Shown piece after piece: positions 1 through 64,000 of a stretch of 64,000 nucleotides of DNA. The notes under the pieces were generated by a model. The model did no database searches. It was not told the DNA's origin and saw only the letters and a list, made by a program, of their open reading frames with translations. Positions within the stretch are counted from its first letter, which is position 1, and each line of letters begins with the position of its first letter. The stretch is from Bacillota bacterium (GTDB taxonomy: Bacteria; Bacillota; Dethiobacteria; Dethiobacterales; Dethiobacteraceae). The stretch lies in NCBI GenBank assembly GCA_041695355.1, contig JBGFRB010000002.1, positions 25,962-89,961 on the forward strand, in the 5' to 3' direction. The position numbers were made by a program, and so were the translations under genes.

Positions 1-1
1 A

Positions 2-1795
2 ACTTTTTTGCAAATGGGTGCGGAACTGGGCAAGAGTGCGGTGCAGGTATTACCCGCCATAAAAGCAGGCTTCAAAGCCAAGGACGCCTTTGAAAAGGCT
101 GTGGAAAAAGCAGGAAAGGAATTCCTCCGGAACTTGTCTCCTGATGAAAAGGCTTTGGTGTTAATCACCAGGCCGTACGGAATTATTGACCGTCACCTGA
201 ATATGCGCATCCCACAGGAACTGGCCAAAATGGGTATCAAAATTATCCCTAAAGATGCTTTGCCCATAGCCGATTATGATGTGTCTGACTTTTGCGGCAA
301 CATGTACTGGCCTTTTGGACAACATATTCTGGCTGCGGTCCAGATTACCAAGGAACGCCCCAATCTTTACCCGGTATTTATTACAAATCACGGATGCGGC
401 CCTGATACCGCTCTTACTCACTATGTGTCGGAAATTATGGGTGACAAGCCGTATTTGCACCTCGAGGTGGATGAACACTCCTCATCGGTTGGCATCATTA
501 CCAGGCTGGAAGCATTTATGAACAGCCTGCATAATCGCCGCCCACCGGCCGCAGGTGCCGGCTTGCCTAAAGTGACAGTGGCTTCAGCTCCCAGCAGCGG
601 CAAACAACTCTTTCTTCCCGCCCTGGGTCCGCATGTGGCTGCTCTTGCCGCTGCACTGAAGCGGTTCGGTTACGACGCGAAACTGCTGGAGCCTCCGCGT
701 GAGGAAGTCGTGGAGTTGGGCCGTTCATTTACCATTACCAAGGAGTACTTCTCCCTGACGGCCTTGCTCGGCAGCGTGGCGGCTACATTATCGAAAGAAA
801 AAGAGCACCTGGCGAGGACTGCGATTTTGCTCCCCGTGCTGGAAGGCGCCGAGGTTGACGGCCAGTATCCCAGACTCCTGAAGACTTTCCTTAACAAACA
901 AGGCCTGACGCAGGTGGAGGTTGTGGCGCCGTTCCTGGAAGATTTGTTTTCTGACAAGTCACCGTTTGGAGCAGAATTGGATACAGCACTGTTCAGAATA
1001 ATTTTTGCGGTAGACGCCTTATCTGAAATGCTGCTTGACACCAGGCCTTATACTGATCATCCGGCAGAGGCCAATGACCTGTTTGCCCGGTATCTGCAAC
1101 ACCTCTCCTCTGCCCCGGACCTCAAGGTAACGCTGGCTGCTGCCGGAGCAGATTTTGCACGGCTGATAACACGGCCTGAGAACAGGCCGGTACTGGCCTT
1201 GGTGGGCGAACCGTACCTGCTTTACAGGCCGGAGTTGAACGCCGGCCTGGTCGAACGGGCTGAGCGGCTCGGGGCTCAAGTCAGGATAGCGCCGTTAGCA
1301 GAAATCATTTATCATTATTTCCTTGAAAAGCAGGCGGAAGCAAAAGCGAAGAAAGAACTGTTCAGCTATCTCAGATACCGTGCAGTGCTCGGCCGGCTGT
1401 TTGCTGAAGCGGATCAGGTTTTCCCAGGGGCCGGCCCGCTCCTGCAATACCGGGCAGAAAAAATAACCCGCCGCAGCAGAGAGCATCTCAGCTGCCTGTA
1501 CGGCGGTTTTGGCACATACCGGATTGGTAAAGCCCTGCTTGCCCGTGAAGAGGGCGCAGACGGCATTATCAACGTGGCGTCATTGTATGAAAACACAGCT
1601 TTGCTGACTAATATCTTTTCTGAGCGGTTTAAAGAAGACGGCGCCTGGCTGAATATTGGAATTGACGGGAAGAAAAACGAAAACGATGAAATTCGATTGC
1701 AGACTTTTGTGCAGAACCTGCTACAGAAAAAAGACAGAGATGTCATAAACAGAGAGGACGGCGTACGGCTAAGCAGCGCCGGCTCCGTGCGATAA
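2..1795 (+). CDS. acyl-CoA dehydratase activase-related protein, C-terminal part (DUF2229-like); 5' end lies outside the window
   Basis: The frame is open to the window edge, with no stop upstream of position 8. The translation (ITRPYGIIDRHLN, ITNHGCGPD, EVDEHSS) recalls the non-ATPase C-terminal region of large BcrAD/BadFG-type CoA-enzyme activase fusions. This is from memory and needs an HMM search. Confidence 0.55.
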   Translation, partial: TFLQMGAELGKSAVQVLPAIKAGFKAKDAFEKAVEKAGKEFLRNLSPDEKALVLITRPYGIIDRHLNMRIPQELAKMGIKIIPKDALPIADYDVSDFCGNMYWPFGQHILAAVQITKERPNLYPVFITNHGCGPDTALTHYVSEIMGDKPYLHLEVDEHSSSVGIITRLEAFMNSLHNRRPPAAGAGLPKVTVASAPSSGKQLFLPALGPHVAALAAALKRFGYDAKLLEPPREEVVELGRSFTITKEYFSLTALLGSVAATLSKEKEHLARTAILLPVLEGAEVDGQYPRLLKTFLNKQGLTQVEVVAPFLEDLFSDKSPFGAELDTALFRIIFAVDALSEMLLDTRPYTDHPAEANDLFARYLQHLSSAPDLKVTLAAAGADFARLITRPENRPVLALVGEPYLLYRPELNAGLVERAERLGAQVRIAPLAEIIYHYFLEKQAEAKAKKELFSYLRYRAVLGRLFAEADQVFPGAGPLLQYRAEKITRRSREHLSCLYGGFGTYRIGKALLAREEGADGIINVASLYENTALLTNIFSERFKEDGAWLNIGIDGKKNENDEIRLQTFVQNLLQKKDRDVINREDGVRLSSAGSVR

Positions 1796-1799
1796 AAAG

Positions 1800-2744
1800 A
1801 TGCAAAACGGCTGTATTGGCTGCGGCGAGTGCCTGTCCGCCTGCCCCCGCCGGGCGATCAGTTATCAGGATGATACAGTTCAATTTCTGGAGGACCTGCG
1901 TCGGGGTAAAGCTATTTCACTTTTAGTCGCGCCGGCTGTTAACAGTCAGTTCGCTTCGCCTGGAAAACTGTTTGGCTTCCTGAAGCAGTCAGGAGTTGAG
2001 TCAGTTTACAACGTCCTCGTTTACGCGGACATAGCCCTTTGGGCTTATGTAGAGGTCTTGCGCCGTAATCCCGGCGCAGGGTTCATTGCCTCGCCCTGTG
2101 CAGCGGTTTCCCGTTATATTCAATGCCACCTGCCCGGGTTACGGCGGCAGCTCATCCCGGTTTTCAGCCCGCTGCATTGCGCGGCAATCTTTCTCAGGAA
2201 ATACAGGAGAGCGGAGGAGAAACTGGCTTTCCTTTCACCTTGCATTGCGAAGCGGGCAGAAATGCGCACCGTCGGCCGCTCAGTGGTCTCTTACAACATC
2301 ACGATTGGGCGGTTGAAGAAACACCTTGGCGAACAGGGTGTGGACCTTAACGCCTGCCCGGCAGCGGACTTTGACGATGCGGCCGGCGGCAACGGCAGAA
2401 CCCTGGGATTTTATGGCGGGTTGCGTGAAAGCCTGCTTCCCCATTTCCCAAACGGGCGCTTCGAGAAAATCAGCGGCCCTGACAGGGTTTACGAATATCT
2501 GGCTGAATTCACGGAAGCAGTGCGGCGGAAGGGTAAGCTGCCGGACTTGCTGGAAGCCTACAACTGCGCCGACCCCTGTGACGGCGGCCCAGGCACCGGA
2601 CAGGTGCCGGCGCCCGACACTCTCCGGAAAGCGGTTGCCGGTCCCGCCGGTCCTGAGGCGGCGGAGAACCACAGAACAGTGCGGGAAATGTTCCACAGAT
2701 TTAAGCGCGAACTGAATTTGTCAGATTTTATGACATTGTACTAG
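1800..2744 (+). CDS. Fe-S protein with an N-terminal 4Fe-4S ferredoxin motif and an [FeFe]-hydrogenase large-subunit C-terminal-like domain
   Basis: N-terminal CIGCGECLSACP motif, then LVAPAV, ASPCAAV and LSPCIAK segments typical of the Fe_hyd_lg_C fold. It starts 5 nt after the preceding gene. Confidence 0.5.
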   Translation: MQNGCIGCGECLSACPRRAISYQDDTVQFLEDLRRGKAISLLVAPAVNSQFASPGKLFGFLKQSGVESVYNVLVYADIALWAYVEVLRRNPGAGFIASPCAAVSRYIQCHLPGLRRQLIPVFSPLHCAAIFLRKYRRAEEKLAFLSPCIAKRAEMRTVGRSVVSYNITIGRLKKHLGEQGVDLNACPAADFDDAAGGNGRTLGFYGGLRESLLPHFPNGRFEKISGPDRVYEYLAEFTEAVRRKGKLPDLLEAYNCADPCDGGPGTGQVPAPDTLRKAVAGPAGPEAAENHRTVREMFHRFKRELNLSDFMTLY

Positions 2745-2767
2745 TCGGTGTCACCGCTAACTCAGCA

Positions 2768-3325
2768 GTGGAGGCGAACAGAGTGGCCGAGGTTATATGT
2801 GTCAGGGACCAGGGAACAGTTATTCAAATAGCCCACCAGGAGATGCTGAAATACCACGGCTGTTCTTTTGTTGCCGGCGTGGCCATGGCGTTTAAAATGC
2901 TGGAACTGGCGCTGTCCTGTCTGGCCGGCGGGGAAATTGTGTCCCGCGATAAAATCAGCATCCTGCTAGGAGTTGACGGTCCGGGAATTATCGACGGCAT
3001 TGAAATGGTCACCAGGGCGAACACCCAAGGCAGGCTGACAGTCGACCCGCAAATCGCCCGGGATAAAGATGCCCCCGATGCTGCCGACGGACGGGGTGGC
3101 AAATATTACTTTGAAGTAAGATGCAACGAAAAGATGATCAGCCTGGCCTTAAAACACGGACTCATCCCATCCGAATTCATTGAACTGTCGTACAAAGTTC
3201 ATGCCGGTACGATTACAGTGGAGGAAGCGATTCAGCTGCAGAAGCTAAAAGAGATGTTAGCTGACTTGTTGATGGCTTCTGACTCAAGTGATTTGTTTAC
3301 GGTCTTTGTTGTCCGTCCAGACTGA
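2768..3325 (+). CDS. hypothetical protein (185 aa); faint FmdE-like HG-x-C segment
   Basis: Long ORF with codon usage like its neighbours. It has a GTG start with a poor RBS, so the start is uncertain. I recognise no firm family. Confidence 0.4.
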   Translation: MEANRVAEVICVRDQGTVIQIAHQEMLKYHGCSFVAGVAMAFKMLELALSCLAGGEIVSRDKISILLGVDGPGIIDGIEMVTRANTQGRLTVDPQIARDKDAPDAADGRGGKYYFEVRCNEKMISLALKHGLIPSEFIELSYKVHAGTITVEEAIQLQKLKEMLADLLMASDSSDLFTVFVVRPD

Positions 3326-3346
3326 TTTACTTCCTAAGTTTGGCAG

Positions 3347-3375
3347 TTGACGCAACAGGTAAAGCTAGCTATAAT
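3347..3375 (+). promoter_or_regulatory. sigma-A type promoter, TTGACG-17 nt-TATAAT
   Basis: TTGACG at 3347-3352 and TATAAT at 3370-3375 with an exact 17-nt spacer, about 50 nt upstream of the ATG at 3426. Confidence 0.7.
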
Positions 3376-3380
3376 GGTGA

Positions 3381-3395
3381 TGAGAAGGATTTTCA
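3381..3395 (+). promoter_or_regulatory. Fur-family 7-1-7 operator candidate (TGAGAAG-G-ATTTTCA)
   Basis: Matches 11 of 14 positions of the Bacillus-type Fur 7-1-7 consensus TGATAATnATTATCA. It starts 6 nt after the -10 element. It is nearly identical to the box at 7876-7890 (ATGAGAAGGATTTTCATT versus ATGAGAATGATTTTCAAT, 16 of 18). Confidence 0.55.
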
Positions 3396-3425
3396 TTCTT
3401 TACATACTGTCCGGGGGTGATAACA

Positions 3426-4124
3426 ATGACAAGTCTCCCCGCTGCTGTTTTTCATGAAGAGCGAACGGTAGCAAAAAAGGAAACGATAGAAGCTTTTATT
3501 GTCCGCGAGGGCATATATATCTTAGAGGAAGAATTGGACTATTTTTTTGCAAATAAGGCAAAGATGCTGGAGTTGCTGGTGCACAGTATCAATTTCAGTA
3601 AAATCAGTTCCGCGGTACTTCAGGAAAAAATAAACCAGATATTGGGTTCAACTCATGACTTAGAAATGATTCTTGCTAAAATTCAAAGGAGAATCGTAAG
3701 GGAGCTGGACAGAGCCAATTACCGGTATGCTTTTTGTTTAAATATTGCCGATCTGGATCAAGAGTTGCCTCGGTTTGAATCAGATATTACAGAGCAACAG
3801 AGAACACTCAAACTTAGCCGTACCATTGCCAGGGGAATTGATATGGCCTGGAGAAAAGCCGGAAGCAGTTTTCTGCCGAAAAACATGACGAGAGTAACCA
3901 ATACGCTACAGGCGGGTAATTACCTTATCTCTGTTTTTGCCGTAAGTCCCAGACAACAGGAAACCGAAATGAAAGCCGGCTGTCTGAAAGCGGCAAGAGC
4001 GACACTGAAACAATTTCAGGCTGAGCTTTACAATACTCTGGTAAAACAGATAGCGGGGCAACTGTTCACACTTCAGGGTTATTATGAACCGGAGCCCGAG
4101 ATGCCCCTGGTAAAATATGCGTAG
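3426..4124 (+). CDS. hypothetical soluble protein (232 aa); low-GC orphan gene behind the Fur-like box
   Basis: ATG at 3426 preceded by GGGGGTGA. The ORF is closed by an intrinsic terminator. I recognise no family. Confidence 0.6.
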   Translation: MTSLPAAVFHEERTVAKKETIEAFIVREGIYILEEELDYFFANKAKMLELLVHSINFSKISSAVLQEKINQILGSTHDLEMILAKIQRRIVRELDRANYRYAFCLNIADLDQELPRFESDITEQQRTLKLSRTIARGIDMAWRKAGSSFLPKNMTRVTNTLQAGNYLISVFAVSPRQQETEMKAGCLKAARATLKQFQAELYNTLVKQIAGQLFTLQGYYEPEPEMPLVKYA

Positions 4125-4152
4125 CGATAATAACAAAATATTTTAATTAGCC

Positions 4153-4176
4153 GCCCGGGAAACGGGCATTTTTTTA
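4153..4176 (+). terminator. rho-independent terminator
   Basis: GCCCG-ggaaa-CGGGC stem-loop followed by A and a run of 7 T, about 30 nt after the stop at 4124. Confidence 0.65.
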
Positions 4177-4203
4177 TATGCTTTTGCATACACAGGAAAA
4201 TTT

Positions 4204-5040
4204 ATGGAAATGATACCAGATAGATTTTATAGGAGGGAAGAACTGGTGACAGACCTTAATCATGCCGATGAAAAAGCTAAAAAAGGTAACGGAGAGGAAG
4301 GATTGGCACCTCCCTTAAACTATAGTGCCCCAGGACCCGTACCTTCGGGGCACTTTAATCCGTGGCAAACGGCTCCGCCTGGTGGATACGGCTACGTAAA
4401 CCCGGGGACATCGGCCGGGGGAGGCTACGTCAATCCGGGACAGACCGGTTTCCCGGGAAGTAATCCGGGCTATCAACAGCAAAGTACAAAAAAAATCAAT
4501 CAGGAGGGTCCCATGAGCTACGCAGGATATCCGGGAATGTACGGCGCTTATTACGGGCAGGGCATCAGAGATCCGCACTACAGATACGCAACCCCAGCGA
4601 ACTACCCGTATCATTATCACCCTCAACATGATCACTCTTGTTACCATCATCCTTATTATTATCGCTATGGATATAATCCTTACTATGGCGGCGCCGGTTA
4701 CGGGATGAATCCGGCCGGACCCGGCTACGGCGATCCGTGCTGCAGCGGCGCCGGGCCAAACATCTTTACTCCTGGATATTTTTCCTACATGCTGCACAGC
4801 CCCAGGGTAAATAATTTCTTCCGCGCCATTGGTATTTTGACGGTGGGTATGTTACTGATTCCATCGGTCGCAAGGGCTTTACGTCCCCTTGCCGTCTCCG
4901 CTGTTGAAGGTGCTTTGACTGTTTCACAGGAAGTAAAAAATATCTTCAACGATGCCAGGGAAGATGTGGAGGATATGTTTGCCGAGGCTAAGTGGAAAGA
5001 TGGAAAAGAAGCGGGAAAAGAAGGTAACCAGGGCAGCTAG
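4204..5040 (+). CDS. membrane-anchored protein with a roughly 200-aa Gly/Pro/Tyr/His-rich low-complexity N-terminal region and a C-terminal TM plus amphipathic helix module (possibly DUF5132-type)
   Basis: Translation read directly. It has GGYGYVNPG / GGGYVNPG repeats and a His/Tyr patch HYRYATPANYPYHYHPQHDHSCYHHPYYYRYGYNPYY. The C-terminus (FFRAIGILTVGMLLIPSVARALRPLAVSAVEGA) is paralogous to the next ORF. Confidence 0.6.
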   Translation: MEMIPDRFYRREELVTDLNHADEKAKKGNGEEGLAPPLNYSAPGPVPSGHFNPWQTAPPGGYGYVNPGTSAGGGYVNPGQTGFPGSNPGYQQQSTKKINQEGPMSYAGYPGMYGAYYGQGIRDPHYRYATPANYPYHYHPQHDHSCYHHPYYYRYGYNPYYGGAGYGMNPAGPGYGDPCCSGAGPNIFTPGYFSYMLHSPRVNNFFRAIGILTVGMLLIPSVARALRPLAVSAVEGALTVSQEVKNIFNDAREDVEDMFAEAKWKDGKEAGKEGNQGS

Positions 5041-5128
5041 TCGCTTTTGCGGCTTTTTGCAGTAGCATCAATATTTACCTCCTTGCGCAGGAATACTAAG
5101 AATAAAGACTGCGTGAGGAGGTTTTGCC

Positions 5129-5377
5129 ATGTTAAGTTTGTATAGAAAGTTGTTTTACACCGCTCCCTTTCGCAGGGGCCTTTGGTGGGGCGCAGGCACC
5201 GCAGGGGTACTGTGGCTCTTTGGCAAGAACCTGCGGCCGCTGGCAGTGGAAGGCGCCAAGAAATTGATTAAACTGGACCAAGGAGTTAAGGACGCTGTCC
5301 GGCAGGCCAGCGAAGGTGTAAGCGGAATTGTAATGGAGGCCCAGGCCAACAGGTTGAAAGATAAGGAGTACCGGTGA
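5129..5377 (+). CDS. small single-pass membrane protein, paralog of the C-terminal module of the 4204 ORF (possibly DUF5132-type)
   Basis: GAGGAGG RBS. It shares the LRPLAV-EGA-V(K)(N/D) segment with ORF 4204-5040. Its stop overlaps the ATPase start (TGAATG), suggesting translational coupling. Confidence 0.6.
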   Translation: MLSLYRKLFYTAPFRRGLWWGAGTAGVLWLFGKNLRPLAVEGAKKLIKLDQGVKDAVRQASEGVSGIVMEAQANRLKDKEYR

Positions 5378-7714
5378 ATGAGTTTTGGCCGGATTGAAGC
5401 GATCCATTGTTTGCCCGGAAGGGTTCGGGTAAAAATACACGGTTTAAAAGGGAACGTCCCCTTTGCAGTTTCACTGGAAAATACCTTGCGCAGAAACGAG
5501 TATGTTTTTCACGTTAAGGCTAATCCGCAAACGGCTAAAGCCTTAATTCTCTTTGACGGAGAAAGGTTGCCTCCGGAAACACTCTTTGCTGAACTAAAGA
5601 CTGATATACACTATATTTCGCAGAGAGTTGCACCCGTTGACGTCAGGCAAAATCGGATTCAGGCGGGAACTGCAATCAGGCGAAAAGATGAAACGTTTGA
5701 GCCGGAAGATATGCCGCTTGCGGTTCAGGTTGCCCAGGTGGCCGTCACCGGCGCTATCCTCCTGGGGCTGATTTTAAAGAGATATTTTTTTAAAACATCA
5801 CTGCCGGTCTCCTCCGGCAGGGTGAATTTTCTGGCTACGATGACCACAATCATAGCCGGCTATCCCATTATCCGAAGCGGCCTGGAGAAACTGATCACCC
5901 GCGGAAAACTGAATAACGACCTGCTTATCAGTACATCAACAATGGTTGCGCTGTTGTTAAAAGAAAATATTACCGGGCTGGTGGTTGTCTGGCTGGTAAA
6001 CCTGAGTACCCTGCTGCAGACACTAACGATGAAAAAATCACGGAAAGCAATCAAAGAAATGTTACAGGGTAAGGAAGAGACAGCCTGGATTGAAATAGAC
6101 GGTACTGTGGTCTCGATTCCCGTTGACAGCATTGAAGTGGGAAACACCATTCTCTGCTTTATCGGCGACCGCGTACCTGTTGATGGTGCAGTTACCGATG
6201 GCGAGGCAACTGTCAGCCAGGCTGTCATTACCGGTGAGTCAGTGCCGGTAATGAAAACCCCGGGAGACAAAATATATGCAGGTTCCATTGTGGAGCAGGG
6301 CACGGTCAGAATCCTGGTGGAAAAGGCAGGACAGAATACTTCCATTGCCAAAATTGCGGCCATGGTAGAGGATGCTTCCTGTGACAGGGCTCCGGTTGAG
6401 AATATGGCGGACCGTTATGCTGATAGAATTGTTCCCTTCTCATTTGGACTGGCCGCGCTGGTATACCTGTTAACCAGGGATTTCAAGCGCAGCATGACCA
6501 TGTTGGTGGTCGCCTGCCCCTGTGCCGCCAGCCTTGCTACGCCCACTGCTATCAGCGCATCCATGGGTAATGCGGCGCGACGCGGTATATTGGTCAAGGG
6601 AGGGAGCTACCTGGAAAGAGTGGGTAAGGCTGACGTGGTCCTATTTGATAAGACAGGTACGTTAACCGAAGGCAAACCCACCGTCAGAGAAATCCTGCCC
6701 ATGAGCAAAACATTCCCTATTGATATGATAGTACAGCTTGCTGCTTCGGTAGAGTATCAGACAAATCATCCCCTGGCCGGCGCGGTGGTAAAGGCTGCTG
6801 AGGAAATGGGGCTTGAATTGCATCCTGTTAGCCGGAAGGAAGTTATTATCGGCCAGGGCGTCAGGGGAAGCATTAAAAATGTGCCTTTGGCTGTGGGCAA
6901 CTCTACTCTGATGAGAGATATGGGGATTAACATTACGTTGGCAAAGGCCAAAGCTTACAGGCTGCATATGCTGGGGCAAACCGTTCTGTATGTGGCCCGG
7001 TACAACAGGCTGATCGGTCTCATTGCCATCGCCGACAACATCCGTCCTGACAGCCTGACAGCTATCCGGAAACTGCGGCAGGCCGGTATAGAACATATTG
7101 GTTTAGTCACAGGCGACAGCAATGGCACAGCTGACCTGGTGGCGCGGGAATTGGGGCTTGACAAGGTATGGTCGGAAACAATGCCGGCTGACAAAGTACG
7201 TATTGTTCAAAAATTCCAGCAGGCTGACAAAACAGTTGTCATGGTGGGAGACGGTATTAATGACTCGCCGGCTCTGGCCAGGGCTGATATCGGAATAGCT
7301 ATGGGTACCGGGGGAACGGACGTGGCTATTGAATCGGCGGATATTGTGCTGGCTGCCGACGATCCCCTGAAAATAGCCTCTCTGATTAGTTTAAGCAAAC
7401 ATACCCTGGAGATCATAAAACAGAATTTCCTGTTTGCGGTGGGGATCAATATCAGCGGACTGCTCCTGGGAGCGGGCAAGGTGATTACTCCGTTAACAGC
7501 AGCCGTCTTACACAATATAAGCACCTTTGGCGTGGTGGCGAACTCATCGAGGCTGTTTCACTTTAATCCTGATTCCGTGAAAGGAAGGCGCGGTAATGCC
7601 GGAATTAAGCGAACTGGAAGGCAAAATGAAAATGGCTATGAAGGAGCTAAAGGAATGCGTAGAGGTAAGTATGCGGATCAGAGCGGAAGACCCCGAAGCA
7701 AAAAAAAGAATTGA
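5378..7714 (+). CDS. heavy-metal translocating P1B-type ATPase with an N-terminal cysteine-less HMA-like (HMA2-type) domain
   Basis: Motifs TGESVPV, ACPCAASLATP (CPC in the TM helix), DKTGTLT, NHPLA, GDGINDSPAL and HNISTFGVVANSSRL. The N-terminus reads IHCLPGRVRVKIHG. Confidence 0.9.
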   Translation: MSFGRIEAIHCLPGRVRVKIHGLKGNVPFAVSLENTLRRNEYVFHVKANPQTAKALILFDGERLPPETLFAELKTDIHYISQRVAPVDVRQNRIQAGTAIRRKDETFEPEDMPLAVQVAQVAVTGAILLGLILKRYFFKTSLPVSSGRVNFLATMTTIIAGYPIIRSGLEKLITRGKLNNDLLISTSTMVALLLKENITGLVVVWLVNLSTLLQTLTMKKSRKAIKEMLQGKEETAWIEIDGTVVSIPVDSIEVGNTILCFIGDRVPVDGAVTDGEATVSQAVITGESVPVMKTPGDKIYAGSIVEQGTVRILVEKAGQNTSIAKIAAMVEDASCDRAPVENMADRYADRIVPFSFGLAALVYLLTRDFKRSMTMLVVACPCAASLATPTAISASMGNAARRGILVKGGSYLERVGKADVVLFDKTGTLTEGKPTVREILPMSKTFPIDMIVQLAASVEYQTNHPLAGAVVKAAEEMGLELHPVSRKEVIIGQGVRGSIKNVPLAVGNSTLMRDMGINITLAKAKAYRLHMLGQTVLYVARYNRLIGLIAIADNIRPDSLTAIRKLRQAGIEHIGLVTGDSNGTADLVARELGLDKVWSETMPADKVRIVQKFQQADKTVVMVGDGINDSPALARADIGIAMGTGGTDVAIESADIVLAADDPLKIASLISLSKHTLEIIKQNFLFAVGINISGLLLGAGKVITPLTAAVLHNISTFGVVANSSRLFHFNPDSVKGRRGNAGIKRTGRQNENGYEGAKGMRRGKYADQSGRPRSKKKN

Positions 7715-7832
7715 TAACTACTGGGAGCAGTTTCTGTTCCACTTCCTCGAGTATGTCAGGCGGCGGGAAAAAGAGAGCGGAGAAGACCTTTTAAAAAGCA
7801 TCTCCCTGTTAAAATTGCTCAAACTGTTTTAA
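7596..7832 (+). CDS. possible small helical protein (78 aa) overlapping the ATPase 3' end by 119 nt
   Basis: ATG preceded by AGGAAGG at a 7-nt spacing. The product is Glu/Lys-rich and looks helical, whereas the overlapping ATPase tail is an Arg/Gly/Lys-rich low-complexity string. No family recognised. Confidence 0.3.
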   Translation: MPELSELEGKMKMAMKELKECVEVSMRIRAEDPEAKKRIDNYWEQFLFHFLEYVRRREKESGEDLLKSISLLKLLKLF

Positions 7833-7840
7833 AAACGCTC

Positions 7841-7869
7841 TTGACATGAGCGGGTAAAATAAATATACT
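7841..7869 (+). promoter_or_regulatory. sigma-A type promoter, TTGACA-17 nt-TATACT
   Basis: TTGACA at 7841-7846 and TATACT at 7864-7869 with a 17-nt spacer, about 47 nt upstream of the ATG at 7916. Confidence 0.65.
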
Positions 7870-7876
7870 AGTATAT
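7863..7876. promoter_or_regulatory. perfect 14-bp palindrome ATATACTAGTATAT overlapping the -10 element
   Basis: Self-complementary by direct reading. A second inverted repeat, TATATGA (7872-7878) / TCATATA (7894-7900), brackets the Fur-like box. Confidence 0.5.
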
Positions 7877-7890
7877 GAGAATGATTTTCA
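7876..7890 (+). promoter_or_regulatory. Fur-family 7-1-7 operator candidate (TGAGAAT-G-ATTTTCA)
   Basis: Matches 12 of 14 positions of TGATAATnATTATCA. The 19-mer GAGAATGATTTTCAATATC (7877-7895) matches 15 of 19 positions of GATAATGATAATCATTATC. Its position relative to the -10 element is the same as for the box at 3381. Confidence 0.6.
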
Positions 7891-7915
7891 ATATCATATA
7901 CTTGGGGTGGAAAAC

Positions 7916-8197
7916 ATGACAGTATTATTGGTTGGCGCGGACAGGCTTGGGAATATGCCGAAAGAACTGGAAGATCACGGCGCCAGAGAAATCATTCATT
8001 GGTCGGGACGCAAGGAAAGAAACAGGGAGATTCCGAGACATGTTGATATGGTTCTCGTTGTTCACGACTATGTTAACCATTCGTTGATGGACAGCGTCAA
8101 AGGACAGGCCAAGCGCCGCCGGTTGCCCATTGTCTTTGCCAAAAGAGGGGTGGCCGACCTGAAACAGGCATTGACAAACGGGAAACGACAGGCGTGA
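7916..8197 (+). CDS. DUF2325-like small protein
   Basis: ATG at 7916 with a GGGGTGG RBS; the track's GTG at 7907 is less likely. The pattern VLLVGADRLG...HW.G...VDMVLVVHDYVNHS...AK resembles DUF2325 from memory. Confidence 0.6.
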   Translation: MTVLLVGADRLGNMPKELEDHGAREIIHWSGRKERNREIPRHVDMVLVVHDYVNHSLMDSVKGQAKRRRLPIVFAKRGVADLKQALTNGKRQA

Positions 8198-8232
8198 AAC
8201 AGTTCTTTCCCCCAGCGGAGGAGAAATCATAG

Positions 8233-8937
8233 ATGATGACCAAAATTGTCAGGTTTTTTCAGCCCGGTGTACAAAAGACCGGTTTCGGCTTTGCCGGGTA
8301 CCGTGAGCAGGCTGAAGCAAATTATCAGGATTTTTTTCACGACATCATTGAGTGTCTGATTGCGGCGCTGGAAGCGAAGGACGTGTATACATGCGGCCAT
8401 TCTTCCAGGGTGGCGGATATGTCCTTAGACCTGGCACGAGCACTGGAAATAAAAGGTGCGGACCTTGACGACGTACATATTGCGGCTCACTTGCATGATG
8501 TGGGGAAAATCGGAATCTCAGAAAATATTTTAACCAAGCCGGGAAAGCTGATTGCTCATGAATGGGCGCAAATGCAGAGGCACCCGGTAACAGGCTATAA
8601 CATCCTGCGTAAATCAAAACTGCTTTATAAGATTGCCAAAATAGTTCTCCACCATCATGAAAGATGGGATGGGACAGGCTATCCCCAGGGCTTGCAGAGA
8701 AACCATATTCCCTTAGGTTCGAGAATAATTGCCGTGGCCGATGCCGTTGATGCCATGACCACGGATAGGCCTTACAGAACGCCTCTGTCTTGGGATGGTT
8801 GTTATCAGGAATTGCAGAAGAACAAAAGTAAGCAATTTGACCCGATAGTGGTCGATGCCGCAGCACAATTCCGGAAAAAATGGGCGGAAATCCGGTATGA
8901 TAAGCAGGTTGCGGATAAAAGACAGCAGAGCGATTGA
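8233..8937 (+). CDS. stand-alone HD-GYP domain phosphodiesterase (c-di-GMP turnover)
   Basis: Motifs HSSRVA, HLHDVGKIGI and HHHERWDGTGYPQGL, with a GGAGGAG RBS. Confidence 0.85.
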   Translation: MMTKIVRFFQPGVQKTGFGFAGYREQAEANYQDFFHDIIECLIAALEAKDVYTCGHSSRVADMSLDLARALEIKGADLDDVHIAAHLHDVGKIGISENILTKPGKLIAHEWAQMQRHPVTGYNILRKSKLLYKIAKIVLHHHERWDGTGYPQGLQRNHIPLGSRIIAVADAVDAMTTDRPYRTPLSWDGCYQELQKNKSKQFDPIVVDAAAQFRKKWAEIRYDKQVADKRQQSD

Positions 8938-8943
8938 AACATA

Positions 8944-9495
8944 ATGAGGAAGTCGGGTGAGATTATGAAGACATTTCTTGGCAGTGTTGTCTTTTCCCTG
9001 GTGAGCGGTGCTATGATGAAAAGTATATGTGCGTTGAACATCCGTGTTTTACACGCTATGCCCGGCAGAATGCGCCTGCAGTGCAATGCCTGGAAAAGTG
9101 AACCCGTTGCGGAAGGGGTGGCTGATTCCCTCCGTAGATATAGCTTTGTGGAGCGAGTAAACATATCTCCGGTTACCGGGAGTTTGCTGCTCCAATTCAC
9201 GCAAAAGCACTTGAGCCGGAAACAGGTTGACAAGGTTATGGATTTGCTGGCGAAACAAACGATGGCAGGTATTGAAAAAGAAGTGTCCAGTTCTACACTG
9301 TTGATGGGCCGGATAGTTAATCACCTGGACAGTCAGGTAAAAGTAGCATCAAATGGGATCTTTGATTTGCTGTCTCTTTTTATTATTGCCCTGACTGCTC
9401 AGGCAGTAAGGGGGTTTAGCAGTAACCGCGGCAATTCACTTCAGCAGTTGTTCTGGGTGTACAGGTTGCTGCGAGGCGGGAGGCAAGTAATTTGA
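8944..9495 (+). CDS. HMA-like (HMA2-type, no CxxC) domain protein with a C-terminal hydrophobic segment
   Basis: LHAMPGRMRLQCNAW...VNISPVTGSLLLQF parallels the N-termini of both ATPases. There is a TM-like stretch GIFDLLSLFIIALTAQAV. Its stop overlaps the TTG start of the next ATPase (TTGA). The start could instead be the ATG at 8965. Confidence 0.6.
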   Translation: MRKSGEIMKTFLGSVVFSLVSGAMMKSICALNIRVLHAMPGRMRLQCNAWKSEPVAEGVADSLRRYSFVERVNISPVTGSLLLQFTQKHLSRKQVDKVMDLLAKQTMAGIEKEVSSSTLLMGRIVNHLDSQVKVASNGIFDLLSLFIIALTAQAVRGFSSNRGNSLQQLFWVYRLLRGGRQVI

Positions 9496-11651
9496 AGAGC
9501 TCTATACAGGTGCTCCATCACCTGCCCGGAAGGGTGAGGATACGAATCGGCAAAGGCCTGGGTCATGCGACACTGATTGAAAGCAAATGCCGTCGCCTGC
9601 CTCAGGTATATGCGGCAAACTACGCTGAGCAAACAGGAACTCTTTTGCTTTACTATGACCCGTTATTTCCCGGGAGCAGGGTCATGCTCTGGGTGAGAGA
9701 GCTGTTTTTGAACGGTAAGAAAACAACTGAGCAGCATGACTACGGGAAAAATGGATCGCCGGCGTTATCATCAGAGATTTTTAAAAACATCCTGGCCATT
9801 GCAGTCTATGCCATTGAACGTTCCCTGACGCCCTCCCGGAAAGCTGAGGAAAGCGGGCTGCGCCGTCTTTTAAGTCCGACGGTTCTGGCCTTGCTGTTTG
9901 CCGCCAAACAGGTTATTCGCAGTGGAATTGACAGTATGATGATAACGAAGCAGGTAAACGCCGTTACTTTAACTGCAGTGGCCGTCCTTGCCGCAGCCGT
10001 AAAGGGGAAGGCCGGTTCTGCATTAATCATCGTTACTCTTTCTAATCTCGGGGAAATACTGACCCAGTACACTGCCAATAAAACAAGAAACTATATCACA
10101 CGTATGCTGAAGCTGGATGTCCCCTACGTGTGGCGGGTGGAGAACGACGGAAATGAGCGTAGTGTTCATATCGACTCAGTGGTTCCGGGAGAAACAATCG
10201 CAGTTTTTATAGGGGAAAAAATATCGGTGGATGGTTGCGTGACTTATGGTTTGGGGACCGTTGACGAGTCTTCGCTTACAGGCGAATTTATGCCCCGGGA
10301 GGTGGTAAAGGGTAGCCGTGTTTATGCCGGCAGCATCTTAAAGTCAGGCTATATTCAGATCCAAGCGGAGAGGGTAGGCGACGACACAGCAATTACCCGT
10401 ATGATAAAACTTATTGAACAGGCCCAAAACAGACGAGCGCCGATCCAGTCACAGGCGGATAAAATGGCCCAGTCGCTGGTTCCCGTGTCATTTGCCATGG
10501 CGGCGGCTGTTTACGCTTTGACCAAGGACTGGAGCCGCGTAATGAACATGCTGTTCATCGATTATGCCTGCGGCCTGACACTTTCTACAACGACCGCCAT
10601 TTCCGCAGCTATTGGTAAAGCGGCCAAACACGGCATTTTAATCAAAGGAGGGCAATACATAGAGTGGCTATCCGGGGTGGATACGGTTGTCTTTGATAAA
10701 ACGGGAACCCTTACTGAAGGAAGGCCGGTAATTCGTAACATTTATTATTTTAATAACCATACAAAAGAGGATGTAATTCGCTATGCGGCTTCTGCTGAAG
10801 AGCATTCCTCGCACCCCTTTGCCGGTACCATTTTGCAGTATGCCAGGGAACAGCAATTATGTATTCCGGAACACGGTGAGGTGTTAAACATCATAGGCCG
10901 GGGCATACAGGCGGAGATAGACGGCAATATGGTACTGGTGGGCAGTGACCTGCTGATGAAGGAGAAGCTTGTTGATCTCAGTTCCCGCCAGACGGAAGAG
11001 CTGAAGGCTGCGGCGGATGAGGCGATGATTTATGTCGCGTGTAACGGCAGGCTTATGGGCATGATCAGCGTTCATGACCCGGTGCGTGCGGGGATGAATC
11101 GCACCGTTAACCAGTTGCGCCGTCAGGGGATTGACGAAATTATCCTTCTTACAGGCGATAAAAAGCGGTTAGCCGGCCATATTTCCAATAAACTGTTTTT
11201 TGATAATTACCACGCTGAGTTGTTGCCGGAAGATAAGGCCAACTTAATTAAATGGTACCGGCAAGGCGGCAGCAGGGTGATGATGGTGGGTGACGGTATT
11301 AATGATGCGCCTGCCCTGGCTTATGCGGATGTGGGAGTTACATTAGGTGGCAAGCGTACAGATATGGCTATGGAAGCCAGTGACGTAATCATCATTGGAG
11401 ATGACCCCCTACAGTTGCCCACACTAATCAGACTTGCTCAGCAGACAATGAAAACCATCCGGCAAAACTTCTTAACTACCATTATGGTTAACAGCATAGC
11501 GATGATGCTGGGAGCAATGGGTACTATCACGCCGGTTCAGGCAGCTCTGATACATAACGCGACCACTATCGGCGTGGTGGTTAACAGTTCCAAGATAATA
11601 TTTGTAAAGCTTCCCGGTAATGGTAACGTTACCGTGCATGAGAGGAGGTGA
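9492..11651 (+). CDS. divergent P1B-like P-type ATPase with an N-terminal HMA2-like domain and no CPx motif
   Basis: Motifs TGEFMPR, DKTGTLT, SSHPFAG, GDGINDAPAL and HNATTIGVVVNSSKI. The position aligned with CPC reads DYACGLTLSTTTAI, which lacks the proline. The N-terminus reads LHHLPGRVRIRIG. Confidence 0.88.
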   Translation: MKSSIQVLHHLPGRVRIRIGKGLGHATLIESKCRRLPQVYAANYAEQTGTLLLYYDPLFPGSRVMLWVRELFLNGKKTTEQHDYGKNGSPALSSEIFKNILAIAVYAIERSLTPSRKAEESGLRRLLSPTVLALLFAAKQVIRSGIDSMMITKQVNAVTLTAVAVLAAAVKGKAGSALIIVTLSNLGEILTQYTANKTRNYITRMLKLDVPYVWRVENDGNERSVHIDSVVPGETIAVFIGEKISVDGCVTYGLGTVDESSLTGEFMPREVVKGSRVYAGSILKSGYIQIQAERVGDDTAITRMIKLIEQAQNRRAPIQSQADKMAQSLVPVSFAMAAAVYALTKDWSRVMNMLFIDYACGLTLSTTTAISAAIGKAAKHGILIKGGQYIEWLSGVDTVVFDKTGTLTEGRPVIRNIYYFNNHTKEDVIRYAASAEEHSSHPFAGTILQYAREQQLCIPEHGEVLNIIGRGIQAEIDGNMVLVGSDLLMKEKLVDLSSRQTEELKAAADEAMIYVACNGRLMGMISVHDPVRAGMNRTVNQLRRQGIDEIILLTGDKKRLAGHISNKLFFDNYHAELLPEDKANLIKWYRQGGSRVMMVGDGINDAPALAYADVGVTLGGKRTDMAMEASDVIIIGDDPLQLPTLIRLAQQTMKTIRQNFLTTIMVNSIAMMLGAMGTITPVQAALIHNATTIGVVVNSSKIIFVKLPGNGNVTVHERR

Positions 11652-11655
11652 AAAA

Positions 11656-11889
11656 ATGTTAGTAAAGTCAGATTTTTGGATTGGTTTGGCAGTGGGTGCG
11701 GTGACCGGAGTGGTGGGATACCGTCTCTATGACCAATACGGGGACCAACTGAGAAGTCTGGTACTGCAATCCTGCGCTCCGGTAGTCCAGACGGTAACAG
11801 GTGGCGCAGAACCAAGCCTGGAAGAACTGGTTGCGCAAAAAGAGCGGCTGGAGGATCTGATAGCAGAAAAAAAGCAGAAAAATATATAA
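11656..11889 (+). CDS. small single-pass membrane protein with a Gly-zipper TM (GLAVGAVTGVVG) and a charged helical tail
   Basis: ATG at 11656 after GAGGAGG. It starts 5 nt after the ATPase stop. No family assigned. Confidence 0.5.
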   Translation: MLVKSDFWIGLAVGAVTGVVGYRLYDQYGDQLRSLVLQSCAPVVQTVTGGAEPSLEELVAQKERLEDLIAEKKQKNI

Positions 11890-12013
11890 ATGGGTACTGC
11901 TCACGGGCGTTGGCGGCAAAAGCATCACCGCCAATGTCCGTGGGACAACGGCGGACAGTGTGTGTAAGTGGCGCTCCTGTAACGTGGAGCGGAAGACATG
12001 TGAGGCGATCGGC

Positions 12014-13369
12014 ATGAGCAAAAATCTGAAAGATGCCATGAAAAATATTTCTGTCAGTTGCCTGGGTTCCATAAAATTCTGGGGTTTCCCGCTGGTAGCG
12101 TGGACGCTGCTGGCTGCCGCTTCATTACTTTGGAATCTTTACTCTCTCAGGCAGAACACGCTTAAAGCCTTTATGTATGAAGCGCAGACACTGGCCGGGG
12201 TAGCGTTGTCTACCATCATGTGGACTGCCCAACATGAACGGGTATATGTCCCGCTTACTGAATGGATTCCTCCGGAACCATTCTTTGCACAGTTGCCTGA
12301 AAGAGAAGTTGTCACTACCGGCGGTTTAAGGTTTGCGCAGGTATCGCACGCTTTAATCAGCCGCCAGGTAGCGGAACAGGCTTTGCTTCATGGCTGGGAA
12401 CAGAAATCTATCCGCATGACCAGCCTGGAACCGTTAAACCCTGTTAATATGCCTGATAAATGGGAAAAAGACGCATTAAAGAGTTTTAAAAATGGGCAAA
12501 CAGAAACATTCGCCCTTACCGGAGAAGGAGCAGGGGCTTTACTAAAATATATGATGCCTCTCAGGGCAAGGCCGGAATGCCTGAAATGCCATCTTGGCTA
12601 CAGAGAAGGGGACGTCCTTGGCGGTTTGTCTGTCAGTGAGCCGGCGGCGTCACGCCTTGCCATGGTTAAACCACAAATTATCAGCATGATTGCTACTCAC
12701 GCAGGTATATTTTTCTTGGTTGCGGTGGCGATGCTCTTTCTTCTGTCGCGCTTGAGGCGGCAGTGGCTTGATCTTGACCGGAGCAACAATGAGCAGAAAA
12801 ATATGATCGTAAAGCTGGCCGAAAGCGAGGCCAAGCTAAAAGAAATGGCCATCACGGACGAACTTACCGGACTAAAAAACAGGCGGGGATTTTTTCTCCT
12901 TGCCGAACAACTGATAAAGGCAGCTAACCGGCAGAAAACAAAGATCTGGTTTATTTTTATTGATGTTGACGGGATGAAATCAGTTAATGATAAGTACGGG
13001 CATAGCGAGGGGGACGTATCCCTGACCGCGACTGCTGTCATCCTTAAGAATACCTTTCGGGAGTCAGATGTAGTCGCGCGCATAGGTGGGGATGAATTTG
13101 CGGCCATTATCGCAGGTGCCGGTGAAAACAGCGGCTGCGCTATTTTGGCTCGGTTGCGTGAAAATCTGGACCTATACAATGCCGGCGTAATAAAACCCTA
13201 TAGATTGTCCTTCAGTGCCGGCATCGTTTATTGCGACCCTGCTGAAACGTCCTGCAGTATTGAAGCGCTGCTAAAAAAGGCAGATGAATTAATGTATGAA
13301 AGTAAGCGGGGAAAAACCCATTACTGCAATGGCTGCAATACAGGCTCATCCGCGTTGGAACCGGCCTGA
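12014..13369 (+). CDS. membrane diguanylate cyclase (GGDEF) with a periplasmic c-type-heme DUF3365-like sensor domain
   Basis: One CxxCH (PECLKCH) lies between two TM segments. A coiled linker follows, then RIGGDEFAAI. The internal ATG at 12014 (MSKNLKD) is the likely start. Confidence 0.8.
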   Translation: MSKNLKDAMKNISVSCLGSIKFWGFPLVAWTLLAAASLLWNLYSLRQNTLKAFMYEAQTLAGVALSTIMWTAQHERVYVPLTEWIPPEPFFAQLPEREVVTTGGLRFAQVSHALISRQVAEQALLHGWEQKSIRMTSLEPLNPVNMPDKWEKDALKSFKNGQTETFALTGEGAGALLKYMMPLRARPECLKCHLGYREGDVLGGLSVSEPAASRLAMVKPQIISMIATHAGIFFLVAVAMLFLLSRLRRQWLDLDRSNNEQKNMIVKLAESEAKLKEMAITDELTGLKNRRGFFLLAEQLIKAANRQKTKIWFIFIDVDGMKSVNDKYGHSEGDVSLTATAVILKNTFRESDVVARIGGDEFAAIIAGAGENSGCAILARLRENLDLYNAGVIKPYRLSFSAGIVYCDPAETSCSIEALLKKADELMYESKRGKTHYCNGCNTGSSALEPA

Positions 13370-13405
13370 CGCTAACTGTCCGAGGCAACAGGTCAGGCTG
13401 ACTTT

Positions 13406-14710
13406 TTATTGAGGCTCGCTTGCTTCCCTGGCGGCAGTTTGCATCTCCTTGGCCAGACGCATGGCCTCCGCCAGAATCAGCAGCGCTTCCCGCGGATTGT
13501 GGAAGCCTTTGCTGTTGGCTGCAAATACCCAGTCATAGCGGAGAAACGCCATGAAATGGAGGCGCTGTGCCCTGGCCAGCGCTTCCGCATCTGCTCCCTG
13601 TTGATTCCTGGCTTCCTGCAGCAGAGAGATTCCCCTGACAAGTTCTTTTTCCACTTCTGTGAGCAGGCCCTGTACCTGTTCCTGTATGGCGGCAATCCTG
13701 TCACGCAGGTAATCTTCGCTTTGGCGGTGGCAGACGCCGCACGATACCGTGACATTGTCGGCGGGGCTGGCAAATTCGTGAGATGTGATTTTCCTGTTAC
13801 CTGTTTTCAGAAAGGGCATGTGGCAGTCGGCACAGCTTACGCCGGCAACGTGGTGGGCGCCGCCGCTAAAAAACTCGAAATCGGGATGACGGATTTTGGG
13901 GATACCGGTACCGGTTCGCTCGTGCGTCCAGGAACGGTACGTTGACTCCGCATAGTAGGCTTCCACAGACTGCAGGGCTGGTGGCTCATCCCAGGGGATT
14001 TTTACCTCGCCTGTGGCCTGGTCCATAAAATATGTGACGTGGCACTGCGCGCAAACCAGTGAGCGCATTTCCTGACGGCCCGCTTTCTTTAGGTCCCCTC
14101 CCGCCCTGCTGTATGCCTGAATAAACGGCTCTCTGGTCAGCTGCAGAGCCATTGTCTCACTGTCATGACAGTCACTGCAGGAAACCGGGTGCTTGACGAG
14201 GGCTCTCGCCTCCGGAAAAGTCATCTCATAAAAATCCAGGCCCATCTCAGCGATACGTAACGGCGCTTCCGCCGACTTGCATGTCAGGCAGCCCGCTCTG
14301 TTGTTCCGGAAAGGGGCCGCACGCTCCACATCCTCCAGGGAACGGGGGTGTCCCCTTCTTTCCCGGATGTCCGGCGCAGCCTCATATCCGGCCCAGAGTA
14401 TTTCAAGGGCGGGCCGCAACTCCACCTTGCGGGGCGGTATTTCGCCGGTGTAGCGGGGGGTATCTCCTCCTTTCAGCCCTTTCAAATACGACTGATAATG
14501 GTCGGGAAACCATTTGCCCCAGCTGGCCGGATTAGTGTCACCGGCTTCAATGTCCCAGCGTATCGGCGGCCGGGACGGCAGAACGTGCCTTTTGTAAAAC
14601 TGCCTGGTTGCCAGTATACCGGCGCCGATGCCTGCGAGTAACAGCACAAAAGCAAAAATAACCGGCCGAAGCCACTTTTCCCAGCCGTTATGTCTGTTTT
14701 TCTTTTTCAT
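13406..14710 (-). CDS. nrfA: pentaheme cytochrome c nitrite reductase (ammonia-forming), catalytic subunit
   Basis: The CLTCK (CxxCK) hallmark plus four CxxCH motifs (CSDCH, CAQCH, CADCH, CGVCH), with an N-terminal TM/signal anchor. Confidence 0.88.
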   Translation of the reverse strand: MKKKNRHNGWEKWLRPVIFAFVLLLAGIGAGILATRQFYKRHVLPSRPPIRWDIEAGDTNPASWGKWFPDHYQSYLKGLKGGDTPRYTGEIPPRKVELRPALEILWAGYEAAPDIRERRGHPRSLEDVERAAPFRNNRAGCLTCKSAEAPLRIAEMGLDFYEMTFPEARALVKHPVSCSDCHDSETMALQLTREPFIQAYSRAGGDLKKAGRQEMRSLVCAQCHVTYFMDQATGEVKIPWDEPPALQSVEAYYAESTYRSWTHERTGTGIPKIRHPDFEFFSGGAHHVAGVSCADCHMPFLKTGNRKITSHEFASPADNVTVSCGVCHRQSEDYLRDRIAAIQEQVQGLLTEVEKELVRGISLLQEARNQQGADAEALARAQRLHFMAFLRYDWVFAANSKGFHNPREALLILAEAMRLAKEMQTAAREASEPQ

Positions 14711-15131
14711 GAGAACCCCCTTGCAACCGGTGCGGCGTCTGCCGGTGACAGTGAATACAGTCCAACGTTTCTTTTGCCGGAAAGTCCCTCAGCAAGACAC
14801 CGTGACAGCGCAGGCAGTTTTCTCTGACAATGCGTTGCGTCGGCGGTTTCGCCCTGTAAAGGTCCGGCGTGTCCCCGATAAAGTACCGGTATACGTCCCT
14901 GATTCCGTAACGCAGCGTATGATATATTCCCCGGATGTCCTGCGGAATATGGCAGGCCTGACAGTTGGTAAACGGCCTGTGGGCGGAGTGGAGCCAGGTT
15001 TCATAGAGAAGTTCCACGCCGTGGCAGAGGTTGCAGAACTCCGGCGTTTCCGTAAACTCATAGGCCCGGAAGCTTAAATATCCTATAGCTATAAAAGAAA
15101 CTGTCAGTGCGATGACGGTAAAACGGCTCAT
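14688..15131 (-). CDS. nrfH: tetraheme NapC/NirT-family quinol dehydrogenase, NrfH
   Basis: An N-terminal TM and four CxxCH motifs (CNLCH, CQACH, CLRCH, CIHCH). It overlaps the nrfA start by 23 nt. Confidence 0.85.
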   Translation of the reverse strand: MSRFTVIALTVSFIAIGYLSFRAYEFTETPEFCNLCHGVELLYETWLHSAHRPFTNCQACHIPQDIRGIYHTLRYGIRDVYRYFIGDTPDLYRAKPPTQRIVRENCLRCHGVLLRDFPAKETLDCIHCHRQTPHRLQGGSHEKEKQT

Positions 15132-15287
15132 TCAACACCTCTGTCGGTTTCCTTCACGTAATTTATTCTGGTGCAGAAAGGGTAAATTTAAACAAAAATA
15201 CTCCTCTTGTAAATCTAATATTGCTTTACTTTTTGAGTTTGTATGACATAATATAAAAATAAAAGGAAATTGCATGGAGGTACCACA

Positions 15288-15530
15288 ATGTCACTTGCCA
15301 AAATATCGGAAAAGGGCCAGCTTACTTTGCCCAAAGAGATTAGGCGAAGATACAACATTAACAAAGCGAGCTATGTGCGCATCATTCCGCTGGAAGACGG
15401 TGTTAAACTGGTTCCTACTAATCAGGGAGGAATATCTTCTTTGCGGGGTGTTGTAAAGGTTGATGGGGAGCAAGACTTCAGGGCCATACGCAATCAGGTA
15501 ATGGAGACCCGCTATCGTGAGAACCATTGA
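15288..15530 (+). CDS. AbrB/SpoVT-type antitoxin (VapB-like)
   Basis: The N-terminus MSLAKISEKGQLTLPKEIRRRYNI is a swapped-hairpin signature. GGAGG lies 7 nt upstream of the ATG at 15288. It overlaps the PIN gene. Confidence 0.75.
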   Translation: MSLAKISEKGQLTLPKEIRRRYNINKASYVRIIPLEDGVKLVPTNQGGISSLRGVVKVDGEQDFRAIRNQVMETRYRENH

Positions 15531-15918
15531 TGCCAATGTTGTCCTGCGCTATTTAACCAACGATGTTCCAGACCAGGCGAGGCAGACCGAGGAATTATTT
15601 AAAAGGGTTGAAGAGGGAAAAGAGGATTTATTCCTGCCGGATATTATTCTGGCGGACATAATATGGATTCTTGAACGGTACTACAAACAAACAAGAGAAG
15701 ATATCCGAGAATGGCTCACTGCAATAATAGGTTTGCAGGGGTTGAGATTATCTGATAAAGATATGTCATTGAATGCTTTGGATATTTATGTGGATAAGAA
15801 AATTGATTGGTCGGATGCGTTTACGGCCAGCCAGATGCTGCAACGGGGGATTACAAAAATATACTCATTTGACAAGCATTTCGACCGGATTGATGGTATT
15901 ATCAGAATTGAACCGTGA
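15517..15918 (+). CDS. PIN-domain toxin (VapC-like)
   Basis: The N-terminal IDANVVLRYL acidic residue and the 133-aa size fit a PIN domain. The 14-nt overlap with the upstream antitoxin is typical type II TA architecture. Confidence 0.75.
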   Translation: MRTIDANVVLRYLTNDVPDQARQTEELFKRVEEGKEDLFLPDIILADIIWILERYYKQTREDIREWLTAIIGLQGLRLSDKDMSLNALDIYVDKKIDWSDAFTASQMLQRGITKIYSFDKHFDRIDGIIRIEP

Positions 15919-15964
15919 AGGAGAATCCACTGACGCAAAATTTGGGGGTACCGTGTTTTATCAA

Positions 15965-16684
15965 ATGCTGGCCGACTATTATGATTTAATTTTCCCTCCG
16001 GAACAAAGCAAAACAGATTTTCTGCACAGGGAATTTGCCGCCGTGGGAGCGCGGCGTGTTCTTGACCTGGCCTGCGGTACGGGCACATACACGATTGAAC
16101 TGGCGCGCCTCGGGTACGAGGCCTGGGGGACGGACCTGGAGCCGGCTTTGCTTGAACTGGCTCAAAGCAAGGCGGCGCACGCCAGGGTGGCGGCCACGTT
16201 CGCCGCGGGGGACATGCGGCAGCCGGAGGCGCTGGGGCTCATGTTTGACAGTCTCCTTTGTATCGGCAATTCTCTGCCTCATTTGCAGGAGAAAAACGAC
16301 TTGGAGTCGGCGCTGGCGGCCATGCGGAGAGTGCTGCGCAGTCCCGGCAGAGCCGTGTTGCAAATTGTCAATTTTGACCGTATCCTGGCTTTGGGAGACA
16401 CGGAGTTGCCGCTGATTGAGCGGGGAGGCTTACGTTTTACCCGTACATACCGTCCGCGGGGAGAGGGGCGCCTGCTGTTTGATTCCGTCCTGGAAGTGGC
16501 CGGGAAGGGTGAGGGCGCTGCCCGCTTTGAAAACCGGGTCATTCTGCGGCCGCTCCGGCGGGCCGACTTGGAGAGGTTTCTCCTGGCGGCGGGATTTGCG
16601 GCTGTCAGGGTGTACGGCGATTTTAAGTACGGGGAATATCGGGCTGCTGATTCACAGGCCACGGTTGCCGTGGCCGAATGCTGA
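15965..16684 (+). CDS. class I SAM-dependent methyltransferase
   Basis: VLDLACGTG motif. The track ORF starts at 15773 inside vapC, so I prefer the ATG at 15965 (MLADYYDLIF). Confidence 0.75.
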   Translation: MLADYYDLIFPPEQSKTDFLHREFAAVGARRVLDLACGTGTYTIELARLGYEAWGTDLEPALLELAQSKAAHARVAATFAAGDMRQPEALGLMFDSLLCIGNSLPHLQEKNDLESALAAMRRVLRSPGRAVLQIVNFDRILALGDTELPLIERGGLRFTRTYRPRGEGRLLFDSVLEVAGKGEGAARFENRVILRPLRRADLERFLLAAGFAAVRVYGDFKYGEYRAADSQATVAVAEC

Positions 16685-16731
16685 GTTCAGACGGGAATAT
16701 GAGTGTCCCTTTAATTTTGGAGGGGAGAGCG

Positions 16732-17424
16732 ATGGAGAAGAAAGCCCTGGTTGTTGATGACGACGCCAATATCAGGGAGGTACTGAAGCTTTATCTGGAG
16801 TTTGAGGGTTTTGCCGTTTCTTTGGCCGGGGACGGCGCCGGCGCATTGGCTGTTTTACGCCAGGGCAAGCCGGACGTTGTTATTCTTGACCTGATGATGC
16901 CGGGCCAGAGCGGGCTTGAGGTTTGCCAGGAATTACGGCGGGAAAGCAATGTGCCGGTGCTGATGCTGACTGCGAGAGACGGGATGGAGGACAAGCTGGC
17001 GGGCTTCAGGTTTGGTGCCGATGATTATGTCGTCAAGCCTTTTGACCCGCTGGAAGTGGTGGCGAGAGTCAGGGCGCTGCTGAGGAGGGCGTCCGGCAAC
17101 AATGTTTTGGCCTCTGCGGTTGCAGTTGATAAAATCGGTGTGCTGGAGGTCAACCCGGAAACTTATGAGGTGCGTCTCGACGGGAAAACGGTTGAGCTAA
17201 AGCCCAGAGAGTTGCAGCTTTTATTTTTTTTCTGGCGGAACCGGAATAAAGTTTTTGACCGCGAGCAGCTGCTGGCAAAGGTCTGGGGGTATGACTATGC
17301 CGGTGAGACACGGACGGTTGACGTGCATATCCAGAGATTGCGCGAAAAACTGGAACATGAGGGCTGTGGCTACACGTTCAGAACAATCCGCGGCGTGGGC
17401 TACAAATTTGAGGTAAGTCCGTGA
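16732..17424 (+). CDS. OmpR/PhoB-family response regulator
   Basis: Receiver domain (VVDDD, ILDLMMPG) plus a winged-helix C-terminus (RTVDVHIQRLREKL, GVGYKF). ATG at 16732 follows GGAGGGGA. Confidence 0.88.
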   Translation: MEKKALVVDDDANIREVLKLYLEFEGFAVSLAGDGAGALAVLRQGKPDVVILDLMMPGQSGLEVCQELRRESNVPVLMLTARDGMEDKLAGFRFGADDYVVKPFDPLEVVARVRALLRRASGNNVLASAVAVDKIGVLEVNPETYEVRLDGKTVELKPRELQLLFFFWRNRNKVFDREQLLAKVWGYDYAGETRTVDVHIQRLREKLEHEGCGYTFRTIRGVGYKFEVSP

Positions 17425-18821
17425 AGAGCATTTTTAGCCGGCTGTTGCTGACCTATGTGCTGATTATCGCTGTTGCCATCATTTTGTTTTCCGTTTTGCT
17501 TTCCGTATTTTTGAAAGAACATCTGTTCAGGGCAAAGCAGGAAGCGTTGCTGGAAACGGGCTATTACCTGAACACCCTGCTGGTCAGGAGCAGGCGGGGT
17601 CTGTTGACGGAAGCCGAGCTTACTTTGGCTGCCAATGTTGCCGGCGAAACTGCCAACGCCAGGGTTGTGCTGCTGGATACTCCTGGGGGAGCCTTGCCGG
17701 AACATGCTGTCTGGCGGGAAACGCTGCCTGACGAGTGGCTGGCCGGGCTGCTGGAAGGTATTTTGCGGGGTGAAACTGTGGTCAGGAGACGTCAGTTTGC
17801 TCCGGAAATCGGTACCTATGTGGTGGCGGTAGGAGTGCCTTCGCTGTCAGGCGAACAGGTCACGGGCGCGGTAATTTTGTTTTCGCCGTTAAACGAACTG
17901 GAGGGATTGTTAAGGCAGGGCCGGAGGGTTGTCTGGCTCAGCGGGACGGTTTTGCTGGCTCTTGCTTTTATTGTGGTTTACTTTGTTTCGCACCGCCTTA
18001 CCCGCCCGATTATCCGCGTGAGCAACGCCGCAGAGGCCATGGCCGGCGGCAGGGAAGTGGCAGACCTGGTTGAGAACGGAAGCGATGAAATAGGTCGTCT
18101 GGTCCGCTCATTTAACGACCTGAAAAATAAACTGCACAGGATGGAAGAGATGCGCCGGGAACTGATTGCGGGCGTCTCCCATGAATTGCGCACGCCGCTG
18201 GCGGCCATCAGGGGCTTTGTCCAGGGAATGCGGGACGATGTTATTCCTCCCCGTGAGCGGCCCAGATGCCTGGAGCTGGTCTTGCAGGAGACCGGCCGGC
18301 TTACCGCCATGACCAACGATTTGCTGGATATGGCGAGACTGGAAGCAGGCGGTATTGTTATGCAAAAAAGCGAGTTTGATTTATGTCACCTGGCCAGAGA
18401 TGTGGCTGAGTTTTTCGCCGCTCAGGCAAAAAACAGAAACATTGAACTGAGTGTCTGTGGCTGCGGTAGTGAAGTTCCTGTCTGTGCCGACAGAGAGCGA
18501 ATCAGGCAGGTAATCGGCAATTTGTTGTCCAACGCCATTAAATTTACGCCTGCCGGCGGCACGGTGGGAATCAGCGTGTCCGGGGAGAAGGGTAAGGTAA
18601 TGGTGGAAGTGCGGGATACGGGCCCCGGCATCCCCTCCGGGGAGTTGCCCCTGGTCTTTGAAAAGTTTTACCGCGTTGAGAAGTCGCGGGATGTAACGAC
18701 AGGCGGTACAGGACTCGGCCTTTCTATTGCCAAAAGCATTGTCGAACTGCACGGGGGGCGCATTGAACTGGAAAGCGGCGAAAAGGGGACAGTGGCAAGA
18801 GTGTCTTTGCCCGGGAAATAA
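17421..18821 (+). CDS. sensor histidine kinase (2 TM, HAMP, HisKA, HATPase_c)
   Basis: SHELRTPL H-box plus N, G1 and G2 boxes (NLLSNAIKFT, DTGPGI, GGTGLGLSI). GTGA start/stop overlap with the response regulator gene. Confidence 0.88.
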   Translation: MKSIFSRLLLTYVLIIAVAIILFSVLLSVFLKEHLFRAKQEALLETGYYLNTLLVRSRRGLLTEAELTLAANVAGETANARVVLLDTPGGALPEHAVWRETLPDEWLAGLLEGILRGETVVRRRQFAPEIGTYVVAVGVPSLSGEQVTGAVILFSPLNELEGLLRQGRRVVWLSGTVLLALAFIVVYFVSHRLTRPIIRVSNAAEAMAGGREVADLVENGSDEIGRLVRSFNDLKNKLHRMEEMRRELIAGVSHELRTPLAAIRGFVQGMRDDVIPPRERPRCLELVLQETGRLTAMTNDLLDMARLEAGGIVMQKSEFDLCHLARDVAEFFAAQAKNRNIELSVCGCGSEVPVCADRERIRQVIGNLLSNAIKFTPAGGTVGISVSGEKGKVMVEVRDTGPGIPSGELPLVFEKFYRVEKSRDVTTGGTGLGLSIAKSIVELHGGRIELESGEKGTVARVSLPGK

Positions 18822-18823
18822 TT

Positions 18824-18879
18824 TGTTTACAAACTGTTTACATGCGGGTTGTCAGCCTGTTACATGCTTAGAGTAGAAT
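18824..18879 (+). promoter_or_regulatory. candidate response-regulator boxes plus promoter
   Basis: TGTTTACA at 18824-18831 and 18835-18842, spaced 11 bp apart. A third TGTTACA at 18858-18864. TTGTCA at 18849 and TAGAAT at 18874, separated by a long 19-nt spacer. Confidence 0.4.
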
Positions 18880-18920
18880 AAAGGCAAGCAAGACGGGGGA
18901 GCGGAAACCGGAGAGGAGGT

Positions 18921-19367
18921 GTGCTGTTGCGGAACGCAAAAACAAAGTTGCTGGCTGCGGTTTTACTGGGGGCAGTCCTGGTTACCGGTTGTGCTGCGGG
19001 AGGCTCCGGATCGGCGGACCGGGTGCCCGGCCGGACTGAAGACGGCAGGGCGGCTGAGACGGGACAGGATGGAACGCAGAAAAAGCCAGAGATTGAAACT
19101 GCGACAGACGACCAGGGAAAGCCGGCAACAGAAACCACTGCAGCCGAAAAGCAACCCCAACCCCAGGTGCAGGTGCAGGAGCAGTCAGCCGGCGCACCGG
19201 CTAAGCAGCCCCCGGCCGCTCAGGAAAGGCCACTGGTGATTGTTTCGGAAAACCCGGTCCTGGCAGATACCGGACAACTGTTGGTAGAGCTGGACAAGGA
19301 ACTGGAGCAGTTGCTGGGCACGCTTGGAGCGGCGGACGATATCCCGGAAGAAGAGTTGAATTTCTAA
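18921..19367 (+). CDS. lipoprotein with a Gln/Pro/Glu/Thr-rich low-complexity region
   Basis: Lipobox LVTGC after a signal peptide. The start may be the TTG at 18927, because GGAGG abuts the GTG at 18921. Confidence 0.6.
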   Translation: MLLRNAKTKLLAAVLLGAVLVTGCAAGGSGSADRVPGRTEDGRAAETGQDGTQKKPEIETATDDQGKPATETTAAEKQPQPQVQVQEQSAGAPAKQPPAAQERPLVIVSENPVLADTGQLLVELDKELEQLLGTLGAADDIPEEELNF

Positions 19368-19391
19368 GCTAATTAAGGAGGCTGATAACCT

Positions 19392-20060
19392 GTGTTTAAA
19401 AAAGTTATGTCAGTCAGTATGGCAGTGATAATTTTGCTGGCATCCGGCGCGTATTTCCCGGAGAATGCGGAAGCCAGAGGTCAGGGACGGATGCTGCGTG
19501 AAAAAGCCAGGGAACAGGTTAGCATTGAAATATACAAGCGGCGCACCGCTGGCCAGGTCACGGCTGAGGTGTATGGCGGAAGACAAGGACGGGAACAGGT
19601 TGCCGCTGACGTTTACGGGCAACGGAGGCGGGTTGCGGATGCGGTTTACAATCGGGTTTACACACAGCGCGAATTTGCCCGGATAAGAGTGGCGGAAATA
19701 AAGAGAAACCAACAAATTATCAAAGCGTTGAATCGCGAACTGCAGGAAAAAATGAAGCTTGTCCGGGAGACAATCAGGGAACTGAGGGAGAGTCCCGAAT
19801 CGTTCCCGGAGGAAAAAGCGGCCGCCGTGCGGGAGCAGCTGCGTCTGATCAGGGAGAACAGGGCCAGATTTGCGGAAACTTTGGGGCAGATCCGGGAAGA
19901 GCTCGCGTCGCTGAAAGAAAACAGGAAAAAACAGGACGCTCCCGGGCTGCGGGGCAATACGGACAATATCTTCGCGGTGCAGGAGGCCAGGATTCGCGTC
20001 TTAAGAGAGATGATAGCCGATACTGACGAATTGCTGGCACTGTTAAAGACGACTGACTAA
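19392..20060 (+). CDS. secreted coiled-coil protein with internal (Q)VxA(E/D)VYGxR repeats
   Basis: AAGGAGG RBS and a signal-like N-terminus. Repeats QVTAEVYGGRQGRE / QVAADVYGQRRR / VADAVYNRVY, followed by Arg/Glu-rich helices. Confidence 0.6.
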   Translation: MFKKVMSVSMAVIILLASGAYFPENAEARGQGRMLREKAREQVSIEIYKRRTAGQVTAEVYGGRQGREQVAADVYGQRRRVADAVYNRVYTQREFARIRVAEIKRNQQIIKALNRELQEKMKLVRETIRELRESPESFPEEKAAAVREQLRLIRENRARFAETLGQIREELASLKENRKKQDAPGLRGNTDNIFAVQEARIRVLREMIADTDELLALLKTTD

Positions 20061-20088
20061 GCTAATACTACAGATCTTCCACCCGAGA

Positions 20089-20120
20089 CAGAGGGGCGGC
20101 AGTTAACTGCCGCCCCTCTG
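20089..20120 (+). terminator. strong GC-rich hairpin; probable terminator with a displaced T tract
   Basis: Perfect 14-bp arms CAGAGGGGCGGCAG / CTGCCGCCCCTCTG with a TTAA loop. The T5 run begins 10 nt downstream. Confidence 0.45.
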
Positions 20121-20137
20121 TTGCCGGGTATTTTTGC

Positions 20138-20167
20138 TTGACAAGAGACGAACGAAAGAAGTACAAT
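20138..20167 (+). promoter_or_regulatory. sigma-A type promoter candidate, TTGACA-18 nt-TACAAT
   Basis: Both hexamers read directly from the sequence, upstream of cysK. Confidence 0.5.
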
Positions 20168-20219
20168 AAAACCAATTAAACATATAGGTTTATAAATATT
20201 TATGAAAGCAGGGAAGGAA

Positions 20220-21143
20220 ATGGGCCGAATCTACAACAATATTGCGGAGTTGATTGGCGGGACACCACTGCTCAGACTGCACAGAATAAACGATGGTTAC
20301 GCGGAGGTACTGGCCAAGCTGGAATCGTTTAACCCCGGTGGCAGTGTCAAGGATCGCATCGGCATTTCCATGATTGAGGCGGCCGAGAAACAGGGACTTA
20401 TCCACAGCAAGACGGTTATCATTGAACCGACCAGCGGCAATACCGGCATAGCGCTGGCGCTGGTCTGCGCCGGCAGGGGATACCGCCTGATTCTGACTAT
20501 GCCGGAAACAATGTCGGTGGAGCGGCGCAGCCTGCTCAAGGGATACGGGGCTGAACTGGTGTTGACTCCCGGCACTGAGGGGATGAAAGGCGCCATCCGC
20601 AAGGCCGAGGAACTGGCACTGGAAATTCCGGACTCCTTTATCCCCCAGCAGTTTAAAAACCCGGCAAACCCGCAGGTTCACCGTGAAACCACGGCTGAAG
20701 AAGTCTGGCGTGACACGGACGGGCGGGTGGATATTTTTGTCGGCGGTGTGGGCACGGGTGGGACAATCTCCGGTGTGGGCCAGGTGCTGAAGCCAAGGAA
20801 GAAGAGTTTACGCATCGTGGCGGTGGAACCGGCCGCCTCGCCGGTGCTTTCCGGCGGGATGCCGGGACCGCATAAAATCCAGGGGATCGGCGCCGGATTT
20901 GTCCCGGAAATCCTGGATGTCGATGTTATCGACCAGATTATCCGGGTCAGCGAACAGGATGCTTTCGTTACCGCGCGCCGTCTGGCGCGGGATGAAGGGC
21001 TGTTGGTCGGTATTTCCTCCGGAGCGGCGGCTTACGCTGCCCTGTCTCTTTCCAGGCTGGAGGAGAACCGGGGTAAAACTATCGTGGTGGTTTTGCCGGA
21101 TACCGGCGAGCGCTATCTGTCCACTGTTCTGTTTCAGGAGTAA
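20220..21143 (+). CDS. cysK: cysteine synthase A (O-acetylserine sulfhydrylase)
   Basis: PLP-lysine motif [11 protein letters not shown], plus [10 protein letters not shown] and [11 protein letters not shown] at 20220 follows GGGAAGGA. Confidence 0.88.
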
Positions 21144-21148
21144 AAACA

Positions 21149-23122
21149 GTGAAATACAAATACAACGTTCCTCTGCTGAACGCGGAGATGCCGGGCAAGG
21201 AAGACGTGCAGAAGCTGACGCCAAACCCGGCTACGCGTCAACTGATGGAGAAAATGTCCTTTGAGGGCTGTGAAACATGTTTTGACCGTTTTGAGCGCCA
21301 GCAGCCTCAATGCAGCTTCGGGCTGCGGGGAACTTGCTGCCGCATGTGCCAGTGGGGTCCGTGCCGCATTTCAGAGAAGAATCCGACCGGTATCTGCGGC
21401 AAAGACCAGGCTTCCGTTATTATCGGCAATCTCCTGCGGGCGCTTGTGGCCGGGCTGTCGGCTCATGCCCGCCATGCCCATGAGATTTATCTCTCGATCC
21501 GGGCGGCGGCTACCGGGAAAGCTAAAATCCCGCTTAAAGGCACGGAACGGCTTTTGGACCTGGCCGGCAGGTTTGGCCTGGACATTACGCGGCCGGCGGC
21601 AGACCTTGCCGACCAGGTGGCCGGCATAATGCTTGCCGACCTGTCGCGGATGGAAGCCGAACCGATGGCCATGCTGGCTGCCTTTGCGCCGCGTGAGCGC
21701 CGGGAAACCTGGGAGCGTCTGGGCGTGATGCCTCGCTCGGCCGCTTACGAGGTGATGGAAGCGCTGCACATGACAACACTTGGCGGCTGTACGGACTGGC
21801 GGGCGCTGGCCGCTCAGGAGCTGCGGGCGGCGTTGGCTTACTGTTACAGCACGCTGTTTGGCTCCTCACTTGCCACAGAAATTCTTTACGGTATCCCTGC
21901 GCCGCGGGTGACGACCGTTAATTACGGTGTGCTAAAAAGCGACCACGTCAACATTTTGGTGCACGGACACTCGCCGGTCATGGTCGAAAAAGTCCTGGAA
22001 AAGTTAAATTCAGCGGAAATCCAGGCCCGCGCCGTGGAACTCGGCGCCGCCGGGATTGTCATCGGCGGCCTGTGCTGCACCGGGGACGAGCTGCTGGCCC
22101 GCTACGGCATTCCGACCGTGACCAATATTATGGGGCAGGAACTGGTGCTTGGCACCGGGGCGGTGGATGCCGTGGTGGTCGATATGCAGTGCGTGCTGCC
22201 CAGCCTGCAGCAGGTGGCCGCCTGCTACGGCACCCGGATTATCACCACCTGCGCTTCCAACCGCATTCCCGGTGCCGTCCATATCCCCTTTGACCCGGAA
22301 ACCCCTGAGCGGCTGGAGGAAGACGCGCTGGAACTGGCCCGCCTGGCTGTGGAAGCTTACGCGACGCGGGACCGGAAGCAGATACGCATTCCGGAGACGA
22401 CCACTGCCGCCGTCAGCGGCTGGAGCTGCGAGGCGATTATGGAGCGTTTCGGCGGGCCGGAGCAGGTGGCCAGGCTTTTGCAGGAAGGGCGGATTAAAGG
22501 AATTGCAACGGTGGTAGGCTGCAACAATCCTAAAGTGCCCTACGAGTACAACCATGTGACCATCGCCAAAAAACTGATTGCCGGCGGCATCCTGGTGACG
22601 ACGACCGGTTGCTCCTCTCACGCCCTGTTAAATGCCGGCCTTTGCGCGCCGGCGGCCGCTGATATGGCCGGCCCGGCTCTGGCCGAGGTTTGCCGTGAGC
22701 TGGATATTCCGCCAGTGCTGGCCGTGGGAGGTTGTGTTGACAACGCACGCACCTTGCGCCTGTTTATTGACGTCGCGGAAGCTGCCGGGAAGTCCATCCC
22801 GGAGATGCCTTACCTCTTCGTCGGCCCGGAGCCGGGCAACGAAAAAACGGTGGGGCAGGGTGTCAGTTTCCTGGCTCATGGAGTCAGCAACGTCATTGGT
22901 TTTCCGGCGCCCATACCGGTCCCGCTGCCGCGCAAAGTCGAGGGAGCCGCGGCGTATGACGACCTGGAGCGCGGCAGCAACGAGATAGCTGACTTTTTTG
23001 CCGGGGAAGGATTGCGGGAAAAAGTGGGAGCTAAGGTTTACACGGAGCCCTACCCGGAACTGGCCGCCCAGACAGCCAGGTTGCACATTAAGCGCAAGCG
23101 GCAGGCGCTCGGCTGGGATTAG
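21149..23122 (+). CDS. cooS: anaerobic Ni-Fe carbon monoxide dehydrogenase, catalytic subunit
   Basis: D/B-cluster cysteines CETCFDRF...CSFGLRGTCCRMCQWGPCRI. C-cluster ligand contexts VHGH, GGLCCTG, DMQCV, GCNNPK, TTGCSS and GGCVDN are all present. Confidence 0.88.
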   Translation: MKYKYNVPLLNAEMPGKEDVQKLTPNPATRQLMEKMSFEGCETCFDRFERQQPQCSFGLRGTCCRMCQWGPCRISEKNPTGICGKDQASVIIGNLLRALVAGLSAHARHAHEIYLSIRAAATGKAKIPLKGTERLLDLAGRFGLDITRPAADLADQVAGIMLADLSRMEAEPMAMLAAFAPRERRETWERLGVMPRSAAYEVMEALHMTTLGGCTDWRALAAQELRAALAYCYSTLFGSSLATEILYGIPAPRVTTVNYGVLKSDHVNILVHGHSPVMVEKVLEKLNSAEIQARAVELGAAGIVIGGLCCTGDELLARYGIPTVTNIMGQELVLGTGAVDAVVVDMQCVLPSLQQVAACYGTRIITTCASNRIPGAVHIPFDPETPERLEEDALELARLAVEAYATRDRKQIRIPETTTAAVSGWSCEAIMERFGGPEQVARLLQEGRIKGIATVVGCNNPKVPYEYNHVTIAKKLIAGGILVTTTGCSSHALLNAGLCAPAAADMAGPALAEVCRELDIPPVLAVGGCVDNARTLRLFIDVAEAAGKSIPEMPYLFVGPEPGNEKTVGQGVSFLAHGVSNVIGFPAPIPVPLPRKVEGAAAYDDLERGSNEIADFFAGEGLREKVGAKVYTEPYPELAAQTARLHIKRKRQALGWD

Positions 23123-23166
23123 CACAGTTCTGCCGGTCAGAATCAGGCAACAAGAAGGCAAAAAGC

Positions 23167-23242
23167 CAATAATTAAGTATGGTGTCCCTTAAATTCAATA
23201 ATTAAGTATGGTGTCCCTTAAATTACTGGTGTCCCTTAAATT
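23167..23242 (+). repeat. perfect 29-bp tandem duplication plus a third partial copy in the leader of the ABC transporter operon
   Basis: CAATAATTAAGTATGGTGTCCCTTAAATT at 23167-23195 and again at 23196-23224. The core TGGTGTCCCTTAAATT recurs at 23227-23242. Confidence 0.9.
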
Positions 23243-23264
23243 ACACGGGGAGGAAGAGACACGA

Positions 23265-24245
23265 ATGAATAAGAAGAATCTGTGGCTGTTGTTGCCGGTC
23301 GTGGCGGCAGCAGTACTGGCGGTTGTCTTTGCCGTCAGCCGCCGTACAGAGGCGCCTGCACCGGCTGCTCCTGTCAGCCAGGAAAAGCCGGTGCTGAAAA
23401 TCGGTTACCTGCCTATTACTCATGCCACAGCCCTGGTCATGGCTCATCAGGAGCGTGACGGCAAGTTTACCAACTTTGATATGGAAGTCGTTAAGTTTGG
23501 ATCCTGGCCTGAACTGACTGAGGCATTGTTCGCCGGGCGTATTGACGGCGCGGTGATGCTGTTTGAGCTGGCGCTGGCCGGCAGGCAGAGGGGCATCCCG
23601 CTGCAGGCGGTGGCACTTGGCCACCGGGACGGCAATGTCATGGTGGCCCGGCCTGAAATCTCATCCGTAGCTGATTTGTCAGGCAGGAGGGTGGCTATCC
23701 CCAGCCGCTTTTCCGTCCATCACATCCTGCTCGCCAAAGCGTTGCAAAACGCGGGACTCCGCTACCAGGACATCGAGATCGTGGAAATGGCGCCTCCGGA
23801 CATGATGGCGGCACTGGCCCGCGATGAAATTGCCGCTTACCTGGTGGCGGAACCGTTTGGGGCGGTTGCGGAAGTGCAGGGCGTGGGGAAAGTCCTGTAC
23901 TCGTCTCAGGAAATCTGGGAAAATTCCACCTGCTGCGTTCTGGTGCTGCGTGAGGAAGTGGTGCGTGAGCACCCGGGGGCTGCGTCGGAACTGACTGTTG
24001 CGCTGCTGGCGGCGGGCGAGGCGGCGGAGGATGATCCGGCAAAAGCCGCTGCCGTCAGCCGCCAATATTTCGGTCATGCGGAAAATATTCTGGTTCCCGG
24101 GTTGGCCAGGACGAACTTTCGCGGACTCGCGCCCAGCATCAATGAGTTTGCCGAACACCAGCAATACCTGCTTGACCTCGGAGTGTTGCAGCAGCCCGTT
24201 GACCTGCGGGAACTGATTAACGAAGAACTGGCCAAGGAAAGATAG
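23265..24245 (+). CDS. ABC transporter substrate-binding protein, NMT1/SsuA/TauA-like (NitT/TauT family)
   Basis: ATG at 23265 follows GGGGAGGAAG. Signal/TM N-terminus. LKIGYLPITHA and FGSWPE patterns are typical of the family. Substrate unknown. Confidence 0.7.
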   Translation: MNKKNLWLLLPVVAAAVLAVVFAVSRRTEAPAPAAPVSQEKPVLKIGYLPITHATALVMAHQERDGKFTNFDMEVVKFGSWPELTEALFAGRIDGAVMLFELALAGRQRGIPLQAVALGHRDGNVMVARPEISSVADLSGRRVAIPSRFSVHHILLAKALQNAGLRYQDIEIVEMAPPDMMAALARDEIAAYLVAEPFGAVAEVQGVGKVLYSSQEIWENSTCCVLVLREEVVREHPGAASELTVALLAAGEAAEDDPAKAAAVSRQYFGHAENILVPGLARTNFRGLAPSINEFAEHQQYLLDLGVLQQPVDLRELINEELAKER

Positions 24246-24278
24246 CCGGCTTTCGCCCGGGAGGAGTTGCCACAGAGT

Positions 24279-25043
24279 ATGAGAAGGACAGAACGTCTAT
24301 TCCTGTCGATGGCCGGATTTTTGACGCTGCTTACAGTTTGGCATTTGATCAGCCGGGCCGGCATTTTTCCGCCGGGACTGCTGCCTTCCCCGCTGACGGT
24401 GGCCGCTGCTGTTCGGGAATTGTGGGTGCGCGGGGTGCTGCTAATGTCTATTGCCGACAGTTTATACCGGTTTACCGCCGGTTATGCCCTGGCGGTGTTT
24501 CTCGGGGTGCCTTTCGGACTGCTGACAGGCTGGTCCCGCCGCCTTGAAGCGTTTGTGGAGCCGCTGCTGCAGACGCTTCGCCCCATTTCCCCCATCGCCT
24601 GGTTGCCGCTGGCCGTCCTATGGTTTGGTATAGGCAACCGGCCGACCATTTTTATCATTTTTCTGGCGGCTTTTTTCCCGGTAACGCTTTCAGCGATTGC
24701 TGCCGTTAAAAGCGTTGACCCCCTGCTGTTGCGCGTAGCCCAAAACTTTGGCGCCACGCCCGGACAAATGCTTTCAAAGGTTGTGGCGCCGGCGGCGTTT
24801 CCATACCTGGCGAGCGGGCTGCACATGGCGCTGGGGACGGCCTGGGTTTTTCTGGTGGCCGGTGAAATGGTGGGTGTGCGTTCCGGGCTGGGGTTCCTAA
24901 TTATTGACGGCCGCAACCAGGTGCGTTACGACCTGGTCATGGCCGCCATGGTGATTATCGGATTGCTGGGCCTCTCCATTGACCGGCTGATGCGCGCCGT
25001 GGAACTGCTGGCCCTCGGCCGCTTTGGTGCGCGCCGCAGTTGA
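24279..25043 (+). CDS. ABC transporter permease (NitT/TauT family)
   Basis: Multi-TM protein with a BPD_transp_1-like loop. The start is ambiguous between TTG 24267 and ATG 24279. Confidence 0.75.
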   Translation: MRRTERLFLSMAGFLTLLTVWHLISRAGIFPPGLLPSPLTVAAAVRELWVRGVLLMSIADSLYRFTAGYALAVFLGVPFGLLTGWSRRLEAFVEPLLQTLRPISPIAWLPLAVLWFGIGNRPTIFIIFLAAFFPVTLSAIAAVKSVDPLLLRVAQNFGATPGQMLSKVVAPAAFPYLASGLHMALGTAWVFLVAGEMVGVRSGLGFLIIDGRNQVRYDLVMAAMVIIGLLGLSIDRLMRAVELLALGRFGARRS

Positions 25044-25056
25044 AAGGAGCTTGCCG

Positions 25057-25872
25057 ATGCTGGAAATCAAGCCGCGTGTAAAAATAAAGGTATCTTCCGT
25101 CAGTAAACAATGGTCTGTGGCGGCAGGGAAACAGGGATTGCATGAGGGGCAGAGGTTTGCCGCCCTCGAAGATGTCAGCCTTGAAGTTTACGAAGGCGAG
25201 TTCCTTTGTCTGCTTGGTCCAAGCGGCTGCGGCAAAACAACCCTGCTTAATATCCTGGCAGGTTTTGAACGCCCTACCTCCGGAAGCGTGCTGATTGACG
25301 GTGCGCCTGTCGAGAAGCCGCATCCCAGGCGCATTACCATTTTTCAGGAATACGCCCTGCTGCCTTGGCGTACTGTGCTGGGCAACGTAGAGTTTGGCCT
25401 GGAGATGGCGCGGGTACCTAAACAGCAGCGGCGCCGCAAGGCGAAAGAGTTGCTTGATCTGGTAGGGTTGACGGGCGCGGAGGGCAAGATGACGTGGGAA
25501 CTTTCAGGCGGTATGCGCCAGCGGGTGGCGGTAGCGCGTTCGCTGGCTGTTGACCCCGATGTTCTGTTTATGGATGAGCCGTTCGGAGCTTTGGACGCAC
25601 TGACACGGATCAGGATGGAGGAAGAGTTGGTCCGCATCTGGCTGCAGAAAAAAAAGACGATTGTTTTTGTCACCCACGACATTGACGAAGCGGTGTACCT
25701 TGCCGACCGGATAGTCGTCTTTACCGCCCTGCCCGGGCGTATCCGGGAAATTATCCCGGCTTCTGCCGGCCGGCCGCGGGACAGGACAGGCTTTGATTTT
25801 GTCCGGCTGCGGGAAAAAGTGTTTGCGGCGCTTTCGCTAGGGCATAAAGAGGCGGTCGAATACTACCTCTAA
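25057..25872 (+). CDS. ABC transporter ATP-binding protein (NitT/TauT family)
   Basis: Walker [10 protein letters not shown], signature LSGGMRQRV and Walker B LFMDEP. Confidence 0.85.
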
Positions 25873-26996
25873 AATTTCCAGATGTCGGCCACTTTTTTCA
25901 ACTCTGTGGAAACGGCCATCAGCTCCTGCACCAGCACGCTGGTTTCCTGGGAACTGGCAGCGGAGTTTTGAGCAACTGCCGAGATGGACTGTACATTGCC
26001 AAGCATCCCGCCCGTGTCGTCTGACTGTTGCTGAGACGCTTCCGCGAGACGGTTAATGGTGGCCGCGGTTGCATCCATTTGCCCGGTAATGGAGCTAAAC
26101 GCTTCTGCCGTATCCCTGGTCAGGTTCGTGCTGGTCTGGATGGCCTGAACTGTGCCTTTAATGGCCAGTTGAATTTCCGCGATAATGGCCGCCACTTTCT
26201 GGGTGGCGGCGCCGGAGTTTTCCGCCAGGCGGCGCACTTCCTCCGCCACCACGGCAAAGCCGCGTCCCTGCTCCCCGGCGCGGGCGGCCTCTATGGCCGC
26301 GTTTAGGGCCAGCAAGTTGGTTTGTGAAGCAATATCTTCAATAACCTGCATGAACTCTCCGATTTTGGCGGAGCTTTGCTGCAAAACGGCCATCTGTTCC
26401 CCTACACGGGTCATGCTCCGGCTGACATTTTCCACCGCTTCTCCGCCGTGCCTGGCTGTACGGCCGGTATCGTTAACTGCCTGGGCAGCCTCGTGGGCCT
26501 GCCTGGCGGACTGTACCGATGAGGCAGCCATCTTCTCAATACTTTTCAGCAGTTGCCCAACCTGCACAGCCTGCTCACTGCTGCCGCTGCGCACCTGCTC
26601 TGTTCCGGCCATAATTTGGCCGGCGGCGGCAGCCAGTTTGTCGTTAATGTCCCTTACCAGGCCGAACCACTTGCGCGTGCCCTTGACCATCCGGCGGATA
26701 TTCTCGGCCAGTTCATTAATCTGGCCCCAACCATAATCTTGCTTTTCAGTCACATCGGAGAGGTCGCCCCTGATAGCTCTGGCGGTGTTATTTATAGAAG
26801 TACTGACTGCTGAATCCACAGAGGCCAGGACAAGATAGCAGGTAGTCAGCGCAACTGCCATGCCAAGGAGCAGCGCCGGCAGCAAACCGGCCCAGGCGCC
26901 CCAATGCCACCCGGCGGTGGCAAACACGGCGGCAATTAAACTTAGTAAGGCGGCAAGTATCATTATCCTGACCCGAAACTGCTGCAAAAGAGTCAA
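25869..26996 (-). CDS. methyl-accepting chemotaxis protein with a minimal extracytoplasmic loop
   Basis: Two N-terminal TM segments, a HAMP-like segment and the conserved signalling hairpin ([31 protein letters not shown]). The start may be the ATG at 26963. Its stop overlaps the convergent ABC gene stop. Confidence 0.85.
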
Positions 26997-27098
26997 CTCC
27001 TTAGTAAAATTGTAAAGCCGTGAACTGCTTATTTTTTCACCAAGAACCGTTTATCTCCTGCTGGTAATTGGCAGAAAAATTAAAAAAGGAGGCCGGAT

Positions 27099-28229
27099 AT
27101 GACGGAACAAAAAGGATTTGGCAGCGGGCGAGGGCGCGGCGGGGAGTTCCCCACGCGCCTGGTCCAGAGCGGCGTGCGCTTTGACACGGTTACCGGGGCC
27201 ATCAGCGTGCCCATTTACCAGTCGGCCACTTTTGCCCATCCGGGACTGGGCGCTTCCACCGGCTACGACTATACCCGCTCGGGCAATCCCACCAGGCAGG
27301 CGCTGGAGGAGGCGCTGGCCGACCTGGAAGGAGGTTACGCCGCCTGTTGTTTCTCCTCCGGCCTGGCGGCACTGACGGCTGTCTTTTTGTTATTCAAGTC
27401 CGGAGATCACCTGCTGCTCGGAGAGGATTTGTACGGCGGCACTTACCGCCTGCTGGACCGCATTTTTACCCGCTTTGGCCTGACGGCCAGCTATGTCGAT
27501 ACCACTGACCCTTCGGCGGTAGAGTCATCTTTGCGGCCTGAGACTAAAGCGCTCTTGCTGGAATCGCCGTCTAACCCCATGCTGAAAACAAGTAACCTGG
27601 CAGGGCTGGCCCGTCTTTGCCGGGAACGGAGTGTGCTCAGCGTGGTGGACAACACTTTGCTGACGCCTTACCTGCAGCGGCCGCTGGAGTTGGGCTGTGA
27701 CCTTGTCGTACACAGCGCCACCAAGTACCTGGGAGGCCATAATGATTTACTGGCCGGCGTGGTGGCAGCCGGTAACAAACAGCTGGCTCAGGAAGTGGCC
27801 TTTGTACAAAACGCCGCCGGCTCTGTACTGGCACCGCATGACTGCTGGCTGTTGCTGCGCGGGTTAAAGACGCTGGCCGTCAGGCTTGACCGGCAGCAGC
27901 AAAATGCGGCTATGCTGGCCGCCTGGCTGGGCAGTCACACGCTGGTGGAAGAGGTTTATTATCCCGGAGTCGGGGCCATGCTCTCTTTTCGCCTTAAGGA
28001 GGCGGCCCTTGTCGCGCAGGTTCTTGGGAAGGTGCAGGTAATTTCCTATGCGGAGTCGCTCGGCGGGGTGGAGTCGCTGATTACTTACCCGCTGCTGCAG
28101 ACCCACGCCGATGTGCCTGAAGCAACACGCCGGCGCCTTGGCATTGACGACCGGCTGCTGAGGCTTTCCGTAGGCATTGAGCATGTCGCCGACCTGCGCG
28201 CTGATTTGGAGCAAGCGCTGCGCAGCTGA
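27099..28229 (+). CDS. PLP-dependent trans-sulfuration enzyme (cystathionine gamma-synthase / beta- or gamma-lyase family)
   Basis: YTRSGNPT, the PLP-lysine context [10 protein letters not shown], and [18 protein letters not shown]. Confidence 0.85.
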
Positions 28230-28234
28230 CAAGT

Positions 28235-28984
28235 TTATCTTTTAAAGATTTCAGTTATGCTTAATTCCAGTCCGGCAAAAAAATAGGACCTCAAAATATC
28301 GCCCTGCCTGTAGGCGATGTATTCATCAACGGCAAAGTCTTTGAAGCCGTAGACTAACACCGACTGCTTATCGGGATCAACCACCCAGAATTCCCTTACC
28401 CCGGACAGCATAAACGTGTTGAGCTTATCCACCATGTCTTTGGAGCGGGTGCTTTTGGAGAGGATTTCAATGCACATGGCGGGTGTTCCCATGTATCGCC
28501 CTTTTTCGTTGACCGCCCTCTCCAGATCACAGGCAATAAGCAAATCCGGCTGCATCACATCGGGTGTCTGGAAATCTTTTTTGTGGAAATGCACATCAAA
28601 AGGCGCGTAAAAAACCTTGCATTTACCGTCCTTCAGAAAGGCCCGCAAGCTTACAAACAGGTTGCCGGAAATATCCTGATGGAAGGTATCGGGCGAAGAT
28701 AAGAGAACGATTTCGCCGTTGATATATTCCATTCTGAGTTCACTTTTTTCGTAAATATCCATGAACTCCTCGTAGGAAACCTTCTTGCCGCCGTACACGT
28801 AATCCAGCGCCTGCTCTTTGACCGTAAAATAGCGCTCGATTTCCGTGATATAAGGCGTAAGCCGCACCGCCTTTTTGCCGTTCTTGGTAATAATAACTTC
28901 GTGGTCGGCCATTACATAGTCCAGGTACAATCCCAGGTTGGTCTTAAACTCAGTGGCTGTAATCACCTTCGTGGTGTCGTTCAT
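28235..28984 (-). CDS. fusion protein: N-terminal Phd/YefM-like antitoxin domain plus C-terminal Uma2 (DUF820) family endonuclease domain
   Basis: N-terminus ITATEFKTNLGLYLDYV...VIITKNGKKAVRLTPY (Phd/YefM pattern). C-terminus EYINGEIVLLSSP...H...APFDV...PDLLIAC...IEILSKSTRSKDMVDKLNTFMLSGVREFWVVD (Uma2 pattern). Confidence 0.65.
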   Translation of the reverse strand: MNDTTKVITATEFKTNLGLYLDYVMADHEVIITKNGKKAVRLTPYITEIERYFTVKEQALDYVYGGKKVSYEEFMDIYEKSELRMEYINGEIVLLSSPDTFHQDISGNLFVSLRAFLKDGKCKVFYAPFDVHFHKKDFQTPDVMQPDLLIACDLERAVNEKGRYMGTPAMCIEILSKSTRSKDMVDKLNTFMLSGVREFWVVDPDKQSVLVYGFKDFAVDEYIAYRQGDILRSYFFAGLELSITEIFKR

Positions 28985-29088
28985 TATTCATCACCACCGT
29001 ACGATATTTATGATAACCATAACATATAGCACGAAATATGGCAAGGCCAATATTAACGTACGATATGCTGCAATTTAATTGACAAACA

Positions 29089-29125
29089 CGCCCCCCTGTA
29101 TTACTGTATGTAATACAGGGGGGCG
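29089..29125. promoter_or_regulatory. 37-bp palindrome (16-bp perfect arms) overlapping a TTGACA box in a divergent intergenic region; candidate operator
   Basis: CGCCCCCCTGTATTAC-tgtat-GTAATACAGGGGGGCG read directly. TTGACA lies at 29079-29084. The palindrome ends 5 nt before the ATG at 29131. Confidence 0.6.
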
Positions 29126-29130
29126 GAAAA

Positions 29131-30510
29131 ATGTTTAGTGTGCGACTGCCAAAAGAACTGGAAGAAAAACTGGCCTTGGTGTCTGCCCGGCGGCGGGTAA
29201 GCAAATCAGACCTTGTCAGGGAAGCGCTCCAGGATTATCTTGGTAAGAATAAGTCAACAGCAAATCCCTATGCGCTGGGGGAAGATCTTTTCGGCAGGCA
29301 AGGCAGCGGGTTGGGAGACGATACGGTAACGTATAAAAAAAGAGTCAGGGAAAAAATCAATGACTTGGACTGGGAGACGAAACTGATTCATGCCGGACTG
29401 GACCCTGATGAGCACTACGGCGCGCTGAGTGTCCCGGTGTACCATTCCTCGACCTACCGGCAGCGTTCCGTAGAGGAGCCGGGACGCTACGAGTACGGCC
29501 GCTCGGGCAATCCGACCCGTAACGCGCTGGAAACGCTGATTACTGAACTTGAAGGCGGTCAATGCGGCTTTGCCTTTGCCTCAGGGGTGGCAGCCATTGC
29601 TTCGGCGCTCAGCCTGCTGGAAACGGGGCAGCACGTCCTGGCTTGCCGGGATATCTACGGCGGCACGTACCGGCTGCTGACCGGTCTTTTCCCGCGCTTT
29701 GGCATCACGCACAGTTTTGTGGACGCCAGCGACCCGGAGGCGGTGGCCCGTGCAATCCGCCCGGAAACAAAGGCGTTATTCCTGGAGACGCCGTCCAACC
29801 CACTGCTGAAAATAACCGACCTGGCGGCCTGCGCCAGGCTTGCCCGGGAACGCGGCCTCTTCACCATTGTTGACAATACTTTTATGACGCCGTACCTGCA
29901 GCGCCCGCTTGAACTTGGCTGTGACGTGGTCGTTCATTCCGCCACCAAGTTCCTGGGAGGCCACAGCGATGTGGTGGCCGGCCTGACGGTGACGGCCGAC
30001 AGGGAACTGGCGGCCCGTCTGCGTTTTGTGCAGACCGCTTTTGGCGCCGTACTCGGACCGCAGGACAGCTGGCTCGTAATGCGTGGCATCCGGACACTGA
30101 AAGTGCGGATGGACGCCCAGCAGGAAACGGCCCAAAAACTTGCGGAATGGCTGAGCTCGCACCCGACGGTCAGGAAGGTTTACTTTCCCGGCTTGCCCGG
30201 TCATCCCGGCGCCGGGCTGCACACCGCCCAAAGCAGCGGTCCGGGTTGCGTGCTGAGTTTTACGCTGGCTGACGGCGAATCAGCCAGACGCTTTTTACGT
30301 GCCGTGCACCTGCCGGTGCCGGCTGTCTCCCTTGGCGGAGTGGAAAGCATCTTAACCTACCCGGCCACTATGTCCCACGCCGCCCTGCCCGCTGCCTGGC
30401 GGGAGGAGCTTGGAGTGGGAGACGACCTGGTAAGGCTGTCGGTCGGCCTGGAATCGTTTGCCGACTTAAAAGCGGGACTGGAGCGGGCACTGATGGCCGG
30501 TAAATCATAA
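29131..30510 (+). CDS. in-frame fusion of a ribbon-helix-helix (CopG-like) domain to a PLP-dependent trans-sulfuration enzyme
   Basis: Residues 1-40, MFSVRLPKELEEKLALVSARRRVSKSDLVREALQDYL, fit an RHH pattern. From about residue 80 (WETKLIHAGL) onward it is a full paralog of 27099-28229 (GRSGNPT, HSATKFLGGH). No stop separates the two parts. An internal TTG just before DWETK could also start an enzyme-only product. Confidence 0.7.
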   Translation: MFSVRLPKELEEKLALVSARRRVSKSDLVREALQDYLGKNKSTANPYALGEDLFGRQGSGLGDDTVTYKKRVREKINDLDWETKLIHAGLDPDEHYGALSVPVYHSSTYRQRSVEEPGRYEYGRSGNPTRNALETLITELEGGQCGFAFASGVAAIASALSLLETGQHVLACRDIYGGTYRLLTGLFPRFGITHSFVDASDPEAVARAIRPETKALFLETPSNPLLKITDLAACARLARERGLFTIVDNTFMTPYLQRPLELGCDVVVHSATKFLGGHSDVVAGLTVTADRELAARLRFVQTAFGAVLGPQDSWLVMRGIRTLKVRMDAQQETAQKLAEWLSSHPTVRKVYFPGLPGHPGAGLHTAQSSGPGCVLSFTLADGESARRFLRAVHLPVPAVSLGGVESILTYPATMSHAALPAAWREELGVGDDLVRLSVGLESFADLKAGLERALMAGKS

Positions 30511-30598
30511 CAAGATTAAAATGCTGTAATCTTGCTCTTGCAAAACATTGTTAAACAGATATATTTAAGATAAGAAATATATTTAAGGAAGTGAGCAG

Positions 30599-31834
30599 AT
30601 GTTTGACTTTTTGCTGACGGAGGAACAGTTGCGGTTGCGGGAGCAGGTGCGGACTTTTGTGCGGGGAGTTGACCGGCAGTTAATCCTGGATATGGACGCT
30701 GACAAAGTTACATACCCGGCTGACTATGTGCGCGGACTGGCTGCTGAGCGGCTGCTCGGCCTGCGCTTCCCGGAAAATCTGGGAGGCCGGGCCCTGGGAT
30801 GGGCGGATGAAATCGTGGCGCTTGAAGAAGTGGGGGTGCTGGGCACCTCTCTAGGCTGCCTGTATTCCCTGCCAAGCATTGTCGGTGAGGCGATCCACCG
30901 CTTCGGTACGGCAGAACAACGGGAGAAATACCTGAAAGGCACACTTGCCGGAAGGCTCTTTACGGCTGAGGCTCTGACCGAGCCGCGCGGCGGGTCGGAC
31001 TTTTTCGGCGCCACCACCGTGGCCTGCCGGGAGGGGGACGAGTACGTTTTAAACGGGCAGAAACGCTTTATTGTCGGCGCGGAAGGCGCGGACTATTTTC
31101 TTGTTTATGCCAAGACCGACCCGGCGGCGCCGCCGCACGAGTCAATGAGCGCCTTCCTGGTGGATCGCGGTCCCGGTGTGGAAGTAAAGCATCTGTACGG
31201 CCTGATGGGTACAAGGGGCGGAGGCGCCGGCAGAGTCCTCTTCCGCGAGGCGCGTGTTCCTGCCGCCAATCTGGTGGGCCGGGAGAACGGGGCGGCGGAA
31301 ATTTTTTACCAGATGATGATTCCGGAACGGATGACCAGTGCCGCCGCGGCGCTCGGGATGGCTAGGGCGGCGCTCGAAGTGGCCGTGGACTATAGCAGCA
31401 AGAGAAAGGCTTTTGGCCGGAAAATCAAAGATTATCAGGCGGTCAGCTTTAAGATAGCCGACAGCATTACCAAGCTGGATGCGGCGCGCTCGCTGGTTTA
31501 CACGGCAGCCGCGGCGGTCGACCGTGGTGTGCCTCCCGCCCTGCAGCGCCGTCTGGTTTCAGAGGCAAAGAAGTTTGCCACGGAAACGGCCTGGGAAGTA
31601 GTCAACCACGCCATGCAGGTGCTGGGCGGCATCGGCTATACCAATGTTTACCCGGTAGAGCGTATGCTGCGGGACGTCCGACTGATTATGATCTGGACCG
31701 GCACCAATGAAATCATGGATCTGATTATCCAGCACGAATTTTACAAAGAGCAGCTGGCGGCAGGCCCGCGGGGCAGAAATATCGAAAAAGACGCCCCGGA
31801 AGCCGACAATCTGGAGGAAAAAGTGTACGAGTAA
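30599..31834 (+). CDS. acyl-CoA dehydrogenase family protein
   Basis: TEPRGGSDF and QVLGGIGYT motifs. It is about 70 percent identical by eye over 240 aa to the partial ORF at 63275. Confidence 0.85.
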
Positions 31835-31931
31835 AAAATAATCAACACAAGAAAAATTTGTGCAGGGAAATTTAATCCGGCAGCGAATTTCAGACAATTG
31901 AAAATATTTTTAGCAGAAAGGGGAACTGCGT

Positions 31932-32246
31932 GTGAGTTTGCGGGAACTTTTCTTAGGGTTGCAACAAAAGCTGGCCGGCCGGCAGATGAAAGGGTTAAAC
32001 GCCATTTACCAGTTTGAGCTGGATGGTGAGGAAACAGGTGTTTATCACCTTGCCTTTACTGACGGCGCCGGAAAAGTAGGTGAAGGTCCTGTCGCAGACC
32101 CGAACCTGACGGTGACCATGAACAGCGGGGATTTTCGCGCTATGCTGGCCGGTGAACTTAACCCGGCGGCGGCATTCATGGGCGGGAAGCTGAAGATCAA
32201 AGGCGACATGAGCTTGGCCATGAAATTACAGTCTTTCCTGAGTTAA
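31932..32246 (+). CDS. SCP2 sterol-carrier-like domain protein
   Basis: 104 aa, ending in the pattern AAFMGGKLKIKGDMSLAMKL typical of SCP2. Confidence 0.7.
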   Translation: MSLRELFLGLQQKLAGRQMKGLNAIYQFELDGEETGVYHLAFTDGAGKVGEGPVADPNLTVTMNSGDFRAMLAGELNPAAAFMGGKLKIKGDMSLAMKLQSFLS

Positions 32247-32259
32247 GGAGGATGAGAGA

Positions 32260-33084
32260 ATGCTGAACGGAAGAGTTGCTGTTGTAACCGGCGGTTCCAG
32301 GGGGCTGGGCCGGGCGGACGCGCTGGCTCTGGCGCAGGCCGGCGCCGATGTGGTAATCACCGATATTTTGCTGGAAAGTGACGGCAGTGCCGCGGCCGCG
32401 GCTGAGAAGTACGGCGCCTTAAACCAGTTTCTGCAAAGTTCCGGGGCGGTGTACGCCGAACAGACAGCAGCGGAAATCCGGGCCATGGGACGTCGCTCCG
32501 TGGCTTTGCGGCTGGACGTTACCGACCGGGAGGAAGTCAGGCAGGTGATGGCCCGGGTTAAGGAGGAGTTTGGCTCGCTGGATATAATGGTGAACAACGC
32601 TGCTACCCTGGATCATACGGCGCAGCTGGAAAACCAGCGCGACGATCTGTGGGAGAGAGACCTGCGGGTCAACCTGACCGGCACTTACAACTGCTGCAAG
32701 GCAGTCTGGCCGTATATGAAGGAGCGGGGCTGGGGGCGGATTATTAACATGGCTTCCGTGGCCGGAACGCTGGGTGGCTTCGGCCAGGCCAGCTATTCAA
32801 CCACCAAGGCCGGCGTTTTGGGACTGACCCGCAGTCTGGCCCTGGAAGGCGCTCGGCACAACATTACAGTCAACGCTATCGTGCCGGGCATTATCAATAC
32901 CGAAGCATTCCGCATGGGCAATCCCAAGATGAACGAGCGCATGATTAACCGCACCGCCTTCCGGCGTCCGGGCGAGCCGGAAGACATCGCTAACGCCATT
33001 GCCTTTCTGGTGTCCGACAACGCGAAGTACATCACCGGCATTTCCTTAAACGTTTCCGGAGGAATTGAGCTCTTTACCTTCTAA
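32260..33084 (+). CDS. SDR-family oxidoreductase (3-hydroxyacyl-CoA / 3-oxoacyl reductase type)
   Basis: TGGSRGLG, NNAA and YSTTK motifs. Confidence 0.85.
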   Translation: MLNGRVAVVTGGSRGLGRADALALAQAGADVVITDILLESDGSAAAAAEKYGALNQFLQSSGAVYAEQTAAEIRAMGRRSVALRLDVTDREEVRQVMARVKEEFGSLDIMVNNAATLDHTAQLENQRDDLWERDLRVNLTGTYNCCKAVWPYMKERGWGRIINMASVAGTLGGFGQASYSTTKAGVLGLTRSLALEGARHNITVNAIVPGIINTEAFRMGNPKMNERMINRTAFRRPGEPEDIANAIAFLVSDNAKYITGISLNVSGGIELFTF

Positions 33085-33108
33085 ATTTTTGGCGGGAGGT
33101 CATACCTG

Positions 33109-34260
33109 TTGCGTGAAGTTGTGATCGTGGAAGCCGTCCGCACGCCCATCGGGCGGCGTGGGGGCCTGCTTTCCGGCCTGCGGGCCGAGGAACTGGCGGC
33201 AGTCCCGTTGCGGGAAGTAGTGCGGCGGGCCGGCATTGATGCGGCTCTGGTGGAAGACGTGATTATGGGTTGTGTCTCGCAGGTCGGCGAGCAGGCCATG
33301 GATGTCGGCCGCGTGGCGGCGCTGGTGGCCGGTTATCCGGTTCACGTGCCGGCGGTGACTATTGACCGGCAGTGCGGCTCCAGCCAGCAGGCCGTCCATT
33401 TTGCCGCGCAGGCGATTATGGCCGGCGACATGGAAGTGGTGGTCGCGGCCGGTGTGGAAAGCATGAGCCGCGTGCCGATGGGTTCTTCACTGCTAAATGC
33501 GGGGGTAAGCCCGGCACTGTGCTCCAGGTATGAAATTGTGCCGCAGGGAGTATCAGCCGAGCTGATTGCCCGCCAGTGGCAACTTTCCAGGGAGGAACTG
33601 GACAGCTTCAGTCTGACCAGCCACCGCCGGGCTGTGGCTGCCGTAGCGGAAGGGCGCTTCCGCAAGGAAACCGTGCCGGTGGAAGCTCCCCAGGCCGATG
33701 GCACGATAAGGACAGTTGATGCGGATGAAGGCCCCCGGCCGGCAACCTCACTGGAGAAGCTGGCCGCGCTGATGCCGGCGTTTAAACAGGACGGGGTGGT
33801 AACGGCGGGCAACTCCAGCCAGATCAGTGACGGGGCGGCTGCAGTGCTCCTGATGTCGGCCGACAGGGCCAGGGAGCTTGGCCTGAAAGCCCGGGCGCGT
33901 CTTGTCTGCAGGGTTGTGGTCGGCTCCGACCCGACGCTGATGCTGACCGGGCCTATTCCGGCAACGGAAATGGCCCTGGCCAAAACGGGGCTGAAGATGA
34001 AAGACATTGATCTCTTCGAAGTAAATGAAGCGTTTGCGCCGGTACCGCTGGCCTGGGCCAGGGAGCTTGGGGCTGACCATACAAAAGTCAATCCGAACGG
34101 CGGCGCCATTGCCCTCGGCCATCCGCTCGGCGCGAGCGGCGCACGCCTGATGGCCACCATGCTGCACGAGCTGGAGCGGACCGGAGGGCGCTACGGCCTG
34201 CAGACCATGTGTGAAGGGTACGGGATGGCCAATGCCACTATTATTGAACGCCTTGACTGA
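33109..34260 (+). CDS. thiolase (acetyl-CoA C-acyltransferase family)
   Basis: Active-site contexts DRQCGSSQQA, NPNGGAIALGHP and CEGYGMA. TTG start after GGGAGG. Confidence 0.88.
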   Translation: MREVVIVEAVRTPIGRRGGLLSGLRAEELAAVPLREVVRRAGIDAALVEDVIMGCVSQVGEQAMDVGRVAALVAGYPVHVPAVTIDRQCGSSQQAVHFAAQAIMAGDMEVVVAAGVESMSRVPMGSSLLNAGVSPALCSRYEIVPQGVSAELIARQWQLSREELDSFSLTSHRRAVAAVAEGRFRKETVPVEAPQADGTIRTVDADEGPRPATSLEKLAALMPAFKQDGVVTAGNSSQISDGAAAVLLMSADRARELGLKARARLVCRVVVGSDPTLMLTGPIPATEMALAKTGLKMKDIDLFEVNEAFAPVPLAWARELGADHTKVNPNGGAIALGHPLGASGARLMATMLHELERTGGRYGLQTMCEGYGMANATIIERLD

Positions 34261-34295
34261 TAACAAGCCCGTCAGGCGGGCCGGGAGGGACGCTG

Positions 34296-35438
34296 ATGCT
34301 TTCATTTAAATTAAGCCCGGAGCAGGAATCGCTGCGCACACTGGCCAGGGAGTTTGCCCGTTCGGTAATCCTCCCGGTGGCGGCGGAATATGACCGCAGC
34401 GGAGAGGTGCCTTGGCCGGTGATAAAGAAGGCCTGGGAAACAGGCTTTCTGAACATGGGGGTGCCGGAGGAGTACGGCGGAGGAGGGCAGGGTGTTTTGG
34501 CCGGCTGCCTGGTTTCCGAGGAGCTGGCTGCGGCCTGTGCCGGCATCTCGGCCACACTGGCCCTGACCGACCTGGCCTGCACCCCGCTAGTCCTGGCAGG
34601 CACAGCCGAACAGAAGGAGCGCTGGCTGCGTCCTGTCTGCCGGGAAATGAGAATGGTTTCCCTCTGCGTTACCGAGCCGGAGGCGGGTTCGGACGTGGCC
34701 TCGCTGGCCACCACCGCTGTACGCAACGGGGACAGCTACGTTTTAAGCGGCAGCAAGCAATTTATTACCAACGCCAGCATTGCCGACTATTTCGTGGTCT
34801 TTGCCTCTACTGACAGGAAAAAAGGACACCGCGGTATCAGTGCCTTTGTGGTCGAACGCACCGCGCCGGGCCTCTCGGTCGGAAAAAAGGAAGACAAGAT
34901 GGGGCAGCGCGCCTCGGATACGGCCGCTGTTTCTCTGGCAGAAGTGGTCGTCCCGGCTGAGAACCGCCTGGGAGAAGAAGGGGACGGCTTTCACCTGATC
35001 ATGCAGACGTTTAACCGGTCCAGGCCCGGGGTGGCGGCGGCGGCAGTCGGTCTTGGCCGGGCGGCCATGGAGCATGCCGTCCAATACGCCAAAACGAGGG
35101 TACAGTTTGGCGTGCCGATAATCCTGCACCAGGCTGTAGGTTTTATGCTCGCCGATATGCAGAAGGACCTGGATGCCGCCCGCCTGCTGGCCTGGCGTGC
35201 CGCCTGGCTGGCAGACCAGGGAGAGAAAAACTCCCGGGAGAGCGCCATGGCTAAGGCGTTTGCCGCAGACGTGGCCATGCGGGTCACGACCGAGGCGGTG
35301 CAGATTTTCGGCGGCTACGGCTACAGCCGGGAGTATCCGGTGGAAAAGCTGATGCGCGACGCCAAGGTAATGCAGATATACGAAGGGACCTCGCAGATTC
35401 AGCGCCTGCTGCTTACCAGGTCGCTGCTTGACCACTGA
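34296..35438 (+). CDS. acyl-CoA dehydrogenase (short/medium-chain type)
   Basis: TEPEAGSD and QIFGGYGYSREYPVEKLMRDAK motifs. Confidence 0.88.
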   Translation: MLSFKLSPEQESLRTLAREFARSVILPVAAEYDRSGEVPWPVIKKAWETGFLNMGVPEEYGGGGQGVLAGCLVSEELAAACAGISATLALTDLACTPLVLAGTAEQKERWLRPVCREMRMVSLCVTEPEAGSDVASLATTAVRNGDSYVLSGSKQFITNASIADYFVVFASTDRKKGHRGISAFVVERTAPGLSVGKKEDKMGQRASDTAAVSLAEVVVPAENRLGEEGDGFHLIMQTFNRSRPGVAAAAVGLGRAAMEHAVQYAKTRVQFGVPIILHQAVGFMLADMQKDLDAARLLAWRAAWLADQGEKNSRESAMAKAFAADVAMRVTTEAVQIFGGYGYSREYPVEKLMRDAKVMQIYEGTSQIQRLLLTRSLLDH

Positions 35439-35458
35439 TAACCAAAGGAGTGCAAAGT

Positions 35459-36670
35459 ATGAGCGAAATGAGCCGGGCCGCCAATTATTTGCTCGGTCTG
35501 ACCATGCTTTATTATTCCGCTCCCAGACAGGCTGACAGGAAGAAAAACCCGGTGGCCTGGTGTTCATCCATTGCGCCGGTGGAGTTCCTGCGCGCCCTTG
35601 ATGTCCTGCCACTCTTTCCGGAGAACCACGCCGCCCTGATCGGCGCCAGGAAAATGGGCGTGGAACTGGCCGAAGCGGCGGAGGCCATCGGTTATTCCAA
35701 CGACATCTGTTCCTACGCCCGGGCGGACATCGGCCATATCCTGACCGGCAAAAGCCCGGTGGACGGGCTGGCCAGGCCCGACTTTCTGGTCTGCTGCAAC
35801 AACATTTGCGGTACGGTTGTCAAGTGGTATGAAAATCTGGCGCGACATTTTCAGGTGCCGCTTTTTCTGCTTGACACTCCTTTTAACCATGAGCGGGAAA
35901 TACCGGAATTCAGCCTGCGGTATGTGGAGGCGCAGCTGCGGGAACTTATCCCCTGGCTGGAAGGGGTCACCGGCAGGGAGTTTGACTTTGAGCGTTTCAG
36001 AGAAATCTGCCTGCTGACAAACGAGACCTCGCGCCTCTGGAGGGAGGTGCTGGACCTGGCTAAGCACAGGCCGGCTCCCTTTACCGCTTTCGACACCTTT
36101 AACTACATGGCGCCGATAGTTACGATGCGGGGGACGCCGGAGGCCTTGGAATATTACCGCCTGCTCCTGGAAGAACTGCGGCAGAAGGTAAACGAGGGCG
36201 CCGCCGCCGTCGGAGCAGAGAAATACCGGCTGCTGTGGAACGGGATTCCGGTTTGGTTTGCGCTGCGCCCTATGCTGCAGTTAATGTCCAGACATGGGGC
36301 CAATCTGGTTTGCTCCACCTACACCAGCGCCTGGGTACTGGAGTTTGACCCGGATAACCTGCTCGGCAGCATGGCGGAAGCGTACACGGCAATCTTGATT
36401 AACCAGAGCCTGGGGCTGAAACTGGACAACCTGGAAAAGCTGCTCCGTGAATACGGCCTGGACGGCATTATCCATCACTCCAACCGCAGCTGCAAACCCT
36501 ATTGTTTCGGGCTTTATGACCTGAGCCGCCAGTTGCAGGCGGGCAGTCATCCCGTGCCGGAAATGATTTTTGACGGAGACCAGACTGACCCGCGCCATTT
36601 TTCCTGGGCGCAGTTTGAGACCAGGTTCCAGTCTTTTATGGAAACTTTGGCGGCATCAAGTTCAGGTTGA
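35459..36670 (+). CDS. 2-hydroxyacyl-CoA dehydratase family subunit (HgdB/BcrB-like)
   Basis: HGD-D family pattern CSSIAPVEFLRALDVLPLFPENH...ICSYAR. ATG at 35459 follows AAAGGAG. Confidence 0.75.
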   Translation: MSEMSRAANYLLGLTMLYYSAPRQADRKKNPVAWCSSIAPVEFLRALDVLPLFPENHAALIGARKMGVELAEAAEAIGYSNDICSYARADIGHILTGKSPVDGLARPDFLVCCNNICGTVVKWYENLARHFQVPLFLLDTPFNHEREIPEFSLRYVEAQLRELIPWLEGVTGREFDFERFREICLLTNETSRLWREVLDLAKHRPAPFTAFDTFNYMAPIVTMRGTPEALEYYRLLLEELRQKVNEGAAAVGAEKYRLLWNGIPVWFALRPMLQLMSRHGANLVCSTYTSAWVLEFDPDNLLGSMAEAYTAILINQSLGLKLDNLEKLLREYGLDGIIHHSNRSCKPYCFGLYDLSRQLQAGSHPVPEMIFDGDQTDPRHFSWAQFETRFQSFMETLAASSSG

Positions 36671-36691
36671 AGGTTGCAGGAGGGATGACAG

Positions 36692-37828
36692 ATGGAACAT
36701 GTGCTGCAAAGTTTGCTGGAGGCGGCCCGGAATCCGGCACCGGCGATAGCCGGGTGGAAGCAGGCGTCGGGAGGCAAGGTGGTGGGCTGGCTGCCCATCT
36801 ACGTGCCCGAGGAGTTGATCCACGCCGCCGGTGCCCTGCCGGTCAGCCTGTGGGGCGGCAAAACGGAAATTGCCAGGGCCGACGCACACCTGCAGGGTTT
36901 TGCCTGCTCGGTGGTGCGGGCGGTGCTGGAATACGGCCTGAAAGGCACGTATAACATGGTTGACGGCTTTATCTTTCCGTCCACGTGTGACCATATCCAG
37001 AATACCTCTGATATCTGGGCCGCTGTCTTTCCTGACCGGCCCAAATTCGACCTTGTCTATCCGGCCAACAGGCGAAGCAGCGCCTCCGCTGCTTACCTGG
37101 AGCAGCTTTTTACCGCGCTGCAGGAGTGGCTGGAGGGGCTGACCGGCTGCCGGCCAAGCGAAACGAAGCTGCGGGAAAGTATCGGCACCTACAACCGTTA
37201 CCGCTCTCTTAGCGCTGAATTGGCTTCTTTGCGTTCGGCCCGGCCGGAGTGCCTGACCGGGCTGGAGTTTGCGCTGATTACCAAGGCGGCGCTGTTCATG
37301 GAAAAGGAGGAGTATAACCGGCGCTTGGCGGAATTGCTGCCGTGGCTGGCCAACAGGACGGTCAGGCCGCAGCCGAAAGTGCGCCTGGTTGCTTCCGGGA
37401 TCATGGCCGAGCCGGAGGAAATCCTGGAAATCCTTGATGAACTGGGAGGCGTCGTGGTGGCTGACGACCTGGCGCTGGGGGCCAGGACCCTGCGTGCGCC
37501 GTCCGACGAGAGGTTGCCGCCGCTTTCCGCCCTGGTGGACAGGCACCTTCGCCTTGGGCCGTGCTCCACGCTGTATGACTGCCGGAAAGAACGGGGCGCC
37601 CATTTATTGGGGCTGGCTGCCAGGCACAATGCCGACGGCGTCCTGTTCCTGAGCATGAAATTTTGTGAGGCTGAAGAATTTGACTACCCGGTCGTGAAAG
37701 CGGAACTGGAGGCGGCCGGCCTCCCCCACCTGTTCCTGGAAGTGGAGCAGCAAATGTCGGCGCTTGGCCAGGTACGGACGAGGCTGCAGGCCTTCCTAGA
37801 AATCCTGGCGCAGGGACCAAAGCTATGA
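36692..37828 (+). CDS. 2-hydroxyacyl-CoA dehydratase family subunit (HgdA/BcrC-like)
   Basis: GWLPIYVPEELIHAAGALPV, FACSVVR and MKFCEAEEFDYP patterns. Confidence 0.75.
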   Translation: MEHVLQSLLEAARNPAPAIAGWKQASGGKVVGWLPIYVPEELIHAAGALPVSLWGGKTEIARADAHLQGFACSVVRAVLEYGLKGTYNMVDGFIFPSTCDHIQNTSDIWAAVFPDRPKFDLVYPANRRSSASAAYLEQLFTALQEWLEGLTGCRPSETKLRESIGTYNRYRSLSAELASLRSARPECLTGLEFALITKAALFMEKEEYNRRLAELLPWLANRTVRPQPKVRLVASGIMAEPEEILEILDELGGVVVADDLALGARTLRAPSDERLPPLSALVDRHLRLGPCSTLYDCRKERGAHLLGLAARHNADGVLFLSMKFCEAEEFDYPVVKAELEAAGLPHLFLEVEQQMSALGQVRTRLQAFLEILAQGPKL

Positions 37829-38649
37829 CCTTAACCATGGGCGTTGACCTGGGTTCCATTACGGCCAAGTGTGTACTTCTGCAGGACGGCTGCCGGGTGC
37901 TGGCCGACCGTGTCGTTAAAGGCGGTATGGTCGGGGACGGAGCTGAGAAGGCGGTGAGGGAAGCGCTGGAACAGGCAGGGGTTTCCCAGACAGATGTTGC
38001 TTATATCGTGGCCACCGGCTACGGGCGGGTAATATTTTCAGGTGCCCGTGAGGAAGTGAGCGAGATAGGCTGTCACGGTAAAGGCGCCTTTTTTCAGGAT
38101 CCGAGAGTGCGCACCGTTATCGACATCGGCGGCCAGGATGCCAAGGTTATCCGTCTGGGCACCGGGGGCCGCGTGCTGAACTTTGCCATGAACGAGAAGT
38201 GTGCCGCCGGCACCGGGCGGTTCCTGGAAGTAATGGCTCAGGCTCTTTCGGCCCCGGTAGCGGAACTGGCACGCCTTGGCGGACGGCCCGCGGGAAAAGT
38301 GAATATCAGCAGTACCTGCACGGTATTTGCGGAATCAGAGGTAATTTCCCACCTTGCTGCCGGCCGGCCGGTCGCCGATATTGCGGCCGGTATCCATGAA
38401 TCAATTGCCAGGCGGATTGCCGGCCTCGCCTATCGCGTCGGGCTGGAGGAGAAAGTGATGGTCACCGGCGGTGTGGCCCAAAACGAAGGGGTGGTGGCGG
38501 CGCTTGCGGAAAAGCTGGGCTGCGAACTGCTCGTCCCGCGCTTTGCCCAGACCAACGGCGCTCTGGGGGCCGCAATTTTCGCTTTTGAAAAAGTAAGTAA
38601 ATCATCCGGGGAGACTGGAGCAGCTGATGTTAAGAAGACAGAGGGTTAA
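37825..38649 (+). CDS. BcrAD/BadFG-type ATPase, (R)-2-hydroxyacyl-CoA dehydratase activase (HgdC-like)
   Basis: GVDLGSITAK and CAAGTGRFLE (cluster cysteine context), about 270 aa. ATGA overlap with the upstream subunit. Confidence 0.85.
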   Translation: MTLTMGVDLGSITAKCVLLQDGCRVLADRVVKGGMVGDGAEKAVREALEQAGVSQTDVAYIVATGYGRVIFSGAREEVSEIGCHGKGAFFQDPRVRTVIDIGGQDAKVIRLGTGGRVLNFAMNEKCAAGTGRFLEVMAQALSAPVAELARLGGRPAGKVNISSTCTVFAESEVISHLAAGRPVADIAAGIHESIARRIAGLAYRVGLEEKVMVTGGVAQNEGVVAALAEKLGCELLVPRFAQTNGALGAAIFAFEKVSKSSGETGAADVKKTEG

Positions 38650-39625
38650 TGCAACGGAATGCGGAGCAGAACCGTTTTGCTGGCAAAGGCTGTCTTTGCC
38701 GACACCTTTTCCGGTTGGGCCGGTAAATGTTTACCTGTTGGCCGGCGAGCCGCTGACGTTGATCGACACCGGCCCCGACACACCGGAAGCAAGGGCGGGG
38801 CTGACCGCTGCACTGAACGCGGCAGGCTTTGCCCCGCAGGATATAGCACGGGTGGCAATTACACACGGGCACAGCGACCACGCCGGCCTGTCCGCCTGGT
38901 TTCGGGAAATGGGGGCGGAGGTACTGCTGCACCCTCTCGAAGCGGAAAAATTGTCCGGACTGGACTTTTGGCCGGCGCGTCGCGAGTATCTGCGGCAGCT
39001 TGGTGTTCCCGACGAACTGTTGGAGGCGGCGCATTCCCTGGCGCGACGGACGGCGTCCTTCCGGGGAGGTTGCCTGACTGACTTCCGGCCGCTGCAGGAG
39101 GGAGACACGTTGGAGTTTAACGGTTTTTCCCTGTCGGTCCTGGCAGTGCCGGGTCACACCGGCGGGCATCTGGCCTTTTATCAGGAGGAAAACGAGGTGT
39201 TGCTGTGCGGCGATACGCTGCTGAATAAAATCAGCCCCAACCCGCTGGCGGAAGTGCACCCCGCCAGGCCGGGCGAAAGGTCCGGGAGCCTAAGCCAGTT
39301 TTTATCAACCATGGACAGGGTTATAGAACTGGCGCCGGAGCTGGTCTTGCCCGGTCATGGCGAGGCTTTGCGGGAGGCGGGGCAGCGCGTCGCAGAAATA
39401 ACCAATCACCATCGCCAGCGCCTGCAGCACATCAGAGGAATGGTCCAGGCACGCGGGCCGTGTTCTCCTTTTGAACTGGCCAGCCAGCTTTACGGCCGTT
39501 TGAGCGGCTGGGACGTGTTGCTGGCCGTTTCTGAGGTCAGCGCTCACCTGGACTGGCTTACCGCCCGCGGGGACCTCGAAGAAACCGCTGATTATAGCGG
39601 CCGGCAGACCTATCAAACACTATAA
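38627..39625 (+). CDS. MBL-fold metallo-hydrolase
   Basis: HGHSDHAG (HxHxDH) motif plus downstream PGHTGGH. Confidence 0.8.
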   Translation: MLRRQRVNATECGAEPFCWQRLSLPTPFPVGPVNVYLLAGEPLTLIDTGPDTPEARAGLTAALNAAGFAPQDIARVAITHGHSDHAGLSAWFREMGAEVLLHPLEAEKLSGLDFWPARREYLRQLGVPDELLEAAHSLARRTASFRGGCLTDFRPLQEGDTLEFNGFSLSVLAVPGHTGGHLAFYQEENEVLLCGDTLLNKISPNPLAEVHPARPGERSGSLSQFLSTMDRVIELAPELVLPGHGEALREAGQRVAEITNHHRQRLQHIRGMVQARGPCSPFELASQLYGRLSGWDVLLAVSEVSAHLDWLTARGDLEETADYSGRQTYQTL

Positions 39626-39642
39626 ATAAGGGGAGTTGTGGC

Positions 39643-40416
39643 ATGGATTATCTGAAACTGGCTGTGGAAAAAGAGAACGGATATGTTGTGGCCGCCATCA
39701 GCAATCCTCCGGCCAATGCCTTGAGTCAGGCGGTGCTAGTGGAATTGCACAGCCTGCTCGACCAGTGCCTTGCTGACAGCGAAGTCAGGGCTATTGTTAT
39801 TGCCGGTTCGGGAGAAAAGCTGTTCAGCGGCGGGGCCGACATTACCGAATTTGCTTTTATGCAAGCCGGCGGCAGTCCCTTAATCGACGGCAACACGGTG
39901 TTTTCCAGGATTGAAAATTTTCCAAAGCCGGTCATTGCCGCCATCCAGGGTAGTGCCTTTGGCGGCGGCTGTGAACTGGTTCTGTCCTGTCACCTGAGAA
40001 TCATGTCGGCCTCCGCGAAAATTGGGTTGCCGGAGGTAAGGCTCGGCATTATCCCTGGATGGGGAGGGACGCAGCGGCTGCCCAGGCTGATCGGCAAGAC
40101 CAGGGCCATGCAAATGATTTTAACCGGCGACCCGCTGGCTGCTGAGGAAGCGCTTGCCTGCGGCCTGGTAAACAGCGTGCTGCCGGCGGAGGAAGTGCTG
40201 GCCGGAGCCAAAGCTTTGGCCGCCAGGCTGGCCGGTGGGGCGCCGCTGGCGATACGGGAAATTGTCAGGGCTGTTACCATGGGTCTTGATACCGGCATTG
40301 AGGAGGGACTGAAAATAGAAGCAGACGGCTTTAAAACGGTTTTCGCCAGCGAAGACGCCAAAGAGGGTCCCATGGCCTTCTTTCAGAAACGACCGGCCAA
40401 TTTTCAAGGCAGATAG
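39643..40416 (+). CDS. enoyl-CoA hydratase/isomerase (crotonase) family protein
   Basis: FSGGADI, GSAFGGGCEL and GLPEVRLGIIPGWGGTQRL motifs. Confidence 0.88.
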   Translation: MDYLKLAVEKENGYVVAAISNPPANALSQAVLVELHSLLDQCLADSEVRAIVIAGSGEKLFSGGADITEFAFMQAGGSPLIDGNTVFSRIENFPKPVIAAIQGSAFGGGCELVLSCHLRIMSASAKIGLPEVRLGIIPGWGGTQRLPRLIGKTRAMQMILTGDPLAAEEALACGLVNSVLPAEEVLAGAKALAARLAGGAPLAIREIVRAVTMGLDTGIEEGLKIEADGFKTVFASEDAKEGPMAFFQKRPANFQGR

Positions 40417-40457
40417 TTTGCTTGCCGGCATAATTATCCGGTAAGGGAGGCTTAAAA

Positions 40458-41912
40458 ATGAAAACAGCGGCCGAGTACACCGACAGTTTAAAAAAGCGGC
40501 GTTTAACTGTCTATATGTTCGGAGAGCTGGTGGAAAACCCGGTGGAAAACCCGGTGATCCGCCCATCCCTCAATTCAGTGGCCAAAACCTATGAATTGGC
40601 TGAAGACCCGCGCTACGCGGAGCTGATGACTGTCACCTCCAGCCTGACGGGAAAGAGAATTAACCGCTTCACTCATTTGCACCAAAGCTGTGCCGACCTG
40701 GTGGACAAAGTGAAAATGCTGCGGCTGCTGGGTCAGAAAACCGGTTCCTGTTTCCAGCGCTGTGTCGGCTTTGACGCTTTCAACGCTGTGGACAGCACCA
40801 CCGCGGAAATGGACGGGGCGCTTGGCACCTGTTACAACAAATTATTCCGCAAATTTTTGCAGTACGTCCAAGACGAGGACCTGGTCTGCACCGGTGCCAT
40901 GACCGATCCCAAAGGTGACCGCTCTCTTAAAAGCCCCAGCCAACAGGCTGACCCGGACCTGTACCTGCGGGTGGTAGCCAGGGAAGCTGACGGAATAGTG
41001 GTGCGCGGCGCCAAGTGCCACCAGACCGGGGCGCTGAATTCCCACGAAATTCTCGTCATGCCTACTATGGCCTTAAGCAGCGAGGAAGACAGGGACTATG
41101 CCGTCTGTTTTGCCCTGCCCAGTGACAGCAAGGGGCTGGTTTATATTTACGGGCGCCAGGCCAGCGACACGCGCAAGCTGGAGGGCGGCGGCATGGATGT
41201 GGGCAATTGCCGCTACGGCGGACACGAGGCAGTAATTATCTTTGATGATGTTTTTGTGCCCTGGGAGCGGGTGTTCATGTGCGGCGAATATAAATTTGCC
41301 TCGCTGCTTGTGGAACGCTTCGCCGGCTACCACCGCCAGAGTTACGGGGGCTGCAAGGTTGGCGTCGGCGACGTGCTGATTGGGGCGGCGGCCCAGGCCG
41401 CGGAATATCAGGGCACCGACAAAGCCTCGCACGTCAGGGATAAACTTATTGAAATGGTGCACTTAAACGAGACGCTGTATGCCTGCGGGATTGCCTGCTC
41501 GTCCCAGGGGAGCGTGACAGCCTCGGGGACCTACCTGATTGATTTGCTGCTGGCTAACGTCTGCAAGCAGAACGTGACGCGCTTTCCCTATGAGATTGCG
41601 AGGCTGGCCGAGGACATTGCCGGCGGGCTGCTGGTTACGATGCCCGCGGAAGCCGATTTCCGGCACCCGCAGGCAGGCAGGTACCTGGAAAAGTACCTGA
41701 AGGGAGTTGCCTCCGTGCCGACTGAGCATCGGCTGCGCATGCTCCGCCTGATTGAAAACCTGACTATCGGCACGGCAGCGGTGGCGTACAGGACCGAATC
41801 AATGCACGGTGCCGGCTCCCCGCAGGCGCAGCGGGTAATGATTGCCCGCCAGGCCGATATGGAGTGCAAAAAGCGGCTGGCGCGGGTGCTGGCCGGGATT
41901 GAGCCGGAATAA
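40458..41912 (+). CDS. 4-hydroxybutyryl-CoA dehydratase / vinylacetyl-CoA isomerase family (AbfD-like; 4-HPA hydroxylase fold)
   Basis: TGSCFQRCVG (CxxxC cluster ligands) and the later GGHEAVIIFDDVFVPWERVFMCGE (His and Cys ligand context). Confidence 0.75.
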   Translation: MKTAAEYTDSLKKRRLTVYMFGELVENPVENPVIRPSLNSVAKTYELAEDPRYAELMTVTSSLTGKRINRFTHLHQSCADLVDKVKMLRLLGQKTGSCFQRCVGFDAFNAVDSTTAEMDGALGTCYNKLFRKFLQYVQDEDLVCTGAMTDPKGDRSLKSPSQQADPDLYLRVVAREADGIVVRGAKCHQTGALNSHEILVMPTMALSSEEDRDYAVCFALPSDSKGLVYIYGRQASDTRKLEGGGMDVGNCRYGGHEAVIIFDDVFVPWERVFMCGEYKFASLLVERFAGYHRQSYGGCKVGVGDVLIGAAAQAAEYQGTDKASHVRDKLIEMVHLNETLYACGIACSSQGSVTASGTYLIDLLLANVCKQNVTRFPYEIARLAEDIAGGLLVTMPAEADFRHPQAGRYLEKYLKGVASVPTEHRLRMLRLIENLTIGTAAVAYRTESMHGAGSPQAQRVMIARQADMECKKRLARVLAGIEPE

Positions 41913-41925
41913 AGAGAGAGCCGGG

Positions 41926-43233
41926 GTGTTGGCTGTGACAAAACCGGTTGTTTCACTGGTCACCTTTGATGACCCTTACCGCTCGCTGCGCAAAGCGCTG
42001 GAGCTGTGCGACGGGTTTGCCGGGCTGGACAGAAACGACAGAATTCTCATTAAACCGAACCTGGTGTCCTGGGACTTTGATCTGCCCTTCCCTCCCTACG
42101 GCGTGGTCGTTACCTCGGCCGTAATGGCTGCCCTGGTCAGCATACTGTACGAAGAAGGGTTCCGCCGGCTGACCATCGGGGAGGGACCGCTGATGATTCC
42201 CAAAACGCGGGGCAGGGCGATGTTTACCGTCTTGGGCTACGACATCCTGCGGGAAAAGTACGGTGTACAGCTGGCGGACTTTAATGAAGAAAAGTTTGAG
42301 CCGGTTGATTTTGGCGGACTGAAGCTTTCCGTGGCCCGCAGGGTACTGGAGGCAGATAAGATTATCAATCTGCCGGTGCTGAAGACCCACAACCAGTGCC
42401 AGGTTTCCCTGGGCATTAAAAACCTGAAGGGCTGCCTGGACAGAAAGTCCAAAACCGTCTGCCACGGCAAAGAACTTGACCTAGACCACACCTTCCCGCA
42501 CATCACGGAAAAGCTTCCGGTCGCCCTGACCGTGACAGACGGCGTGTTTGCCTTGGCCAGGGGTCCGGGGCACACCGGGGAGGCGGTCAGAAAAAACCTG
42601 CTGCTGGCCTCAAGAAATGTCCTGGCCTGTGACATAGCGGGAGCCGAGCTGATGAGCTTCAGTGCCGGCAAAATCAAGCACCTGGCTTATTACGCCGCTC
42701 TGACCAATGGTGCTGCGGGCCTTGAGGAGATTGAAATCAGAGGGGAGCCTTTGGAAAAGCACCGTTTTCCCCTGGAGCATGACTGGGAGTGGACGTCCGG
42801 GAACACCGGGCCGCTTGCCTTTCAGAAAAAGGGCATTACCGGTCTTGCCGTCAGGAAGTATGACAGCTCACTTTGCACCGGCTGCTCCATGATGTACAAC
42901 CCCATGCTGATTTTGCTGATGTCGGCCTTTCAGGGGGCACCCTTTCCCAACGTGGAAGTAATCACCGGTAAAAGACAAAAAGCCTCGCCCGGCTTTGACT
43001 ATTCGGTGTTGTACGGCCAATGCGCCTGCTCCCTGAACAGGGACAACCCTGCTGTCAGGCAGGCCATTCCCATCGGCGGCTGCCCGCCGGATTTGGAGGA
43101 ATTTATGGCGGCGCTGCGGGAGGCAGGGATTAACTGCGACTATAAGCAATACATTGCCTTCCGGCACTATCTGTTTAATCGCTACAGAAAGGAAGACGGC
43201 TTTGACCCGGCGTTGTTTTCGCTTGGCGGATGA
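41926..43233 (+). CDS. DUF362 domain protein with a Cys-rich C-terminal region
   Basis: VSLVTFDDPYRSLRKALELC...ILIKPNL is a DUF362-like N-terminus. The track start at 41842 overlaps the previous gene, so I prefer the GTG at 41926. Confidence 0.6.
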   Translation: MLAVTKPVVSLVTFDDPYRSLRKALELCDGFAGLDRNDRILIKPNLVSWDFDLPFPPYGVVVTSAVMAALVSILYEEGFRRLTIGEGPLMIPKTRGRAMFTVLGYDILREKYGVQLADFNEEKFEPVDFGGLKLSVARRVLEADKIINLPVLKTHNQCQVSLGIKNLKGCLDRKSKTVCHGKELDLDHTFPHITEKLPVALTVTDGVFALARGPGHTGEAVRKNLLLASRNVLACDIAGAELMSFSAGKIKHLAYYAALTNGAAGLEEIEIRGEPLEKHRFPLEHDWEWTSGNTGPLAFQKKGITGLAVRKYDSSLCTGCSMMYNPMLILLMSAFQGAPFPNVEVITGKRQKASPGFDYSVLYGQCACSLNRDNPAVRQAIPIGGCPPDLEEFMAALREAGINCDYKQYIAFRHYLFNRYRKEDGFDPALFSLGG

Positions 43234-43287
43234 CAGGCCGCTTCCGGTCCTGACTGACGAACCAAATTAACTGTTGGAGGAATAGGC

Positions 43288-43818
43288 GTGCTGATTGAGT
43301 ATAACGGTAAAAAGCCGCGGGTTTCGGAAAAGGCCTTCCTGGCGCCTGATACCACACTGATTGGCGACGTGACGGTGGAGGCGGGGGCCAGCATCTGGCC
43401 CGGCGCCCGTCTGCGCGGGGACTTTGGCAAAATCGTGGTGGGCGCCTGCAGCAGCATCCAGGACAACGCCGTAATCCATGTGCTGCCGGGCGGCGCTACC
43501 ATCGTAGAGGAGCATGTCACCGTGGCGCACGGCGCGGTGTTACACAACTGCACTCTGAAAAAGGGGAGCGTGGTGGGAATGAACGTGGTGGTGATGGATA
43601 ATGCCGTGGTCGGCGAGCAGGCGATGATTGCCGCCGGCAGCGTTGTTGCCGGCGGAGCGGAAATTCCGGCCCGCCACCTGGCGGCCGGTACGCCGGCCGT
43701 GGTAAAAAAAGAACTTTCCGGCCAGGCGCTGTGGTGGGTGGAGGCCAGTTCCGCCGCTTACGTCCAGCTGGCGGAAAGCTACCTGGCGCAGGGGATAGGG
43801 CGGGTTAAGCAGACATAG
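43288..43818 (+). CDS. gamma-carbonic-anhydrase-like hexapeptide-repeat protein (PaaY/YrdA type)
   Basis: Left-handed beta-helix repeats such as IGDVTVEAGASIWPGARLRGD. GGAGGA RBS and a GTG start. Confidence 0.8.
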   Translation: MLIEYNGKKPRVSEKAFLAPDTTLIGDVTVEAGASIWPGARLRGDFGKIVVGACSSIQDNAVIHVLPGGATIVEEHVTVAHGAVLHNCTLKKGSVVGMNVVVMDNAVVGEQAMIAAGSVVAGGAEIPARHLAAGTPAVVKKELSGQALWWVEASSAAYVQLAESYLAQGIGRVKQT

Positions 43819-43851
43819 CCGGTTATACATAGAGATGATGCCGGACGCTGA

Positions 43852-43867
43852 CGGTGTAAAACTTGCT
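43852..43867 (+). promoter_or_regulatory. candidate sigma-54 (-24/-12) promoter CGGTGTAAAACTTGCT
   Basis: GG at 43853-54 and TTGC at 43863-66, with the canonical spacing. It lies 54 nt upstream of the ATG at 43921 and resembles the element at 48054. Confidence 0.4.
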
Positions 43868-43920
43868 GCCGCCGTGCCCTAAAACGAGGGAAGAAAGATT
43901 TATGAATGAGGTGAAATGGT

Positions 43921-44781
43921 ATGGCTTACGAGACAATCTGTTACGAAAAGGCAGGCAGGATTGCAACGGTGACTCTTAACCGCCCTGAAAAACTTAATGC
44001 AATTAGGCCGCCGATGCCGGAAGAAATTGAGAAGGCTTTGGCTTTGGCCAATGCTGACGATGAAGTTCGCGTGATAATAATGCAGGGAGCAGGAAAATCA
44101 TTTTGTGCCGGGTTTGATTTTTCGGAAAATCTGACGCATTTTGAGGGGTGGGGCATGGAAGAGGCTACGGTGAATTGGGATCCGGGCAGGGATTTAATGG
44201 GGGTGGTAAATCCTTTTACGGGGCCAATTCCTAATTTTATGAGCATCTGGCGTAGCAGCAAGCCTGTTATTGCAAAGGTCCACGGCTGGTGCGTGGGCGG
44301 AGGGTCGGAGATGGCATTACTCAGTGATATTGTGATTGCGGCAGACGATGCCAAGTTTGGTACGCCCTATGCAAGAGTGTGGGGATGCCACCTGACTGGG
44401 ATGTGGATTTACCGGCTTGGTTTGACCAGAGCCAAAATGTTTGCTTTGACAGGTGATTCTGTGAGCGGCAAAGAAGCTGCGGAGATAGGGCTGATCAACA
44501 GGTCTTACCCTGCAGATGAATTGGACGGGAAAGTGCGCTACTGGGCGGAACGAGTGTCGCTTATTCCCTCAAGCCAACTCGCGGCGATGAAACTGATAGT
44601 AAACCAAGCTTATGACAATATGGGCTTGCAGACAACACAGTACCTTGGGACAATCTTAGACGGCTGCATGCGCAATACTCCAGAAGGAAAGCAGTTTGTG
44701 CATACAGCCTTGGAAAAAGGAGTAAATGCTGCCGTGACTTTGCGCGACAGGCCGTTTGGCGATTACAGCCAGGGAAAATAG
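43921..44781 (+). CDS. enoyl-CoA hydratase/isomerase family protein (long form)
   Basis: IATVTLNRPEKLNA, FCAGFDF and VHGWCVGGGSE motifs. Confidence 0.85.
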   Translation: MAYETICYEKAGRIATVTLNRPEKLNAIRPPMPEEIEKALALANADDEVRVIIMQGAGKSFCAGFDFSENLTHFEGWGMEEATVNWDPGRDLMGVVNPFTGPIPNFMSIWRSSKPVIAKVHGWCVGGGSEMALLSDIVIAADDAKFGTPYARVWGCHLTGMWIYRLGLTRAKMFALTGDSVSGKEAAEIGLINRSYPADELDGKVRYWAERVSLIPSSQLAAMKLIVNQAYDNMGLQTTQYLGTILDGCMRNTPEGKQFVHTALEKGVNAAVTLRDRPFGDYSQGK

Positions 44782-44861
44782 CGCACTATTTGCCTTAACA
44801 AGACGTACCCCATTTATCGACATTTTCGGTCATTACAATTAGCTCAGAAATAATAAGGGGA

Positions 44862-45653
44862 GTGGGTATCTTGAAGACGGTGTTGTTTGAAGTGACGGGT
44901 AGCGTTGCCAGAATCACACTGAACCGGCCGGAGATGTTCAACGCTCTGAACGGGCTGATGGGAGAAGAACTGGCTCAGTCAGTTAAAAAATGTTTTGCAC
45001 CGGAAATTAGGGCTGTGGTACTGACCGGGGCGGGTAGGGCGTTCTGTTCGGGTGGAGACTTAAAGGCGATGCAGGAGGCGGGCAGGGAAAAGTTGCCGCA
45101 ACTCCTTAGCGATTTAACCAAACTGTTCCACCGCGTGATAATGGATATCCGGCTGCTGCCAAAGCCGGTGATAGCTGCCGTGAATGGCTCTCTGGGAGGC
45201 GGTGGGTTCAGCCTGGCTCTGGCTTGTGACCTGCGTTTCGCTGCGGAACAAGCCCGTTTTAAGCAAGCCTATACCAGTGCCGCGCTTTGTCCCGATGGCG
45301 GTTTTACCGCGTTCCTTCCGGTAATGGTCGGCCTTGCCAAAGCTTCTGAGCTTCTTTTCCTGGATTCTGTGCTTGACGCCCGGCAGGCGGCGGAACTAGG
45401 CATTGTCAATGAGGTGTTCAGTGAGGACGAGTTTCGGGAGAGGGTGGCTACCATTGCCTCAAATCTGGCCGCAGGGCCGACTCAATCTTTTGCCCGAGTT
45501 AAAGCTCTGCTTAATCAGTCTCTATTGACGCAACTCGAAAGACAACTTGAATTGGAGCGTCAAGGGATGATCGCAGCTAGTCGGACGGAGGATGCTTACG
45601 AGGGAATTGCGGCTTTTTTTGAAAAGCGCCCTCCAGCGTACCAGGGAAAGTAG
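44862..45653 (+). CDS. enoyl-CoA hydratase/isomerase family protein
   Basis: ARITLNRPEMFNAL, FCSGGDL and VNGSLGGGGFSLALACD motifs. The start codon is uncertain (GTG 44862 or TTG 44871). Confidence 0.85.
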   Translation: MGILKTVLFEVTGSVARITLNRPEMFNALNGLMGEELAQSVKKCFAPEIRAVVLTGAGRAFCSGGDLKAMQEAGREKLPQLLSDLTKLFHRVIMDIRLLPKPVIAAVNGSLGGGGFSLALACDLRFAAEQARFKQAYTSAALCPDGGFTAFLPVMVGLAKASELLFLDSVLDARQAAELGIVNEVFSEDEFRERVATIASNLAAGPTQSFARVKALLNQSLLTQLERQLELERQGMIAASRTEDAYEGIAAFFEKRPPAYQGK

Positions 45654-45785
45654 CGGAGCGTAAATTGCAGGAGTTATTTTTTTGTTGTCGAAGATTTAAC
45701 ACAGCAAATATTCTGATTTTTCAAAACTCTTAGATTTTGCTTGAATAACTGAAACGGAACAAGCTCCTGCAAAGGAGGGCAAGTC

Positions 45786-47924
45786 GTGCCCAAGGGCAAA
45801 GAAATTACAAAAATACAGGATATCATGACAACCGACTTCGTGCGGCTGCATCCCGATGATACTATTGAAAAGGCGATCCGTTCTTTTCGGTCAACTAGGC
45901 TTGAGGGTTTGCCCGTACTTGACAAGAAGGGCACACTCCTTGGCATCTTCACCAAGGCAAACCTCTACGACGCACTACTTCTGGGAATCGGCCTTGATAA
46001 AAGTATAGAACCATACTTCAACTTGCGTGTGGCGAAAATCAATGAAAACGTTTCTTATGAAGAGTTCATTTTCATAATCAAAAGCAGTCCCGTAGGGCTA
46101 GGCGTTGTGGTGGACGATTATGATCGTACGGTTGGCATGATCACAAAAGTCGATTTAATCCTAGCTGTTGTCCGTAAGGGAGAAATGCTAAACGCTGAGC
46201 TGCGTGCCATCTACAATACCATGCAAAGCGGCATCGTCTCATTTGACAAGCGGAGTATTATCACGTTCGTCAACAAGGCGGTTGAAAAAACTTTTGAGGT
46301 CAAAGAAAAAGATATTGTCGGCACGCTATTAGTTCAGCATTTCCCGGAACTGAACGTGGAGAAGCTGCTGGCCTGCGGAGAGACGGTTAATAGCGAAAAA
46401 TATGAATACCGGGGGAAAACGACCATTGTCAACGCCAACCCGATTATTGAGGAAGGCAGCATCGCTGGCGGCGTGGCTGTTTTTCAGGACATAACCGAGT
46501 TAGAAAGTGTGGCTATGGAACTGGAGGGAACGAAACGGCTGAACAAAACACTGGAAACGATCCTGGAGATGGCGTACGATGGGATTGTGGTTGTTGACGA
46601 GTACGGGAGAGTCATCCTTGTCAACCATGCCTTTCTTAACTTTTTTGGTATGAACCACGAGCAAATAGTGGGTAGAAAGCTTGAGAATTTTATTGAAAAC
46701 AGCCGCCTTCACCTTGTGGCGAAAACGGGCACTCCTGAACTCAATGATATTCAGTTTATTAAGGGCAAGCCGTATGTTGTCAGTCGCCTGCCAATCGTCA
46801 GGGATGGAAGGATTATCGGCGCCATCGGCAAGATTGTTTTCAGCAGGGTGGAGGAAGTGCAGGAGATAGCCCGCAAACTTGACGCCATGGCGAGTAAGCT
46901 TTCCTTTTACAAGAGCGAACTCAGTAAGTTTGCCAGGCATACTCCCGATATGGCAAGCTTTGACGATATAGTGACAATCAACACGGTGTTTATCAAACTT
47001 AAGCAGGAGGCTTACCGGGTTTCCCAGGGTAACTCAACAATTCTTCTTACCGGAGAAAGTGGCACCGGCAAGGAACTGTTCGCGCAGGCGATTCACCTGA
47101 GCAGCCCGCGCCGCAAAGGTCCTTTCATTAAGGTAAACTGTGCTGCGGTCCCGGAAAATCTACTGGAAAGTGAATTTTTTGGTTACATGCCCGGGGCTTT
47201 TACCGGCGCTCACAGGGAGGGGAAACCGGGAAAATTTGAACTTGCCGACGGTGGTACGATATTCCTGGATGAAATCGGCGATATGCCTCTGTCACTGCAA
47301 GCAAAAATCTTGCGTGTCCTGCAGGACAGAACCGTGGAGAGGTTGGGTGCCACCAAGTCAAAAAAGGTGGATGTCCGCGTTGTCGCTGCCACCAATCAAA
47401 ACCTGGAGAGAAAGTTCAGGGATGGAAATTTCCGGGAAGACCTTTACTACCGGCTAAACGTTATTTCCCTGGAGCTGCCTCCTTTGCGGGAAAGAAAAGA
47501 AGACATAATCCCTCTTTCCTATGTTTTTTTGCAAAAATACAATCACATCTTCTCCCTGAATATTAAGGAACTATCGCCTCAGGCTATGTTCATACTACAG
47601 AATTACGACTGGCCCGGCAACGTTCGTGAATTGGAAAATGTGATTGAGAGGGCTGTTAACTTTGCGAGTCAGGAAATTATTGAGGAAAGCCATCTTCCGG
47701 CAAAGCTGTTCCCGGGACAGGAACCGTCCGCTGATCAGCCCGGTGAAGGAGAAACAGGGACGCGAGTAAATGTAGATATTTTTGAAAAAAAGGTCAACGA
47801 AGCGGAACACGAGATTATCCTCTCCGCACTCCGAGCTGCAGGAGGGAATAAAAGTAAAGCTGCGGCGCTTCTGGGGAAAAGCCGCTCTTGGCTATACGAC
47901 AGGTTAAGGAAAACAGACCTTTAA
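45786..47924 (+). CDS. sigma-54-dependent transcriptional activator with a CBS pair, PAS domains, an AAA+ domain and a Fis-type HTH
   Basis: CBS-like N-terminus ([19 protein letters not shown]...GLPVLD). [28 protein letters not shown], and the C-terminal [15 protein letters not shown]. Confidence 0.88.
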
Positions 47925-47944
47925 ATTGGCTTAACGGAAGTGTC

Positions 47945-47989
47945 AGAATATTTGTACACATGAAACCGATTGTGCAGAAATATGTACAC
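47945..47989 (+). promoter_or_regulatory. candidate enhancer (UAS): two AGAA(T)AT(T)TGTACAC repeats
   Basis: Palindromic TGTACA cores at 47953-58 and 47983-88, 30 bp apart and 65-100 bp upstream of the -24/-12 element. Confidence 0.4.
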
Positions 47990-48053
47990 CCGCGCTGACC
48001 GTCGGGCTACAACAGAGCCTATCGGGCAGGCTTAATATGTTGTTTTTCAAGGC

Positions 48054-48069
48054 TGGTATGTTTCTTGCA
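48054..48069 (+). promoter_or_regulatory. sigma-54 (-24/-12) promoter TGGTATGTTTCTTGCA
   Basis: Fits TGGCAC-N5-TTGCW at the invariant GG and GC positions with correct spacing. It lies 46 nt upstream of the atuA-like gene and directly downstream of the activator gene. Confidence 0.65.
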
Positions 48070-48114
48070 TTGTAATTTAAGACAGGTGAATCCAGCCGGA
48101 GGAGAGATGGAAAT

Positions 48115-49482
48115 TTGAAAACGGTACGGATAGGAGCAGGCCAGGGGTTTCTGGGAGACAGCCCCTTCCCTGCGCTGGATGTGGTGCGATACGGCGGTGT
48201 CAGTTATTTATGCTGTGATGCGTTGGCCGAACTTACCTTGGCAATTCTGCAGAAATTGAGAACGCGCGGAGCCGGCGCCGGCTGGACACCAGACCTCAGG
48301 ACTTATATGAATCTTTTGCTGGAGGAATGCAGACAGCGCAATATCCGAATCATCACTTCAGCCGGAGGCCTCAACCCCCGGGGAGCAGCGACAGAAATAG
48401 CAGAGGCGGCCAGAGTGCTGGGTATTCGGGGCCTGCGTGTCGGGATAGTGGAAGGTGATAATATCAGCGGCTGTCTGGATGATCTTATACAGCGGGGCAT
48501 CTCGCTGGACAATCTGGAGACAGGAGAGCCTTTCTCGTCCCTGAACAGGGAAGAGGTACTTTTCGCTAACGTTTATCTTGGCGCCGGGCCGATTGTTGAA
48601 GCCCTGAACAAAGGCGCCGACGTAGTTGTTACCGGGCGCTGTGCGGACACAGCACTGTTTCTTGCGCCGCTTATTCATGAATTCGGCTGGTCAATGACCG
48701 ACTGGAACCGCCTCGCTGCCGGAGTCGTGGTGGGGCATTTATTGGAATGTTCGGCGCAATCGACCGGTGGAAATTTCAGTGGCGAGTGGTGGAATGTCCC
48801 GGATATGCACCGTCCGGGGTACCCTATCGCCGAAGTAGATGAAGACGGCAATGCCGTACTGACCAAGCCTGAACAATGCGGCGGCTTGGTTACCCGGGAA
48901 ACGGTGGCCGAGCAGCTTGTCTACGAGGTGCATGACCCGGCTCGATACCTGACACCGGACGTGACGGCCGACTTCACCAGCGTACGATTGGAGGACTTGG
49001 GCGACAACCGCGTTGCCGTGACGGAAGTCAGGGGAGGTCCCCGACCTGAAAAATTGAAGGTTTCTATCGGATACGGGAGTGGCTGGTGCGGTGAAATGAC
49101 TGTGCGCTACGCTTGGCCCGATGCTTTGCAGAAAGCGCACAAAGCCGAGGAGATTATCCGCAGGCAAATGGCCTTGCTGCAGATCAAGCCGCAGGAAATG
49201 ATTGTGGAATATTTGGGTGTTAACTCTTTGCTTGGGCCCGCGGCCGACGGGCGGTCTGAGGACCTGGACGAGGTGGGCCTGCGCATGGCCATCAGGACCA
49301 GGAATCGCAGGGAGGCGGAGTTGTTCCCCCGTCTTTTCCCGCCGCTTGCCCTGAGTGGCCCGCCGGGCCTTGGAGCAGGTAGTTTCGGCGACAATCGGGC
49401 GCGCGAATTGGTCTGCCTCTGGTCCGCCCTTGTTCCAAGGGAAGAAATTAAGCCGGTAGTGGAAGTTCTGGAGGTGGATTAA
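48115..49482 (+). CDS. AtuA-family protein (DUF1446, acyclic terpene utilisation-like)
   Basis: The VRIGAGQGF N-terminus and overall pattern resemble AtuA from memory. It is followed by the usual small DUF4387-like partner. Confidence 0.65.
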   Translation: MKTVRIGAGQGFLGDSPFPALDVVRYGGVSYLCCDALAELTLAILQKLRTRGAGAGWTPDLRTYMNLLLEECRQRNIRIITSAGGLNPRGAATEIAEAARVLGIRGLRVGIVEGDNISGCLDDLIQRGISLDNLETGEPFSSLNREEVLFANVYLGAGPIVEALNKGADVVVTGRCADTALFLAPLIHEFGWSMTDWNRLAAGVVVGHLLECSAQSTGGNFSGEWWNVPDMHRPGYPIAEVDEDGNAVLTKPEQCGGLVTRETVAEQLVYEVHDPARYLTPDVTADFTSVRLEDLGDNRVAVTEVRGGPRPEKLKVSIGYGSGWCGEMTVRYAWPDALQKAHKAEEIIRRQMALLQIKPQEMIVEYLGVNSLLGPAADGRSEDLDEVGLRMAIRTRNRREAELFPRLFPPLALSGPPGLGAGSFGDNRARELVCLWSALVPREEIKPVVEVLEVD

Positions 49483-49815
49483 ATGGCAATGAAAATCCGG
49501 CTTAAAGAACTGGCGCGAAGTAGGTCAGGCGATAAGGGAAATACATGCAACATTGGTCTAATTGCAAAAAAATCGCAATATTACCCCGTGTTGCTGCGAG
49601 AGGTTACGGCAGATAAGGTAAAAGATCACTTCGGTGACTTTGTCAGGGGTAAAGTGGTTAGGTACGAAATGGTTAACATTGATGCGCTGAACTTTGTACT
49701 GTACGAGGCTTTGAACGGCGGCGCAGCCAGCTCCATACGCAGCGACAACTTGGGCAAGTGTTTCGGTAGCGCGTTGCTGAAAATGTGGGTGGAAGTTGAC
49801 GAGAACGAACTTTAA
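49483..49815 (+). CDS. small AtuA-associated protein (DUF4387-like)
   Basis: 110 aa with an SRSGDKGN motif. Its ATG immediately follows the atuA-like stop. Confidence 0.55.
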   Translation: MAMKIRLKELARSRSGDKGNTCNIGLIAKKSQYYPVLLREVTADKVKDHFGDFVRGKVVRYEMVNIDALNFVLYEALNGGAASSIRSDNLGKCFGSALLKMWVEVDENEL

Positions 49816-49833
49816 TCCGGGGAGGTATGGACT

Positions 49834-50616
49834 TTGCACGAAGATATTTTATATGAAAAAACAGACAGGGTGGCAATAGTAACTTTGAACCGTCCACAGG
49901 TAAGAAACGCGCTAAGCAACAGGATGGTGATGGAAATGATTGCCGCGCTTAATGAGGCGGACAGCGATGAAGGAGTCGGCGCCATCGTTATCAGAGGCAG
50001 CGGCAAAGCTTTTTGTGCCGGGGGTGATATCGGGGAGTTTGCCGCCGTTGTACAAAAAGACCCGGTTGAGGTTTATCTGGAGGGCGTTGAAACGACAGAG
50101 CTGTTTCAACTGGGAGACATTGTAAAAAAGCCGCTGGTCGCCGCTGTAAACGGCTTGGCTATGGGTGGTGGTGTGGGCCTGACGGCCATGTGCCATATTG
50201 CTATCGCTGCGGAAGATGCCCGGTTCGGCCTGACGGAAATTAACCTGGGGTTTTTCCCCTTTGTAATCATGCCGCTGGTGGTCAGAGCTATCGGCTATCG
50301 CAAAGCGCTTGAACTGAGCCTGACCGGAGAACAATTTAGTGCGGCCGCAGCAAAGGATATGGGCCTAGTTAGCGATACTGTACCGGCAGGGGAACTGGAA
50401 GAAAAAGCCTTCAATCTTGCCGCCGGACTCGCTGGAAGGAGTCCCCTTGCGCTTAGGATGGGCCTCTTCTCTGCGTTGCAGGCGGAGAAAATGCCGGTGC
50501 CTGAAGCCACGGCTTATCTGAATATCCTGCGCACCATATCTTTTAAAAGTGCCGACCTGGCTGAAGGCGCCCGGGCTTTTCTGGAAAAAAGACAGCCCGT
50601 TTGGCAAGGCAAGTAG
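49834..50616 (+). CDS. enoyl-CoA hydratase/isomerase family protein
   Basis: VAIVTLNRPQVRNAL, FCAGGDI and VNGLAMGGGVGL motifs. Confidence 0.85.
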   Translation: MHEDILYEKTDRVAIVTLNRPQVRNALSNRMVMEMIAALNEADSDEGVGAIVIRGSGKAFCAGGDIGEFAAVVQKDPVEVYLEGVETTELFQLGDIVKKPLVAAVNGLAMGGGVGLTAMCHIAIAAEDARFGLTEINLGFFPFVIMPLVVRAIGYRKALELSLTGEQFSAAAAKDMGLVSDTVPAGELEEKAFNLAAGLAGRSPLALRMGLFSALQAEKMPVPEATAYLNILRTISFKSADLAEGARAFLEKRQPVWQGK

Positions 50617-50639
50617 ACTACAGGAGAGGTGAGAGAGGA

Positions 50640-50852
50640 ATGAAGGCGGTTTGTTCAAACATCGACGGCGTGATAGCCGAGGTTAAAGTCAGCGTGGGTG
50701 ACGTTATCGTACGTGGGCAAGAAGTGGTCAATGTAGAGTCAATGAAAAGCATCATTTCCGTGGTCAGCGAAATAGGAGGCGTGGTCAAGGAAATTAAGGT
50801 AACCGAGGGTGATTTTATCAGCGAGGATGACCCTCTCATTTTCTTGGAGTAG
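50640..50852 (+). CDS. minimal biotin carboxyl carrier protein (biotinyl domain only, 70 aa)
   Basis: Biotinyl-lysine context VESMKSI inside a lipoyl-like fold (GVIAEVKVSVGDVI...GVVKEIKV). ATG at 50640 follows GAGAGGTGAGAGAGGA. Confidence 0.7.
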   Translation: MKAVCSNIDGVIAEVKVSVGDVIVRGQEVVNVESMKSIISVVSEIGGVVKEIKVTEGDFISEDDPLIFLE

Positions 50853-50861
50853 CGAGAAACG

Positions 50862-52199
50862 ATGTTTAAGAAAATTCTCATTGCCAACAGAGGTGAAATA
50901 GCCGTCAGGGTTGCCAGGACATGCAGACGGCTTGGCATTGCGGTTGTCGCCGTCTATTCAGATGCCGATGCAACTGCCCTTCATGTCCAAACCGCTGACG
51001 AAGCCTATCCTCTTGGTGAGCCTCCGGTTTCAAAAAGCTACCTGAATGCGGAGAAAATTATCCGGGCCGCCCTGGAAAGCGGCGCAGAAGCTATTCACCC
51101 GGGTTATGGTCTGCTGTCGGAAAACCCACAGTTCGCCCGACTTTGCCGGGAAAACAAACTGACTTTTATTGGCCCTTCACCGGAGGCTATTGAACTGATG
51201 GGAGACAAACTGGCCGCTCGCAGGCTGCTGGTCAGCAAAGGGGTGCCTGTGGTTCCCGGATACAACGAACCGCTGTCGAATGAGGAAGAGGCGCTGCAAA
51301 CGGCCGCGGAACTGGGCTACCCGGTGATGCTGAAAGCCGCTGCGGGCGGTGGTGGTATAGGTATGGCCTCTGTACACGGTCCTGATGAACTGGTACGGCT
51401 TTACAAAGAGTGCTGTTTCCGGGCCAAGTCCAGTTTTGGCAATGAAACTGTCTACTTGGAAAAGCTGGTCATCAACCCGAGGCATATCGAAGTGCAGATT
51501 CTGGGTGACAAAAGCGGGACCATAATCCACCTGTATGAAAGGGAATGCTCTGTGCAGCGCAGGCATCAGAAGATTATCGAAGAGGCTCCTTCGCCTTTTG
51601 TTGATGACCTGCTACGTGAAAAGTTGGTGCAGGCGGCCGTGCGCTCTGCCGAGGCAATCGGCTATGAAAACGCGGGCACGGTGGAATTCATCGTAGGGGA
51701 GGACAGAGAACCATATTTCCTGGAGATGAATACTCGACTACAGGTTGAGCACCCGGTCACGGAGATGATTACAGGTTTGGATTTGGTTCATGAGCAACTG
51801 AAAATCGCCTGCGGGGGACTTCTGTCTGGAAAGGATATGCCCAAGCCCAAGGGGTGGGCTGTGGAGTGCCGGGTATATGCTGAAGACCCGGAAACGCTTC
51901 GCCCTTCACCAGGGCTGATCACTGACCTGTCTCTGCCGGAAGCGGATGGGCTCCGCATAGACCACGGGCTGCTGCCGGGATATAAGGTATCCGCGTTTTA
52001 CGACCCGCTCTTGGCCAAGGAGATAACTTGGGGTGAAAACAGGGAACAGGCTTTGGGAAAGATGACCGTTGCCCTGATGAAAACACGGATTGACGGGATT
52101 AAGACCAACATCCCGTTGCTTTTGAAAATTCTTGGTGACAGCCGATTTCGTGCCGGAGCCTACGATACCAATTTGGTGTCCCGCCTATTAGTGCCATAA
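50862..52199 (+). CDS. accC: biotin carboxylase subunit of an acyl-CoA carboxylase
   Basis: KILIANRGEIAVR, GYPVMLKAAAGGGGIGM and EMNTRLQVEHPVTE motifs. Confidence 0.9.
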   Translation: MFKKILIANRGEIAVRVARTCRRLGIAVVAVYSDADATALHVQTADEAYPLGEPPVSKSYLNAEKIIRAALESGAEAIHPGYGLLSENPQFARLCRENKLTFIGPSPEAIELMGDKLAARRLLVSKGVPVVPGYNEPLSNEEEALQTAAELGYPVMLKAAAGGGGIGMASVHGPDELVRLYKECCFRAKSSFGNETVYLEKLVINPRHIEVQILGDKSGTIIHLYERECSVQRRHQKIIEEAPSPFVDDLLREKLVQAAVRSAEAIGYENAGTVEFIVGEDREPYFLEMNTRLQVEHPVTEMITGLDLVHEQLKIACGGLLSGKDMPKPKGWAVECRVYAEDPETLRPSPGLITDLSLPEADGLRIDHGLLPGYKVSAFYDPLLAKEITWGENREQALGKMTVALMKTRIDGIKTNIPLLLKILGDSRFRAGAYDTNLVSRLLVP

Positions 52200-52222
52200 A
52201 TCAGTTTCAGGGAGGTCGAAAA

Positions 52223-53365
52223 ATGAGCATTTATTTTACAAAGGAACATGAGGCAATCCGTAAAGTTGTTCGCGAGTTTGTGGAAAAAGAAGCAGCGCCT
52301 TTTGTGGAGGAGTGGGAAGAGGCAGGGGAATTTCCCCGGGAAATATTCAAGAGGCTGGGAGACCTGGGGATATTGGGCATCCGTTGTCCCGAGAAGTACG
52401 GCGGCAGCGAAGCCGACTATTTCAGTTCTTTGGTGATTGGCGAGGAACTAGCCCGCTGCGGTGCTGGCGGCATGCCCATGGGAGTAGAGGTGCAGATGGA
52501 GATGGTCATCCCGACCATTTTACAGTTCGGGAACGAGGAACAGCTTGATAAGTACCTGACGCCAGCGGTGAAAGGGGACATCATCACGGCACTGGCCATC
52601 ACTGAACCGAACGCGGGTTCCGATGTGGCCGGAATTCAGACATATGCCGTGCGGGATGGTGACCACTGGGTGCTGAACGGCAGTAAGATGTTCATCACCA
52701 ATGGCACCAGGGCCGATGTGGTCATAGTTGTGGCAAAAACCGAGCGGGCGAAAGGCTACCAGGGAGTGACGCTTTTCCTGGTGGAAAAGGGCACACCTGG
52801 GTTTACCGTCTCCAAAAAGCTGGATAAGCTAGGCATGCGCAGTTCTGACACAGCCGAGTTAAGTTTCAGCGACTGCCGTATCCCCCACGGCAATGTACTC
52901 GGCAAGGTGGGCCAGGGCTTCTACCATATCATGTGGGAGCTGCAGGGCGAAAGAATCATTGCCGCCGCCAGCGCCGTTGCCTTTGCCCAGCAATGCCTGG
53001 AAATGGGCATCCGTTATGCGCAGGAAAGAATCCAGTTTGAAAGACCCATCGCCAAGTTTCAGGTGATTCGCCACCGCTTTGCTGAACTGGCGGCTCAGAT
53101 TGAGGCCGTGCGCCAACTGGTCTACCATATCGGCTATCGTGTGCAGAACAAGGATTACCCGGTAAAAGAAATCTCCATGTGCAAGTTGTTGTCCTCTAGG
53201 GTGGCCTTTGACACGGCTGATTTTGTCCTGCAGGTTCACGGCGGATATGGTTACATGACAGAGTATCCCATCCAGCGGATCTGGCGTGATGTCAGGCTTT
53301 ACAGGATCGGCGCCGGCACGGATGAAATCATGAACGAAATCATCGCCAAGCAACTAAATATTTAG
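52223..53365 (+). CDS. acyl-CoA dehydrogenase (isovaleryl/short-branched type by context)
   Basis: TEPNAGSDV and QVHGGYGYMTEYPIQRIWRDVR motifs. It sits between the carboxylase subunits. Confidence 0.85.
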   Translation: MSIYFTKEHEAIRKVVREFVEKEAAPFVEEWEEAGEFPREIFKRLGDLGILGIRCPEKYGGSEADYFSSLVIGEELARCGAGGMPMGVEVQMEMVIPTILQFGNEEQLDKYLTPAVKGDIITALAITEPNAGSDVAGIQTYAVRDGDHWVLNGSKMFITNGTRADVVIVVAKTERAKGYQGVTLFLVEKGTPGFTVSKKLDKLGMRSSDTAELSFSDCRIPHGNVLGKVGQGFYHIMWELQGERIIAAASAVAFAQQCLEMGIRYAQERIQFERPIAKFQVIRHRFAELAAQIEAVRQLVYHIGYRVQNKDYPVKEISMCKLLSSRVAFDTADFVLQVHGGYGYMTEYPIQRIWRDVRLYRIGAGTDEIMNEIIAKQLNI

Positions 53366-53379
53366 AAGGGAGCGTCGAT

Positions 53380-54918
53380 ATGACGGACAGAAATACTGAT
53401 CTGCGAAGCAAAAAGGAAACTGCCCGGCGAATGGGCGGTCCGGACAAAACCGCGCAGCAGCACCAGCAAGGCAAGCTGACTGCCCGGGAAAGAATAAATT
53501 TCCTATTTGACCAAGGCACGTTTTATGAAACAGGTGTCCTTGCCCATTCCAATCATCCCAGCCTGAAAGCGCACAATACCCCGGCGGACGGCGTCATCAC
53601 CGGTTTTGGCCGGATTGACGGCCGCCTGGCGTGTGTTGCCGCGTATGATTTCACGGTGCTTGCCGGCTCCATGGGCGAGGTCGGGGAGAGAAAGGTCACG
53701 CGCATACGGCAATGGGCGCTGAACAATAGGGTTCCCATGATTTGGCTGATTGACTCTGCGGGCGCCCGCATCCAGGAAAGCACCGGATCCCAGTTCGCTG
53801 AGTCGGGAAACCTGTTCTTCGATCAGGTCATCATGTCCGGCGTAGTCCCGCAGGTTGCCGCCATGATGGGTCCAGGCGCGGCGGGCACGGCCTACATTCC
53901 GGCGCTGTCCGACTTCGTTCCCATGGTCAGGGGTACCAGCAGCATGGCCCTTGGTGGTCCCCATCTGGTAAAGGCGGCCATCGGAGAGGACATTTCCGAA
54001 CAGGAACTGGGCGGCTCACAGGTCCACTGCACGAAGAGCGGCGTGGCCGACCTGGAGGTGGAAAATGACGAGGAGTGCATCCGAAGCGTCAAAAGGTTTC
54101 TGAGCTACCTCCCATCACACAACCGGGAGGCGCCTCCCGTGCTTAACTCGGGCGACCCCCCAGACCGGCTGTGTGAAGAGCTAAACTCGATTGTCCCCGA
54201 TAACCCTAAAATACCTTACAATATGTATGATGTTATCTACAGTATCGTAGACAGGGACAGTTTTTTTGAAATTAAACCGGGCTGGGCGAAAAATCTGATT
54301 ACCGGCTTTGCCCGTTTCGGCGGTATGTCCTGTGGGATTCTGGCCAACCAGCCCATGGTCAGGGGTGGTATCCTAGATATCGATTCGGCCGACAAGGCGA
54401 CGAGATTCATGCAACTATGCGACGCGTTCAATGTGCCCTTAGTCTTCCTGCAAGATGTGCCGGGGTTCATCATCGGTTCTCGAGTGGAAAAGCTAGGAAT
54501 CATCCGCCATGGGGCGAAAATGCTTTTTGCCGTTTCTGAAGCGACTGTGCCAAAAGTCACGGTGGTCCTGCGCAAAGCCTATGGCGCCGGGTATTTTGTG
54601 ATGTGCGGCAAGCAATACGAGCCCGACCTGATTGTGGGCTGGCCCACCGCGGAGATAAGCGTGATGGGACCGGAAGGAGCGGTTAACATCATTTTCCGCA
54701 AGGAAATTGCTGAGGCGGAAAACCCGGAGGAACTGAGAAATGAACGCTGTGCATCTTTCAGAAAGTTGATTAGCCCTTACCTTGCTGCTTCCAACTATTT
54801 CATTGACGATATCATTGAGCCATCCGAGACAAGGAAAGTCATCATTCACGGGCTGACGCTGGCCGGGAACAAGAGGCGCGAGCGGCCGTGGAGGAAGCAT
54901 GGTATAATGCCGGTTTAG
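53380..54918 (+). CDS. acyl-CoA carboxylase carboxyltransferase (beta) subunit
   Basis: Carboxyl_trans pattern GKLTARERI..., GFGRIDGR and AYGAGYFVM. Confidence 0.88.
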   Translation: MTDRNTDLRSKKETARRMGGPDKTAQQHQQGKLTARERINFLFDQGTFYETGVLAHSNHPSLKAHNTPADGVITGFGRIDGRLACVAAYDFTVLAGSMGEVGERKVTRIRQWALNNRVPMIWLIDSAGARIQESTGSQFAESGNLFFDQVIMSGVVPQVAAMMGPGAAGTAYIPALSDFVPMVRGTSSMALGGPHLVKAAIGEDISEQELGGSQVHCTKSGVADLEVENDEECIRSVKRFLSYLPSHNREAPPVLNSGDPPDRLCEELNSIVPDNPKIPYNMYDVIYSIVDRDSFFEIKPGWAKNLITGFARFGGMSCGILANQPMVRGGILDIDSADKATRFMQLCDAFNVPLVFLQDVPGFIIGSRVEKLGIIRHGAKMLFAVSEATVPKVTVVLRKAYGAGYFVMCGKQYEPDLIVGWPTAEISVMGPEGAVNIIFRKEIAEAENPEELRNERCASFRKLISPYLAASNYFIDDIIEPSETRKVIIHGLTLAGNKRRERPWRKHGIMPV

Positions 54919-55017
54919 TTTTTAAAAGGCATATCGCGTTGACTAATTAAGGAGGGAGGAGCTAAGAAGGAATTCAGAATAGTACGAAAATATTAAATCA
55001 GAGGAGGGTAAAAGTAA

Positions 55018-56334
55018 ATGAAAGGTAAAAAGTGGTTAAATCGCAGAGTCTTCGTTGCAGCGACAATCCTGACGGCAATGCTTGTTTCCTTGGCGGCGGG
55101 GTGTCCCAGAAGGCAGCCGGCTCCGGCTGTTCCCCCGGCCGCGCCGATTCGCGTCGCCGTGGCAGGACCGATGGCCTTCATCCACGGAGACCATCAGTGG
55201 AAAGGCGCCGTTATGGCGGCGGAGGAAATCAACGCTGCGGGGGGTGTCACGGTCGGCGGCCAGAAGCGTCCTCTGGAGCTGGTCAAGGTTGACACTAATG
55301 AACTGCTGAGCGTTCCTGATGCGGCCAGCGCCATTGAGCGGGCAATCACTGTGGACAAAGTGGACGTGATTGTCGGCGGGTTCAGGTCGGAGGCGGTGCT
55401 CGCTATGATGGACGTAGCCATGGACCACAGAGTGCTTCACTTGGGTGTTGGCGCCATCAGCCCGGATATCACCGCCAGGGTATACAACGACTACAATCGC
55501 TACAAGTATTATTTCCGTGTCTTCCCCTACAGTGCCGTCCACGTGGTGCCGACCTCTTTTCTCCTGCTCCAGGAAGCGGCGGCGGTGGTAAGGGAAGAAT
55601 TGGGGATAGCAAAACCGAAGGTCGCAGTCGTGGTGGAAAAGGTGCTGGGCTTTGACCCGGTGGCTGCAGCTGCGCCCAAAGCCATCCCTACCATGAACAT
55701 GGAGGTTGTCGGCCTGTGGCGGCCGTCTGCAACCGCCACCGATTTGACGGCGGAACTGACGGCAATCCGCAAGTCAGGCGCCCACATTATTTTTTCCATC
55801 CTTTCCGGCCCTGTGGGGATTGCTTATGCGAGGCAGTGGGAAGAAATGCAGATTCCCGCCGTTTCCGTTGGCGTCAACGTGGAAGCTATGGGTGGAAAAT
55901 TCTGGCAAGCTACCGGCAACAAGGGTAATTACGAAGCCACCCTGGCCTTCCTGGCCAACGTGCCTGTAACGGAAAAATCAGTCCCCTTCTTCAAAAGTTT
56001 CGTGGAAAAGCACGGCGAGTACCCCATTTACCTGGCCGGCACCTATGACGCCGTCTACATTCTTGCCGAAGCTATCGAAAGAGCCGGTTCCATGGACGCG
56101 GATGCGCTGGTAACGGCAATGAAAGCCACCGATTACAAGGGCGCCGCCGGCCGCTTTGTTTTCAATGAAAGGCATGACCCGCTGTGGGGGCCGGAACACT
56201 TGACCGGACTGGGCATCCAGTGGATTGACGGTGTGCCCACAGTCTTCTGGCCGAACGGCTGGAAGGGCCTTCGCTATGAGGGAACCCAACGCTTCAGAAT
56301 TGCCCCGTGGGTGCTTGAGTACTGGAAAAATTAA
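55018..56334 (+). CDS. ABC transporter substrate-binding lipoprotein, LivK/branched-chain-amino-acid type fold
   Basis: Lipobox LAAGC and a periplasmic-binding type I pattern. The ligand cannot be inferred. Confidence 0.75.
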   Translation: MKGKKWLNRRVFVAATILTAMLVSLAAGCPRRQPAPAVPPAAPIRVAVAGPMAFIHGDHQWKGAVMAAEEINAAGGVTVGGQKRPLELVKVDTNELLSVPDAASAIERAITVDKVDVIVGGFRSEAVLAMMDVAMDHRVLHLGVGAISPDITARVYNDYNRYKYYFRVFPYSAVHVVPTSFLLLQEAAAVVREELGIAKPKVAVVVEKVLGFDPVAAAAPKAIPTMNMEVVGLWRPSATATDLTAELTAIRKSGAHIIFSILSGPVGIAYARQWEEMQIPAVSVGVNVEAMGGKFWQATGNKGNYEATLAFLANVPVTEKSVPFFKSFVEKHGEYPIYLAGTYDAVYILAEAIERAGSMDADALVTAMKATDYKGAAGRFVFNERHDPLWGPEHLTGLGIQWIDGVPTVFWPNGWKGLRYEGTQRFRIAPWVLEYWKN

Positions 56335-56346
56335 ATTGTATGAGGC

Positions 56347-56397
56347 AAGGCGGCGCCGCCTTCAGCACGGACTGTGTTCTAAGGCGGCCCGCCGCCT
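56347..56397 (+). repeat. two GC-rich hairpins built on the same AAGGCGGC/GCCGCCT arms, between the SBP and permease genes
   Basis: AAGGCGGCGCCGCCTT at 56347-56362, and AGGCGG-cccg-CCGCCT at 56382-56397. Confidence 0.7.
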
Positions 56398-56456
56398 CCA
56401 TCTATGTTTGGGAAACCGTCATGCGAAGGATTGCTGAAAGGGGTATTTATTGGAAA

Positions 56457-57326
56457 ATGTTGGAGCAAGTTTTTATTAATGGTCTGATCAGCGGCGGAAA
56501 GTATGCTTTGCTGGCCGTAGGTTTCTCCCTGATTTACGGCGTGGCCAGGATTATGAATCTGACGCACACTGCGTTTTACATGCTGTCCGCCTTCTTAATT
56601 TTCTACTTGCACCAGAGCTTGGCCCTGCCGCTGGCCGCCAGCCTTCCGCTGTCCATCGTGGCGGTTACCCTGATTGGACTGGTATGTTACAAGTTCATAA
56701 TTGCCCCTGTCAGGGAACGGTTTACCACGGTAATGATTCTGACATTGACCTTGGCCATCGCCATCCAGGAAGTCATCCTAATCTCTTTTGGCGGTTTCTT
56801 TCGCACTTTGCCTAAGGTCATCCCAGGTATGATACAACTGGCCGGCATCCGCATGACAAGCCAACATTTGCTTACACTGGTGACGGTGTCAGTTGTTCTG
56901 GTATGTTTCTGGATGTTACTTTTTAAAACAAAGACGGGAATAGCCATTCGTGCCATGGCGATGGACCGTGAAGCGGCCAACCTGATGGGTATGCCTGAAA
57001 GCCGTATTGCTATGCTCACCGTGGGGATTTCCGTAGGACTGGCGGCGCTGGCTGGTGCTGTGGTTGCGCCGCTGTATATTCTGGAACCCGTCATGTGGAT
57101 GCACCCTCTGGTTGTGGTTATGGCCGCTGTTATCCTCGGCGGCTTGGGCAGCTTGAAAGGAAGTATCCTGGGAGCTTTTATCCTGGCTTTCGCGGAAGTG
57201 GGGCTTATTTTCCTGTTCCCGCATTTGTCATTCCTACGCGGAGCCATCTCCATGGCAGTGATGCTTGTTATCCTGATGATTCGACCTGAAGGTCTGTTCG
57301 GCGTATTCATGGAGGGAGAAAGGTAG
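56457..57326 (+). CDS. ABC transporter permease, LivH type
   Basis: MLEQVFINGLISGGKYALLAVGFSLIYG is a typical LivH N-terminus. I consider the track's start at 56340 an over-extension. Confidence 0.8.
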   Translation: MLEQVFINGLISGGKYALLAVGFSLIYGVARIMNLTHTAFYMLSAFLIFYLHQSLALPLAASLPLSIVAVTLIGLVCYKFIIAPVRERFTTVMILTLTLAIAIQEVILISFGGFFRTLPKVIPGMIQLAGIRMTSQHLLTLVTVSVVLVCFWMLLFKTKTGIAIRAMAMDREAANLMGMPESRIAMLTVGISVGLAALAGAVVAPLYILEPVMWMHPLVVVMAAVILGGLGSLKGSILGAFILAFAEVGLIFLFPHLSFLRGAISMAVMLVILMIRPEGLFGVFMEGER

Positions 57327-57334
57327 GTGCGAGC

Positions 57335-58405
57335 ATGATCAGCTACTGGGCGAGGAAGGTATTCAGGGATTTTCGGGGGGAAATTCTGGAGCTGCCGACC
57401 CGCACTATACTGTTCGCGGCGGGAATCCTACTTTTTGTCCTGCCGCTTTTGACCCAGGATCTTTACCTGCTGCGAGTCATGACCTTGGCTGGAATATTCG
57501 CTGTGTTTGCGGCCAGCTGGGACCTCCTGGCGGGAGTCTGCGGCCAGTTCAGCTTCGGCCACACTTTGTTTTTCGCAATTGCGGCTTACAGTTCGGCCAT
57601 GCTCAATATCCACTCCGGGCTTCCCCCCGTTGTAACAATACCTGTGGGCGCTATTTTGGCCGTCCTCGCCGGTTTGCTGCTGGGACTGCCCGGCCTAAGG
57701 CTCAAAGGTCCCTATTTTAGCCTTGCTAGCCTAGCTTTCCCCGCGATTTTGCTGGGAGTCATCATTACCTTTCCCCGCTTTACCGGCGGCGAACTGGGCT
57801 TGTCCGGCATCAGCCGTTTGGGTGCAACACGGCTTACCGAGTATTATATTAGCCAGTCGGCGATGCTCATCCTGGTGCTGGCGATCTGGAAAATAGCCAC
57901 GTCCAAGACGGGCCTCATTTTCCATGCTATCCGGGAAGATGAAATTGCGGTCCGCGCCTCGGGAATCAACACTAATTTCTACAAAATGCTTGCGTTCAGC
58001 TGCAGCGGTCTATTTGCCGGCTTAGCCGGCGGGATGTACGCGCACTTTATGCGAATCGCAGGACCGTCCACCCTTGACCTGATCCTGTCGCTGCAGATTA
58101 TTGTCTGGACCATTGTCGGCGGGATTGCCACAATTTACGGTCCGGTAATCGGAGTGTATCTCCTGTACCCCTTGGTGGAGTTTCTGCGGGTAGTACCCCA
58201 ACTGAGGACACTGACCTTTGCGTTGATCGTTATCGTCGTACTGCGGGTCATGCCGGAGGGTATTTCAAGCTGGGTCCAGGACATAGTTGAGAGGGAATGT
58301 CCGAGATGCAAGGAGCGCAACTCCTTATTCCGCCCTTACTGCAGAATCTGCAACACGGAACTGGAGCATGGCAAAAGATTCAGGCTAATGAAGAGAGGTG
58401 CATAG
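57335..58405 (+). CDS. ABC transporter permease, LivM type, with a C-terminal zinc-ribbon extension
   Basis: Multi-TM LivM pattern (GQFSFGH) plus a CPRC-x13-CRIC tail. Confidence 0.8.
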   Translation: MISYWARKVFRDFRGEILELPTRTILFAAGILLFVLPLLTQDLYLLRVMTLAGIFAVFAASWDLLAGVCGQFSFGHTLFFAIAAYSSAMLNIHSGLPPVVTIPVGAILAVLAGLLLGLPGLRLKGPYFSLASLAFPAILLGVIITFPRFTGGELGLSGISRLGATRLTEYYISQSAMLILVLAIWKIATSKTGLIFHAIREDEIAVRASGINTNFYKMLAFSCSGLFAGLAGGMYAHFMRIAGPSTLDLILSLQIIVWTIVGGIATIYGPVIGVYLLYPLVEFLRVVPQLRTLTFALIVIVVLRVMPEGISSWVQDIVERECPRCKERNSLFRPYCRICNTELEHGKRFRLMKRGA

Positions 58406-58409
58406 TAAA

Positions 58410-60107
58410 ATGGGGTGGTACGCTGATAAGCCATGGCTGGCTAACTACAGCCAACACATGAAAAAGGAACTGGATATCCCCGAAATATCCATAGCGGAGC
58501 TATTTCGGGATGTATGCGGCAAATACGGTAAAAAGCCAGCCATTATTTTTTATGGCAAACAACTATCCTACCATGAACTGTACAAACAGGCGGGTAGTTT
58601 GGCGGCTTCTCTGTCTGCGATGGGCATCGGCACTGGAGACGTGGTGGCGCTGTATTTGCTTAACAGCCCCCAGTACATCATCGCCTACATGGCCATATTG
58701 ATGACGGGCGCCACAGTTACACCGGTCAGCCCTGTTTTCACCAGCCATGAACTCAAATATCAGTTGATTGACAGCGACGCAAAAGCCATCGTCTGCCAGG
58801 ATATTCTCTTTGACAATCTCGCAAAGAGCGATGTAAAGCTTGAGCAGGTGATAATCACGGGCATTGATGAATACCTGCCTCCGCTGAGAAAAATCTTGGG
58901 GAGGACTTTATTGAAGAATTTTTCACGTGAAATGGACCTGCCTACACCTATAATCCCTGATGAACCCTGGATTCATCGCTTCCAAGACCTGCTGAAGAAT
59001 TCCAGTCCGCCGCCAAGCCCGGCAATTAAGCCGAAAGAAACCTTGGCATCCATCACCTATTCTGGCGGCACGACCGGCCCTCCCAAGGGAGTCATGCTGA
59101 CTCACTACCAGCTAATTGCAGGGGCGATGCAGTTCAGGGCTTTCATGCCCAAACTGCAGCCAGGCAATGAGGTTTTTCCCGCTTACCTGCCGCTATACCA
59201 TGCCTACGGGCAACTAGTTGTCATGATTAGCGGCTTTACATTGGGAGCCACACTCGTCATATTCACCACGCCTGACATTGACAGCATTCTGGATGCGGTG
59301 GAACGCCATGGCATCACTGTCTTCTTCGGTGTGCCCACCTTCTATGACTACCTCAAGGAGTACGACAAAACCAGCCGGGTGAACTGGCGCAGGTTGAAAC
59401 TGCTGGTTTGCGGCGCGGATACGTTGCATGAGCGGACTGCCAGTGAATGGGAAAGGCGGACAGGGACAAAAATCACTGAAGGGTACGGCCAAACAGAGAG
59501 CAGCGGTGCGTGCATGGCCAACCCGGTCCACCGAATGAAGCAGGGCAGCATCGGGATTCCTGTTGCCAACGTGGTCGCTGCTATACTGCATCCCGACCGC
59601 GATGAGTTTTTACCCCAAGGCGAAGTAGGCGAAATCACCATTCAGGGACCGAACGTGGCAGCGGGTTACTGGAGGAAACCGGAGGCCACGGCGGAAGTGT
59701 TTATCGAGTTTCTAGGGGAGCGGTGGTTGAGGACGGGAGACATGGGCTACATGGATGAGGAAGGCTATTTCCACTTCGTTGACCGCAAGAGAGACTTAAT
59801 TAAATATAAAGGCTACTCCGTCTTTGCCCGTGACGTGGAAGAAGTGCTTTACAAAAACCCGCATATCAAGGCGGCGGGTGTGATTGGTGTACCGGACCCG
59901 AAGGTCGGACAGCTCGTCAAGGCGTATGTTGTCCTGCAACCCGAAGCACGCGGGAAGGTGTCGGAGGAGGAGATTATCGAGTTTTGTCAGCAGCATCTAG
60001 CTCACTATAAAGTGCCGAGAATTGTGGAGTTCCAGGGAGAAATACCTAAAACAGATGTGGGTAAAGTATCCCGGCGAGAACTTCGTGAACAGGATGAGGC
60101 GGTGTAA
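58410..60107 (+). CDS. AMP-dependent acyl-CoA synthetase/ligase embedded in the ABC transporter operon
   Basis: TYSGGTTGPPKGV, GYGQTE and GDMGYMDEEGYFHFVDRKRD motifs, and a C-terminal GKVSRREL. Confidence 0.88.
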   Translation: MGWYADKPWLANYSQHMKKELDIPEISIAELFRDVCGKYGKKPAIIFYGKQLSYHELYKQAGSLAASLSAMGIGTGDVVALYLLNSPQYIIAYMAILMTGATVTPVSPVFTSHELKYQLIDSDAKAIVCQDILFDNLAKSDVKLEQVIITGIDEYLPPLRKILGRTLLKNFSREMDLPTPIIPDEPWIHRFQDLLKNSSPPPSPAIKPKETLASITYSGGTTGPPKGVMLTHYQLIAGAMQFRAFMPKLQPGNEVFPAYLPLYHAYGQLVVMISGFTLGATLVIFTTPDIDSILDAVERHGITVFFGVPTFYDYLKEYDKTSRVNWRRLKLLVCGADTLHERTASEWERRTGTKITEGYGQTESSGACMANPVHRMKQGSIGIPVANVVAAILHPDRDEFLPQGEVGEITIQGPNVAAGYWRKPEATAEVFIEFLGERWLRTGDMGYMDEEGYFHFVDRKRDLIKYKGYSVFARDVEEVLYKNPHIKAAGVIGVPDPKVGQLVKAYVVLQPEARGKVSEEEIIEFCQQHLAHYKVPRIVEFQGEIPKTDVGKVSRRELREQDEAV

Positions 60108-60110
60108 TCC

Positions 60111-60878
60111 ATGGCCAATGAATTCCTGGTGGTCGAGAATCTGTCGAAACGCTTCGGCGGCCTCCATGCTGTCAACAATGTCAGTTTCCATGTGGCGCGT
60201 AACGAGATGGTCGGGCTGATAGGCCCGAACGGCGCAGGGAAAACCACGCTTGTCCGCTTGCTGATGGGTATCATCCGCGCTGATTCCGGTAAGGTTCTGC
60301 TCAGGGGACAGAACCTGCTCGGCAAGAAAACGTGGAAAATCGTGGAACACGGTATAACCGGCACTTTCCAAAACGTCCGTCCGTTCGCACACTTGCCCAT
60401 TATCGCCAATGTCATGGTACCCTGTCTCAGCCCCAGAGCCTCTAAGCGCGGTGAATGGGTGAAGAAAGTTGAAGCCAGGGCTATGGATGCCTTGGAGTTT
60501 GCGGGCATCGCCGATTTGGCCCGGGAGCCTGCTTCACGTCTGTCTGAGGGCGACCTGAAGCGGCTGGAAGTGGCCAGGGCCATTGCCTGCGAGCCGGAAC
60601 TGCTGATTCTTGACGAACCTTTCGGAGGCCTGAACCCGGCTGAAACTAACCTGATGGCCAAGTCTCTGCAGCGCCTGCACAAAGGAGGCCGTTTCGGACG
60701 TCTGCATAGTGAAGGGCCGGCAATGGTGATTATCGAGCATAAGTTGTCCGAACTGATGAGAATCGTTAACAGAGTTATTGTGCTCAATTTCGGTCAGGTG
60801 ATAGCGGTGGGCAAACCGGATGAAATTATCAGCAATGCCGAGGTTATTGAAGCCTACATCGGCAAAGAGGTGGTATAA
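60111..60878 (+). CDS. ABC transporter ATP-binding protein, LivG type
   Basis: GPNGAGKTT, LSEGDLKRLEVARA and ILDEP motifs. Confidence 0.85.
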   Translation: MANEFLVVENLSKRFGGLHAVNNVSFHVARNEMVGLIGPNGAGKTTLVRLLMGIIRADSGKVLLRGQNLLGKKTWKIVEHGITGTFQNVRPFAHLPIIANVMVPCLSPRASKRGEWVKKVEARAMDALEFAGIADLAREPASRLSEGDLKRLEVARAIACEPELLILDEPFGGLNPAETNLMAKSLQRLHKGGRFGRLHSEGPAMVIIEHKLSELMRIVNRVIVLNFGQVIAVGKPDEIISNAEVIEAYIGKEVV

Positions 60879-61625
60879 ATGCTGCTGGAAGTTGAAAACC
60901 TTGCCGTAAGCTATGACACCGCCACCATCATCAGCGATGTCAGTATCCGTGTCGAAGAAAACGAGCTGGTCGGACTGGTGGGCCCTAACGGTGCGGGGAA
61001 GACCACACTTCTGCGCGCCGTTACCGGGCTGGTGAAATGGGAGAAGGACAACAAACAGGGACTGCGCCAGGGCAGAATAAAACTGGATGGTAAGGTCAGG
61101 TTCGTGGGTGAAGACCTGAGCCCGCTGACCGCACACGAGATTGTCCGCCGCGGCCTGATTCATTGCCCTGAAAGAAGAAGGCTGTTTAGCGAAATGACGG
61201 TCTATGAGAATCTGCTTGCGGGCGCTTATCTGCTGGAGAAGAAAAAATTCAGCCGGATTCTCGAGGAAGTTTATCATCTTTTCCCCATTCTCAGAGACCG
61301 GGCAGGGCAGGTGTCCGGAACGCTTTCCGGCGGTGAACAGCAGATGTTGGCCATCGGCAGGGCACTTATGCTCAAGCCGAAGCTGCTGTGCATAGATGAG
61401 CCGTCCATTGGGCTGGCTCCTATCATAAAGCGTAATCTGTTTGAAAAAATTGCCAATATTGCCCGGTCGGGCATAGCTATTCTGCTTATTGAGCAGGATG
61501 TAGTAACCACTTTTTCCATGTCCAGCCGTAACTATATCCTCTCCCATGGGAGACTGGTGGGCGAAGGGAAGAGTGAAGATCTGATAAAAGATGAAAGTAT
61601 CCGTAAATCTTATCTCGGCCTGTAA
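60879..61625 (+). CDS. ABC transporter ATP-binding protein, LivF type
   Basis: GPNGAGKTT, LSGGEQQMLAIGRAL and CIDEPS motifs. Confidence 0.85.
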   Translation: MLLEVENLAVSYDTATIISDVSIRVEENELVGLVGPNGAGKTTLLRAVTGLVKWEKDNKQGLRQGRIKLDGKVRFVGEDLSPLTAHEIVRRGLIHCPERRRLFSEMTVYENLLAGAYLLEKKKFSRILEEVYHLFPILRDRAGQVSGTLSGGEQQMLAIGRALMLKPKLLCIDEPSIGLAPIIKRNLFEKIANIARSGIAILLIEQDVVTTFSMSSRNYILSHGRLVGEGKSEDLIKDESIRKSYLGL

Positions 61626-61651
61626 CAGGGCCTAAAACTGGAGGGAAAAAG

Positions 61652-62104
61652 ATGCTACAGAACTTTGTATGTTTTGAAGACTTCTCTGTGGGCATGCGCC
61701 TGTCTTCCCACGGCAGAACGGTTACCGAAGCCGATATCGTCAACTTTGCCGGGATCAGCGGCGACTGGTACCCACTCCACACCGACGAGGAGTACGCCGC
61801 AAAAACGCCTCCATTTTACCGCCGGGTCGCCCACGGGATGCTGGTACTATCCATCGCTTCCGGCCTGTTGCAAATCCCGCTGGGGTTGCTAATTGCTTTT
61901 TACGGCATAGAAAAACTCCGTTTTGTCAGGCCCACTTTTATCGGCGACACACTGAATCAGGACTTGGTGGTCCTTGAACTGGAGAAGAAAGAATTGGGCG
62001 GTCTGGTCGTGTTCGAGCAAAATATTTTCAACCAGCGCAGCGAACTGGTTGTCAAAGCTGTGGTCAAGGTCCTGCTGAAAAGCAAATCGGACATATCCGG
62101 ATGA
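61652..62104 (+). CDS. MaoC-like (R)-specific enoyl-CoA hydratase hot-dog protein
   Basis: FAGISGDWYPLHTDEEYA and RVAHGML motifs. Confidence 0.8.
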   Translation: MLQNFVCFEDFSVGMRLSSHGRTVTEADIVNFAGISGDWYPLHTDEEYAAKTPPFYRRVAHGMLVLSIASGLLQIPLGLLIAFYGIEKLRFVRPTFIGDTLNQDLVVLELEKKELGGLVVFEQNIFNQRSELVVKAVVKVLLKSKSDISG

Positions 62105-62200
62105 ACAAGCGCCATGTTCAGCCGGCAGGGTCCTGGCTGAAGAAGCCGTATAGAGATAGGGGAGCGTCAGAAATAGAAACTTTGAAAAGGAGATGTCACC

Positions 62201-63232
62201 ATGTTCCGGGAAGCGAGATGCGACTATTGCGGTGAGTGCCTGAAGAGCTGCCAATACCTGTCTTTCGCGGCGGAAACGGAAGGCGAAGAGATTAGGCGCC
62301 TGGCCGCGGGTGAGGAAAGGGAATGGATTTACAGCTGTATCACCTGCATGGCCTGCAACGAGTACTGTCCTAACGGCGCCAGGCCGTTTGACCTGATCCT
62401 GCGGCGGCAGGAAGAAGGAGGCAGGTACGCCGATCCTAAGACGGTGGACGCTCTTGTCAATCTTTTTTCCGCCAGAAGCGAGCCGCGACCCGTGGAAGCA
62501 GCGAGCCGGGCGATGTCGCTTTGCGTGATGTCGTCATCTATGCCTTGGGCGCTTGAAGGACAGTTGTTTTCCGGAATGACGCTGCTAAAGGGGCTTCCCT
62601 ATTTCTGTAATGTGCTTTTCGCGCACCTAGCCAACGAAGCTCTGATTAAATCACGCTTGGCCAGGCTGGTCGATAACCTGGCCCAGAGCGGCGCAGGTGA
62701 AATCATTTTTCTACATGAGGACTGCTACGCCTTGTTCCACGGCATGGCTCCCGAATACGGCGTCAGCCTGCCATTCAGGCCCATACATTTTTTTGAATAT
62801 CTCCGCGACTATCTGAAAGAACACGAAAATGAACTGGTTAAGCTGAATATCAAAGCGGCTTACCAGAGGCCCTGCGCCTCTCGGTACACCCCTCCGGAAG
62901 TGGAGTCAGTGCTGGATGAAATTTTCGCCCTGACCGGCGTGAAACGTGTGGAAAGGAAATATGACCGCCGGGAGGCGCTCTGCTGCGGAGTCGAGGAAAT
63001 AGGTGTAAATATTGCACCCATGAAACGGGGTGGGCGCGATTTAACACCCTACCGTGAAAAGAATATCAGCGACGCCGTGGATTCCGGCGCCGAGGCCATG
63101 GTTTATTTCTGCGCCATGTGCTTCCGAACTCTGAGCAGCCAGGCTAATTCTGCCGGGTTGCTCAATTATATGCTTAGCGACCTCTGTCGCCTGTCTCTCG
63201 GTGAAAATCTGTCTGAAAACCGGCCGCTGTAG
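62201..63232 (+). CDS. Fe-S oxidoreductase with a 2x[4Fe-4S] N-terminus and a CCG (HdrD/GlcF-like) domain
   Basis: CDYCGECLKSC and CITCMACNEYCP motifs, then PCASR and ALCCG segments. Confidence 0.7.
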   Translation: MFREARCDYCGECLKSCQYLSFAAETEGEEIRRLAAGEEREWIYSCITCMACNEYCPNGARPFDLILRRQEEGGRYADPKTVDALVNLFSARSEPRPVEAASRAMSLCVMSSSMPWALEGQLFSGMTLLKGLPYFCNVLFAHLANEALIKSRLARLVDNLAQSGAGEIIFLHEDCYALFHGMAPEYGVSLPFRPIHFFEYLRDYLKEHENELVKLNIKAAYQRPCASRYTPPEVESVLDEIFALTGVKRVERKYDRREALCCGVEEIGVNIAPMKRGGRDLTPYREKNISDAVDSGAEAMVYFCAMCFRTLSSQANSAGLLNYMLSDLCRLSLGENLSENRPL

Positions 63233-63274
63233 TACGCAAACTCTATAAGCAGTGTCTGAAGGAGGTTCGTGCAT

Positions 63275-64000
63275 ATGTTTGAATATTTAATGACGAAAAA
63301 GCAACTCAGCCTCAGGGAAGAAGTCCGGGATTTTGTCAAGTCAGTCGACCGAAAGCTGATTCTTGATATGGACGCTGAACAAATCAACTACCCTACATCT
63401 TATGTGCGCGATGCCGCATACAGAAAACTCCTCGGGCTTCGCTTTCCAAAATCCTGCGGAGGCAGGGCGCTGGGTTGGGCCGAGGAGGTGATTGCCTTGG
63501 AGGAGGTTGGTACACTCGGTGCTTCCTTGGCCTGTCTTTATTCACTGCCGACCATCGTCGGCGAGGCCATCAACGTTTTTGGCACAGCAAAGCAAAAACA
63601 AAAATACTTGGCCGGCACCCTGGCCGGAGAGCTTTTTGCGGCCGAGGCACTAACAGAACCACGGGGTGGTTCCGACTTTTTTGGTGCTACGACAACTGCC
63701 CGGCGCGAAGGTGACCATTACGTGCTCAACGGGCAAAAACGTTTCATTGTCGGGGCTGAAGGCGCCGACTATTTCATGGTCTACGCCAGAACTAACCCGG
63801 AAGGTGTGCCTCACCAGGCACTAAGCGCCTTCCTGGTGGACAGAGGTGAAGGCGTGGACGTCAGGCATATCTACGGCTTGATGGGCACCCGGGGAGGCGG
63901 AGCCGGAAGAGTAGTTTTCCGGGATGTGAAAGTCCCGGCCGAAAATATTCTGGGCAAGGAGAACGACGCTGCTGAGATCTTTTATCGCATGATGATTCCT
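63275..64000 (+). CDS. acyl-CoA dehydrogenase family protein, 3' end outside the window; paralog of 30599-31834
   Basis: Not in the ORF track because it runs off the edge. ATG at 63275 follows GAAGGAGG. My own translation ([21 protein letters not shown]...[14 protein letters not shown]...[13 protein letters not shown]) aligns colinearly with the 30599 ORF. Confidence 0.8.

Follow-up and report, generated by a model that had tools for sequence, protein, structure and literature searches.

Ferrosome (fez) clusters (bioRxiv 10.1101/2020.01.10.902569; FezAB of Clostridioides difficile) make membrane-bounded Fe/P granules, and ferrosomes are made constitutively in a C. difficile fur mutant. Their pump, the P1B-6 ATPase FezB, has partners of the FezA and FezC types and is defined by the motif D[Y/F]SCA in transmembrane segment 4 (TM4); FezH, a second ATPase described in large fez clusters, carries ACPCAT[VI] in TM4 and H[IMV]xHT in TM6 (Grant & Komeili, Supplementary Table 1, bioRxiv 10.1101/2020.01.10.902569). 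In Mycobacterium tuberculosis, CtpC and PacL1 make up a platform for zinc efflux, not an organelle, and give zinc tolerance, and not iron tolerance, at the plasma membrane (PMC9374683, PMC13043812). A further group consists of uncharacterized arginine-rich “DxxCG” P1B ATPases (color group #FCE7F1 of the same Supplementary Table 1, with members in, e.g., Desulfitibacter (K364_00695), Bacillus vireti, Leptotrichia and Fusobacterium), whose usual five-gene core comprises an HMA_2 gene of ∼100 aa, an HMA_2 gene of ∼180 aa, the ATPase, an HMA_2 gene of ∼200 aa and a GxxxG gene. Finally, genes for a P-type ATPase, for the GGDEF protein gdp and for the HD-domain protein hdd belong to the predicted FUR regulon of Desulfovibrio (PMC545781).

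The locus compared here with these systems occupies positions 3347-13369 of a 64,000-nucleotide stretch of DNA (the window). An earlier note had described it as a lower-GC block of 10 kb, and its GC content of 48.8% (55.5% in the remaining window) was indeed the minimum among 108 sliding 10-kb windows. The block holds two intact P1B ATPases, three arginine-rich HMA_2 modules, glycine-zipper small proteins, DUF2325, HD-GYP and GGDEF. These fall into two conserved adjacent cassettes, each around one P1B ATPase, which are predicted to be adjacent operons with a Fur-type box in each promoter; all features below lie on the plus strand. Cassette A encodes a 235-aa protein, a 278-aa Tyr/Gly/Pro/His-rich protein, an 82-aa protein, the CtpC-like ATPase1 and a 78-aa open reading frame (ORF). 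Cassette B encodes DUF2325, HD-GYP, an HMA_2 membrane protein, the DxxCG-type ATPase2, a 77-aa GxxxG protein and GGDEF. The best, though tentative, reading of this arrangement is an iron-starvation-induced, ferrosome-like system for Fe(II) sequestration, derived from sister lineages of FezB and not from FezB itself. The fez-type identity that had been proposed held only at the superfamily level (HNxxT, arginine-rich HMA_2, a Fur-type box and, more remotely, the small proteins), and neither pump is a strict FezB.

Promoter A (3347-3395) consists of TTGACG-17-TATAAT at 3347-3375 (11/12 against the sigma-70 consensus) and box A, ATGAGAAGGATTTTCA, at 3380-3395. Promoter B (7841-7890) consists of TTGACA-17-TATACT at 7841-7869 and box B, ATGAGAATGATTTTCA, at 7875-7890, with a 7-1-7 core of TGAGAAT-G-ATTTTCA. 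Both boxes are predicted Fur operators, with three (box A) and two (box B) mismatches to the 7-1-7 inverted repeat TGATAATnATTATCA. That two promoters share the same Fur-type box, as had been noted, was borne out: the 16-nt sequence ATGAGAAKGATTTTCA occurs at 3380-3395 and 7875-7890 and nowhere else in the window (0.05 expected by chance). The region's two best sigma-70-like promoters have one box each, which starts 5 nt past the −10 hexamer, a position at which Fe-Fur, once bound, would block transcription. In Desulfovibrio alaskensis G20, a published FUR site predicted in front of feoAB is identical to box A (Rodionov et al. 2004, PMC545781). Of the four other genomes or contigs with cassette A, three have a Fur box in front of the first gene's orthologue (L086, L087 and L088; a perfect consensus in L087), among them the perfect TGATAATTATTATCA of Desulfitibacter, and the fourth, L084, has only a degenerate site. 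For cassette B, Fur boxes were found in all close relatives having upstream sequence. A box identical to box B precedes DUF2325 in L083, L092 and L093, and other DUF2325 genes of relatives also lie behind Fur boxes (e.g., L081, as well as L083). In the predicted Desulfovibrio regulon, TGAAAATnATTTTCA-type FUR boxes likewise precede the P-type ATPase, gdp and hdd genes; there, however, the genes are scattered over separate loci, whereas here they would form one Fur-box operon in a Firmicute-like organism.

The repeated operator bears on whether the two cassettes belong together. They could instead be two unrelated heavy-metal efflux operons, with unrelated c-di-GMP genes, brought together by coincidence on one low-GC island and having no joint function. 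In an 81%-identical relative (L083), the genes preceding cassette B are the ones found here, but cassette A, HD-GYP and GGDEF are all missing, so that cassette A looks like an insertion; in addition, the 10 kb around most DxxCG cores contain no cassette A. Nonetheless, mere adjacency is improbable given that the Fur-type box is found at both operons and nowhere else in the window, that the cassettes are neighbors again, ∼4 kb apart, on the contig of another organism (L084), and that the Desulfitibacter genome carries both types. The c-di-GMP genes also recur at the same positions in relatives (HD-GYP in L092 and L094; GGDEF in L091 and L094).

Both P-type ATPases reported by the earlier note were confirmed as such. 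ATPase1 (5378-7714; 778 aa) has an N-terminal HMA_2 module (HCLPGRVRV), ACPCAA in TM4 and HNIST in TM6, and matched Pfam E1-E2_ATPase (7.7e-44) and TIGR01525 (heavy-metal P-type; 1.8e-163). ATPase2 (9492-11651; 719 aa, TTG start), which belongs to the DxxCG clade, a sister to FezB, has HHLPGRVRI, DYACG in TM4 and HNATT in TM6, and matched the same two models (3.8e-40 and 3.4e-160). Both retain TGE, DKTGT and GDGxNDxP and have E1-E2 and HAD domains. ATPase1 has homologues in Desulfosporosinus youngiae and in Desulfitibacter (58% identity), mycobacterial CtpC being a further one (∼40%), and CPC in TM4 together with HN in TM6 corresponds to the “P1B6-like” signature. FezH was considered and rejected on the basis of ACPCAAS and HNIST versus the FezH motifs; as judged from its sequence, ATPase1 is CtpC-like and not FezH. 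Its closest characterized relative is a pump that acts with PacL1 on zinc and not iron, which counts against the ferrosome-like reading.

Nearly as likely as the ferrosome-like reading is an efflux platform of the PacL/CtpC type (an “effluxosome”), located in the cytoplasmic membrane and involving no organelle. PacL-like scaffolds would cluster the two pumps, which would export Fe(II), or Zn, Mn or Co that mis-metallate proteins in times of iron scarcity. Besides the CPC and HN signature of CtpC, single-pass, scaffold-like proteins resembling DUF1490 and DUF6110, one with a His-rich stretch, are encoded immediately upstream of ATPase1, as pacL1 is upstream of ctpC. In two relatives, the DxxCG core has ZnuA/ABC-3 transporters as neighbors. 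P1B ATPases that export Fe(II) under Fur repression also exist, such as FrvA of Listeria. On the other hand, no metal-sensing regulator of the ArsR, MerR or CsoR type was found near the locus, and a Fur box in place of zinc-responsive control suits iron over zinc. ATPase1 grouped with actinobacterial CtpC at a bootstrap of 39% (neighbor-joining tree), which is weak. The cassette also differs from the mycobacterial system (PMC9374683, PMC13043812) in its pump, which is only ∼40% identical and belongs to a Firmicute lineage, in its extra conserved 235-aa and 78-aa genes, in its linkage to a second, FezB-like cassette, and in having two PacL-like paralogues.

The longer of these paralogues is the 278-aa protein (4204-5040), in which ∼200 aa of N-terminal low-complexity, disordered sequence (G 16.5%, P 13.5%, Y 14%; rich in Gly/Pro/Tyr/His and including HYHPQHDHSCYHH) precede one TM segment and a PacL/FezA-like C-terminal helix. 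Each of the four other cassette A loci has an orthologue of it. The shorter is the 82-aa PacL/FezA-like protein (5129-5377; GLWWGAGTAG...LRPLAVEGAK), a paralogue of the 278-aa C-terminus (blastp, 33% over 54 aa, E = 1e-3). The His-rich stretch HYHPQHDHSCYHH contains HDH, reminiscent of the DLHDHDH of PacL1 and in line with an efflux platform; it lies, however, on the N-terminal side of the TM segment, as opposed to the cytoplasmic C-terminus in PacL1. The C-termini of the PacL-like proteins are Lys/Glu-rich without His, and no C-terminal metal-binding motif such as DLHDHDH was found in them. The 278-aa C-terminus matched DUF1490 at E = 4e-4 and 20.8 bits (cut-off, 28.4); the match is therefore sub-threshold, and to a family reported as restricted to Actinobacteria in the CtpC/PacL1 literature, both of which argue against the efflux platform. 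A DUF5132-type match, expected by the earlier note, was not substantiated (E = 0.024, poorer than DUF1490).

A DUF6110 protein adjoins genuine FezB in seven of seven loci, and the family formed by the 82-aa protein and the 278-aa C-terminus aligned with DUF6110 of genuine fez loci (hhalign) at a probability of 79% and E = 1.6e-5. Cross-HMM matches between the small-protein family and DUF6110 ranged from E = 3e-8 to 2e-3, and an HMM of the 82-aa family picked up a FezA-like protein in five of seven genuine fez loci. No protein of the locus reached the Pfam DUF6110 threshold; the small proteins of cassette A are putative remote homologues of DUF6110 (FezA-type) proteins. That their similarity to DUF6110 and DUF1490 is this distant and sub-threshold in Pfam counts against the ferrosome-like reading. 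The DUF6110 HMM also matched a protein upstream of a mycobacterial CtpC, a point in favor of the efflux platform. Of the three small membrane proteins previously listed, the TM segment of the 278-aa protein is clear (residues 205-223; Kyte-Doolittle 1.89, threshold 1.5), whereas the Gly-rich stretches of the 77-aa and 82-aa proteins (GLAVGAVTGVVG and GLWWGAGTAG) are borderline or below 1.5.

Cassette A opens with the 235-aa protein (3417-4124; 232 aa from an ATG at 3426), which is soluble and all-helical. Pfam and NCBIfam searches gave no match to it. An AlphaFold2 model was helical (pLDDT 69.8) and matched no PDB fold at E < 0.08. Orthologues head the cassette in L086 (57% identity), L087, L084 and L088.

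The closest named homologue of ATPase2 is that of Desulfitibacter (63% identity), listed in a color group separate from FezB (Grant & Komeili, bioRxiv 10.1101/2020.01.10.902569). In the neighbor-joining tree, the DxxCG clade, including ATPase2, and the FezB clade were distinct, each with 100% bootstrap; both pumps grouped with FezB, FezH and CtpC, though this deep grouping received a bootstrap of only 25%. As a strict FezB, ATPase2 was rejected on its TM4 motif (DYACG versus D[Y/F]SCA) and its position outside the FezB clade, two points that also weigh against the ferrosome-like reading. The earlier note had also regarded a second ATPase lacking the CPx proline as going beyond the fez template. 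This was the wrong way round, as the proline-less pump is the FezB-like one and the CPC pump is CtpC-like; nor is a second ATPase a departure, given FezH. Members of the DxxCG clade also occur in Neobacillus, Pontibacillus and Halobacillus, where they lie beside ZnuA/ABC-3 transporters and without a Fur box. These Bacillus-group genera are aerobic, and this distribution counts against the ferrosome-like reading. ATPase2 shares the TM4, TM6 and arginine-rich motifs of the DxxCG group, and the flanking HMA_2 gene of ∼180 aa and GxxxG gene of 75 aa are kept; the ∼100-aa and ∼200-aa HMA_2 genes, in contrast, have been lost, while a Fur-box promoter with DUF2325, HD-GYP and GGDEF have been gained. 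On gene content, cassette B would be a lineage-specific, Fur-box version of the widespread five-gene core.

Cassette B starts with the 96-aa DUF2325 protein (7907-8197; Pfam 1.4e-15), followed by a 234-aa HD-GYP c-di-GMP phosphodiesterase (8233-8937; HD_5 1.7e-37) in which HHExxDGxGYP reads HHERWDGTGYP. At its end lies a membrane diguanylate cyclase (11960-13369; GGDEF 1.4e-34) with two TM segments flanking a Tll0287-like sensor (6.7e-14) with a CLKCH haem-c motif, and an RxxD I-site (RESD-x5-GGDEF), so that the earlier assignments of DUF2325, HD-GYP and GGDEF all stand. One relative has GGDEF-FeoA-FeoA-FeoB-HD-GYP adjoining the core, an iron-related setting that favors the ferrosome-like reading. 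Between these genes, the 183-aa FezC-like protein (8944-9495; HAMPGRMRL) is a free-standing HMA_2 module that matches the full-length profile (4.4e-18); its residues 7-25 and 134-152 are hydrophobic, confirming a third module copy with its own membrane segment; its orthologue lies directly 5′ of the ATPase in every cassette B locus with sequence covering the position. Six-frame translation of the whole window yielded exactly three copies of H-x-(L/M)-P-G-R-x-R, all N-terminal, in ATPase1, the 183-aa protein and ATPase2 (GRVRVK, GRMRLQ and GRVRIR); Pfam HMA_2 matched ATPase1 at 1.2e-8 and ATPase2 at 0.006, below cut-off. The modules had been called cysteine-less; they lack CxxC, but each has one or two cysteines. 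The 77-aa GxxxG protein (11656-11889; FWIGLAVGAVTGVVGYRLY ... EELVAQKERLEDLIAEKK) belongs to a family of 40 clusters among 1.84 billion representatives and is kept directly after the ATPase or the ∼200-aa HMA_2 gene in ∼30 loci. It aligned (hhalign, probability 67%, E = 5e-5) with a GxxxG protein of a genuine large fez cluster in Desulfobulbus, which also contains HMA_2 proteins.

Set against fez clusters as a whole, the locus shares HNxxT in TM6 and an N-terminal arginine-rich HMA_2 module in both pumps, arginine-rich accessory proteins (of which the membrane-bound 183-aa protein appears to parallel FezC), control of the Fur type, a host that is anaerobic, an optional second ATPase and small GxxxG proteins of hydrophobic character, putatively remote relatives of DUF6110. 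It differs in both TM4 motifs (DYACG and ACPCAA) and in its pumps, neither of which belongs to the FezB clade or to FezH. It adds the 235-aa helical, Tyr/Gly/Pro/His-rich PacL-like and 78-aa proteins, DUF2325 and the c-di-GMP pair. The other fez-linked genes (DUF4405, DUF2202 ferritin-like and FeoA) were absent from the window, and neither pump clade has a known granule phenotype; both points speak against the ferrosome-like reading. Overall, it is a good candidate for a variant of the iron-storage organelle system, with pumps related to, but not the same as, its pump.

Under the ferrosome-like reading, Fur would repress both operons in plentiful iron and release both under iron starvation. 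The arginine-rich HMA_2 domains, lacking CxxC, might dock the pumps with the free-standing HMA_2 partner, and the glycine-zipper proteins, like FezA and PacL, might gather them into a specialized membrane domain or vesicle. Once iron is available again, the pumps would move Fe(II) into this compartment, where it would be stored. The region rich in His and Tyr may be a site of metal binding or nucleation, and the haem-c-sensing cyclase and HD-GYP could link the system to redox or iron status via c-di-GMP. A bolder and rather unlikely proposal is that the locus builds a membrane compartment for metal of a class not yet described, standing between ferrosomes and the effluxosomes of mycobacteria. 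Here, CtpC-like and FezB-sister pumps would be corralled by PacL/FezA-like proteins, the Tyr/His-rich protein would bind or nucleate the stored metal, and assembly would be gated by Fur and the c-di-GMP pair; if so, ferrosomes and effluxosomes would be two faces of one ancient P1B-6 system.

The window also codes for NrfA/NrfH, an Fe-hydrogenase-like protein and a CODH/prismane protein, suggesting an anaerobic host, in line with a ferrosome-like system; the organism appears to be an uncultured, Firmicute-like anaerobe. The nrfHA genes adjoin the locus and are transcribed convergently. Their extracytoplasmic multi-haem products, together with the extracytoplasmic haem-c-type sensor domain of the cyclase, could fit pumps that carry metal out through the cytoplasmic membrane in iron limitation and supply it to metalloproteins that are secreted or extracytoplasmic, with the small proteins as chaperones; for CtpC itself, a role in pumping Mn(II) to metallate secreted proteins has been put forward. 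Such a role is improbable, however, as convergent nrfHA was syntenic with neither cassette in any relative compared, the neighborhood offers no conserved candidate client protein, and later CtpC papers report no manganese phenotype.

A conserved, soluble 78-aa ORF (7596-7832), absent from the earlier note and without a match in a Pfam search, forms the last gene of cassette A. It overlaps the 3′ end of ATPase1 and shares 69, 50 and 43% identity with the same-position ORFs of L086, L084 and L087, respectively.

The long open reading frames of the locus (3347-13369) lie on the + strand without exception, and GC content is 48.8% against 55.5% elsewhere in the window, the minimum among all 10-kb windows. 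ORFs were assigned to families by Pfam and NCBIfam profile searches. Cassette A (3417-7832, the first operon) encodes a 235-aa protein (3417-4124; no match), a 278-aa protein (4204-5040; DUF1490 only, weakly), an 82-aa protein (5129-5377; no match), ATPase1 (5378-7714, 778 aa; heavy-metal P-type ATPase with HMA_2, the arginine-rich or “R-rich” module) and a 78-aa ORF (7596-7832). Cassette B (7907-13369, the second operon) encodes a DUF2325 protein (7907-8197, 96 aa), an HD_5/HD-GYP protein (8233-8937, 234 aa), a 183-aa protein that is HMA_2 over its full length (8944-9495), ATPase2 (9492-11651, 719 aa; heavy-metal P-type ATPase), a 77-aa protein (11656-11889; no match) and a 469-aa cyclase (11960-13369; Tll0287-like plus GGDEF). 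A DUF5132-type member expected in the earlier note did not emerge (best match just E 0.024). Across all six reading frames of the 64 kb, the motif H-x-(L/M)-P-G-R-x-R has three occurrences, exclusively at the expected N-termini. For ATPase2, the JGI gene call (P0001) begins at an internal Met and, at 655 aa, lacks the R-rich HMA_2 domain entirely; homologues and the NCBI copy (P0286) support the TTG start (719 aa).

Both pumps retain TGE, DKTGT and GDGxNDxP. FezB is defined by TM4 D[Y/F]SCA, TM6 HNxxT and an N-terminal R-rich motif, and larger fez clusters carry a second ATPase, FezH (Grant & Komeili, bioRxiv 10.1101/2020.01.10.902569). Motif groups were taken from Supplementary Table 1 of that preprint: FezB (TM4 D[YF]SCA, TM6 HNxxT; D. 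magneticus, R. palustris, C. difficile), DxxCG (D[YF]xCG, HNxxT; Desulfitibacter K364_00695, Bacillus vireti, Leptotrichia), CtpC-like (ACPCA[AV]G, HNxS[ST]; M. tuberculosis CtpC, Desyo_2599, Desru_1040) and FezH (ACPCAT[VI], HxxHT; Dde_0489, Desal_0106, Deba_0546). ATPase2 has DYACG in TM4 and HNATT in TM6; its best named homologue is a Desulfitibacter protein (63% identity), and D[YF]xCG is present in 120 of its 120 top matches. ATPase1 has ACPCAAS and HNIST, with 58% identity to Desulfosporosinus youngiae and Desulfitibacter proteins and ∼40% to mycobacterial CtpC; its motifs rule out FezH (ACPCAT[VI]/HxxHT). A neighbor-joining tree (54 sequences, 695 columns, 100 bootstraps), which took in genuine FezB, FezH and CtpC sequences from retrieved loci, placed ATPase2 inside the DxxCG clade (100% support) and FezB in a separate clade (100%), while ATPase1 joined Firmicute ACPCAAG proteins (54%); the deep nodes, on which the sister relationships of FezB, DxxCG, FezH and CtpC-like pumps depend, had just 25-39% support. 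Motif groups and tree placement therefore identify ATPase1 and ATPase2 as neither FezB nor FezH. HNxxT in TM6 and an R-rich HMA_2 N-terminus are nonetheless common to ATPase1, ATPase2, FezB and CtpC, the last of a type named “P1B6-like” by Boudehen et al. A genome-collection scan seeded by the ATPase2 alignment yielded ordinary CopA/CadA-type pumps because it was keyed on generic P-type motifs (MVGDGxND, DKTGTxTEG); seven genuine FezB loci (L002, L008, L014, L023, L024, L052, L054), a Desulfobulbus fez cluster (L013) and a CtpC locus (L001) were kept from it as references.

The small proteins were compared with those of the reference loci. A DUF6110 gene lies directly upstream of fezB in 7/7 genuine loci (best 1.9e-38), and in 4/7 its product also matched DUF1490. 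The profile of the family formed by the 82-aa protein and the C-terminus of the 278-aa protein aligned with the DUF6110 family of fez loci (probability 79%, E 1.6e-5), and an HMM of the former detected the FezA-like protein in five of the seven loci. Conversely, the DUF6110 HMM matched the cassette-A proteins and the protein upstream of mycobacterial CtpC. These matches agree with the published kinship of DUF1490 (PacL) and DUF6110, related families that adjoin P1B6 or P1B6-like pumps (PMC9374683, PMC13043812). Judged by profile comparison, the scaffold-like small proteins of cassette A are probably remote homologues of FezA and PacL. For the 77-aa family, homology to DUF6110 was undetected (hhalign probability 4.5%), and similarity to a GxxxG protein of the Desulfobulbus fez cluster was weak (probability 67%, E 5e-5). 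That cluster includes HMA_2 proteins, and HMA_2 is therefore the Pfam name for the “R-rich” domain. Large and fez-type, the cluster itself (L013 5632-16736, a Desulfobulbus MAG) encodes, besides an HMA_2 protein and the GxxxG protein, a DtxR-family regulator, a FeoA-domain protein and three ATPases, of which one is FezH-type (SCPCATV/HILHT), one is FezB-like (DYSCV/HNLST) and one carries ACPCALR/HNLLT.

Cassette A is repeated gene for gene (235-aa, 278-aa, 82-aa, ATPase1, 78-aa ORF) in Desulfitibacter alkalitolerans (L087), D. youngiae (L088), a metagenome contig (L086) and a further contig (L084). In the 278-aa family, a variable N-terminal region that is rich in Gly/Tyr/Pro/Asn/His and holds His clusters is followed by a TM segment and a C-terminal helix, both conserved; the 82-aa protein is a paralogue of this C-terminus. 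The 235-aa protein found five homologues by word search and no family; its AlphaFold2 model is helical (pLDDT 69.8) and retrieved only generic helical bundles from the PDB with Foldseek (E ≥ 0.087, TM-score ≤ 0.3). The 78-aa ORF, which the earlier note had overlooked, shares the final 119 nt of ATPase1 but reads them in a different frame, and encodes a soluble product; orthologues at the same overlapping position occur in L086, L087 and L084 (43-69% identity), and a family search gave no assignment. Directly after cassette A of Desulfitibacter (L087 11475-13634) lies a third R-rich P1B ATPase (719 aa), perhaps a regulatory or degenerate paralogue, whose TM4 is aberrant (LCPMGVQ) and whose branch in the tree is very long. 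Across ∼25 loci, the DxxCG pump belongs to a rigid core of five genes (HMA_2 of ∼100 aa, HMA_2 of ∼180 aa, ATPase, HMA_2 of ∼200 aa, ∼75-aa GxxxG protein), from which the form in the window and in its close relatives L083 (81% identical) and L091-L094 is derived: DUF2325, (HD-GYP), HMA_2 of ∼180 aa, ATPase, GxxxG, (GGDEF), the bracketed enzymes being present in some of these loci and not all.

The top two sigma-70-like sites in the region (3347-3375 and 7841-7869; each 11/12) precede the two operons, and ATGAGAAKGATTTTCA starts 5 nt past each (3380-3395 and 7875-7890), with no other copy in the window and a chance expectation of 0.05. Its core is a 7-1-7 palindrome (TGAGAAT-n-ATTTTCA) with two or three mismatches to TGATAATnATTATCA, and a FUR site of exactly the first box's sequence has been predicted, in published work, ahead of feoAB in D. 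alaskensis G20 (PMC545781). Among the other cassette-A loci, the first gene is preceded by a Fur box in three of four (L086, TGAGAATGATTTTCA; L087, a perfect TGATAATTATTATCA; L088, TGATAATCATTATCT), with only a degenerate site upstream of that gene in L084. Derived cassette B has an identical box upstream of DUF2325 in every locus with sequence there, and solitary DUF2325 genes of relatives likewise bear one (L081). The five-gene DxxCG cores were without a Fur box in the upstream sequences checked; in Desulfuribacillus, a GGDEF-FeoA-FeoA-FeoB-x-HD-GYP operon that is preceded by one comes after the core. Both operons of the locus carry a predicted Fur-type operator; that of cassette A is conserved between species. 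A search for known RNAs, riboswitches included, that might betray the metal gave none in window 1-20000 (E ≤ 0.1) and none upstream of related cores. Between the 235-aa and 278-aa genes, a terminator-like hairpin (4153-4167; GCCCGGGAAACGGGC then a T-run) with no strong promoter after it could attenuate read-through inside operon A.

We tentatively read the locus as a ferrosome-like system, favored by Fur control (predicted here from the boxes) like that of C. difficile ferrosomes, the anaerobic context of the window and a Fez-like parts list; iron would be the substrate, and the metal would be kept in a compartment rather than exported. Evidence also falls to an efflux platform of the PacL/CtpC type, which we consider only slightly less likely. 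The DxxCG core occurs in Bacillus-group genera as well, beside ZnuA/ABC-3 and without Fur boxes; these genera are aerobic. Further, the nearest characterized system is CtpC with PacL1, which confers tolerance to zinc, not iron (PMC9374683, PMC13043812).

Both pump clades were already listed as FezB relatives, with similar action speculated (Grant & Komeili, bioRxiv 10.1101/2020.01.10.902569), and PacL-like proteins had been tied to P1B6 pumps by Boudehen et al. Four features appear to be new: a conserved, predicted Fur-controlled, CtpC-like Firmicute cassette of five genes that includes a Tyr/His-rich PacL-like protein; the DxxCG core of five genes; the physical joining of cassettes A and B; and the c-di-GMP pair attached to them. 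Ferrosomes, which are organelles for iron storage, and effluxosomes, the zinc-efflux platforms of mycobacteria, have hitherto been studied apart, yet their parts are homologous: the pumps are P1B-6 or P1B6-like, and the scaffold proteins DUF6110 or DUF1490. With a CtpC-like cassette under conserved, predicted Fur control fused to a FezB-sister cassette, the locus stands between them and bears on whether FezB relatives build iron organelles and on the choice between storage and export. Both questions are directly testable, since the two cassette types occur in anaerobes that have been cultured, Desulfitibacter alkalitolerans and Desulfosporosinus youngiae.

The c-di-GMP enzymes are conserved within the lineage of the window. 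The HD-GYP protein carries HHERWDGTGYP and the cyclase RESD-x5-GGDEF; the Tll0287-like sensor domain of the latter holds a CLKCH haem-c motif (CxxCH) and is flanked by two TM segments, which suggests that extracytoplasmic c-type-haem sensing would feed c-di-GMP synthesis. Desulfovibrio FUR regulons are predicted to hold a P-type ATPase, a GGDEF protein and an HD-domain protein (PMC545781); the locus offers a concrete physical tie between iron sensing (Fur) and c-di-GMP turnover, previously only predicted from such scattered regulon members. A c-di-GMP-I riboswitch (L116 5985-6066, - strand, 73.9 bits), divergent from and adjoining a five-gene DxxCG core, is a further hint of a tie between this pump family and c-di-GMP.

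Cassette types A and B lie ∼4 kb apart in L084, together with a DtxR-family gene and DUF2325, and the Desulfitibacter genome also carries the two. In L083, the genes found upstream of the locus in the window are followed by cassette B, with cassette A absent, so cassette A in the window looks like an insertion. The shared string (window 8-3325, + strand; L083 1-9028) comprises a BcrAD/DUF2229 activase, an Fe-hydrogenase-like gene and a 185-aa gene whose product has no family. A perfect Fur box (L083 179-193) precedes an NMT1-type ABC transporter heading this string, so an iron-responsive island wider than the locus is possible. At the other end of the locus, nrfA (cytochrome c552 nitrite reductase) and an nrfH-like NapC/NirT gene (13406-15131, - strand), which show no synteny with cassette A or B in relatives, converge on it. 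Downstream of nrfH, a second and sharper GC dip (15001-16000, 41.8%) covers intergenic sequence and the start of a methyltransferase gene.

Follow-up and report, generated by a model that had tools for sequence, protein, structure and literature searches.

Predicted Fur-type operators at two promoters of a P1B-ATPase locus in an uncultured Firmicute

Described Fur systems and the two promoters of the window

In Bacillus subtilis, the outer bases of an operator set the Fur class (TGA...TCA) apart from the PerR (TTA...TAA) and Zur (TCG...CGA) classes, and the Fur box itself is reportedly a 7-1-7 inverted repeat, TGATAAT-N-ATTATCA, with an extended 21-bp (7-1-7)x2 form. Fur and PerR also control a metal pump in this organism, the Fe(II) efflux P1B ATPase PfeT; its activation occurs at high iron and through a site that lies upstream of the promoter. 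The ferrosome (fez) operons of C. difficile and D. vulgaris, which encode R-rich/HMA_2 P1B ATPases together with small membrane partners, are Fur-repressed: fez genes go up at low iron in several bacteria, and the ferrosome system is constitutively derepressed in a C. difficile fur::CT mutant. In that species, the ATPase gene CD630_05910 and CD630_05920, which we take to be the fezB and fezA of Pi et al. 2023, are induced both at low iron and in the fur mutant and have been flagged with a Fur box.

A further described system is the dFUR-box of Desulfovibrio, Geobacter and Desulfuromonas, whose 17-bp consensus WTGAAAATNATTTTCAW was derived from the regions upstream of feoAB and fur in delta-proteobacteria (Rodionov et al. 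2004; PMC545781). Its predicted regulon combines feoAB with an HD-domain protein, a GGDEF protein and a P-type ATPase, the corresponding hdd, gdp and ATPase genes being predicted Fur targets in two Desulfovibrio species (PMC545781). The two sites described below share the dFUR-box consensus, and one of them, site 2, also shares an arrangement seen there, tandem boxes with a 6-bp shift. They differ in their setting, since the dFUR-box hosts are Gram-negative sulfate or metal reducers whereas the present host is an uncultured groundwater Firmicute (nearest named relative UBA993), and since the operons behind the present sites encode DUF2325, HMA_2 proteins and an orphan helical protein.

Both sites lie in a 64,000-nt stretch of DNA, referred to as the window, which belongs to a 210-kb contig of a JGI groundwater metagenome; the sequencing runs found to contain it are all of metagenomic DNA. 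Promoter P1 (3347-3375, + strand) consists of a -35 element TTGACG (3347-3352), a 17-nt spacer and a -10 element TATAAT (3370-3375), matching the sigma-70 consensus at 11/12 positions, in agreement with the near-consensus promoter that an earlier note on this DNA had read there. Promoter P2 (7841-7869, + strand) has the same layout and the same 11/12 match to consensus, with TTGACA at 7841-7846 and, after 17 nt, TATACT at 7864-7869. At site 1, the 5 nt GGTGA separate TATAAT from TGAGAAGGATTTTCA (3381-3395), one fewer than the 6 nt previously counted; at site 2, AGTATA stands between TATACT and TGAGAATGATTTTCA (7876-7890).

The element at site 1 is a Fur-type box, ATGAGAAGGATTTTCAT (3380-3396, no strand assigned), whose 7-1-7 core, TGAGAAG-G-ATTTTCA, spans 3381-3395. 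The box is single: the copy displaced by 6 bp has a weak score of 2.8. Site 2 carries a double box, ATGAGAATGATTTTCAATATCAT (7875-7897, likewise without strand), made of two 7-1-7 motifs that overlap with a 6-bp shift, TGAGAAT-G-ATTTTCA at 7876-7890 and TGATTTT-C-AATATCA at 7882-7896; this region resembles the classical 21-bp (7-1-7)x2 consensus of B. subtilis, matching it at 17/21 positions. The 18-mers ATGAGAAGGATTTTCATT (3380-3397) and ATGAGAATGATTTTCAAT (7875-7892) differ at two positions, so the two-mismatch recurrence beside a second promoter that had been claimed does exist. Our recount of the match to TGATAATNATTATCA, 11/14 for site 1 and 12/14 for site 2, likewise reproduced the values given before for TGATAAT-n-ATTATCA. 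Agreement with the TGAAAATNATTTTCA variant is better, at 12/14 and 13/14, respectively; that is, both sites fit TGAAAAT-N-ATTTTCA more closely than the Bacillus consensus. Compared with the B. subtilis Fur box, the 7-1-7 inverted repeat, the outer TGA and TCA bases and the overlap with a promoter are all shared, whereas positions 4 and 12 are G/T in the present boxes and not T/A. As a separate feature, a perfect 14-bp palindrome, ATATACTAGTATAT (7863-7876), overlaps the -10 element of P2; we considered it as a conserved element, but it is absent from two close relatives (L005 and L008, below) and is probably incidental.

The outer TGA...TCA bases, already pointed out in the earlier note, are present in both boxes, and neither site has a match to the PerR or Zur consensus with three or fewer mismatches. 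Both observations speak against the idea that the sites serve a different Fur-family paralogue with Fur-like specificity, be it PerR-, Zur-, Mn- or Ni-responsive, and hence another metal or a peroxide signal. This idea draws on the several Fur paralogues that anaerobic Firmicutes and Desulfovibrio often have (one to three have been described), and on the first ATPase of the locus, whose CPC site and PacL-like partner recall CtpC-type Mn/Zn pumps. The iron context in relatives, described below, weighs against it as well, as do the experiments in which homologous systems proved to be Fur-controlled, and we regard it as unlikely. Regulators of other families (Rex, CRP/FNR-type, NsrR, ArsR/SmtB and MerR) were considered only informally, and were set aside for unsuited spacing or sequence; in the case of a MerR-type activator, the 17-nt promoter spacer argues against it.

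Rank of the boxes within the window

For a scan with an independent weight matrix, we built a symmetric matrix from 58 of the predicted delta-proteobacterial Fur sites of PMC545781 (Table 3; consensus as above). The published Fur site of the D. desulfuricans G20 feoA-feoB operon, ATGAGAAGGATTTTCAA, was left out of the matrix, since it and box 1 agree at 16/17 positions. The training sites, which are predicted sites from another phylum and not footprinted ones, score 9.1-24.2 on this matrix, with a median of 19.5. Among the ~64,000 positions of the window, the two motifs of site 2 took ranks 1 (7875, score 21.7) and 2 (7881, score 21.2), both above the training median, and site 1 took rank 4 (3380, score 13.7), in the lower part of the training range. 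Rank 3 (46065, score 14.8) falls within a sigma-54 activator gene, and we treated this coding-region match as chance. That it nevertheless outscores box 1 makes the modest score of the latter a point against the Fur reading; when compared with shuffles of its own upstream region, the best match at box 1 has p = 0.003.

How much weight the recurrence of the element deserves is a separate matter. The 18-mer pair was previously put forward as the sign of a shared operator, and yet 18-mer pairs with two or fewer mismatches number 375 in the window and 102 in a shuffled version of it, so the recurrence by itself is unremarkable. What gives it significance is its position relative to promoters. When both strands of the 64 kb are searched for TTGACA-16/18-TATAAT at 11/12 or better, only three promoters are found, at 3347, 7841 and 20138, and two of these three (3347 and 7841) carry a box that starts 4-6 nt past the -10 element and overlies the predicted transcription start. 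The third, TTGACA-18-TACAAT (20138-20166), precedes the gene of a PLP-dependent (PALP) enzyme (20202-21143) and has no Fur-like box. Exact matches to TGAGAANGATTTTCA number two in the window, one at site 1 and one at site 2.

These numbers also bear on the proposal that the two elements have no regulatory role and are either left over from a promoter duplication or an AT-rich palindrome that arose by chance. About 100 such 18-mer pairs are indeed expected by chance in 64 kb, and the two operons, each with HMA_2 and P1B ATPase genes, are paralogous in part. Outside the hexamers and the box, however, the P1 and P2 regions do not align, so their likeness is confined to the box and does not extend to a duplicated promoter. 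Together with the persistence of the box in distant relatives, this leaves a relic or chance origin very unlikely.

Boxes at orthologous promoters and beside iron genes

Homologues of the locus were gathered by related-locus, homologous-protein and encoding-contig searches, and 14 upstream regions were tested, namely the two window sites and 12 regions from relatives. In nine of the 14, comprising both window sites and 7/12 of the relatives' regions, the best match reaches p <= 0.003 when the region is compared with its own shuffles, and scans of whole loci place the top matches at these promoters. The 7-1-7 boxes in question always lie 33-54 nt ahead of the start codon, although the first-gene homologues were sampled down to 32% identity and the DNA around the boxes has diverged.

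The boxes of operon 2 are best illustrated by three relatives. L005, whose ATPase is 81% identical, has TTGACA-17-TATACT-6-ATGAGAATGATTTTCAATGTCAT ahead of DUF2325, and L008 (84%) has TTGACA-17-TATTAT-4-ATGATAACGAATTTCAATATCAT ahead of HMA_2, so that the layout of promoter P2 recurs in both. The third, L010 (61%), carries TTGATAATGAAAATCATTTTCATA before DUF2325, with a perfect 17-bp consensus inside. The double form of box 2 is conserved in all three. Homologues of the orphan gene behind P1 tell much the same story: ATGAGAAAGATTTTCATT precedes a 90% identical homologue in L011, TATAAT-7-GTGAGAATGATTTTCATT a 57% identical one in L013/L014, and ATGATAATAATTATCAA and TTGATAATTATTATCAA the 32% identical homologues in L015 and L016, where the core is a perfect B. 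subtilis consensus, TGATAAT-A/T-ATTATCA. L009 (orphan homologue 34%, ATPase 56%) has TTGACA-17-TATAAT-5-ATGAGAAGTGATTTCATT; its boxes score weakly on the matrix, as do the HMA_2 promoters of Desulfitibacter and Desulfuribacillus. A P1-type pair of -35 and -10 elements is kept in L011, L013 and L009.

Even the most distant orthologues retain a box. Its sequence shifts from lineage to lineage but stays within the Fur consensus, a pattern that points to selection for the binding of a protein and is hard to square with a non-functional relic, the box persisting before orthologues only 32-57% identical. A search that uses no prior motif agrees: across the 14 regions, the best common 15-mer is the site 2 core itself, with a total distance of 39, compared with 50-60 in 30 shuffled sets.

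The same comparison speaks to whether the element might act as RNA, as a 5'-UTR hairpin or a riboswitch-like leader. If the predicted start sites are right, the box is transcribed; a 6-bp hairpin can be drawn for it, and the palindromic changes in relatives would preserve pairing. What is conserved, though, is a specific sequence consensus that goes beyond mere pairing, and the second box of site 2, shifted by 6 bp, is incompatible with a single hairpin. The box hairpin alone reaches only -0.9 kcal/mol, the 5' UTRs fold no better than shuffles (z-scores +0.54 and -0.40), and the element has no Rfam match at E <= 1. We have rejected an RNA element on these grounds and consider it extremely improbable, leaving a DNA operator for Fur as our preferred reading.

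The closest named relative lacks the box. The contig search with ATPase 2 led to a single relative, L001, from the Firmicutes bacterium UBA993 MAG, whose ATPase is 87% identical and which has no Fur-like match across its 11 kb; this counts in favour of a relic or a chance element. A FeoA-domain gene has been inserted ahead of DUF2325 in L001 (5279-5671), where the Fur box was lost or was never present. Given the 87% identity of the ATPases, the comparison of L001 with the window is an example of rapid regulatory turnover. L010 presents a very different picture, with an unusually dense set of strong Fur-like boxes at 3500-11300, mostly beside uncharacterised genes, which gives this region the look of an "iron island". 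Boxes at 3514/3520/3594 precede a DUF3793 gene, those at 4820/4826 a 47-aa gene and those at 6511/6517 DUF2325, while the boxes at 11104 and 11242/11248 stand before a 62-aa gene that is followed by pilin-like and unknown genes.

The link to iron itself comes from the genes found beside these operons. The orthologous operon of L001 is headed by the FeoA gene. In Desulfuribacillus stibiiarsenatis (L007), GGDEF-feoA-feoA-feoB-HD_5 comes next after the ATPase cluster, and the box ahead of it, GTGAAAATCAATATCAT, reaches a score of 20.6. Both findings argue against a paralogue with another signal. The GGDEF-headed operon of L007 (6204-11244) lies directly after the HMA_2/ATPase cluster and provides a second example in which iron transport is tied to c-di-GMP enzymes. 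Since relatives carry this motif ahead of feoAB and of other operons, the "small regulon inside this locus" proposed in the earlier note appears too narrow, and the two sites are most likely members of a general (global) Fur regulon rather than of a private, local one.

Taken together, the rank on an independent matrix, the conservation at orthologous promoters with diverged flanks, the 15-mer found without a prior, the iron-gene context with its feoA and feoB links and the published Fur-target homologues support the Fur-box reading made at the outset. On this basis, we consider it highly probable that an iron-sensing Fur repressor, whose gene lies elsewhere in the genome, uses both elements as its operators. 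In the window and the fetched loci, tblastn with approximate Fur queries of E. coli and B. subtilis gave no significant match to a fur gene.

Genes behind the boxes and predicted iron control

Directly behind P1 lies a 232-aa orphan gene (3426-4124, + strand), whose homologues in L009, L011, L013/L014, L015 and L016 all stand behind a Fur-type box. The protein belongs to no Pfam or NCBIfam family, and the family is rare, with two clusters in an index of 5.8 billion proteins and four loci in JGI metagenomes. Its AlphaFold model (pLDDT 76.6) predicts an elongated all-helical bundle; a Foldseek search of the PDB had no match at E <= 0.001, and its top-ranked structures were designed bundles, the Mx stalk and F-BAR at a TM of about 0.2.

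Just past the orphan gene, a GC-rich hairpin resembling an intrinsic terminator, GCCCGGGAAACGGGC with a T-run (4153-4177, + strand), has equivalents 3' of the orphan gene in L014 and L009. Because this conserved terminator comes after it, control by box 1 would be limited to the orphan gene, which is the sole gene certainly transcribed from P1 as judged from these signals. Further downstream on the + strand follow a Tyr/Gly/Pro-rich membrane protein (4204-5040), an 82-aa membrane protein (5129-5377) and P1B ATPase 1 (5378-7714; HMA_2 N-terminus, ACPCA, HNIST). Whether box 1 also governs these genes (4204-7714), ATPase 1 included, is uncertain, as it would need read-through of the terminator; the matrix scan found no Fur-like match of their own in 4125-5378. 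An element of the form TTTT(C/G)CATAC(T/A) occurs just 3' of the orphan terminator in the window (4168-4204), in L014 (3750-3790) and in L009 (15130-15165), where it is present twice. Possibly it supplies the -10 region for a distinct promoter of the membrane-protein and ATPase 1 genes.

P2 is followed on the + strand by DUF2325 (7916-8197), a stand-alone HD-GYP protein (8233-8937), an HMA_2 protein (8944-9495), P1B ATPase 2 (9492-11651; DYACG, HNATT, without the CPx proline), a small membrane protein (to 11889) and, converging on nrfHA, a Tll0287-GGDEF cyclase (11960-13369). Neighbouring genes here overlap or are separated by short gaps, and in 8200-13369 the intergenic gaps have no predicted terminator-like site on the + strand, the only such site (9686-9702) being inside the ATPase 2 gene. 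It is therefore probable that 7916-13369 form one operon, with DUF2325 as its first gene. HMA_2 modules with the motif HxxPGRxRxR occur at 8944-9495 and at the N-termini of both ATPases.

The other flank of P1 (window 1-3325) holds genes for a BcrAD/DUF2229 activase-like and an [FeFe]-hydrogenase-like protein, which are syntenic with the ATPase operons in relatives (L005:1-6028; L009:26-7018); there, the block also includes an Ssu/NMT1-type ABC transporter. In C. difficile, the fur mutant shows strong induction of an ssuA2B2C2 cluster that includes an "iron hydrogenase-like" gene, CD630_29920. By analogy, the upstream hydrogenase-like cluster may also be iron-regulated here, its promoter lying outside the window.

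How the two boxes would work follows from their placement. Assuming that transcription starts about 7 nt past the -10 element, as predicted, the boxes would span roughly -1 to +15 of the transcript and, through the second overlapping box, reach about +21 at P2. Under iron sufficiency, the start site would be covered by Fe(II)-Fur, probably as a single dimer at site 1 and as a pair of dimers at site 2, so that transcription could not begin. Iron scarcity would release Fur and allow expression of the genes, P1 giving the 232-aa orphan and P2 the operon of DUF2325, HD-GYP, HMA_2, P1B ATPase, the small membrane protein and possibly GGDEF. Both the low-iron induction and the Fur repression of the locus are predicted from the operators alone, and we likewise infer the transcription starts, the identity of the protein as Fur, the metal signal and how far the transcripts extend.

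This repression geometry would match the reported low-iron induction of the fez genes and is the opposite of Fur-activated efflux. With PfeT, the locus shares the control of a P1B ATPase by a Fur-family protein, but with boxes on the transcription start, expression at low iron is to be expected. The likeness to the Fur-repressed fez operons is closer, as R-rich/HMA_2 P1B ATPases with small membrane partners are common to both; low-iron induction and derepression in a fur mutant are known for those operons and predicted for the present locus. As to the pumps themselves, the FezB signature combines D[Y/F]SCA with HNxxT, and only the latter is kept in both ATPases, the former being replaced by DYACG in ATPase 2 and ACPCA in ATPase 1. 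Since neither has the exact FezB motif, we use "ferrosome-like" as a functional analogy and not as a claim to membership of the fez cluster.

In themselves, the sites, although well supported by the comparisons above, are an ordinary regulatory element: Fur control of such genes is already known and the mechanism is textbook. A more far-reaching interpretation, which we consider unlikely, is that the boxes mark a conserved, unrecognised iron-starvation module of anaerobic Firmicutes, in which Fur co-induces a sister pump of FezB, box-linked partners and a c-di-GMP pair. If true, the pump would represent a proline-free sister group of FezB, DUF2325 and the all-helical 232-aa orphan family would be uncharacterised partners that always stand behind a Fur box, and HD-GYP and GGDEF would act as c-di-GMP phosphodiesterase and cyclase, respectively. 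Iron limitation would then be wired directly to c-di-GMP signalling and to the biogenesis of a ferrosome-like compartment.

Irrespective of such a module, low iron acting through Fur would provide a concrete and testable regulatory signal for two uncharacterised R-rich P1B ATPases closely related to the ferrosome pump. It would also assign a predicted iron-starvation role to the 232-aa helical orphan, to DUF2325 and to the stand-alone HD-GYP protein. Lastly, Fur control of clusters that combine HD-domain, GGDEF and P-type-ATPase genes, first predicted in Desulfovibrio, would by this prediction extend to uncultured groundwater Firmicutes.

What the first reader, a model, noticed from the sequence alone, without database searches (positions are those of the whole stretch)
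9492..11651. Second ATPase has lost the invariant CPx proline (YAC instead of CPC) yet keeps an intact catalytic core
Alignment by eye of the metal-binding TM helix gives MLVVACPCAASLATPTAI in ATPase 1 and MLFIDYACGLTLSTTTAI in ATPase 2. The phosphorylation site DKTGTLT, the TGE actuator motif (TGEFMPR), the HP motif and GDGINDAPAL are all intact, so it is probably an active pump with a non-canonical ion site. Both pumps share an HN-x-(S/T)-T motif in the last TM region. Proline-less TM4 motifs are what I recall for the poorly characterised P1B-6/P1B-7 groups, but I cannot verify the assignment by eye.
Basis: partly seen in the sequence, partly recalled or inferred. Interest (0 to 1): 0.65.

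Follow-up and report, generated by a model that had tools for sequence, protein, structure and literature searches.

The report
Proline-free metal pump, sister of ferrosome FezB
The second ATPase really lacks the usual Cys-Pro-Cys metal site, but it is an intact, conserved member of an already catalogued (though never tested) group of bacterial metal pumps that is the closest relative of the iron pump that fills ferrosome iron-storage organelles.

Summary
ORF 9492-11651 encodes a 719-aa P1B ATPase with TM4 reading DYACG where pumps normally have CPC, and with DKTGTLT, TGE, HP, GDGINDAPAL and HNATT intact. It is under purifying selection (dN/dS about 0.12-0.14).

It is not an oddity. It belongs to a well-supported clade (98% bootstrap) defined by D[Y/F]xCG in TM4, HNxxT in TM6 and an N-terminal arginine-rich CoBaHMA/HMA_2 domain. 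This clade is sister to canonical P1B-6/FezB (D[Y/F]SCA), the ferrosome pump. Grant & Komeili (2020) already list the clade, including a 63%-identical Desulfitibacter protein with the same DYACG motif. No member has been characterised.

The gene sits in a conserved core: HMA_2 membrane protein, then the ATPase (start overlaps the upstream stop), then a 77-aa glycine-zipper/acidic-helix protein.

In the window this core follows DUF2325 and an HD-GYP gene, behind a strong promoter carrying a Fur-box-like operator. A near-identical operator precedes the ATPase 1 module. ATPase 1 is CtpC-like (CPC) with PacL-like partners, and its module is an insertion absent from relatives.

Best reading: an active, iron-regulated divalent-metal (probably Fe2+) pump working ferrosome-like. 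The substrate and compartment are inferred, not shown.

The parts
9492..11651 (+). ATPase 2: 719-aa P1B ATPase of the D[Y/F]xCG / HNxxT / R-rich clade, sister of FezB. Features: N-terminal CoBaHMA-like domain (residues 1-60); DYACG at 10560-10574; DKTGTLT at 10695-10715; HNATT at 11553-11567.
8944..9495 (+). 183-aa HMA_2/CoBaHMA protein (HAMPGRMRLQ) with a C-terminal hydrophobic hairpin. Its TGA stop overlaps the TTG start of ATPase 2. It is conserved directly upstream of the ATPase across the clade.
   Evidence: PF19991, 66 bits; synteny; alignment
11656..11889 (+). 77-aa single-pass protein with a glycine zipper (GLAVGAVTGVVG) and a conserved acidic helix (EELVAQKERLEDLIAEKK). PacL-like/FezA-like in architecture. 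Conserved directly downstream of the ATPase or its third HMA_2 gene.
   Evidence: E 3e-4 to a PacL-like protein in L014; no Pfam hit
7841..7896 (+). Promoter TTGACA-17-TATACT (7841-7869) followed 6 nt later by the Fur-box-like operator TGAGAATGATTTTCA (7876-7890). An overlapping second match lies at 7882-7896.
   Evidence: only hit with 2 or fewer mismatches in 64 kb; expected 0.08; hexamers and box invariant in L002 and L009 while the spacer varies
7907..8197 (+). DUF2325 gene, first gene behind the operator. It also follows Fur boxes in Desulfitibacter (L001).
8233..8937 (+). HD-GYP-type (HD_5) c-di-GMP phosphodiesterase-like gene between DUF2325 and the HMA_2 gene. Present at the same place in L004, L009, L012 and L013; absent in L002/L011.
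5378..7714 (+). ATPase 1: 778-aa CtpC-like P1B ATPase (ACPCAAS, HNIST, R-rich HMA_2 N-terminus). It is 36% identical to ATPase 2.
4204..5377 (+). Two PacL-like genes (278 aa at 4204-5040; 82 aa at 5129-5377). Each has one TM segment, an LRPLAV motif and an acidic helix. The 278-aa protein also has a long Gly/Tyr/Pro/His-rich N-terminal region.
   Evidence: DUF1490 E 0.0056, below cut-off; E 1e-13 and 3e-12 to proteins next to CtpC-like ATPases in L014/L015
3347..4124 (+). Second promoter TTGACG-17-TATAAT (3347-3375), operator TGAGAAGGATTTTCA (3381-3395) and a 235-aa protein of unknown function (3417-4124). This heads the ATPase 1 module, which is an insertion relative to L002.
11960..13369 (+). 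GGDEF diguanylate cyclase with a Tll0287-like sensor domain. It is conserved downstream of the ATPase 2 operon in L013, and a GGDEF gene follows the operon in Desulfuribacillus (L003).

Best explanation
ATPase 2 is a functional P1B-type metal pump of the D[Y/F]xCG-HNxxT clade, the sister group of the ferrosome pump FezB (P1B-6).

Metal site. In this clade TM4 has no proline at all. The transmembrane site is built from the one retained cysteine (C360, flanked by D357 and G361), an Asn in TM5 (N667) and His-Asn-x-x-Thr in TM6 (H688, N689, T692).

N-terminus. It is not a CxxC metal-binding domain. It is an arginine-rich CoBaHMA/HMA_2 domain, which in related systems docks small membrane partners.

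Operon. The pump is made from an operon together with a CoBaHMA membrane protein (translationally coupled upstream) and a 77-aa glycine-zipper/acidic-helix protein (downstream). In this organism the operon lies behind a sigma-70-type promoter whose start region carries a Fur-type operator.

Inferred working. When iron falls, repression is lifted. The pump, held in a membrane patch or vesicle by its partners, moves a divalent metal out of the cytosol using ATP. The metal is most likely Fe2+. This is the logic of fez/ferrosome systems.

What is shown: family placement, intact catalytic and ligand residues, purifying selection, conserved partner genes, conserved operator.

What is inferred: the metal, the compartment, the identity of the regulator, and partner binding.

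Confidence split: about 0.9 for the classification and for it being an active pump; about 0.45 for Fe2+ and ferrosome-like working. The single figure of 0.6 is a compromise between the two.
For: Classification:
- TIGR01525, 534.6 bits.
- The TM4 motif is ID[YF][S/A/V/I]CG in all 120 best homologues.
- NJ tree of 158 sequences with 200 bootstraps: xCG clade 98%, FezB (SCA) clade 93%, xCG+(SCA+xTG) 83%.
- Grant & Komeili Suppl. Table 1 lists this group separately from FezB. It includes K364_00695 (DYACGLK/HNVAT), which is P0009, 63% identical.

Activity:
- DKTGT, TGE, HP, GDGxND and C360/N667/H688/N689/T692 are invariant in 87 relatives.
- dN/dS is 0.12-0.14 over gapless 719 aa.
- The AF2 model (pLDDT 85.6) is a P1B fold, with a helix break at residues 356-357 despite the missing proline.

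Partners:
- The HMA_2-ATPase-small protein core is present in 7/7 examined contexts from Firmicutes, Fusobacteria and Gammaproteobacteria.
- Alignments show conserved motifs.

Iron link:
- The Fur-like box is the only hit with 2 or fewer mismatches in the window. It lies between the -10 hexamer and the RBS.
- It is conserved in orthologous loci while the spacer diverges.
- A near-identical box sits at the ATPase 1 module promoter.
- FeoA-FeoA-FeoB lies next to the operon in Desulfuribacillus, with Fur boxes.
- FezB systems are Fur-derepressed: a C. difficile fur mutant makes ferrosomes constitutively (PMC13307979).
- fez clusters are defined by R-rich plus GxxxG partners.
Against: - No member of the xCG clade has been tested for substrate or localisation.
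- The clade shares its ligand set equally with CtpC, which is linked to Zn2+/Mn2+.
- ZnuA/ABC-3 (Mn/Zn/Fe) importers, not Feo, flank the operon in Neobacillus and lie near it in Desulfitibacter.
- The operator deviates from the Fur consensus at the symmetric position 4/12, so it could belong to another Fur-family regulator.
- No Fur box was found upstream of the operon in UBA993, Desulfitibacter, Neobacillus, Leptotrichia or Succinimonas loci.
- The HMA_2 partner lacks the conserved membrane histidines that make FezC a haem protein.
- The tree is neighbour-joining on 50%-identity representatives, not maximum likelihood with the published reference set.
Confidence: 0.6

Rival explanations
1. 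ATPase 2 is a plasma-membrane efflux pump for Zn2+, Mn2+ or Co2+. It would work like M. tuberculosis CtpC with a PacL scaffold (an 'effluxosome'), not as an iron-storage pump.
For: - The CtpC group shares the R-rich N-terminus and the C / N / HNx(S/T) ligand set, and is about as similar to ATPase 2 (36-38%) as FezB is (33-35%).
- The 77-aa partner has PacL-like architecture and weak similarity to PacL-like proteins.
- JGI names relatives 'cation-transporting P-type ATPase C'.
- ZnuA/ABC-3 transporters are neighbours in two genomes.
- A true CtpC-like pump with PacL-like genes sits 2 kb upstream under the same operator.
Against: - The bootstrap tree groups the clade with FezB, not with CPC-type pumps (83% against 0%).
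- An operator overlapping the promoter implies repression by the metal-loaded regulator. That suits a storage system induced on starvation and is the opposite of known detoxification pumps.
- The box resembles Fur rather than Zur, PerR or MntR boxes.
- Feo is adjacent in Desulfuribacillus.
Confidence: 0.25
2. ATPase 2 is a canonical P1B-6/FezB orthologue, and the locus is simply a fez (ferrosome) operon with a trivial Ser-to-Ala, Ala-to-Gly motif drift.
For: - HNxxT, the R-rich motif, and the D, Y and C of the TM4 motif are all present.
- Ala at the Ser position also occurs inside FezB proper (Dde_0498 DYACAVK; Lautropia DYACALK).
- R-rich and glycine-zipper partner genes are present, as in fez clusters.
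Against: - The xCG clade is separated from the SCA clade with 98% and 93% support.
- Identity to FezB-type sequences is only 33-35%.
- 143/143 xCG proteins lack the second TM4 proline, which 33/34 SCA proteins keep.
- Grant & Komeili colour the group separately from FezB.
- The HMA_2 partner lacks FezC's haem-histidine membrane domain.
Confidence: 0.1
3. ATPase 2 is a decayed or non-transporting paralogue (a regulatory or scaffolding remnant) that lost its metal site together with the CPC motif.
For: Loss of both TM4 prolines and of the first cysteine, which are normally treated as essential in P1B pumps.
Against: - All catalytic motifs and five transmembrane ligand positions are invariant.
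- dN/dS is 0.12-0.14.
- The clade is widespread: thousands of homologues, and 143 xCG sequences among those retrieved.
- The model keeps a TM4 break at the usual place.
Confidence: 0.03

Closest known systems
Unnamed D[Y/F]xCG group of R-rich P1B ATPases in Grant & Komeili 2020, Suppl. Table 1 (colour #FCE7F1). Examples: Desulfitibacter alkalitolerans K364_00695, 'Firmicutes bacterium MLFW-2', Clostridium kluyveri CKL_1140, Leptotrichia buccalis Lebu_2040, Bacillus vireti BAVI_23178.
   Same: Same TM4 motif class (DYACGLK in two listed members), HNxxT, and the HxxPGRxRxR N-terminus. ATPase 2 is 63% identical to K364_00695 (P0009). Same clade at 98% bootstrap.
   Different: The window protein has DYACGLT (Thr instead of Lys/Arg after the motif), as do its five closest homologues. 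The window operon lacks the first (about 100 aa) and third (about 200 aa) HMA_2 genes seen in Desulfitibacter, Desulfuribacillus and Neobacillus. It has DUF2325 and HD-GYP instead.
FezB, the P1B-6 ATPase of ferrosomes (D. magneticus DMR_28330, S. putrefaciens, R. palustris RPA2333, C. difficile)
   Same: Sister clade. Shares Asp-aromatic-x-Cys in TM4 with no CPx proline, HNxxT in TM6, and an R-rich N-terminal domain. Gene clusters carry R-rich and GxxxG partner proteins. Fur-type control is known for FezB and only predicted here.
   Different: FezB has D[Y/F]SCA and keeps the downstream TM4 proline. Here the motif is DYACG and TM4 is fully proline-free. Identity is 33-35%. The partner is not a FezC-type haem protein. 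No ferrosome evidence exists for this clade.
CtpC-PacL1 'effluxosome' of Mycobacterium tuberculosis
   Same: R-rich, non-CxxC N-terminal domain and an N...HNx(S/T) TM5-6 motif. A small single-pass partner with a Gly motif in the TM segment and a Glu/Ala-rich helix is encoded next to the pump. ATPase 1 of the window is of this type (ACPCAAS/HNIST) with PacL-like genes upstream.
   Different: CtpC keeps CPC; ATPase 2 does not. The DUF1490 match of the window's PacL-like protein is below Pfam's threshold. CtpC is a zinc-induced detoxification pump, whereas the operator position here suggests repression by metal.
CopA / ZntA (solved P1B structures 3RFU, 4BBJ, 7R0G, 4UMV)
   Same: Overall fold and all cytoplasmic catalytic motifs. 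Best sequence and fold matches in the PDB.
   Different: About 30% identity. These have CPC in TM4 and CxxC HMA domains. They lack the HNxxT motif. No structure of a P1B-6-like pump is in the PDB copy searched.
CoBaHMA domain family (Pfam HMA_2, PF19991; Gaschignard et al. 2024)
   Same: The N-terminus of both ATPases and the 183-aa partner match PF19991. The AF2 model shows an extra N-terminal strand and the basic GRxRxR strand.
   Different: CoBaHMA was described from calcyanin and amorphous CaCO3 biomineralisation loci. Its role here is inferred only.

Membership tests
P1B-type (heavy-metal) P-type ATPase | DKTGT phosphorylation site, TGE, HP, GDGxNDxP; TIGR01525 above cut-off | tested here: met
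   534.6 bits against a cut-off of 346.25. Motifs located and invariant in the alignment.
Canonical CPx-ATPases (P1B-1/P1B-2/P1B-4: CPC, CPH, SPC) | x-Pro-x motif with proline in TM4 | tested here: not met
   HMMER alignment to CopA 3RFU puts Y-A-C opposite C-P-C. There is no proline anywhere in TM4.
P1B-6 / FezB | TM4 signature D[Y/F]SCA | tested here: not met
   The window has DYACG: D, Y and C match, while Ser is replaced by Ala and Ala by Gly.
P1B-6 / FezB | TM6 signature HNxxT | tested here: met
   HNATT at residues 688-692, invariant H, N and T.
P1B-6 / FezB | N-terminal R-rich motif (RxR / RxRxR) instead of CxxC | tested here: met
   HHLPGRVRIRIG. The PF19991 match is weak (E 0.0061) for ATPase 2 and clear for relatives. 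AF2 shows an HMA-like fold.
P1B-6 / FezB | Phylogenetic placement inside the FezB clade | tested here: not met
   It falls in the xCG clade (98%), outside the SCA clade (93%), with the two as sisters at 83%. NJ only.
P1B-6 / FezB | fez-type cluster: GxxxG membrane protein(s) and R-rich protein(s) beside the pump | tested here: met
   A 183-aa HMA_2 protein lies upstream and a 77-aa GxxxGxxG protein downstream. Both are conserved across the clade.
P1B-6 / FezB | FezC-type partner with haem-binding histidines in its membrane domain | tested here: not met
   No conserved His in the membrane part of the HMA_2 partner. The invariant residues there are G138, D141 and W171 (compared).
P1B-6 / FezB | Required for, and located on, iron-phosphate ferrosome granules | not testable with these tools
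   Needs genetics, TEM/EDX and fractionation.
D[Y/F]xCG R-rich clade (Grant & Komeili Suppl. Table 1, group #FCE7F1) | TM4 D[Y/F]xCG, TM6 HNxxT, R-rich N-terminus, and clustering with listed members | tested here: met
   DYACG/HNATT/GRVRIRI. 63% identity to the listed K364_00695. Clade bootstrap 98%.
P1B-7 | CSC motif in TM4 | tested here: not met
   The motif is given in PMC13460109. The window has YAC.
CtpC-PacL effluxosome module | CPC pump with N...HNx(S/T), plus a DUF1490 (PacL) single-pass partner encoded alongside | tested here: inconclusive
   ATPase 1 has ACPCAAS/HNIST, and its upstream 278-aa/82-aa proteins are PacL-like. DUF1490 scores E 0.0056, 17 bits, against a cut-off of 28. Homologues lie beside CtpC-like pumps. 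ATPase 2 lacks CPC, and its 77-aa partner is only architecturally PacL-like.

The most novel reading that the evidence does not exclude
The CoBaHMA protein - D[Y/F]xCG pump - 77-aa glycine-zipper protein operon specifies a second, so far unseen kind of ferrosome-like metal-storage compartment or membrane platform in anaerobic Firmicutes and Fusobacteria.

Its distinctive features would be:
- a wholly proline-free TM4 and a one-cysteine metal site;
- Fur-type control here;
- a link to c-di-GMP turnover (HD-GYP upstream, GGDEF downstream in several lineages).

In this organism it has been combined under the same operator with an inserted CtpC/PacL-type pump module.
Probability: 0.2. Interest if true: 0.6.

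Novelty: new member of a known kind. Interest (0 to 1): 0.3.

Why it matters
The proline of the CPx motif is usually treated as indispensable in heavy-metal pumps. This clade, at least 143 sequences in the sets retrieved here, does without either TM4 proline. It still keeps a strictly conserved Cys/Asn/His-Asn-Thr set.

That makes it a natural test case for how P1B pumps open their ion site and select metals.

It is also the nearest relative of the ferrosome pump FezB. It carries its own conserved partner genes. Nobody has yet asked whether it builds an organelle, which metal it moves, or why it sits beside c-di-GMP enzymes.

The window adds one more member and a clear regulatory lead, the Fur-like operators. 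It does not add a new kind of system.

Tried and rejected
Papers not held. Smith et al. 2014 (my guess at its PMC id), Grant et al. 2022 in Nature (PMC10906721) and Ferrara et al. 2024 (PMC11659020) are not in the library. The P1B-6 definition was therefore taken from the bioRxiv version and its supplement and from a 2026 review. The Chem Rev review's ferrosome text lies beyond the part held.

Genome-collection scan with the single protein. It gave one locus only: UBA993, 87% identity.

Metagenome scan for the NMLFIDYACG coding pattern. It gave five loci, all close relatives. I therefore could not measure neighbourhood statistics across the whole clade. Seven contexts were read by hand instead.

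Pfam scans. Nothing usable at E up to 5 for the 77-aa, 82-aa and 235-aa proteins. DUF6110 never appeared.

Other operator types. Zur, PerR, MntR and DtxR/IdeR box searches in 2700-12100 gave only poor matches, 3-5 mismatches inside genes.

Fur gene. A crude regex for a Fur-family protein in the window found none, so the regulator is unidentified.

CtpC-like set. My hand-picked set was not monophyletic in the NJ bootstraps (3%). ATPase 1 is therefore described as lying among CPCAxG/HNxST pumps, not as a proven CtpC orthologue.

Rejected ideas:
- That the two ATPases are recent duplicates. They are 36% identical and fall in different clades.
- That the pairing is conserved. No relative's locus has the ATPase 1 module.
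Full report
**Observation.** ORF 9492-11651 (+) translates without interruption into a 719-aa protein.
- It matches E1-E2_ATPase and HAD hydrolase domains.
- It scores 534.6 bits on TIGR01525, heavy-metal P-type ATPase, cut-off 346.
- ATPase 1 (5378-7714) has ACPCAAS and HNIST.
- An independent HMMER alignment to the solved CopA structure 3RFU puts D-Y-A-C-G opposite A-C-P-C-A. So 'YAC instead of CPC' is the correct register. Only the second cysteine survives.
- The downstream TM4 proline (ATPTA in ATPase 1) is also absent (STTTA).

**Gene model.** The public gene call for this contig (JGI metagenome 3300045453, contig Ga0484003_000049) is 655 aa and omits the N-terminus.
- The TTG at 9492 overlaps the TGA of the upstream gene.
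- The first 64 residues are conserved without gaps in orthologues that are 81-87% identical.
- The 719-aa model is therefore the right one.

**Is it a working gene?**
- Against orthologues L002 and L004, dN/dS is 0.12-0.14.
- An 87-sequence alignment spans three related clades. The catalytic residues are invariant, as are five membrane positions: C360 (TM4), N667 (TM5), and H688, N689 and T692 (TM6).
- An AlphaFold2 model built on that alignment has mean pLDDT 85.6 and pTM 0.76. It has a P1B fold and an N-terminal beta-beta-alpha-beta-beta-alpha domain. TM4 is modelled as two helices (347-355 and 358-379) with a break at I356-D357, which is where CPC pumps are kinked.
- The best fold matches are CopA and ZntA. 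No closer structure exists in the PDB copy.

**What family?** Grant & Komeili (bioRxiv 10.1101/2020.01.10.902569) define FezB, the P1B-6 ATPase required for ferrosome formation, by three features: D[Y/F]SCA in TM4, HNxxT in TM6, and an N-terminal 'R-rich' motif. Their Supplementary Table 1 sorts R-rich P1B ATPases into colour groups:

| Group | TM4 | TM6 |
|---|---|---|
| FezB | DYSCA[LI]K | HNxxT |
| Separate unnamed group | D[YF][S/V/I/A/C]CG | HNxxT |
| CtpC group | ACPCA[VA]G | HNxS[ST] |
| FezH | ACPCATV | HIxHT |

- The unnamed group contains Desulfitibacter alkalitolerans K364_00695 (DYACGLK, HNVAT, HLMPGRVRIYIG). That protein is my hit P0009, 63% identical to ATPase 2.
- All 120 best homologues carry ID[YF]xCG. 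DYACG occurs in 16, DYSCG in 73 and DYVCG in 14.

**Tree.** A search of 1.84 billion representatives returned xCG, CPC-type and SCA-type pumps in that order of similarity. A neighbour-joining tree of 158 sequences (625 trimmed columns, 200 bootstraps) gave these supports:

| Grouping | Bootstrap |
|---|---|
| xCG clade | 98% |
| SCA (FezB) clade | 93% |
| Third D[YF]x[TS]G group with SCA | 100% |
| xCG sister to those two | 83% |
| All R-rich groups together | 89% |

- ATPase 2 is 33-35% identical to FezB-type sequences and 36-38% to CPC-type ones.
- One further discriminator: none of 143 xCG proteins has a proline within nine residues after the motif, whereas 33 of 34 SCA proteins do.
- ATPase 2 is therefore a member of the catalogued but uncharacterised sister clade of FezB. 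It is not P1B-6 in the strict sense, and it is not P1B-7 (CSC motif).

**Surroundings of ATPase 2.** Seven contexts from the clade were read: Desulfitibacter, Desulfuribacillus, Neobacillus, Leptotrichia, Succinimonas, and two groups of close metagenomic relatives.
- All have one or two HMA_2 (PF19991) genes directly upstream. The last of these overlaps the ATPase start.
- Most have a further HMA_2 gene and/or a 73-107-aa unannotated gene downstream.
- In the window these are the 183-aa protein (8944-9495; PF19991, 66 bits) and a 77-aa protein (11656-11889).
- The 77-aa protein has a glycine zipper, GLAVGAVTGVVG. Its helix EELVAQKERLEDLIAEKK is almost invariant between Firmicutes genera.
- PF19991 is the CoBaHMA domain, the structural name for the R-rich motif.
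- The architecture parallels fez clusters, which combine R-rich and GxxxG proteins.
- The HMA_2 partner has no conserved membrane histidines, so it is not a FezC-type cytochrome.

**ATPase 1 is a separate, inserted module.**
- In the orthologous locus L002 the gene order is activase, Fe-hydrogenase-like, 187 aa, DUF2325, HMA_2, ATPase, 73 aa. The window has 3417-7832 inserted between the 185-aa gene and DUF2325.
- None of seven relatives' loci carries an ATPase 1 homologue.
- ATPase 1 (ACPCAAS/HNIST, clear HMA_2 N-terminus) lies among CPCAxG pumps, the grade containing CtpC.
- The 278-aa and 82-aa proteins upstream share a TM segment, an LRPLAV motif and an acidic helix. They match proteins encoded beside CtpC-like pumps in two other Firmicutes (E 1e-13 and 3e-12). 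They hit DUF1490, the PacL family, weakly.
- In M. tuberculosis, PacL1 is encoded upstream of ctpC and scaffolds it.

**Regulation.** The two best sigma-70-like promoters in 3200-12100 are TTGACG-17-TATAAT (3347-3375) and TTGACA-17-TATACT (7841-7869).
- Each is followed 5-6 nt later by nearly the same imperfect palindrome: TGAGAAGGATTTTCA (3381-3395) and TGAGAATGATTTTCA (7876-7890).
- The second is the only match in the 64-kb window to the Fur 7-1-7 consensus with two or fewer mismatches; 0.08 are expected by chance. It matches 16 of 19 positions of the classical Fur box.
- The hexamers and the box are invariant in orthologous loci L002/L011 and L009/L012, while the spacer differs.
- In Desulfitibacter, one-mismatch Fur boxes precede DUF2325. 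In Desulfuribacillus, boxes precede the operon and the adjacent GGDEF-feoA-feoA-feoB genes.
- Other relatives show no box, and the regulator itself was not found in the window.
- An operator placed over the transcription start implies repression by the metal-loaded regulator. This is the known logic of fez operons: a C. difficile fur mutant makes ferrosomes constitutively. It is not the logic of detoxification pumps.

**Mechanism.**
- Shown: ATPase 2 is an intact, selected P1B pump with a conserved Cys/Asn/His-Asn-Thr membrane site, no TM4 proline, a CoBaHMA N-terminus and two conserved membrane partners. In this lineage it is co-regulated with a CtpC/PacL-like module through a Fur-like operator.
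- Inferred: it exports a divalent metal from the cytosol, most likely Fe2+. It does so into a membrane compartment or patch organised by its partners, in a ferrosome-like way.
- Main rival: CtpC-like Zn/Mn efflux at the cell membrane. This is not excluded, because the ligand set is shared with CtpC and ZnuA-type importers are neighbours in two genomes.

**Novelty and verdict.** The clade, its motif, and even the DYACG variant are already tabulated in the literature. The finding is therefore a new member of a known kind, not a new kind.

What remains open and mildly interesting:
- The whole clade is uncharacterised.
- Its TM4 is entirely proline-free.
- It has its own partner set.
- It recurs next to c-di-GMP enzymes.

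Interest is scored at 0.3.

Noticed in passing
window 3381-3395 and 7876-7896: Two nearly identical Fur-box-like palindromes (TGAGAA[G/T]GATTTTCA). Each lies 5-6 nt downstream of the -10 hexamer of one of the two strongest promoter-like sites in the region. They head the ATPase 1 module and the DUF2325-HD-GYP-HMA_2-ATPase 2 operon. Both half-sites differ from the Fur consensus at the same symmetric position (purine instead of T).
   Followed up: yes
window 9492-9683: The public (JGI) gene call for ATPase 2 starts at an internal ATG (655 aa). It omits the conserved N-terminal CoBaHMA/R-rich domain. The real start is a TTG overlapping the upstream stop codon (ATTTGA).
   Followed up: yes
window 3417-7832: The whole ATPase 1 module is an insertion relative to orthologous loci (L002, L004, L009-L013). 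It comprises a 235-aa protein, two PacL-like proteins, the CtpC-like pump and a small downstream ORF. Homologues of the 235-aa, PacL-like and small proteins recur around CtpC-like pumps in L014 and L015.
   Followed up: partly
window 4204-4800: The 278-aa PacL-like protein has a roughly 200-residue low-complexity N-terminal region rich in Gly, Tyr, Pro and His (for example HYHPQHDHSCYHHPYYYRYGYNPYY). It could be a metal-binding or phase-separating region. Mycobacterial PacL1 instead has a short C-terminal His motif.
   Followed up: no
window 7596-7832 (JGI call 7671-7832): A small ORF overlaps the 3' end of ATPase 1. It resembles a 77-aa protein in the CtpC-like locus L014 by eye (shared motif WE.FL..F..Y, seen in the sequences printed). 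This was not tested by an alignment. It is probably a real conserved gene of unknown function.
   Followed up: partly
window 8233-8937 and 11960-13369; L003, L004, L009, L012, L013: c-di-GMP enzymes flank the ATPase 2 operon repeatedly. An HD-GYP gene lies upstream in five loci. A GGDEF cyclase with a Tll0287-like (haem/PAS-like) sensor lies downstream in the window and in L013. GGDEF and HD_5 genes surround feoAB next to the operon in Desulfuribacillus.
   Followed up: partly
window 7907-8197; L001 19272-19639; L009 5294-5572: The DUF2325 gene sits directly behind Fur-type boxes in two distant lineages (the window group and Desulfitibacter). That suggests an unrecognised iron-regulated function. 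In L009/L012 its 5' end appears deleted while the promoter and box are kept.
   Followed up: partly
proteins P0205, P0241, P0254, P0261, P0266-P0268: There is a third R-rich clade, sister to FezB (100% bootstrap). Its TM4 reads D[YF]x[TS]G with no cysteine, and its TM6 mostly reads [NS]NG instead of HN. These P1B-like pumps have lost all soft ligands, hinting at a hard-cation substrate.
   Followed up: no
window 13406-15131 (-), 15270-15918, 16678-18821, 21149-23122: Neighbouring genes: a NrfA-like cytochrome c552 with a NrfH-like partner, a MazE/PIN toxin-antitoxin pair, an OmpR-type two-component system and a hybrid-cluster (prismane) protein. This fits an anaerobic Firmicute. The nearest genome is MAG UBA993.
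   Followed up: no
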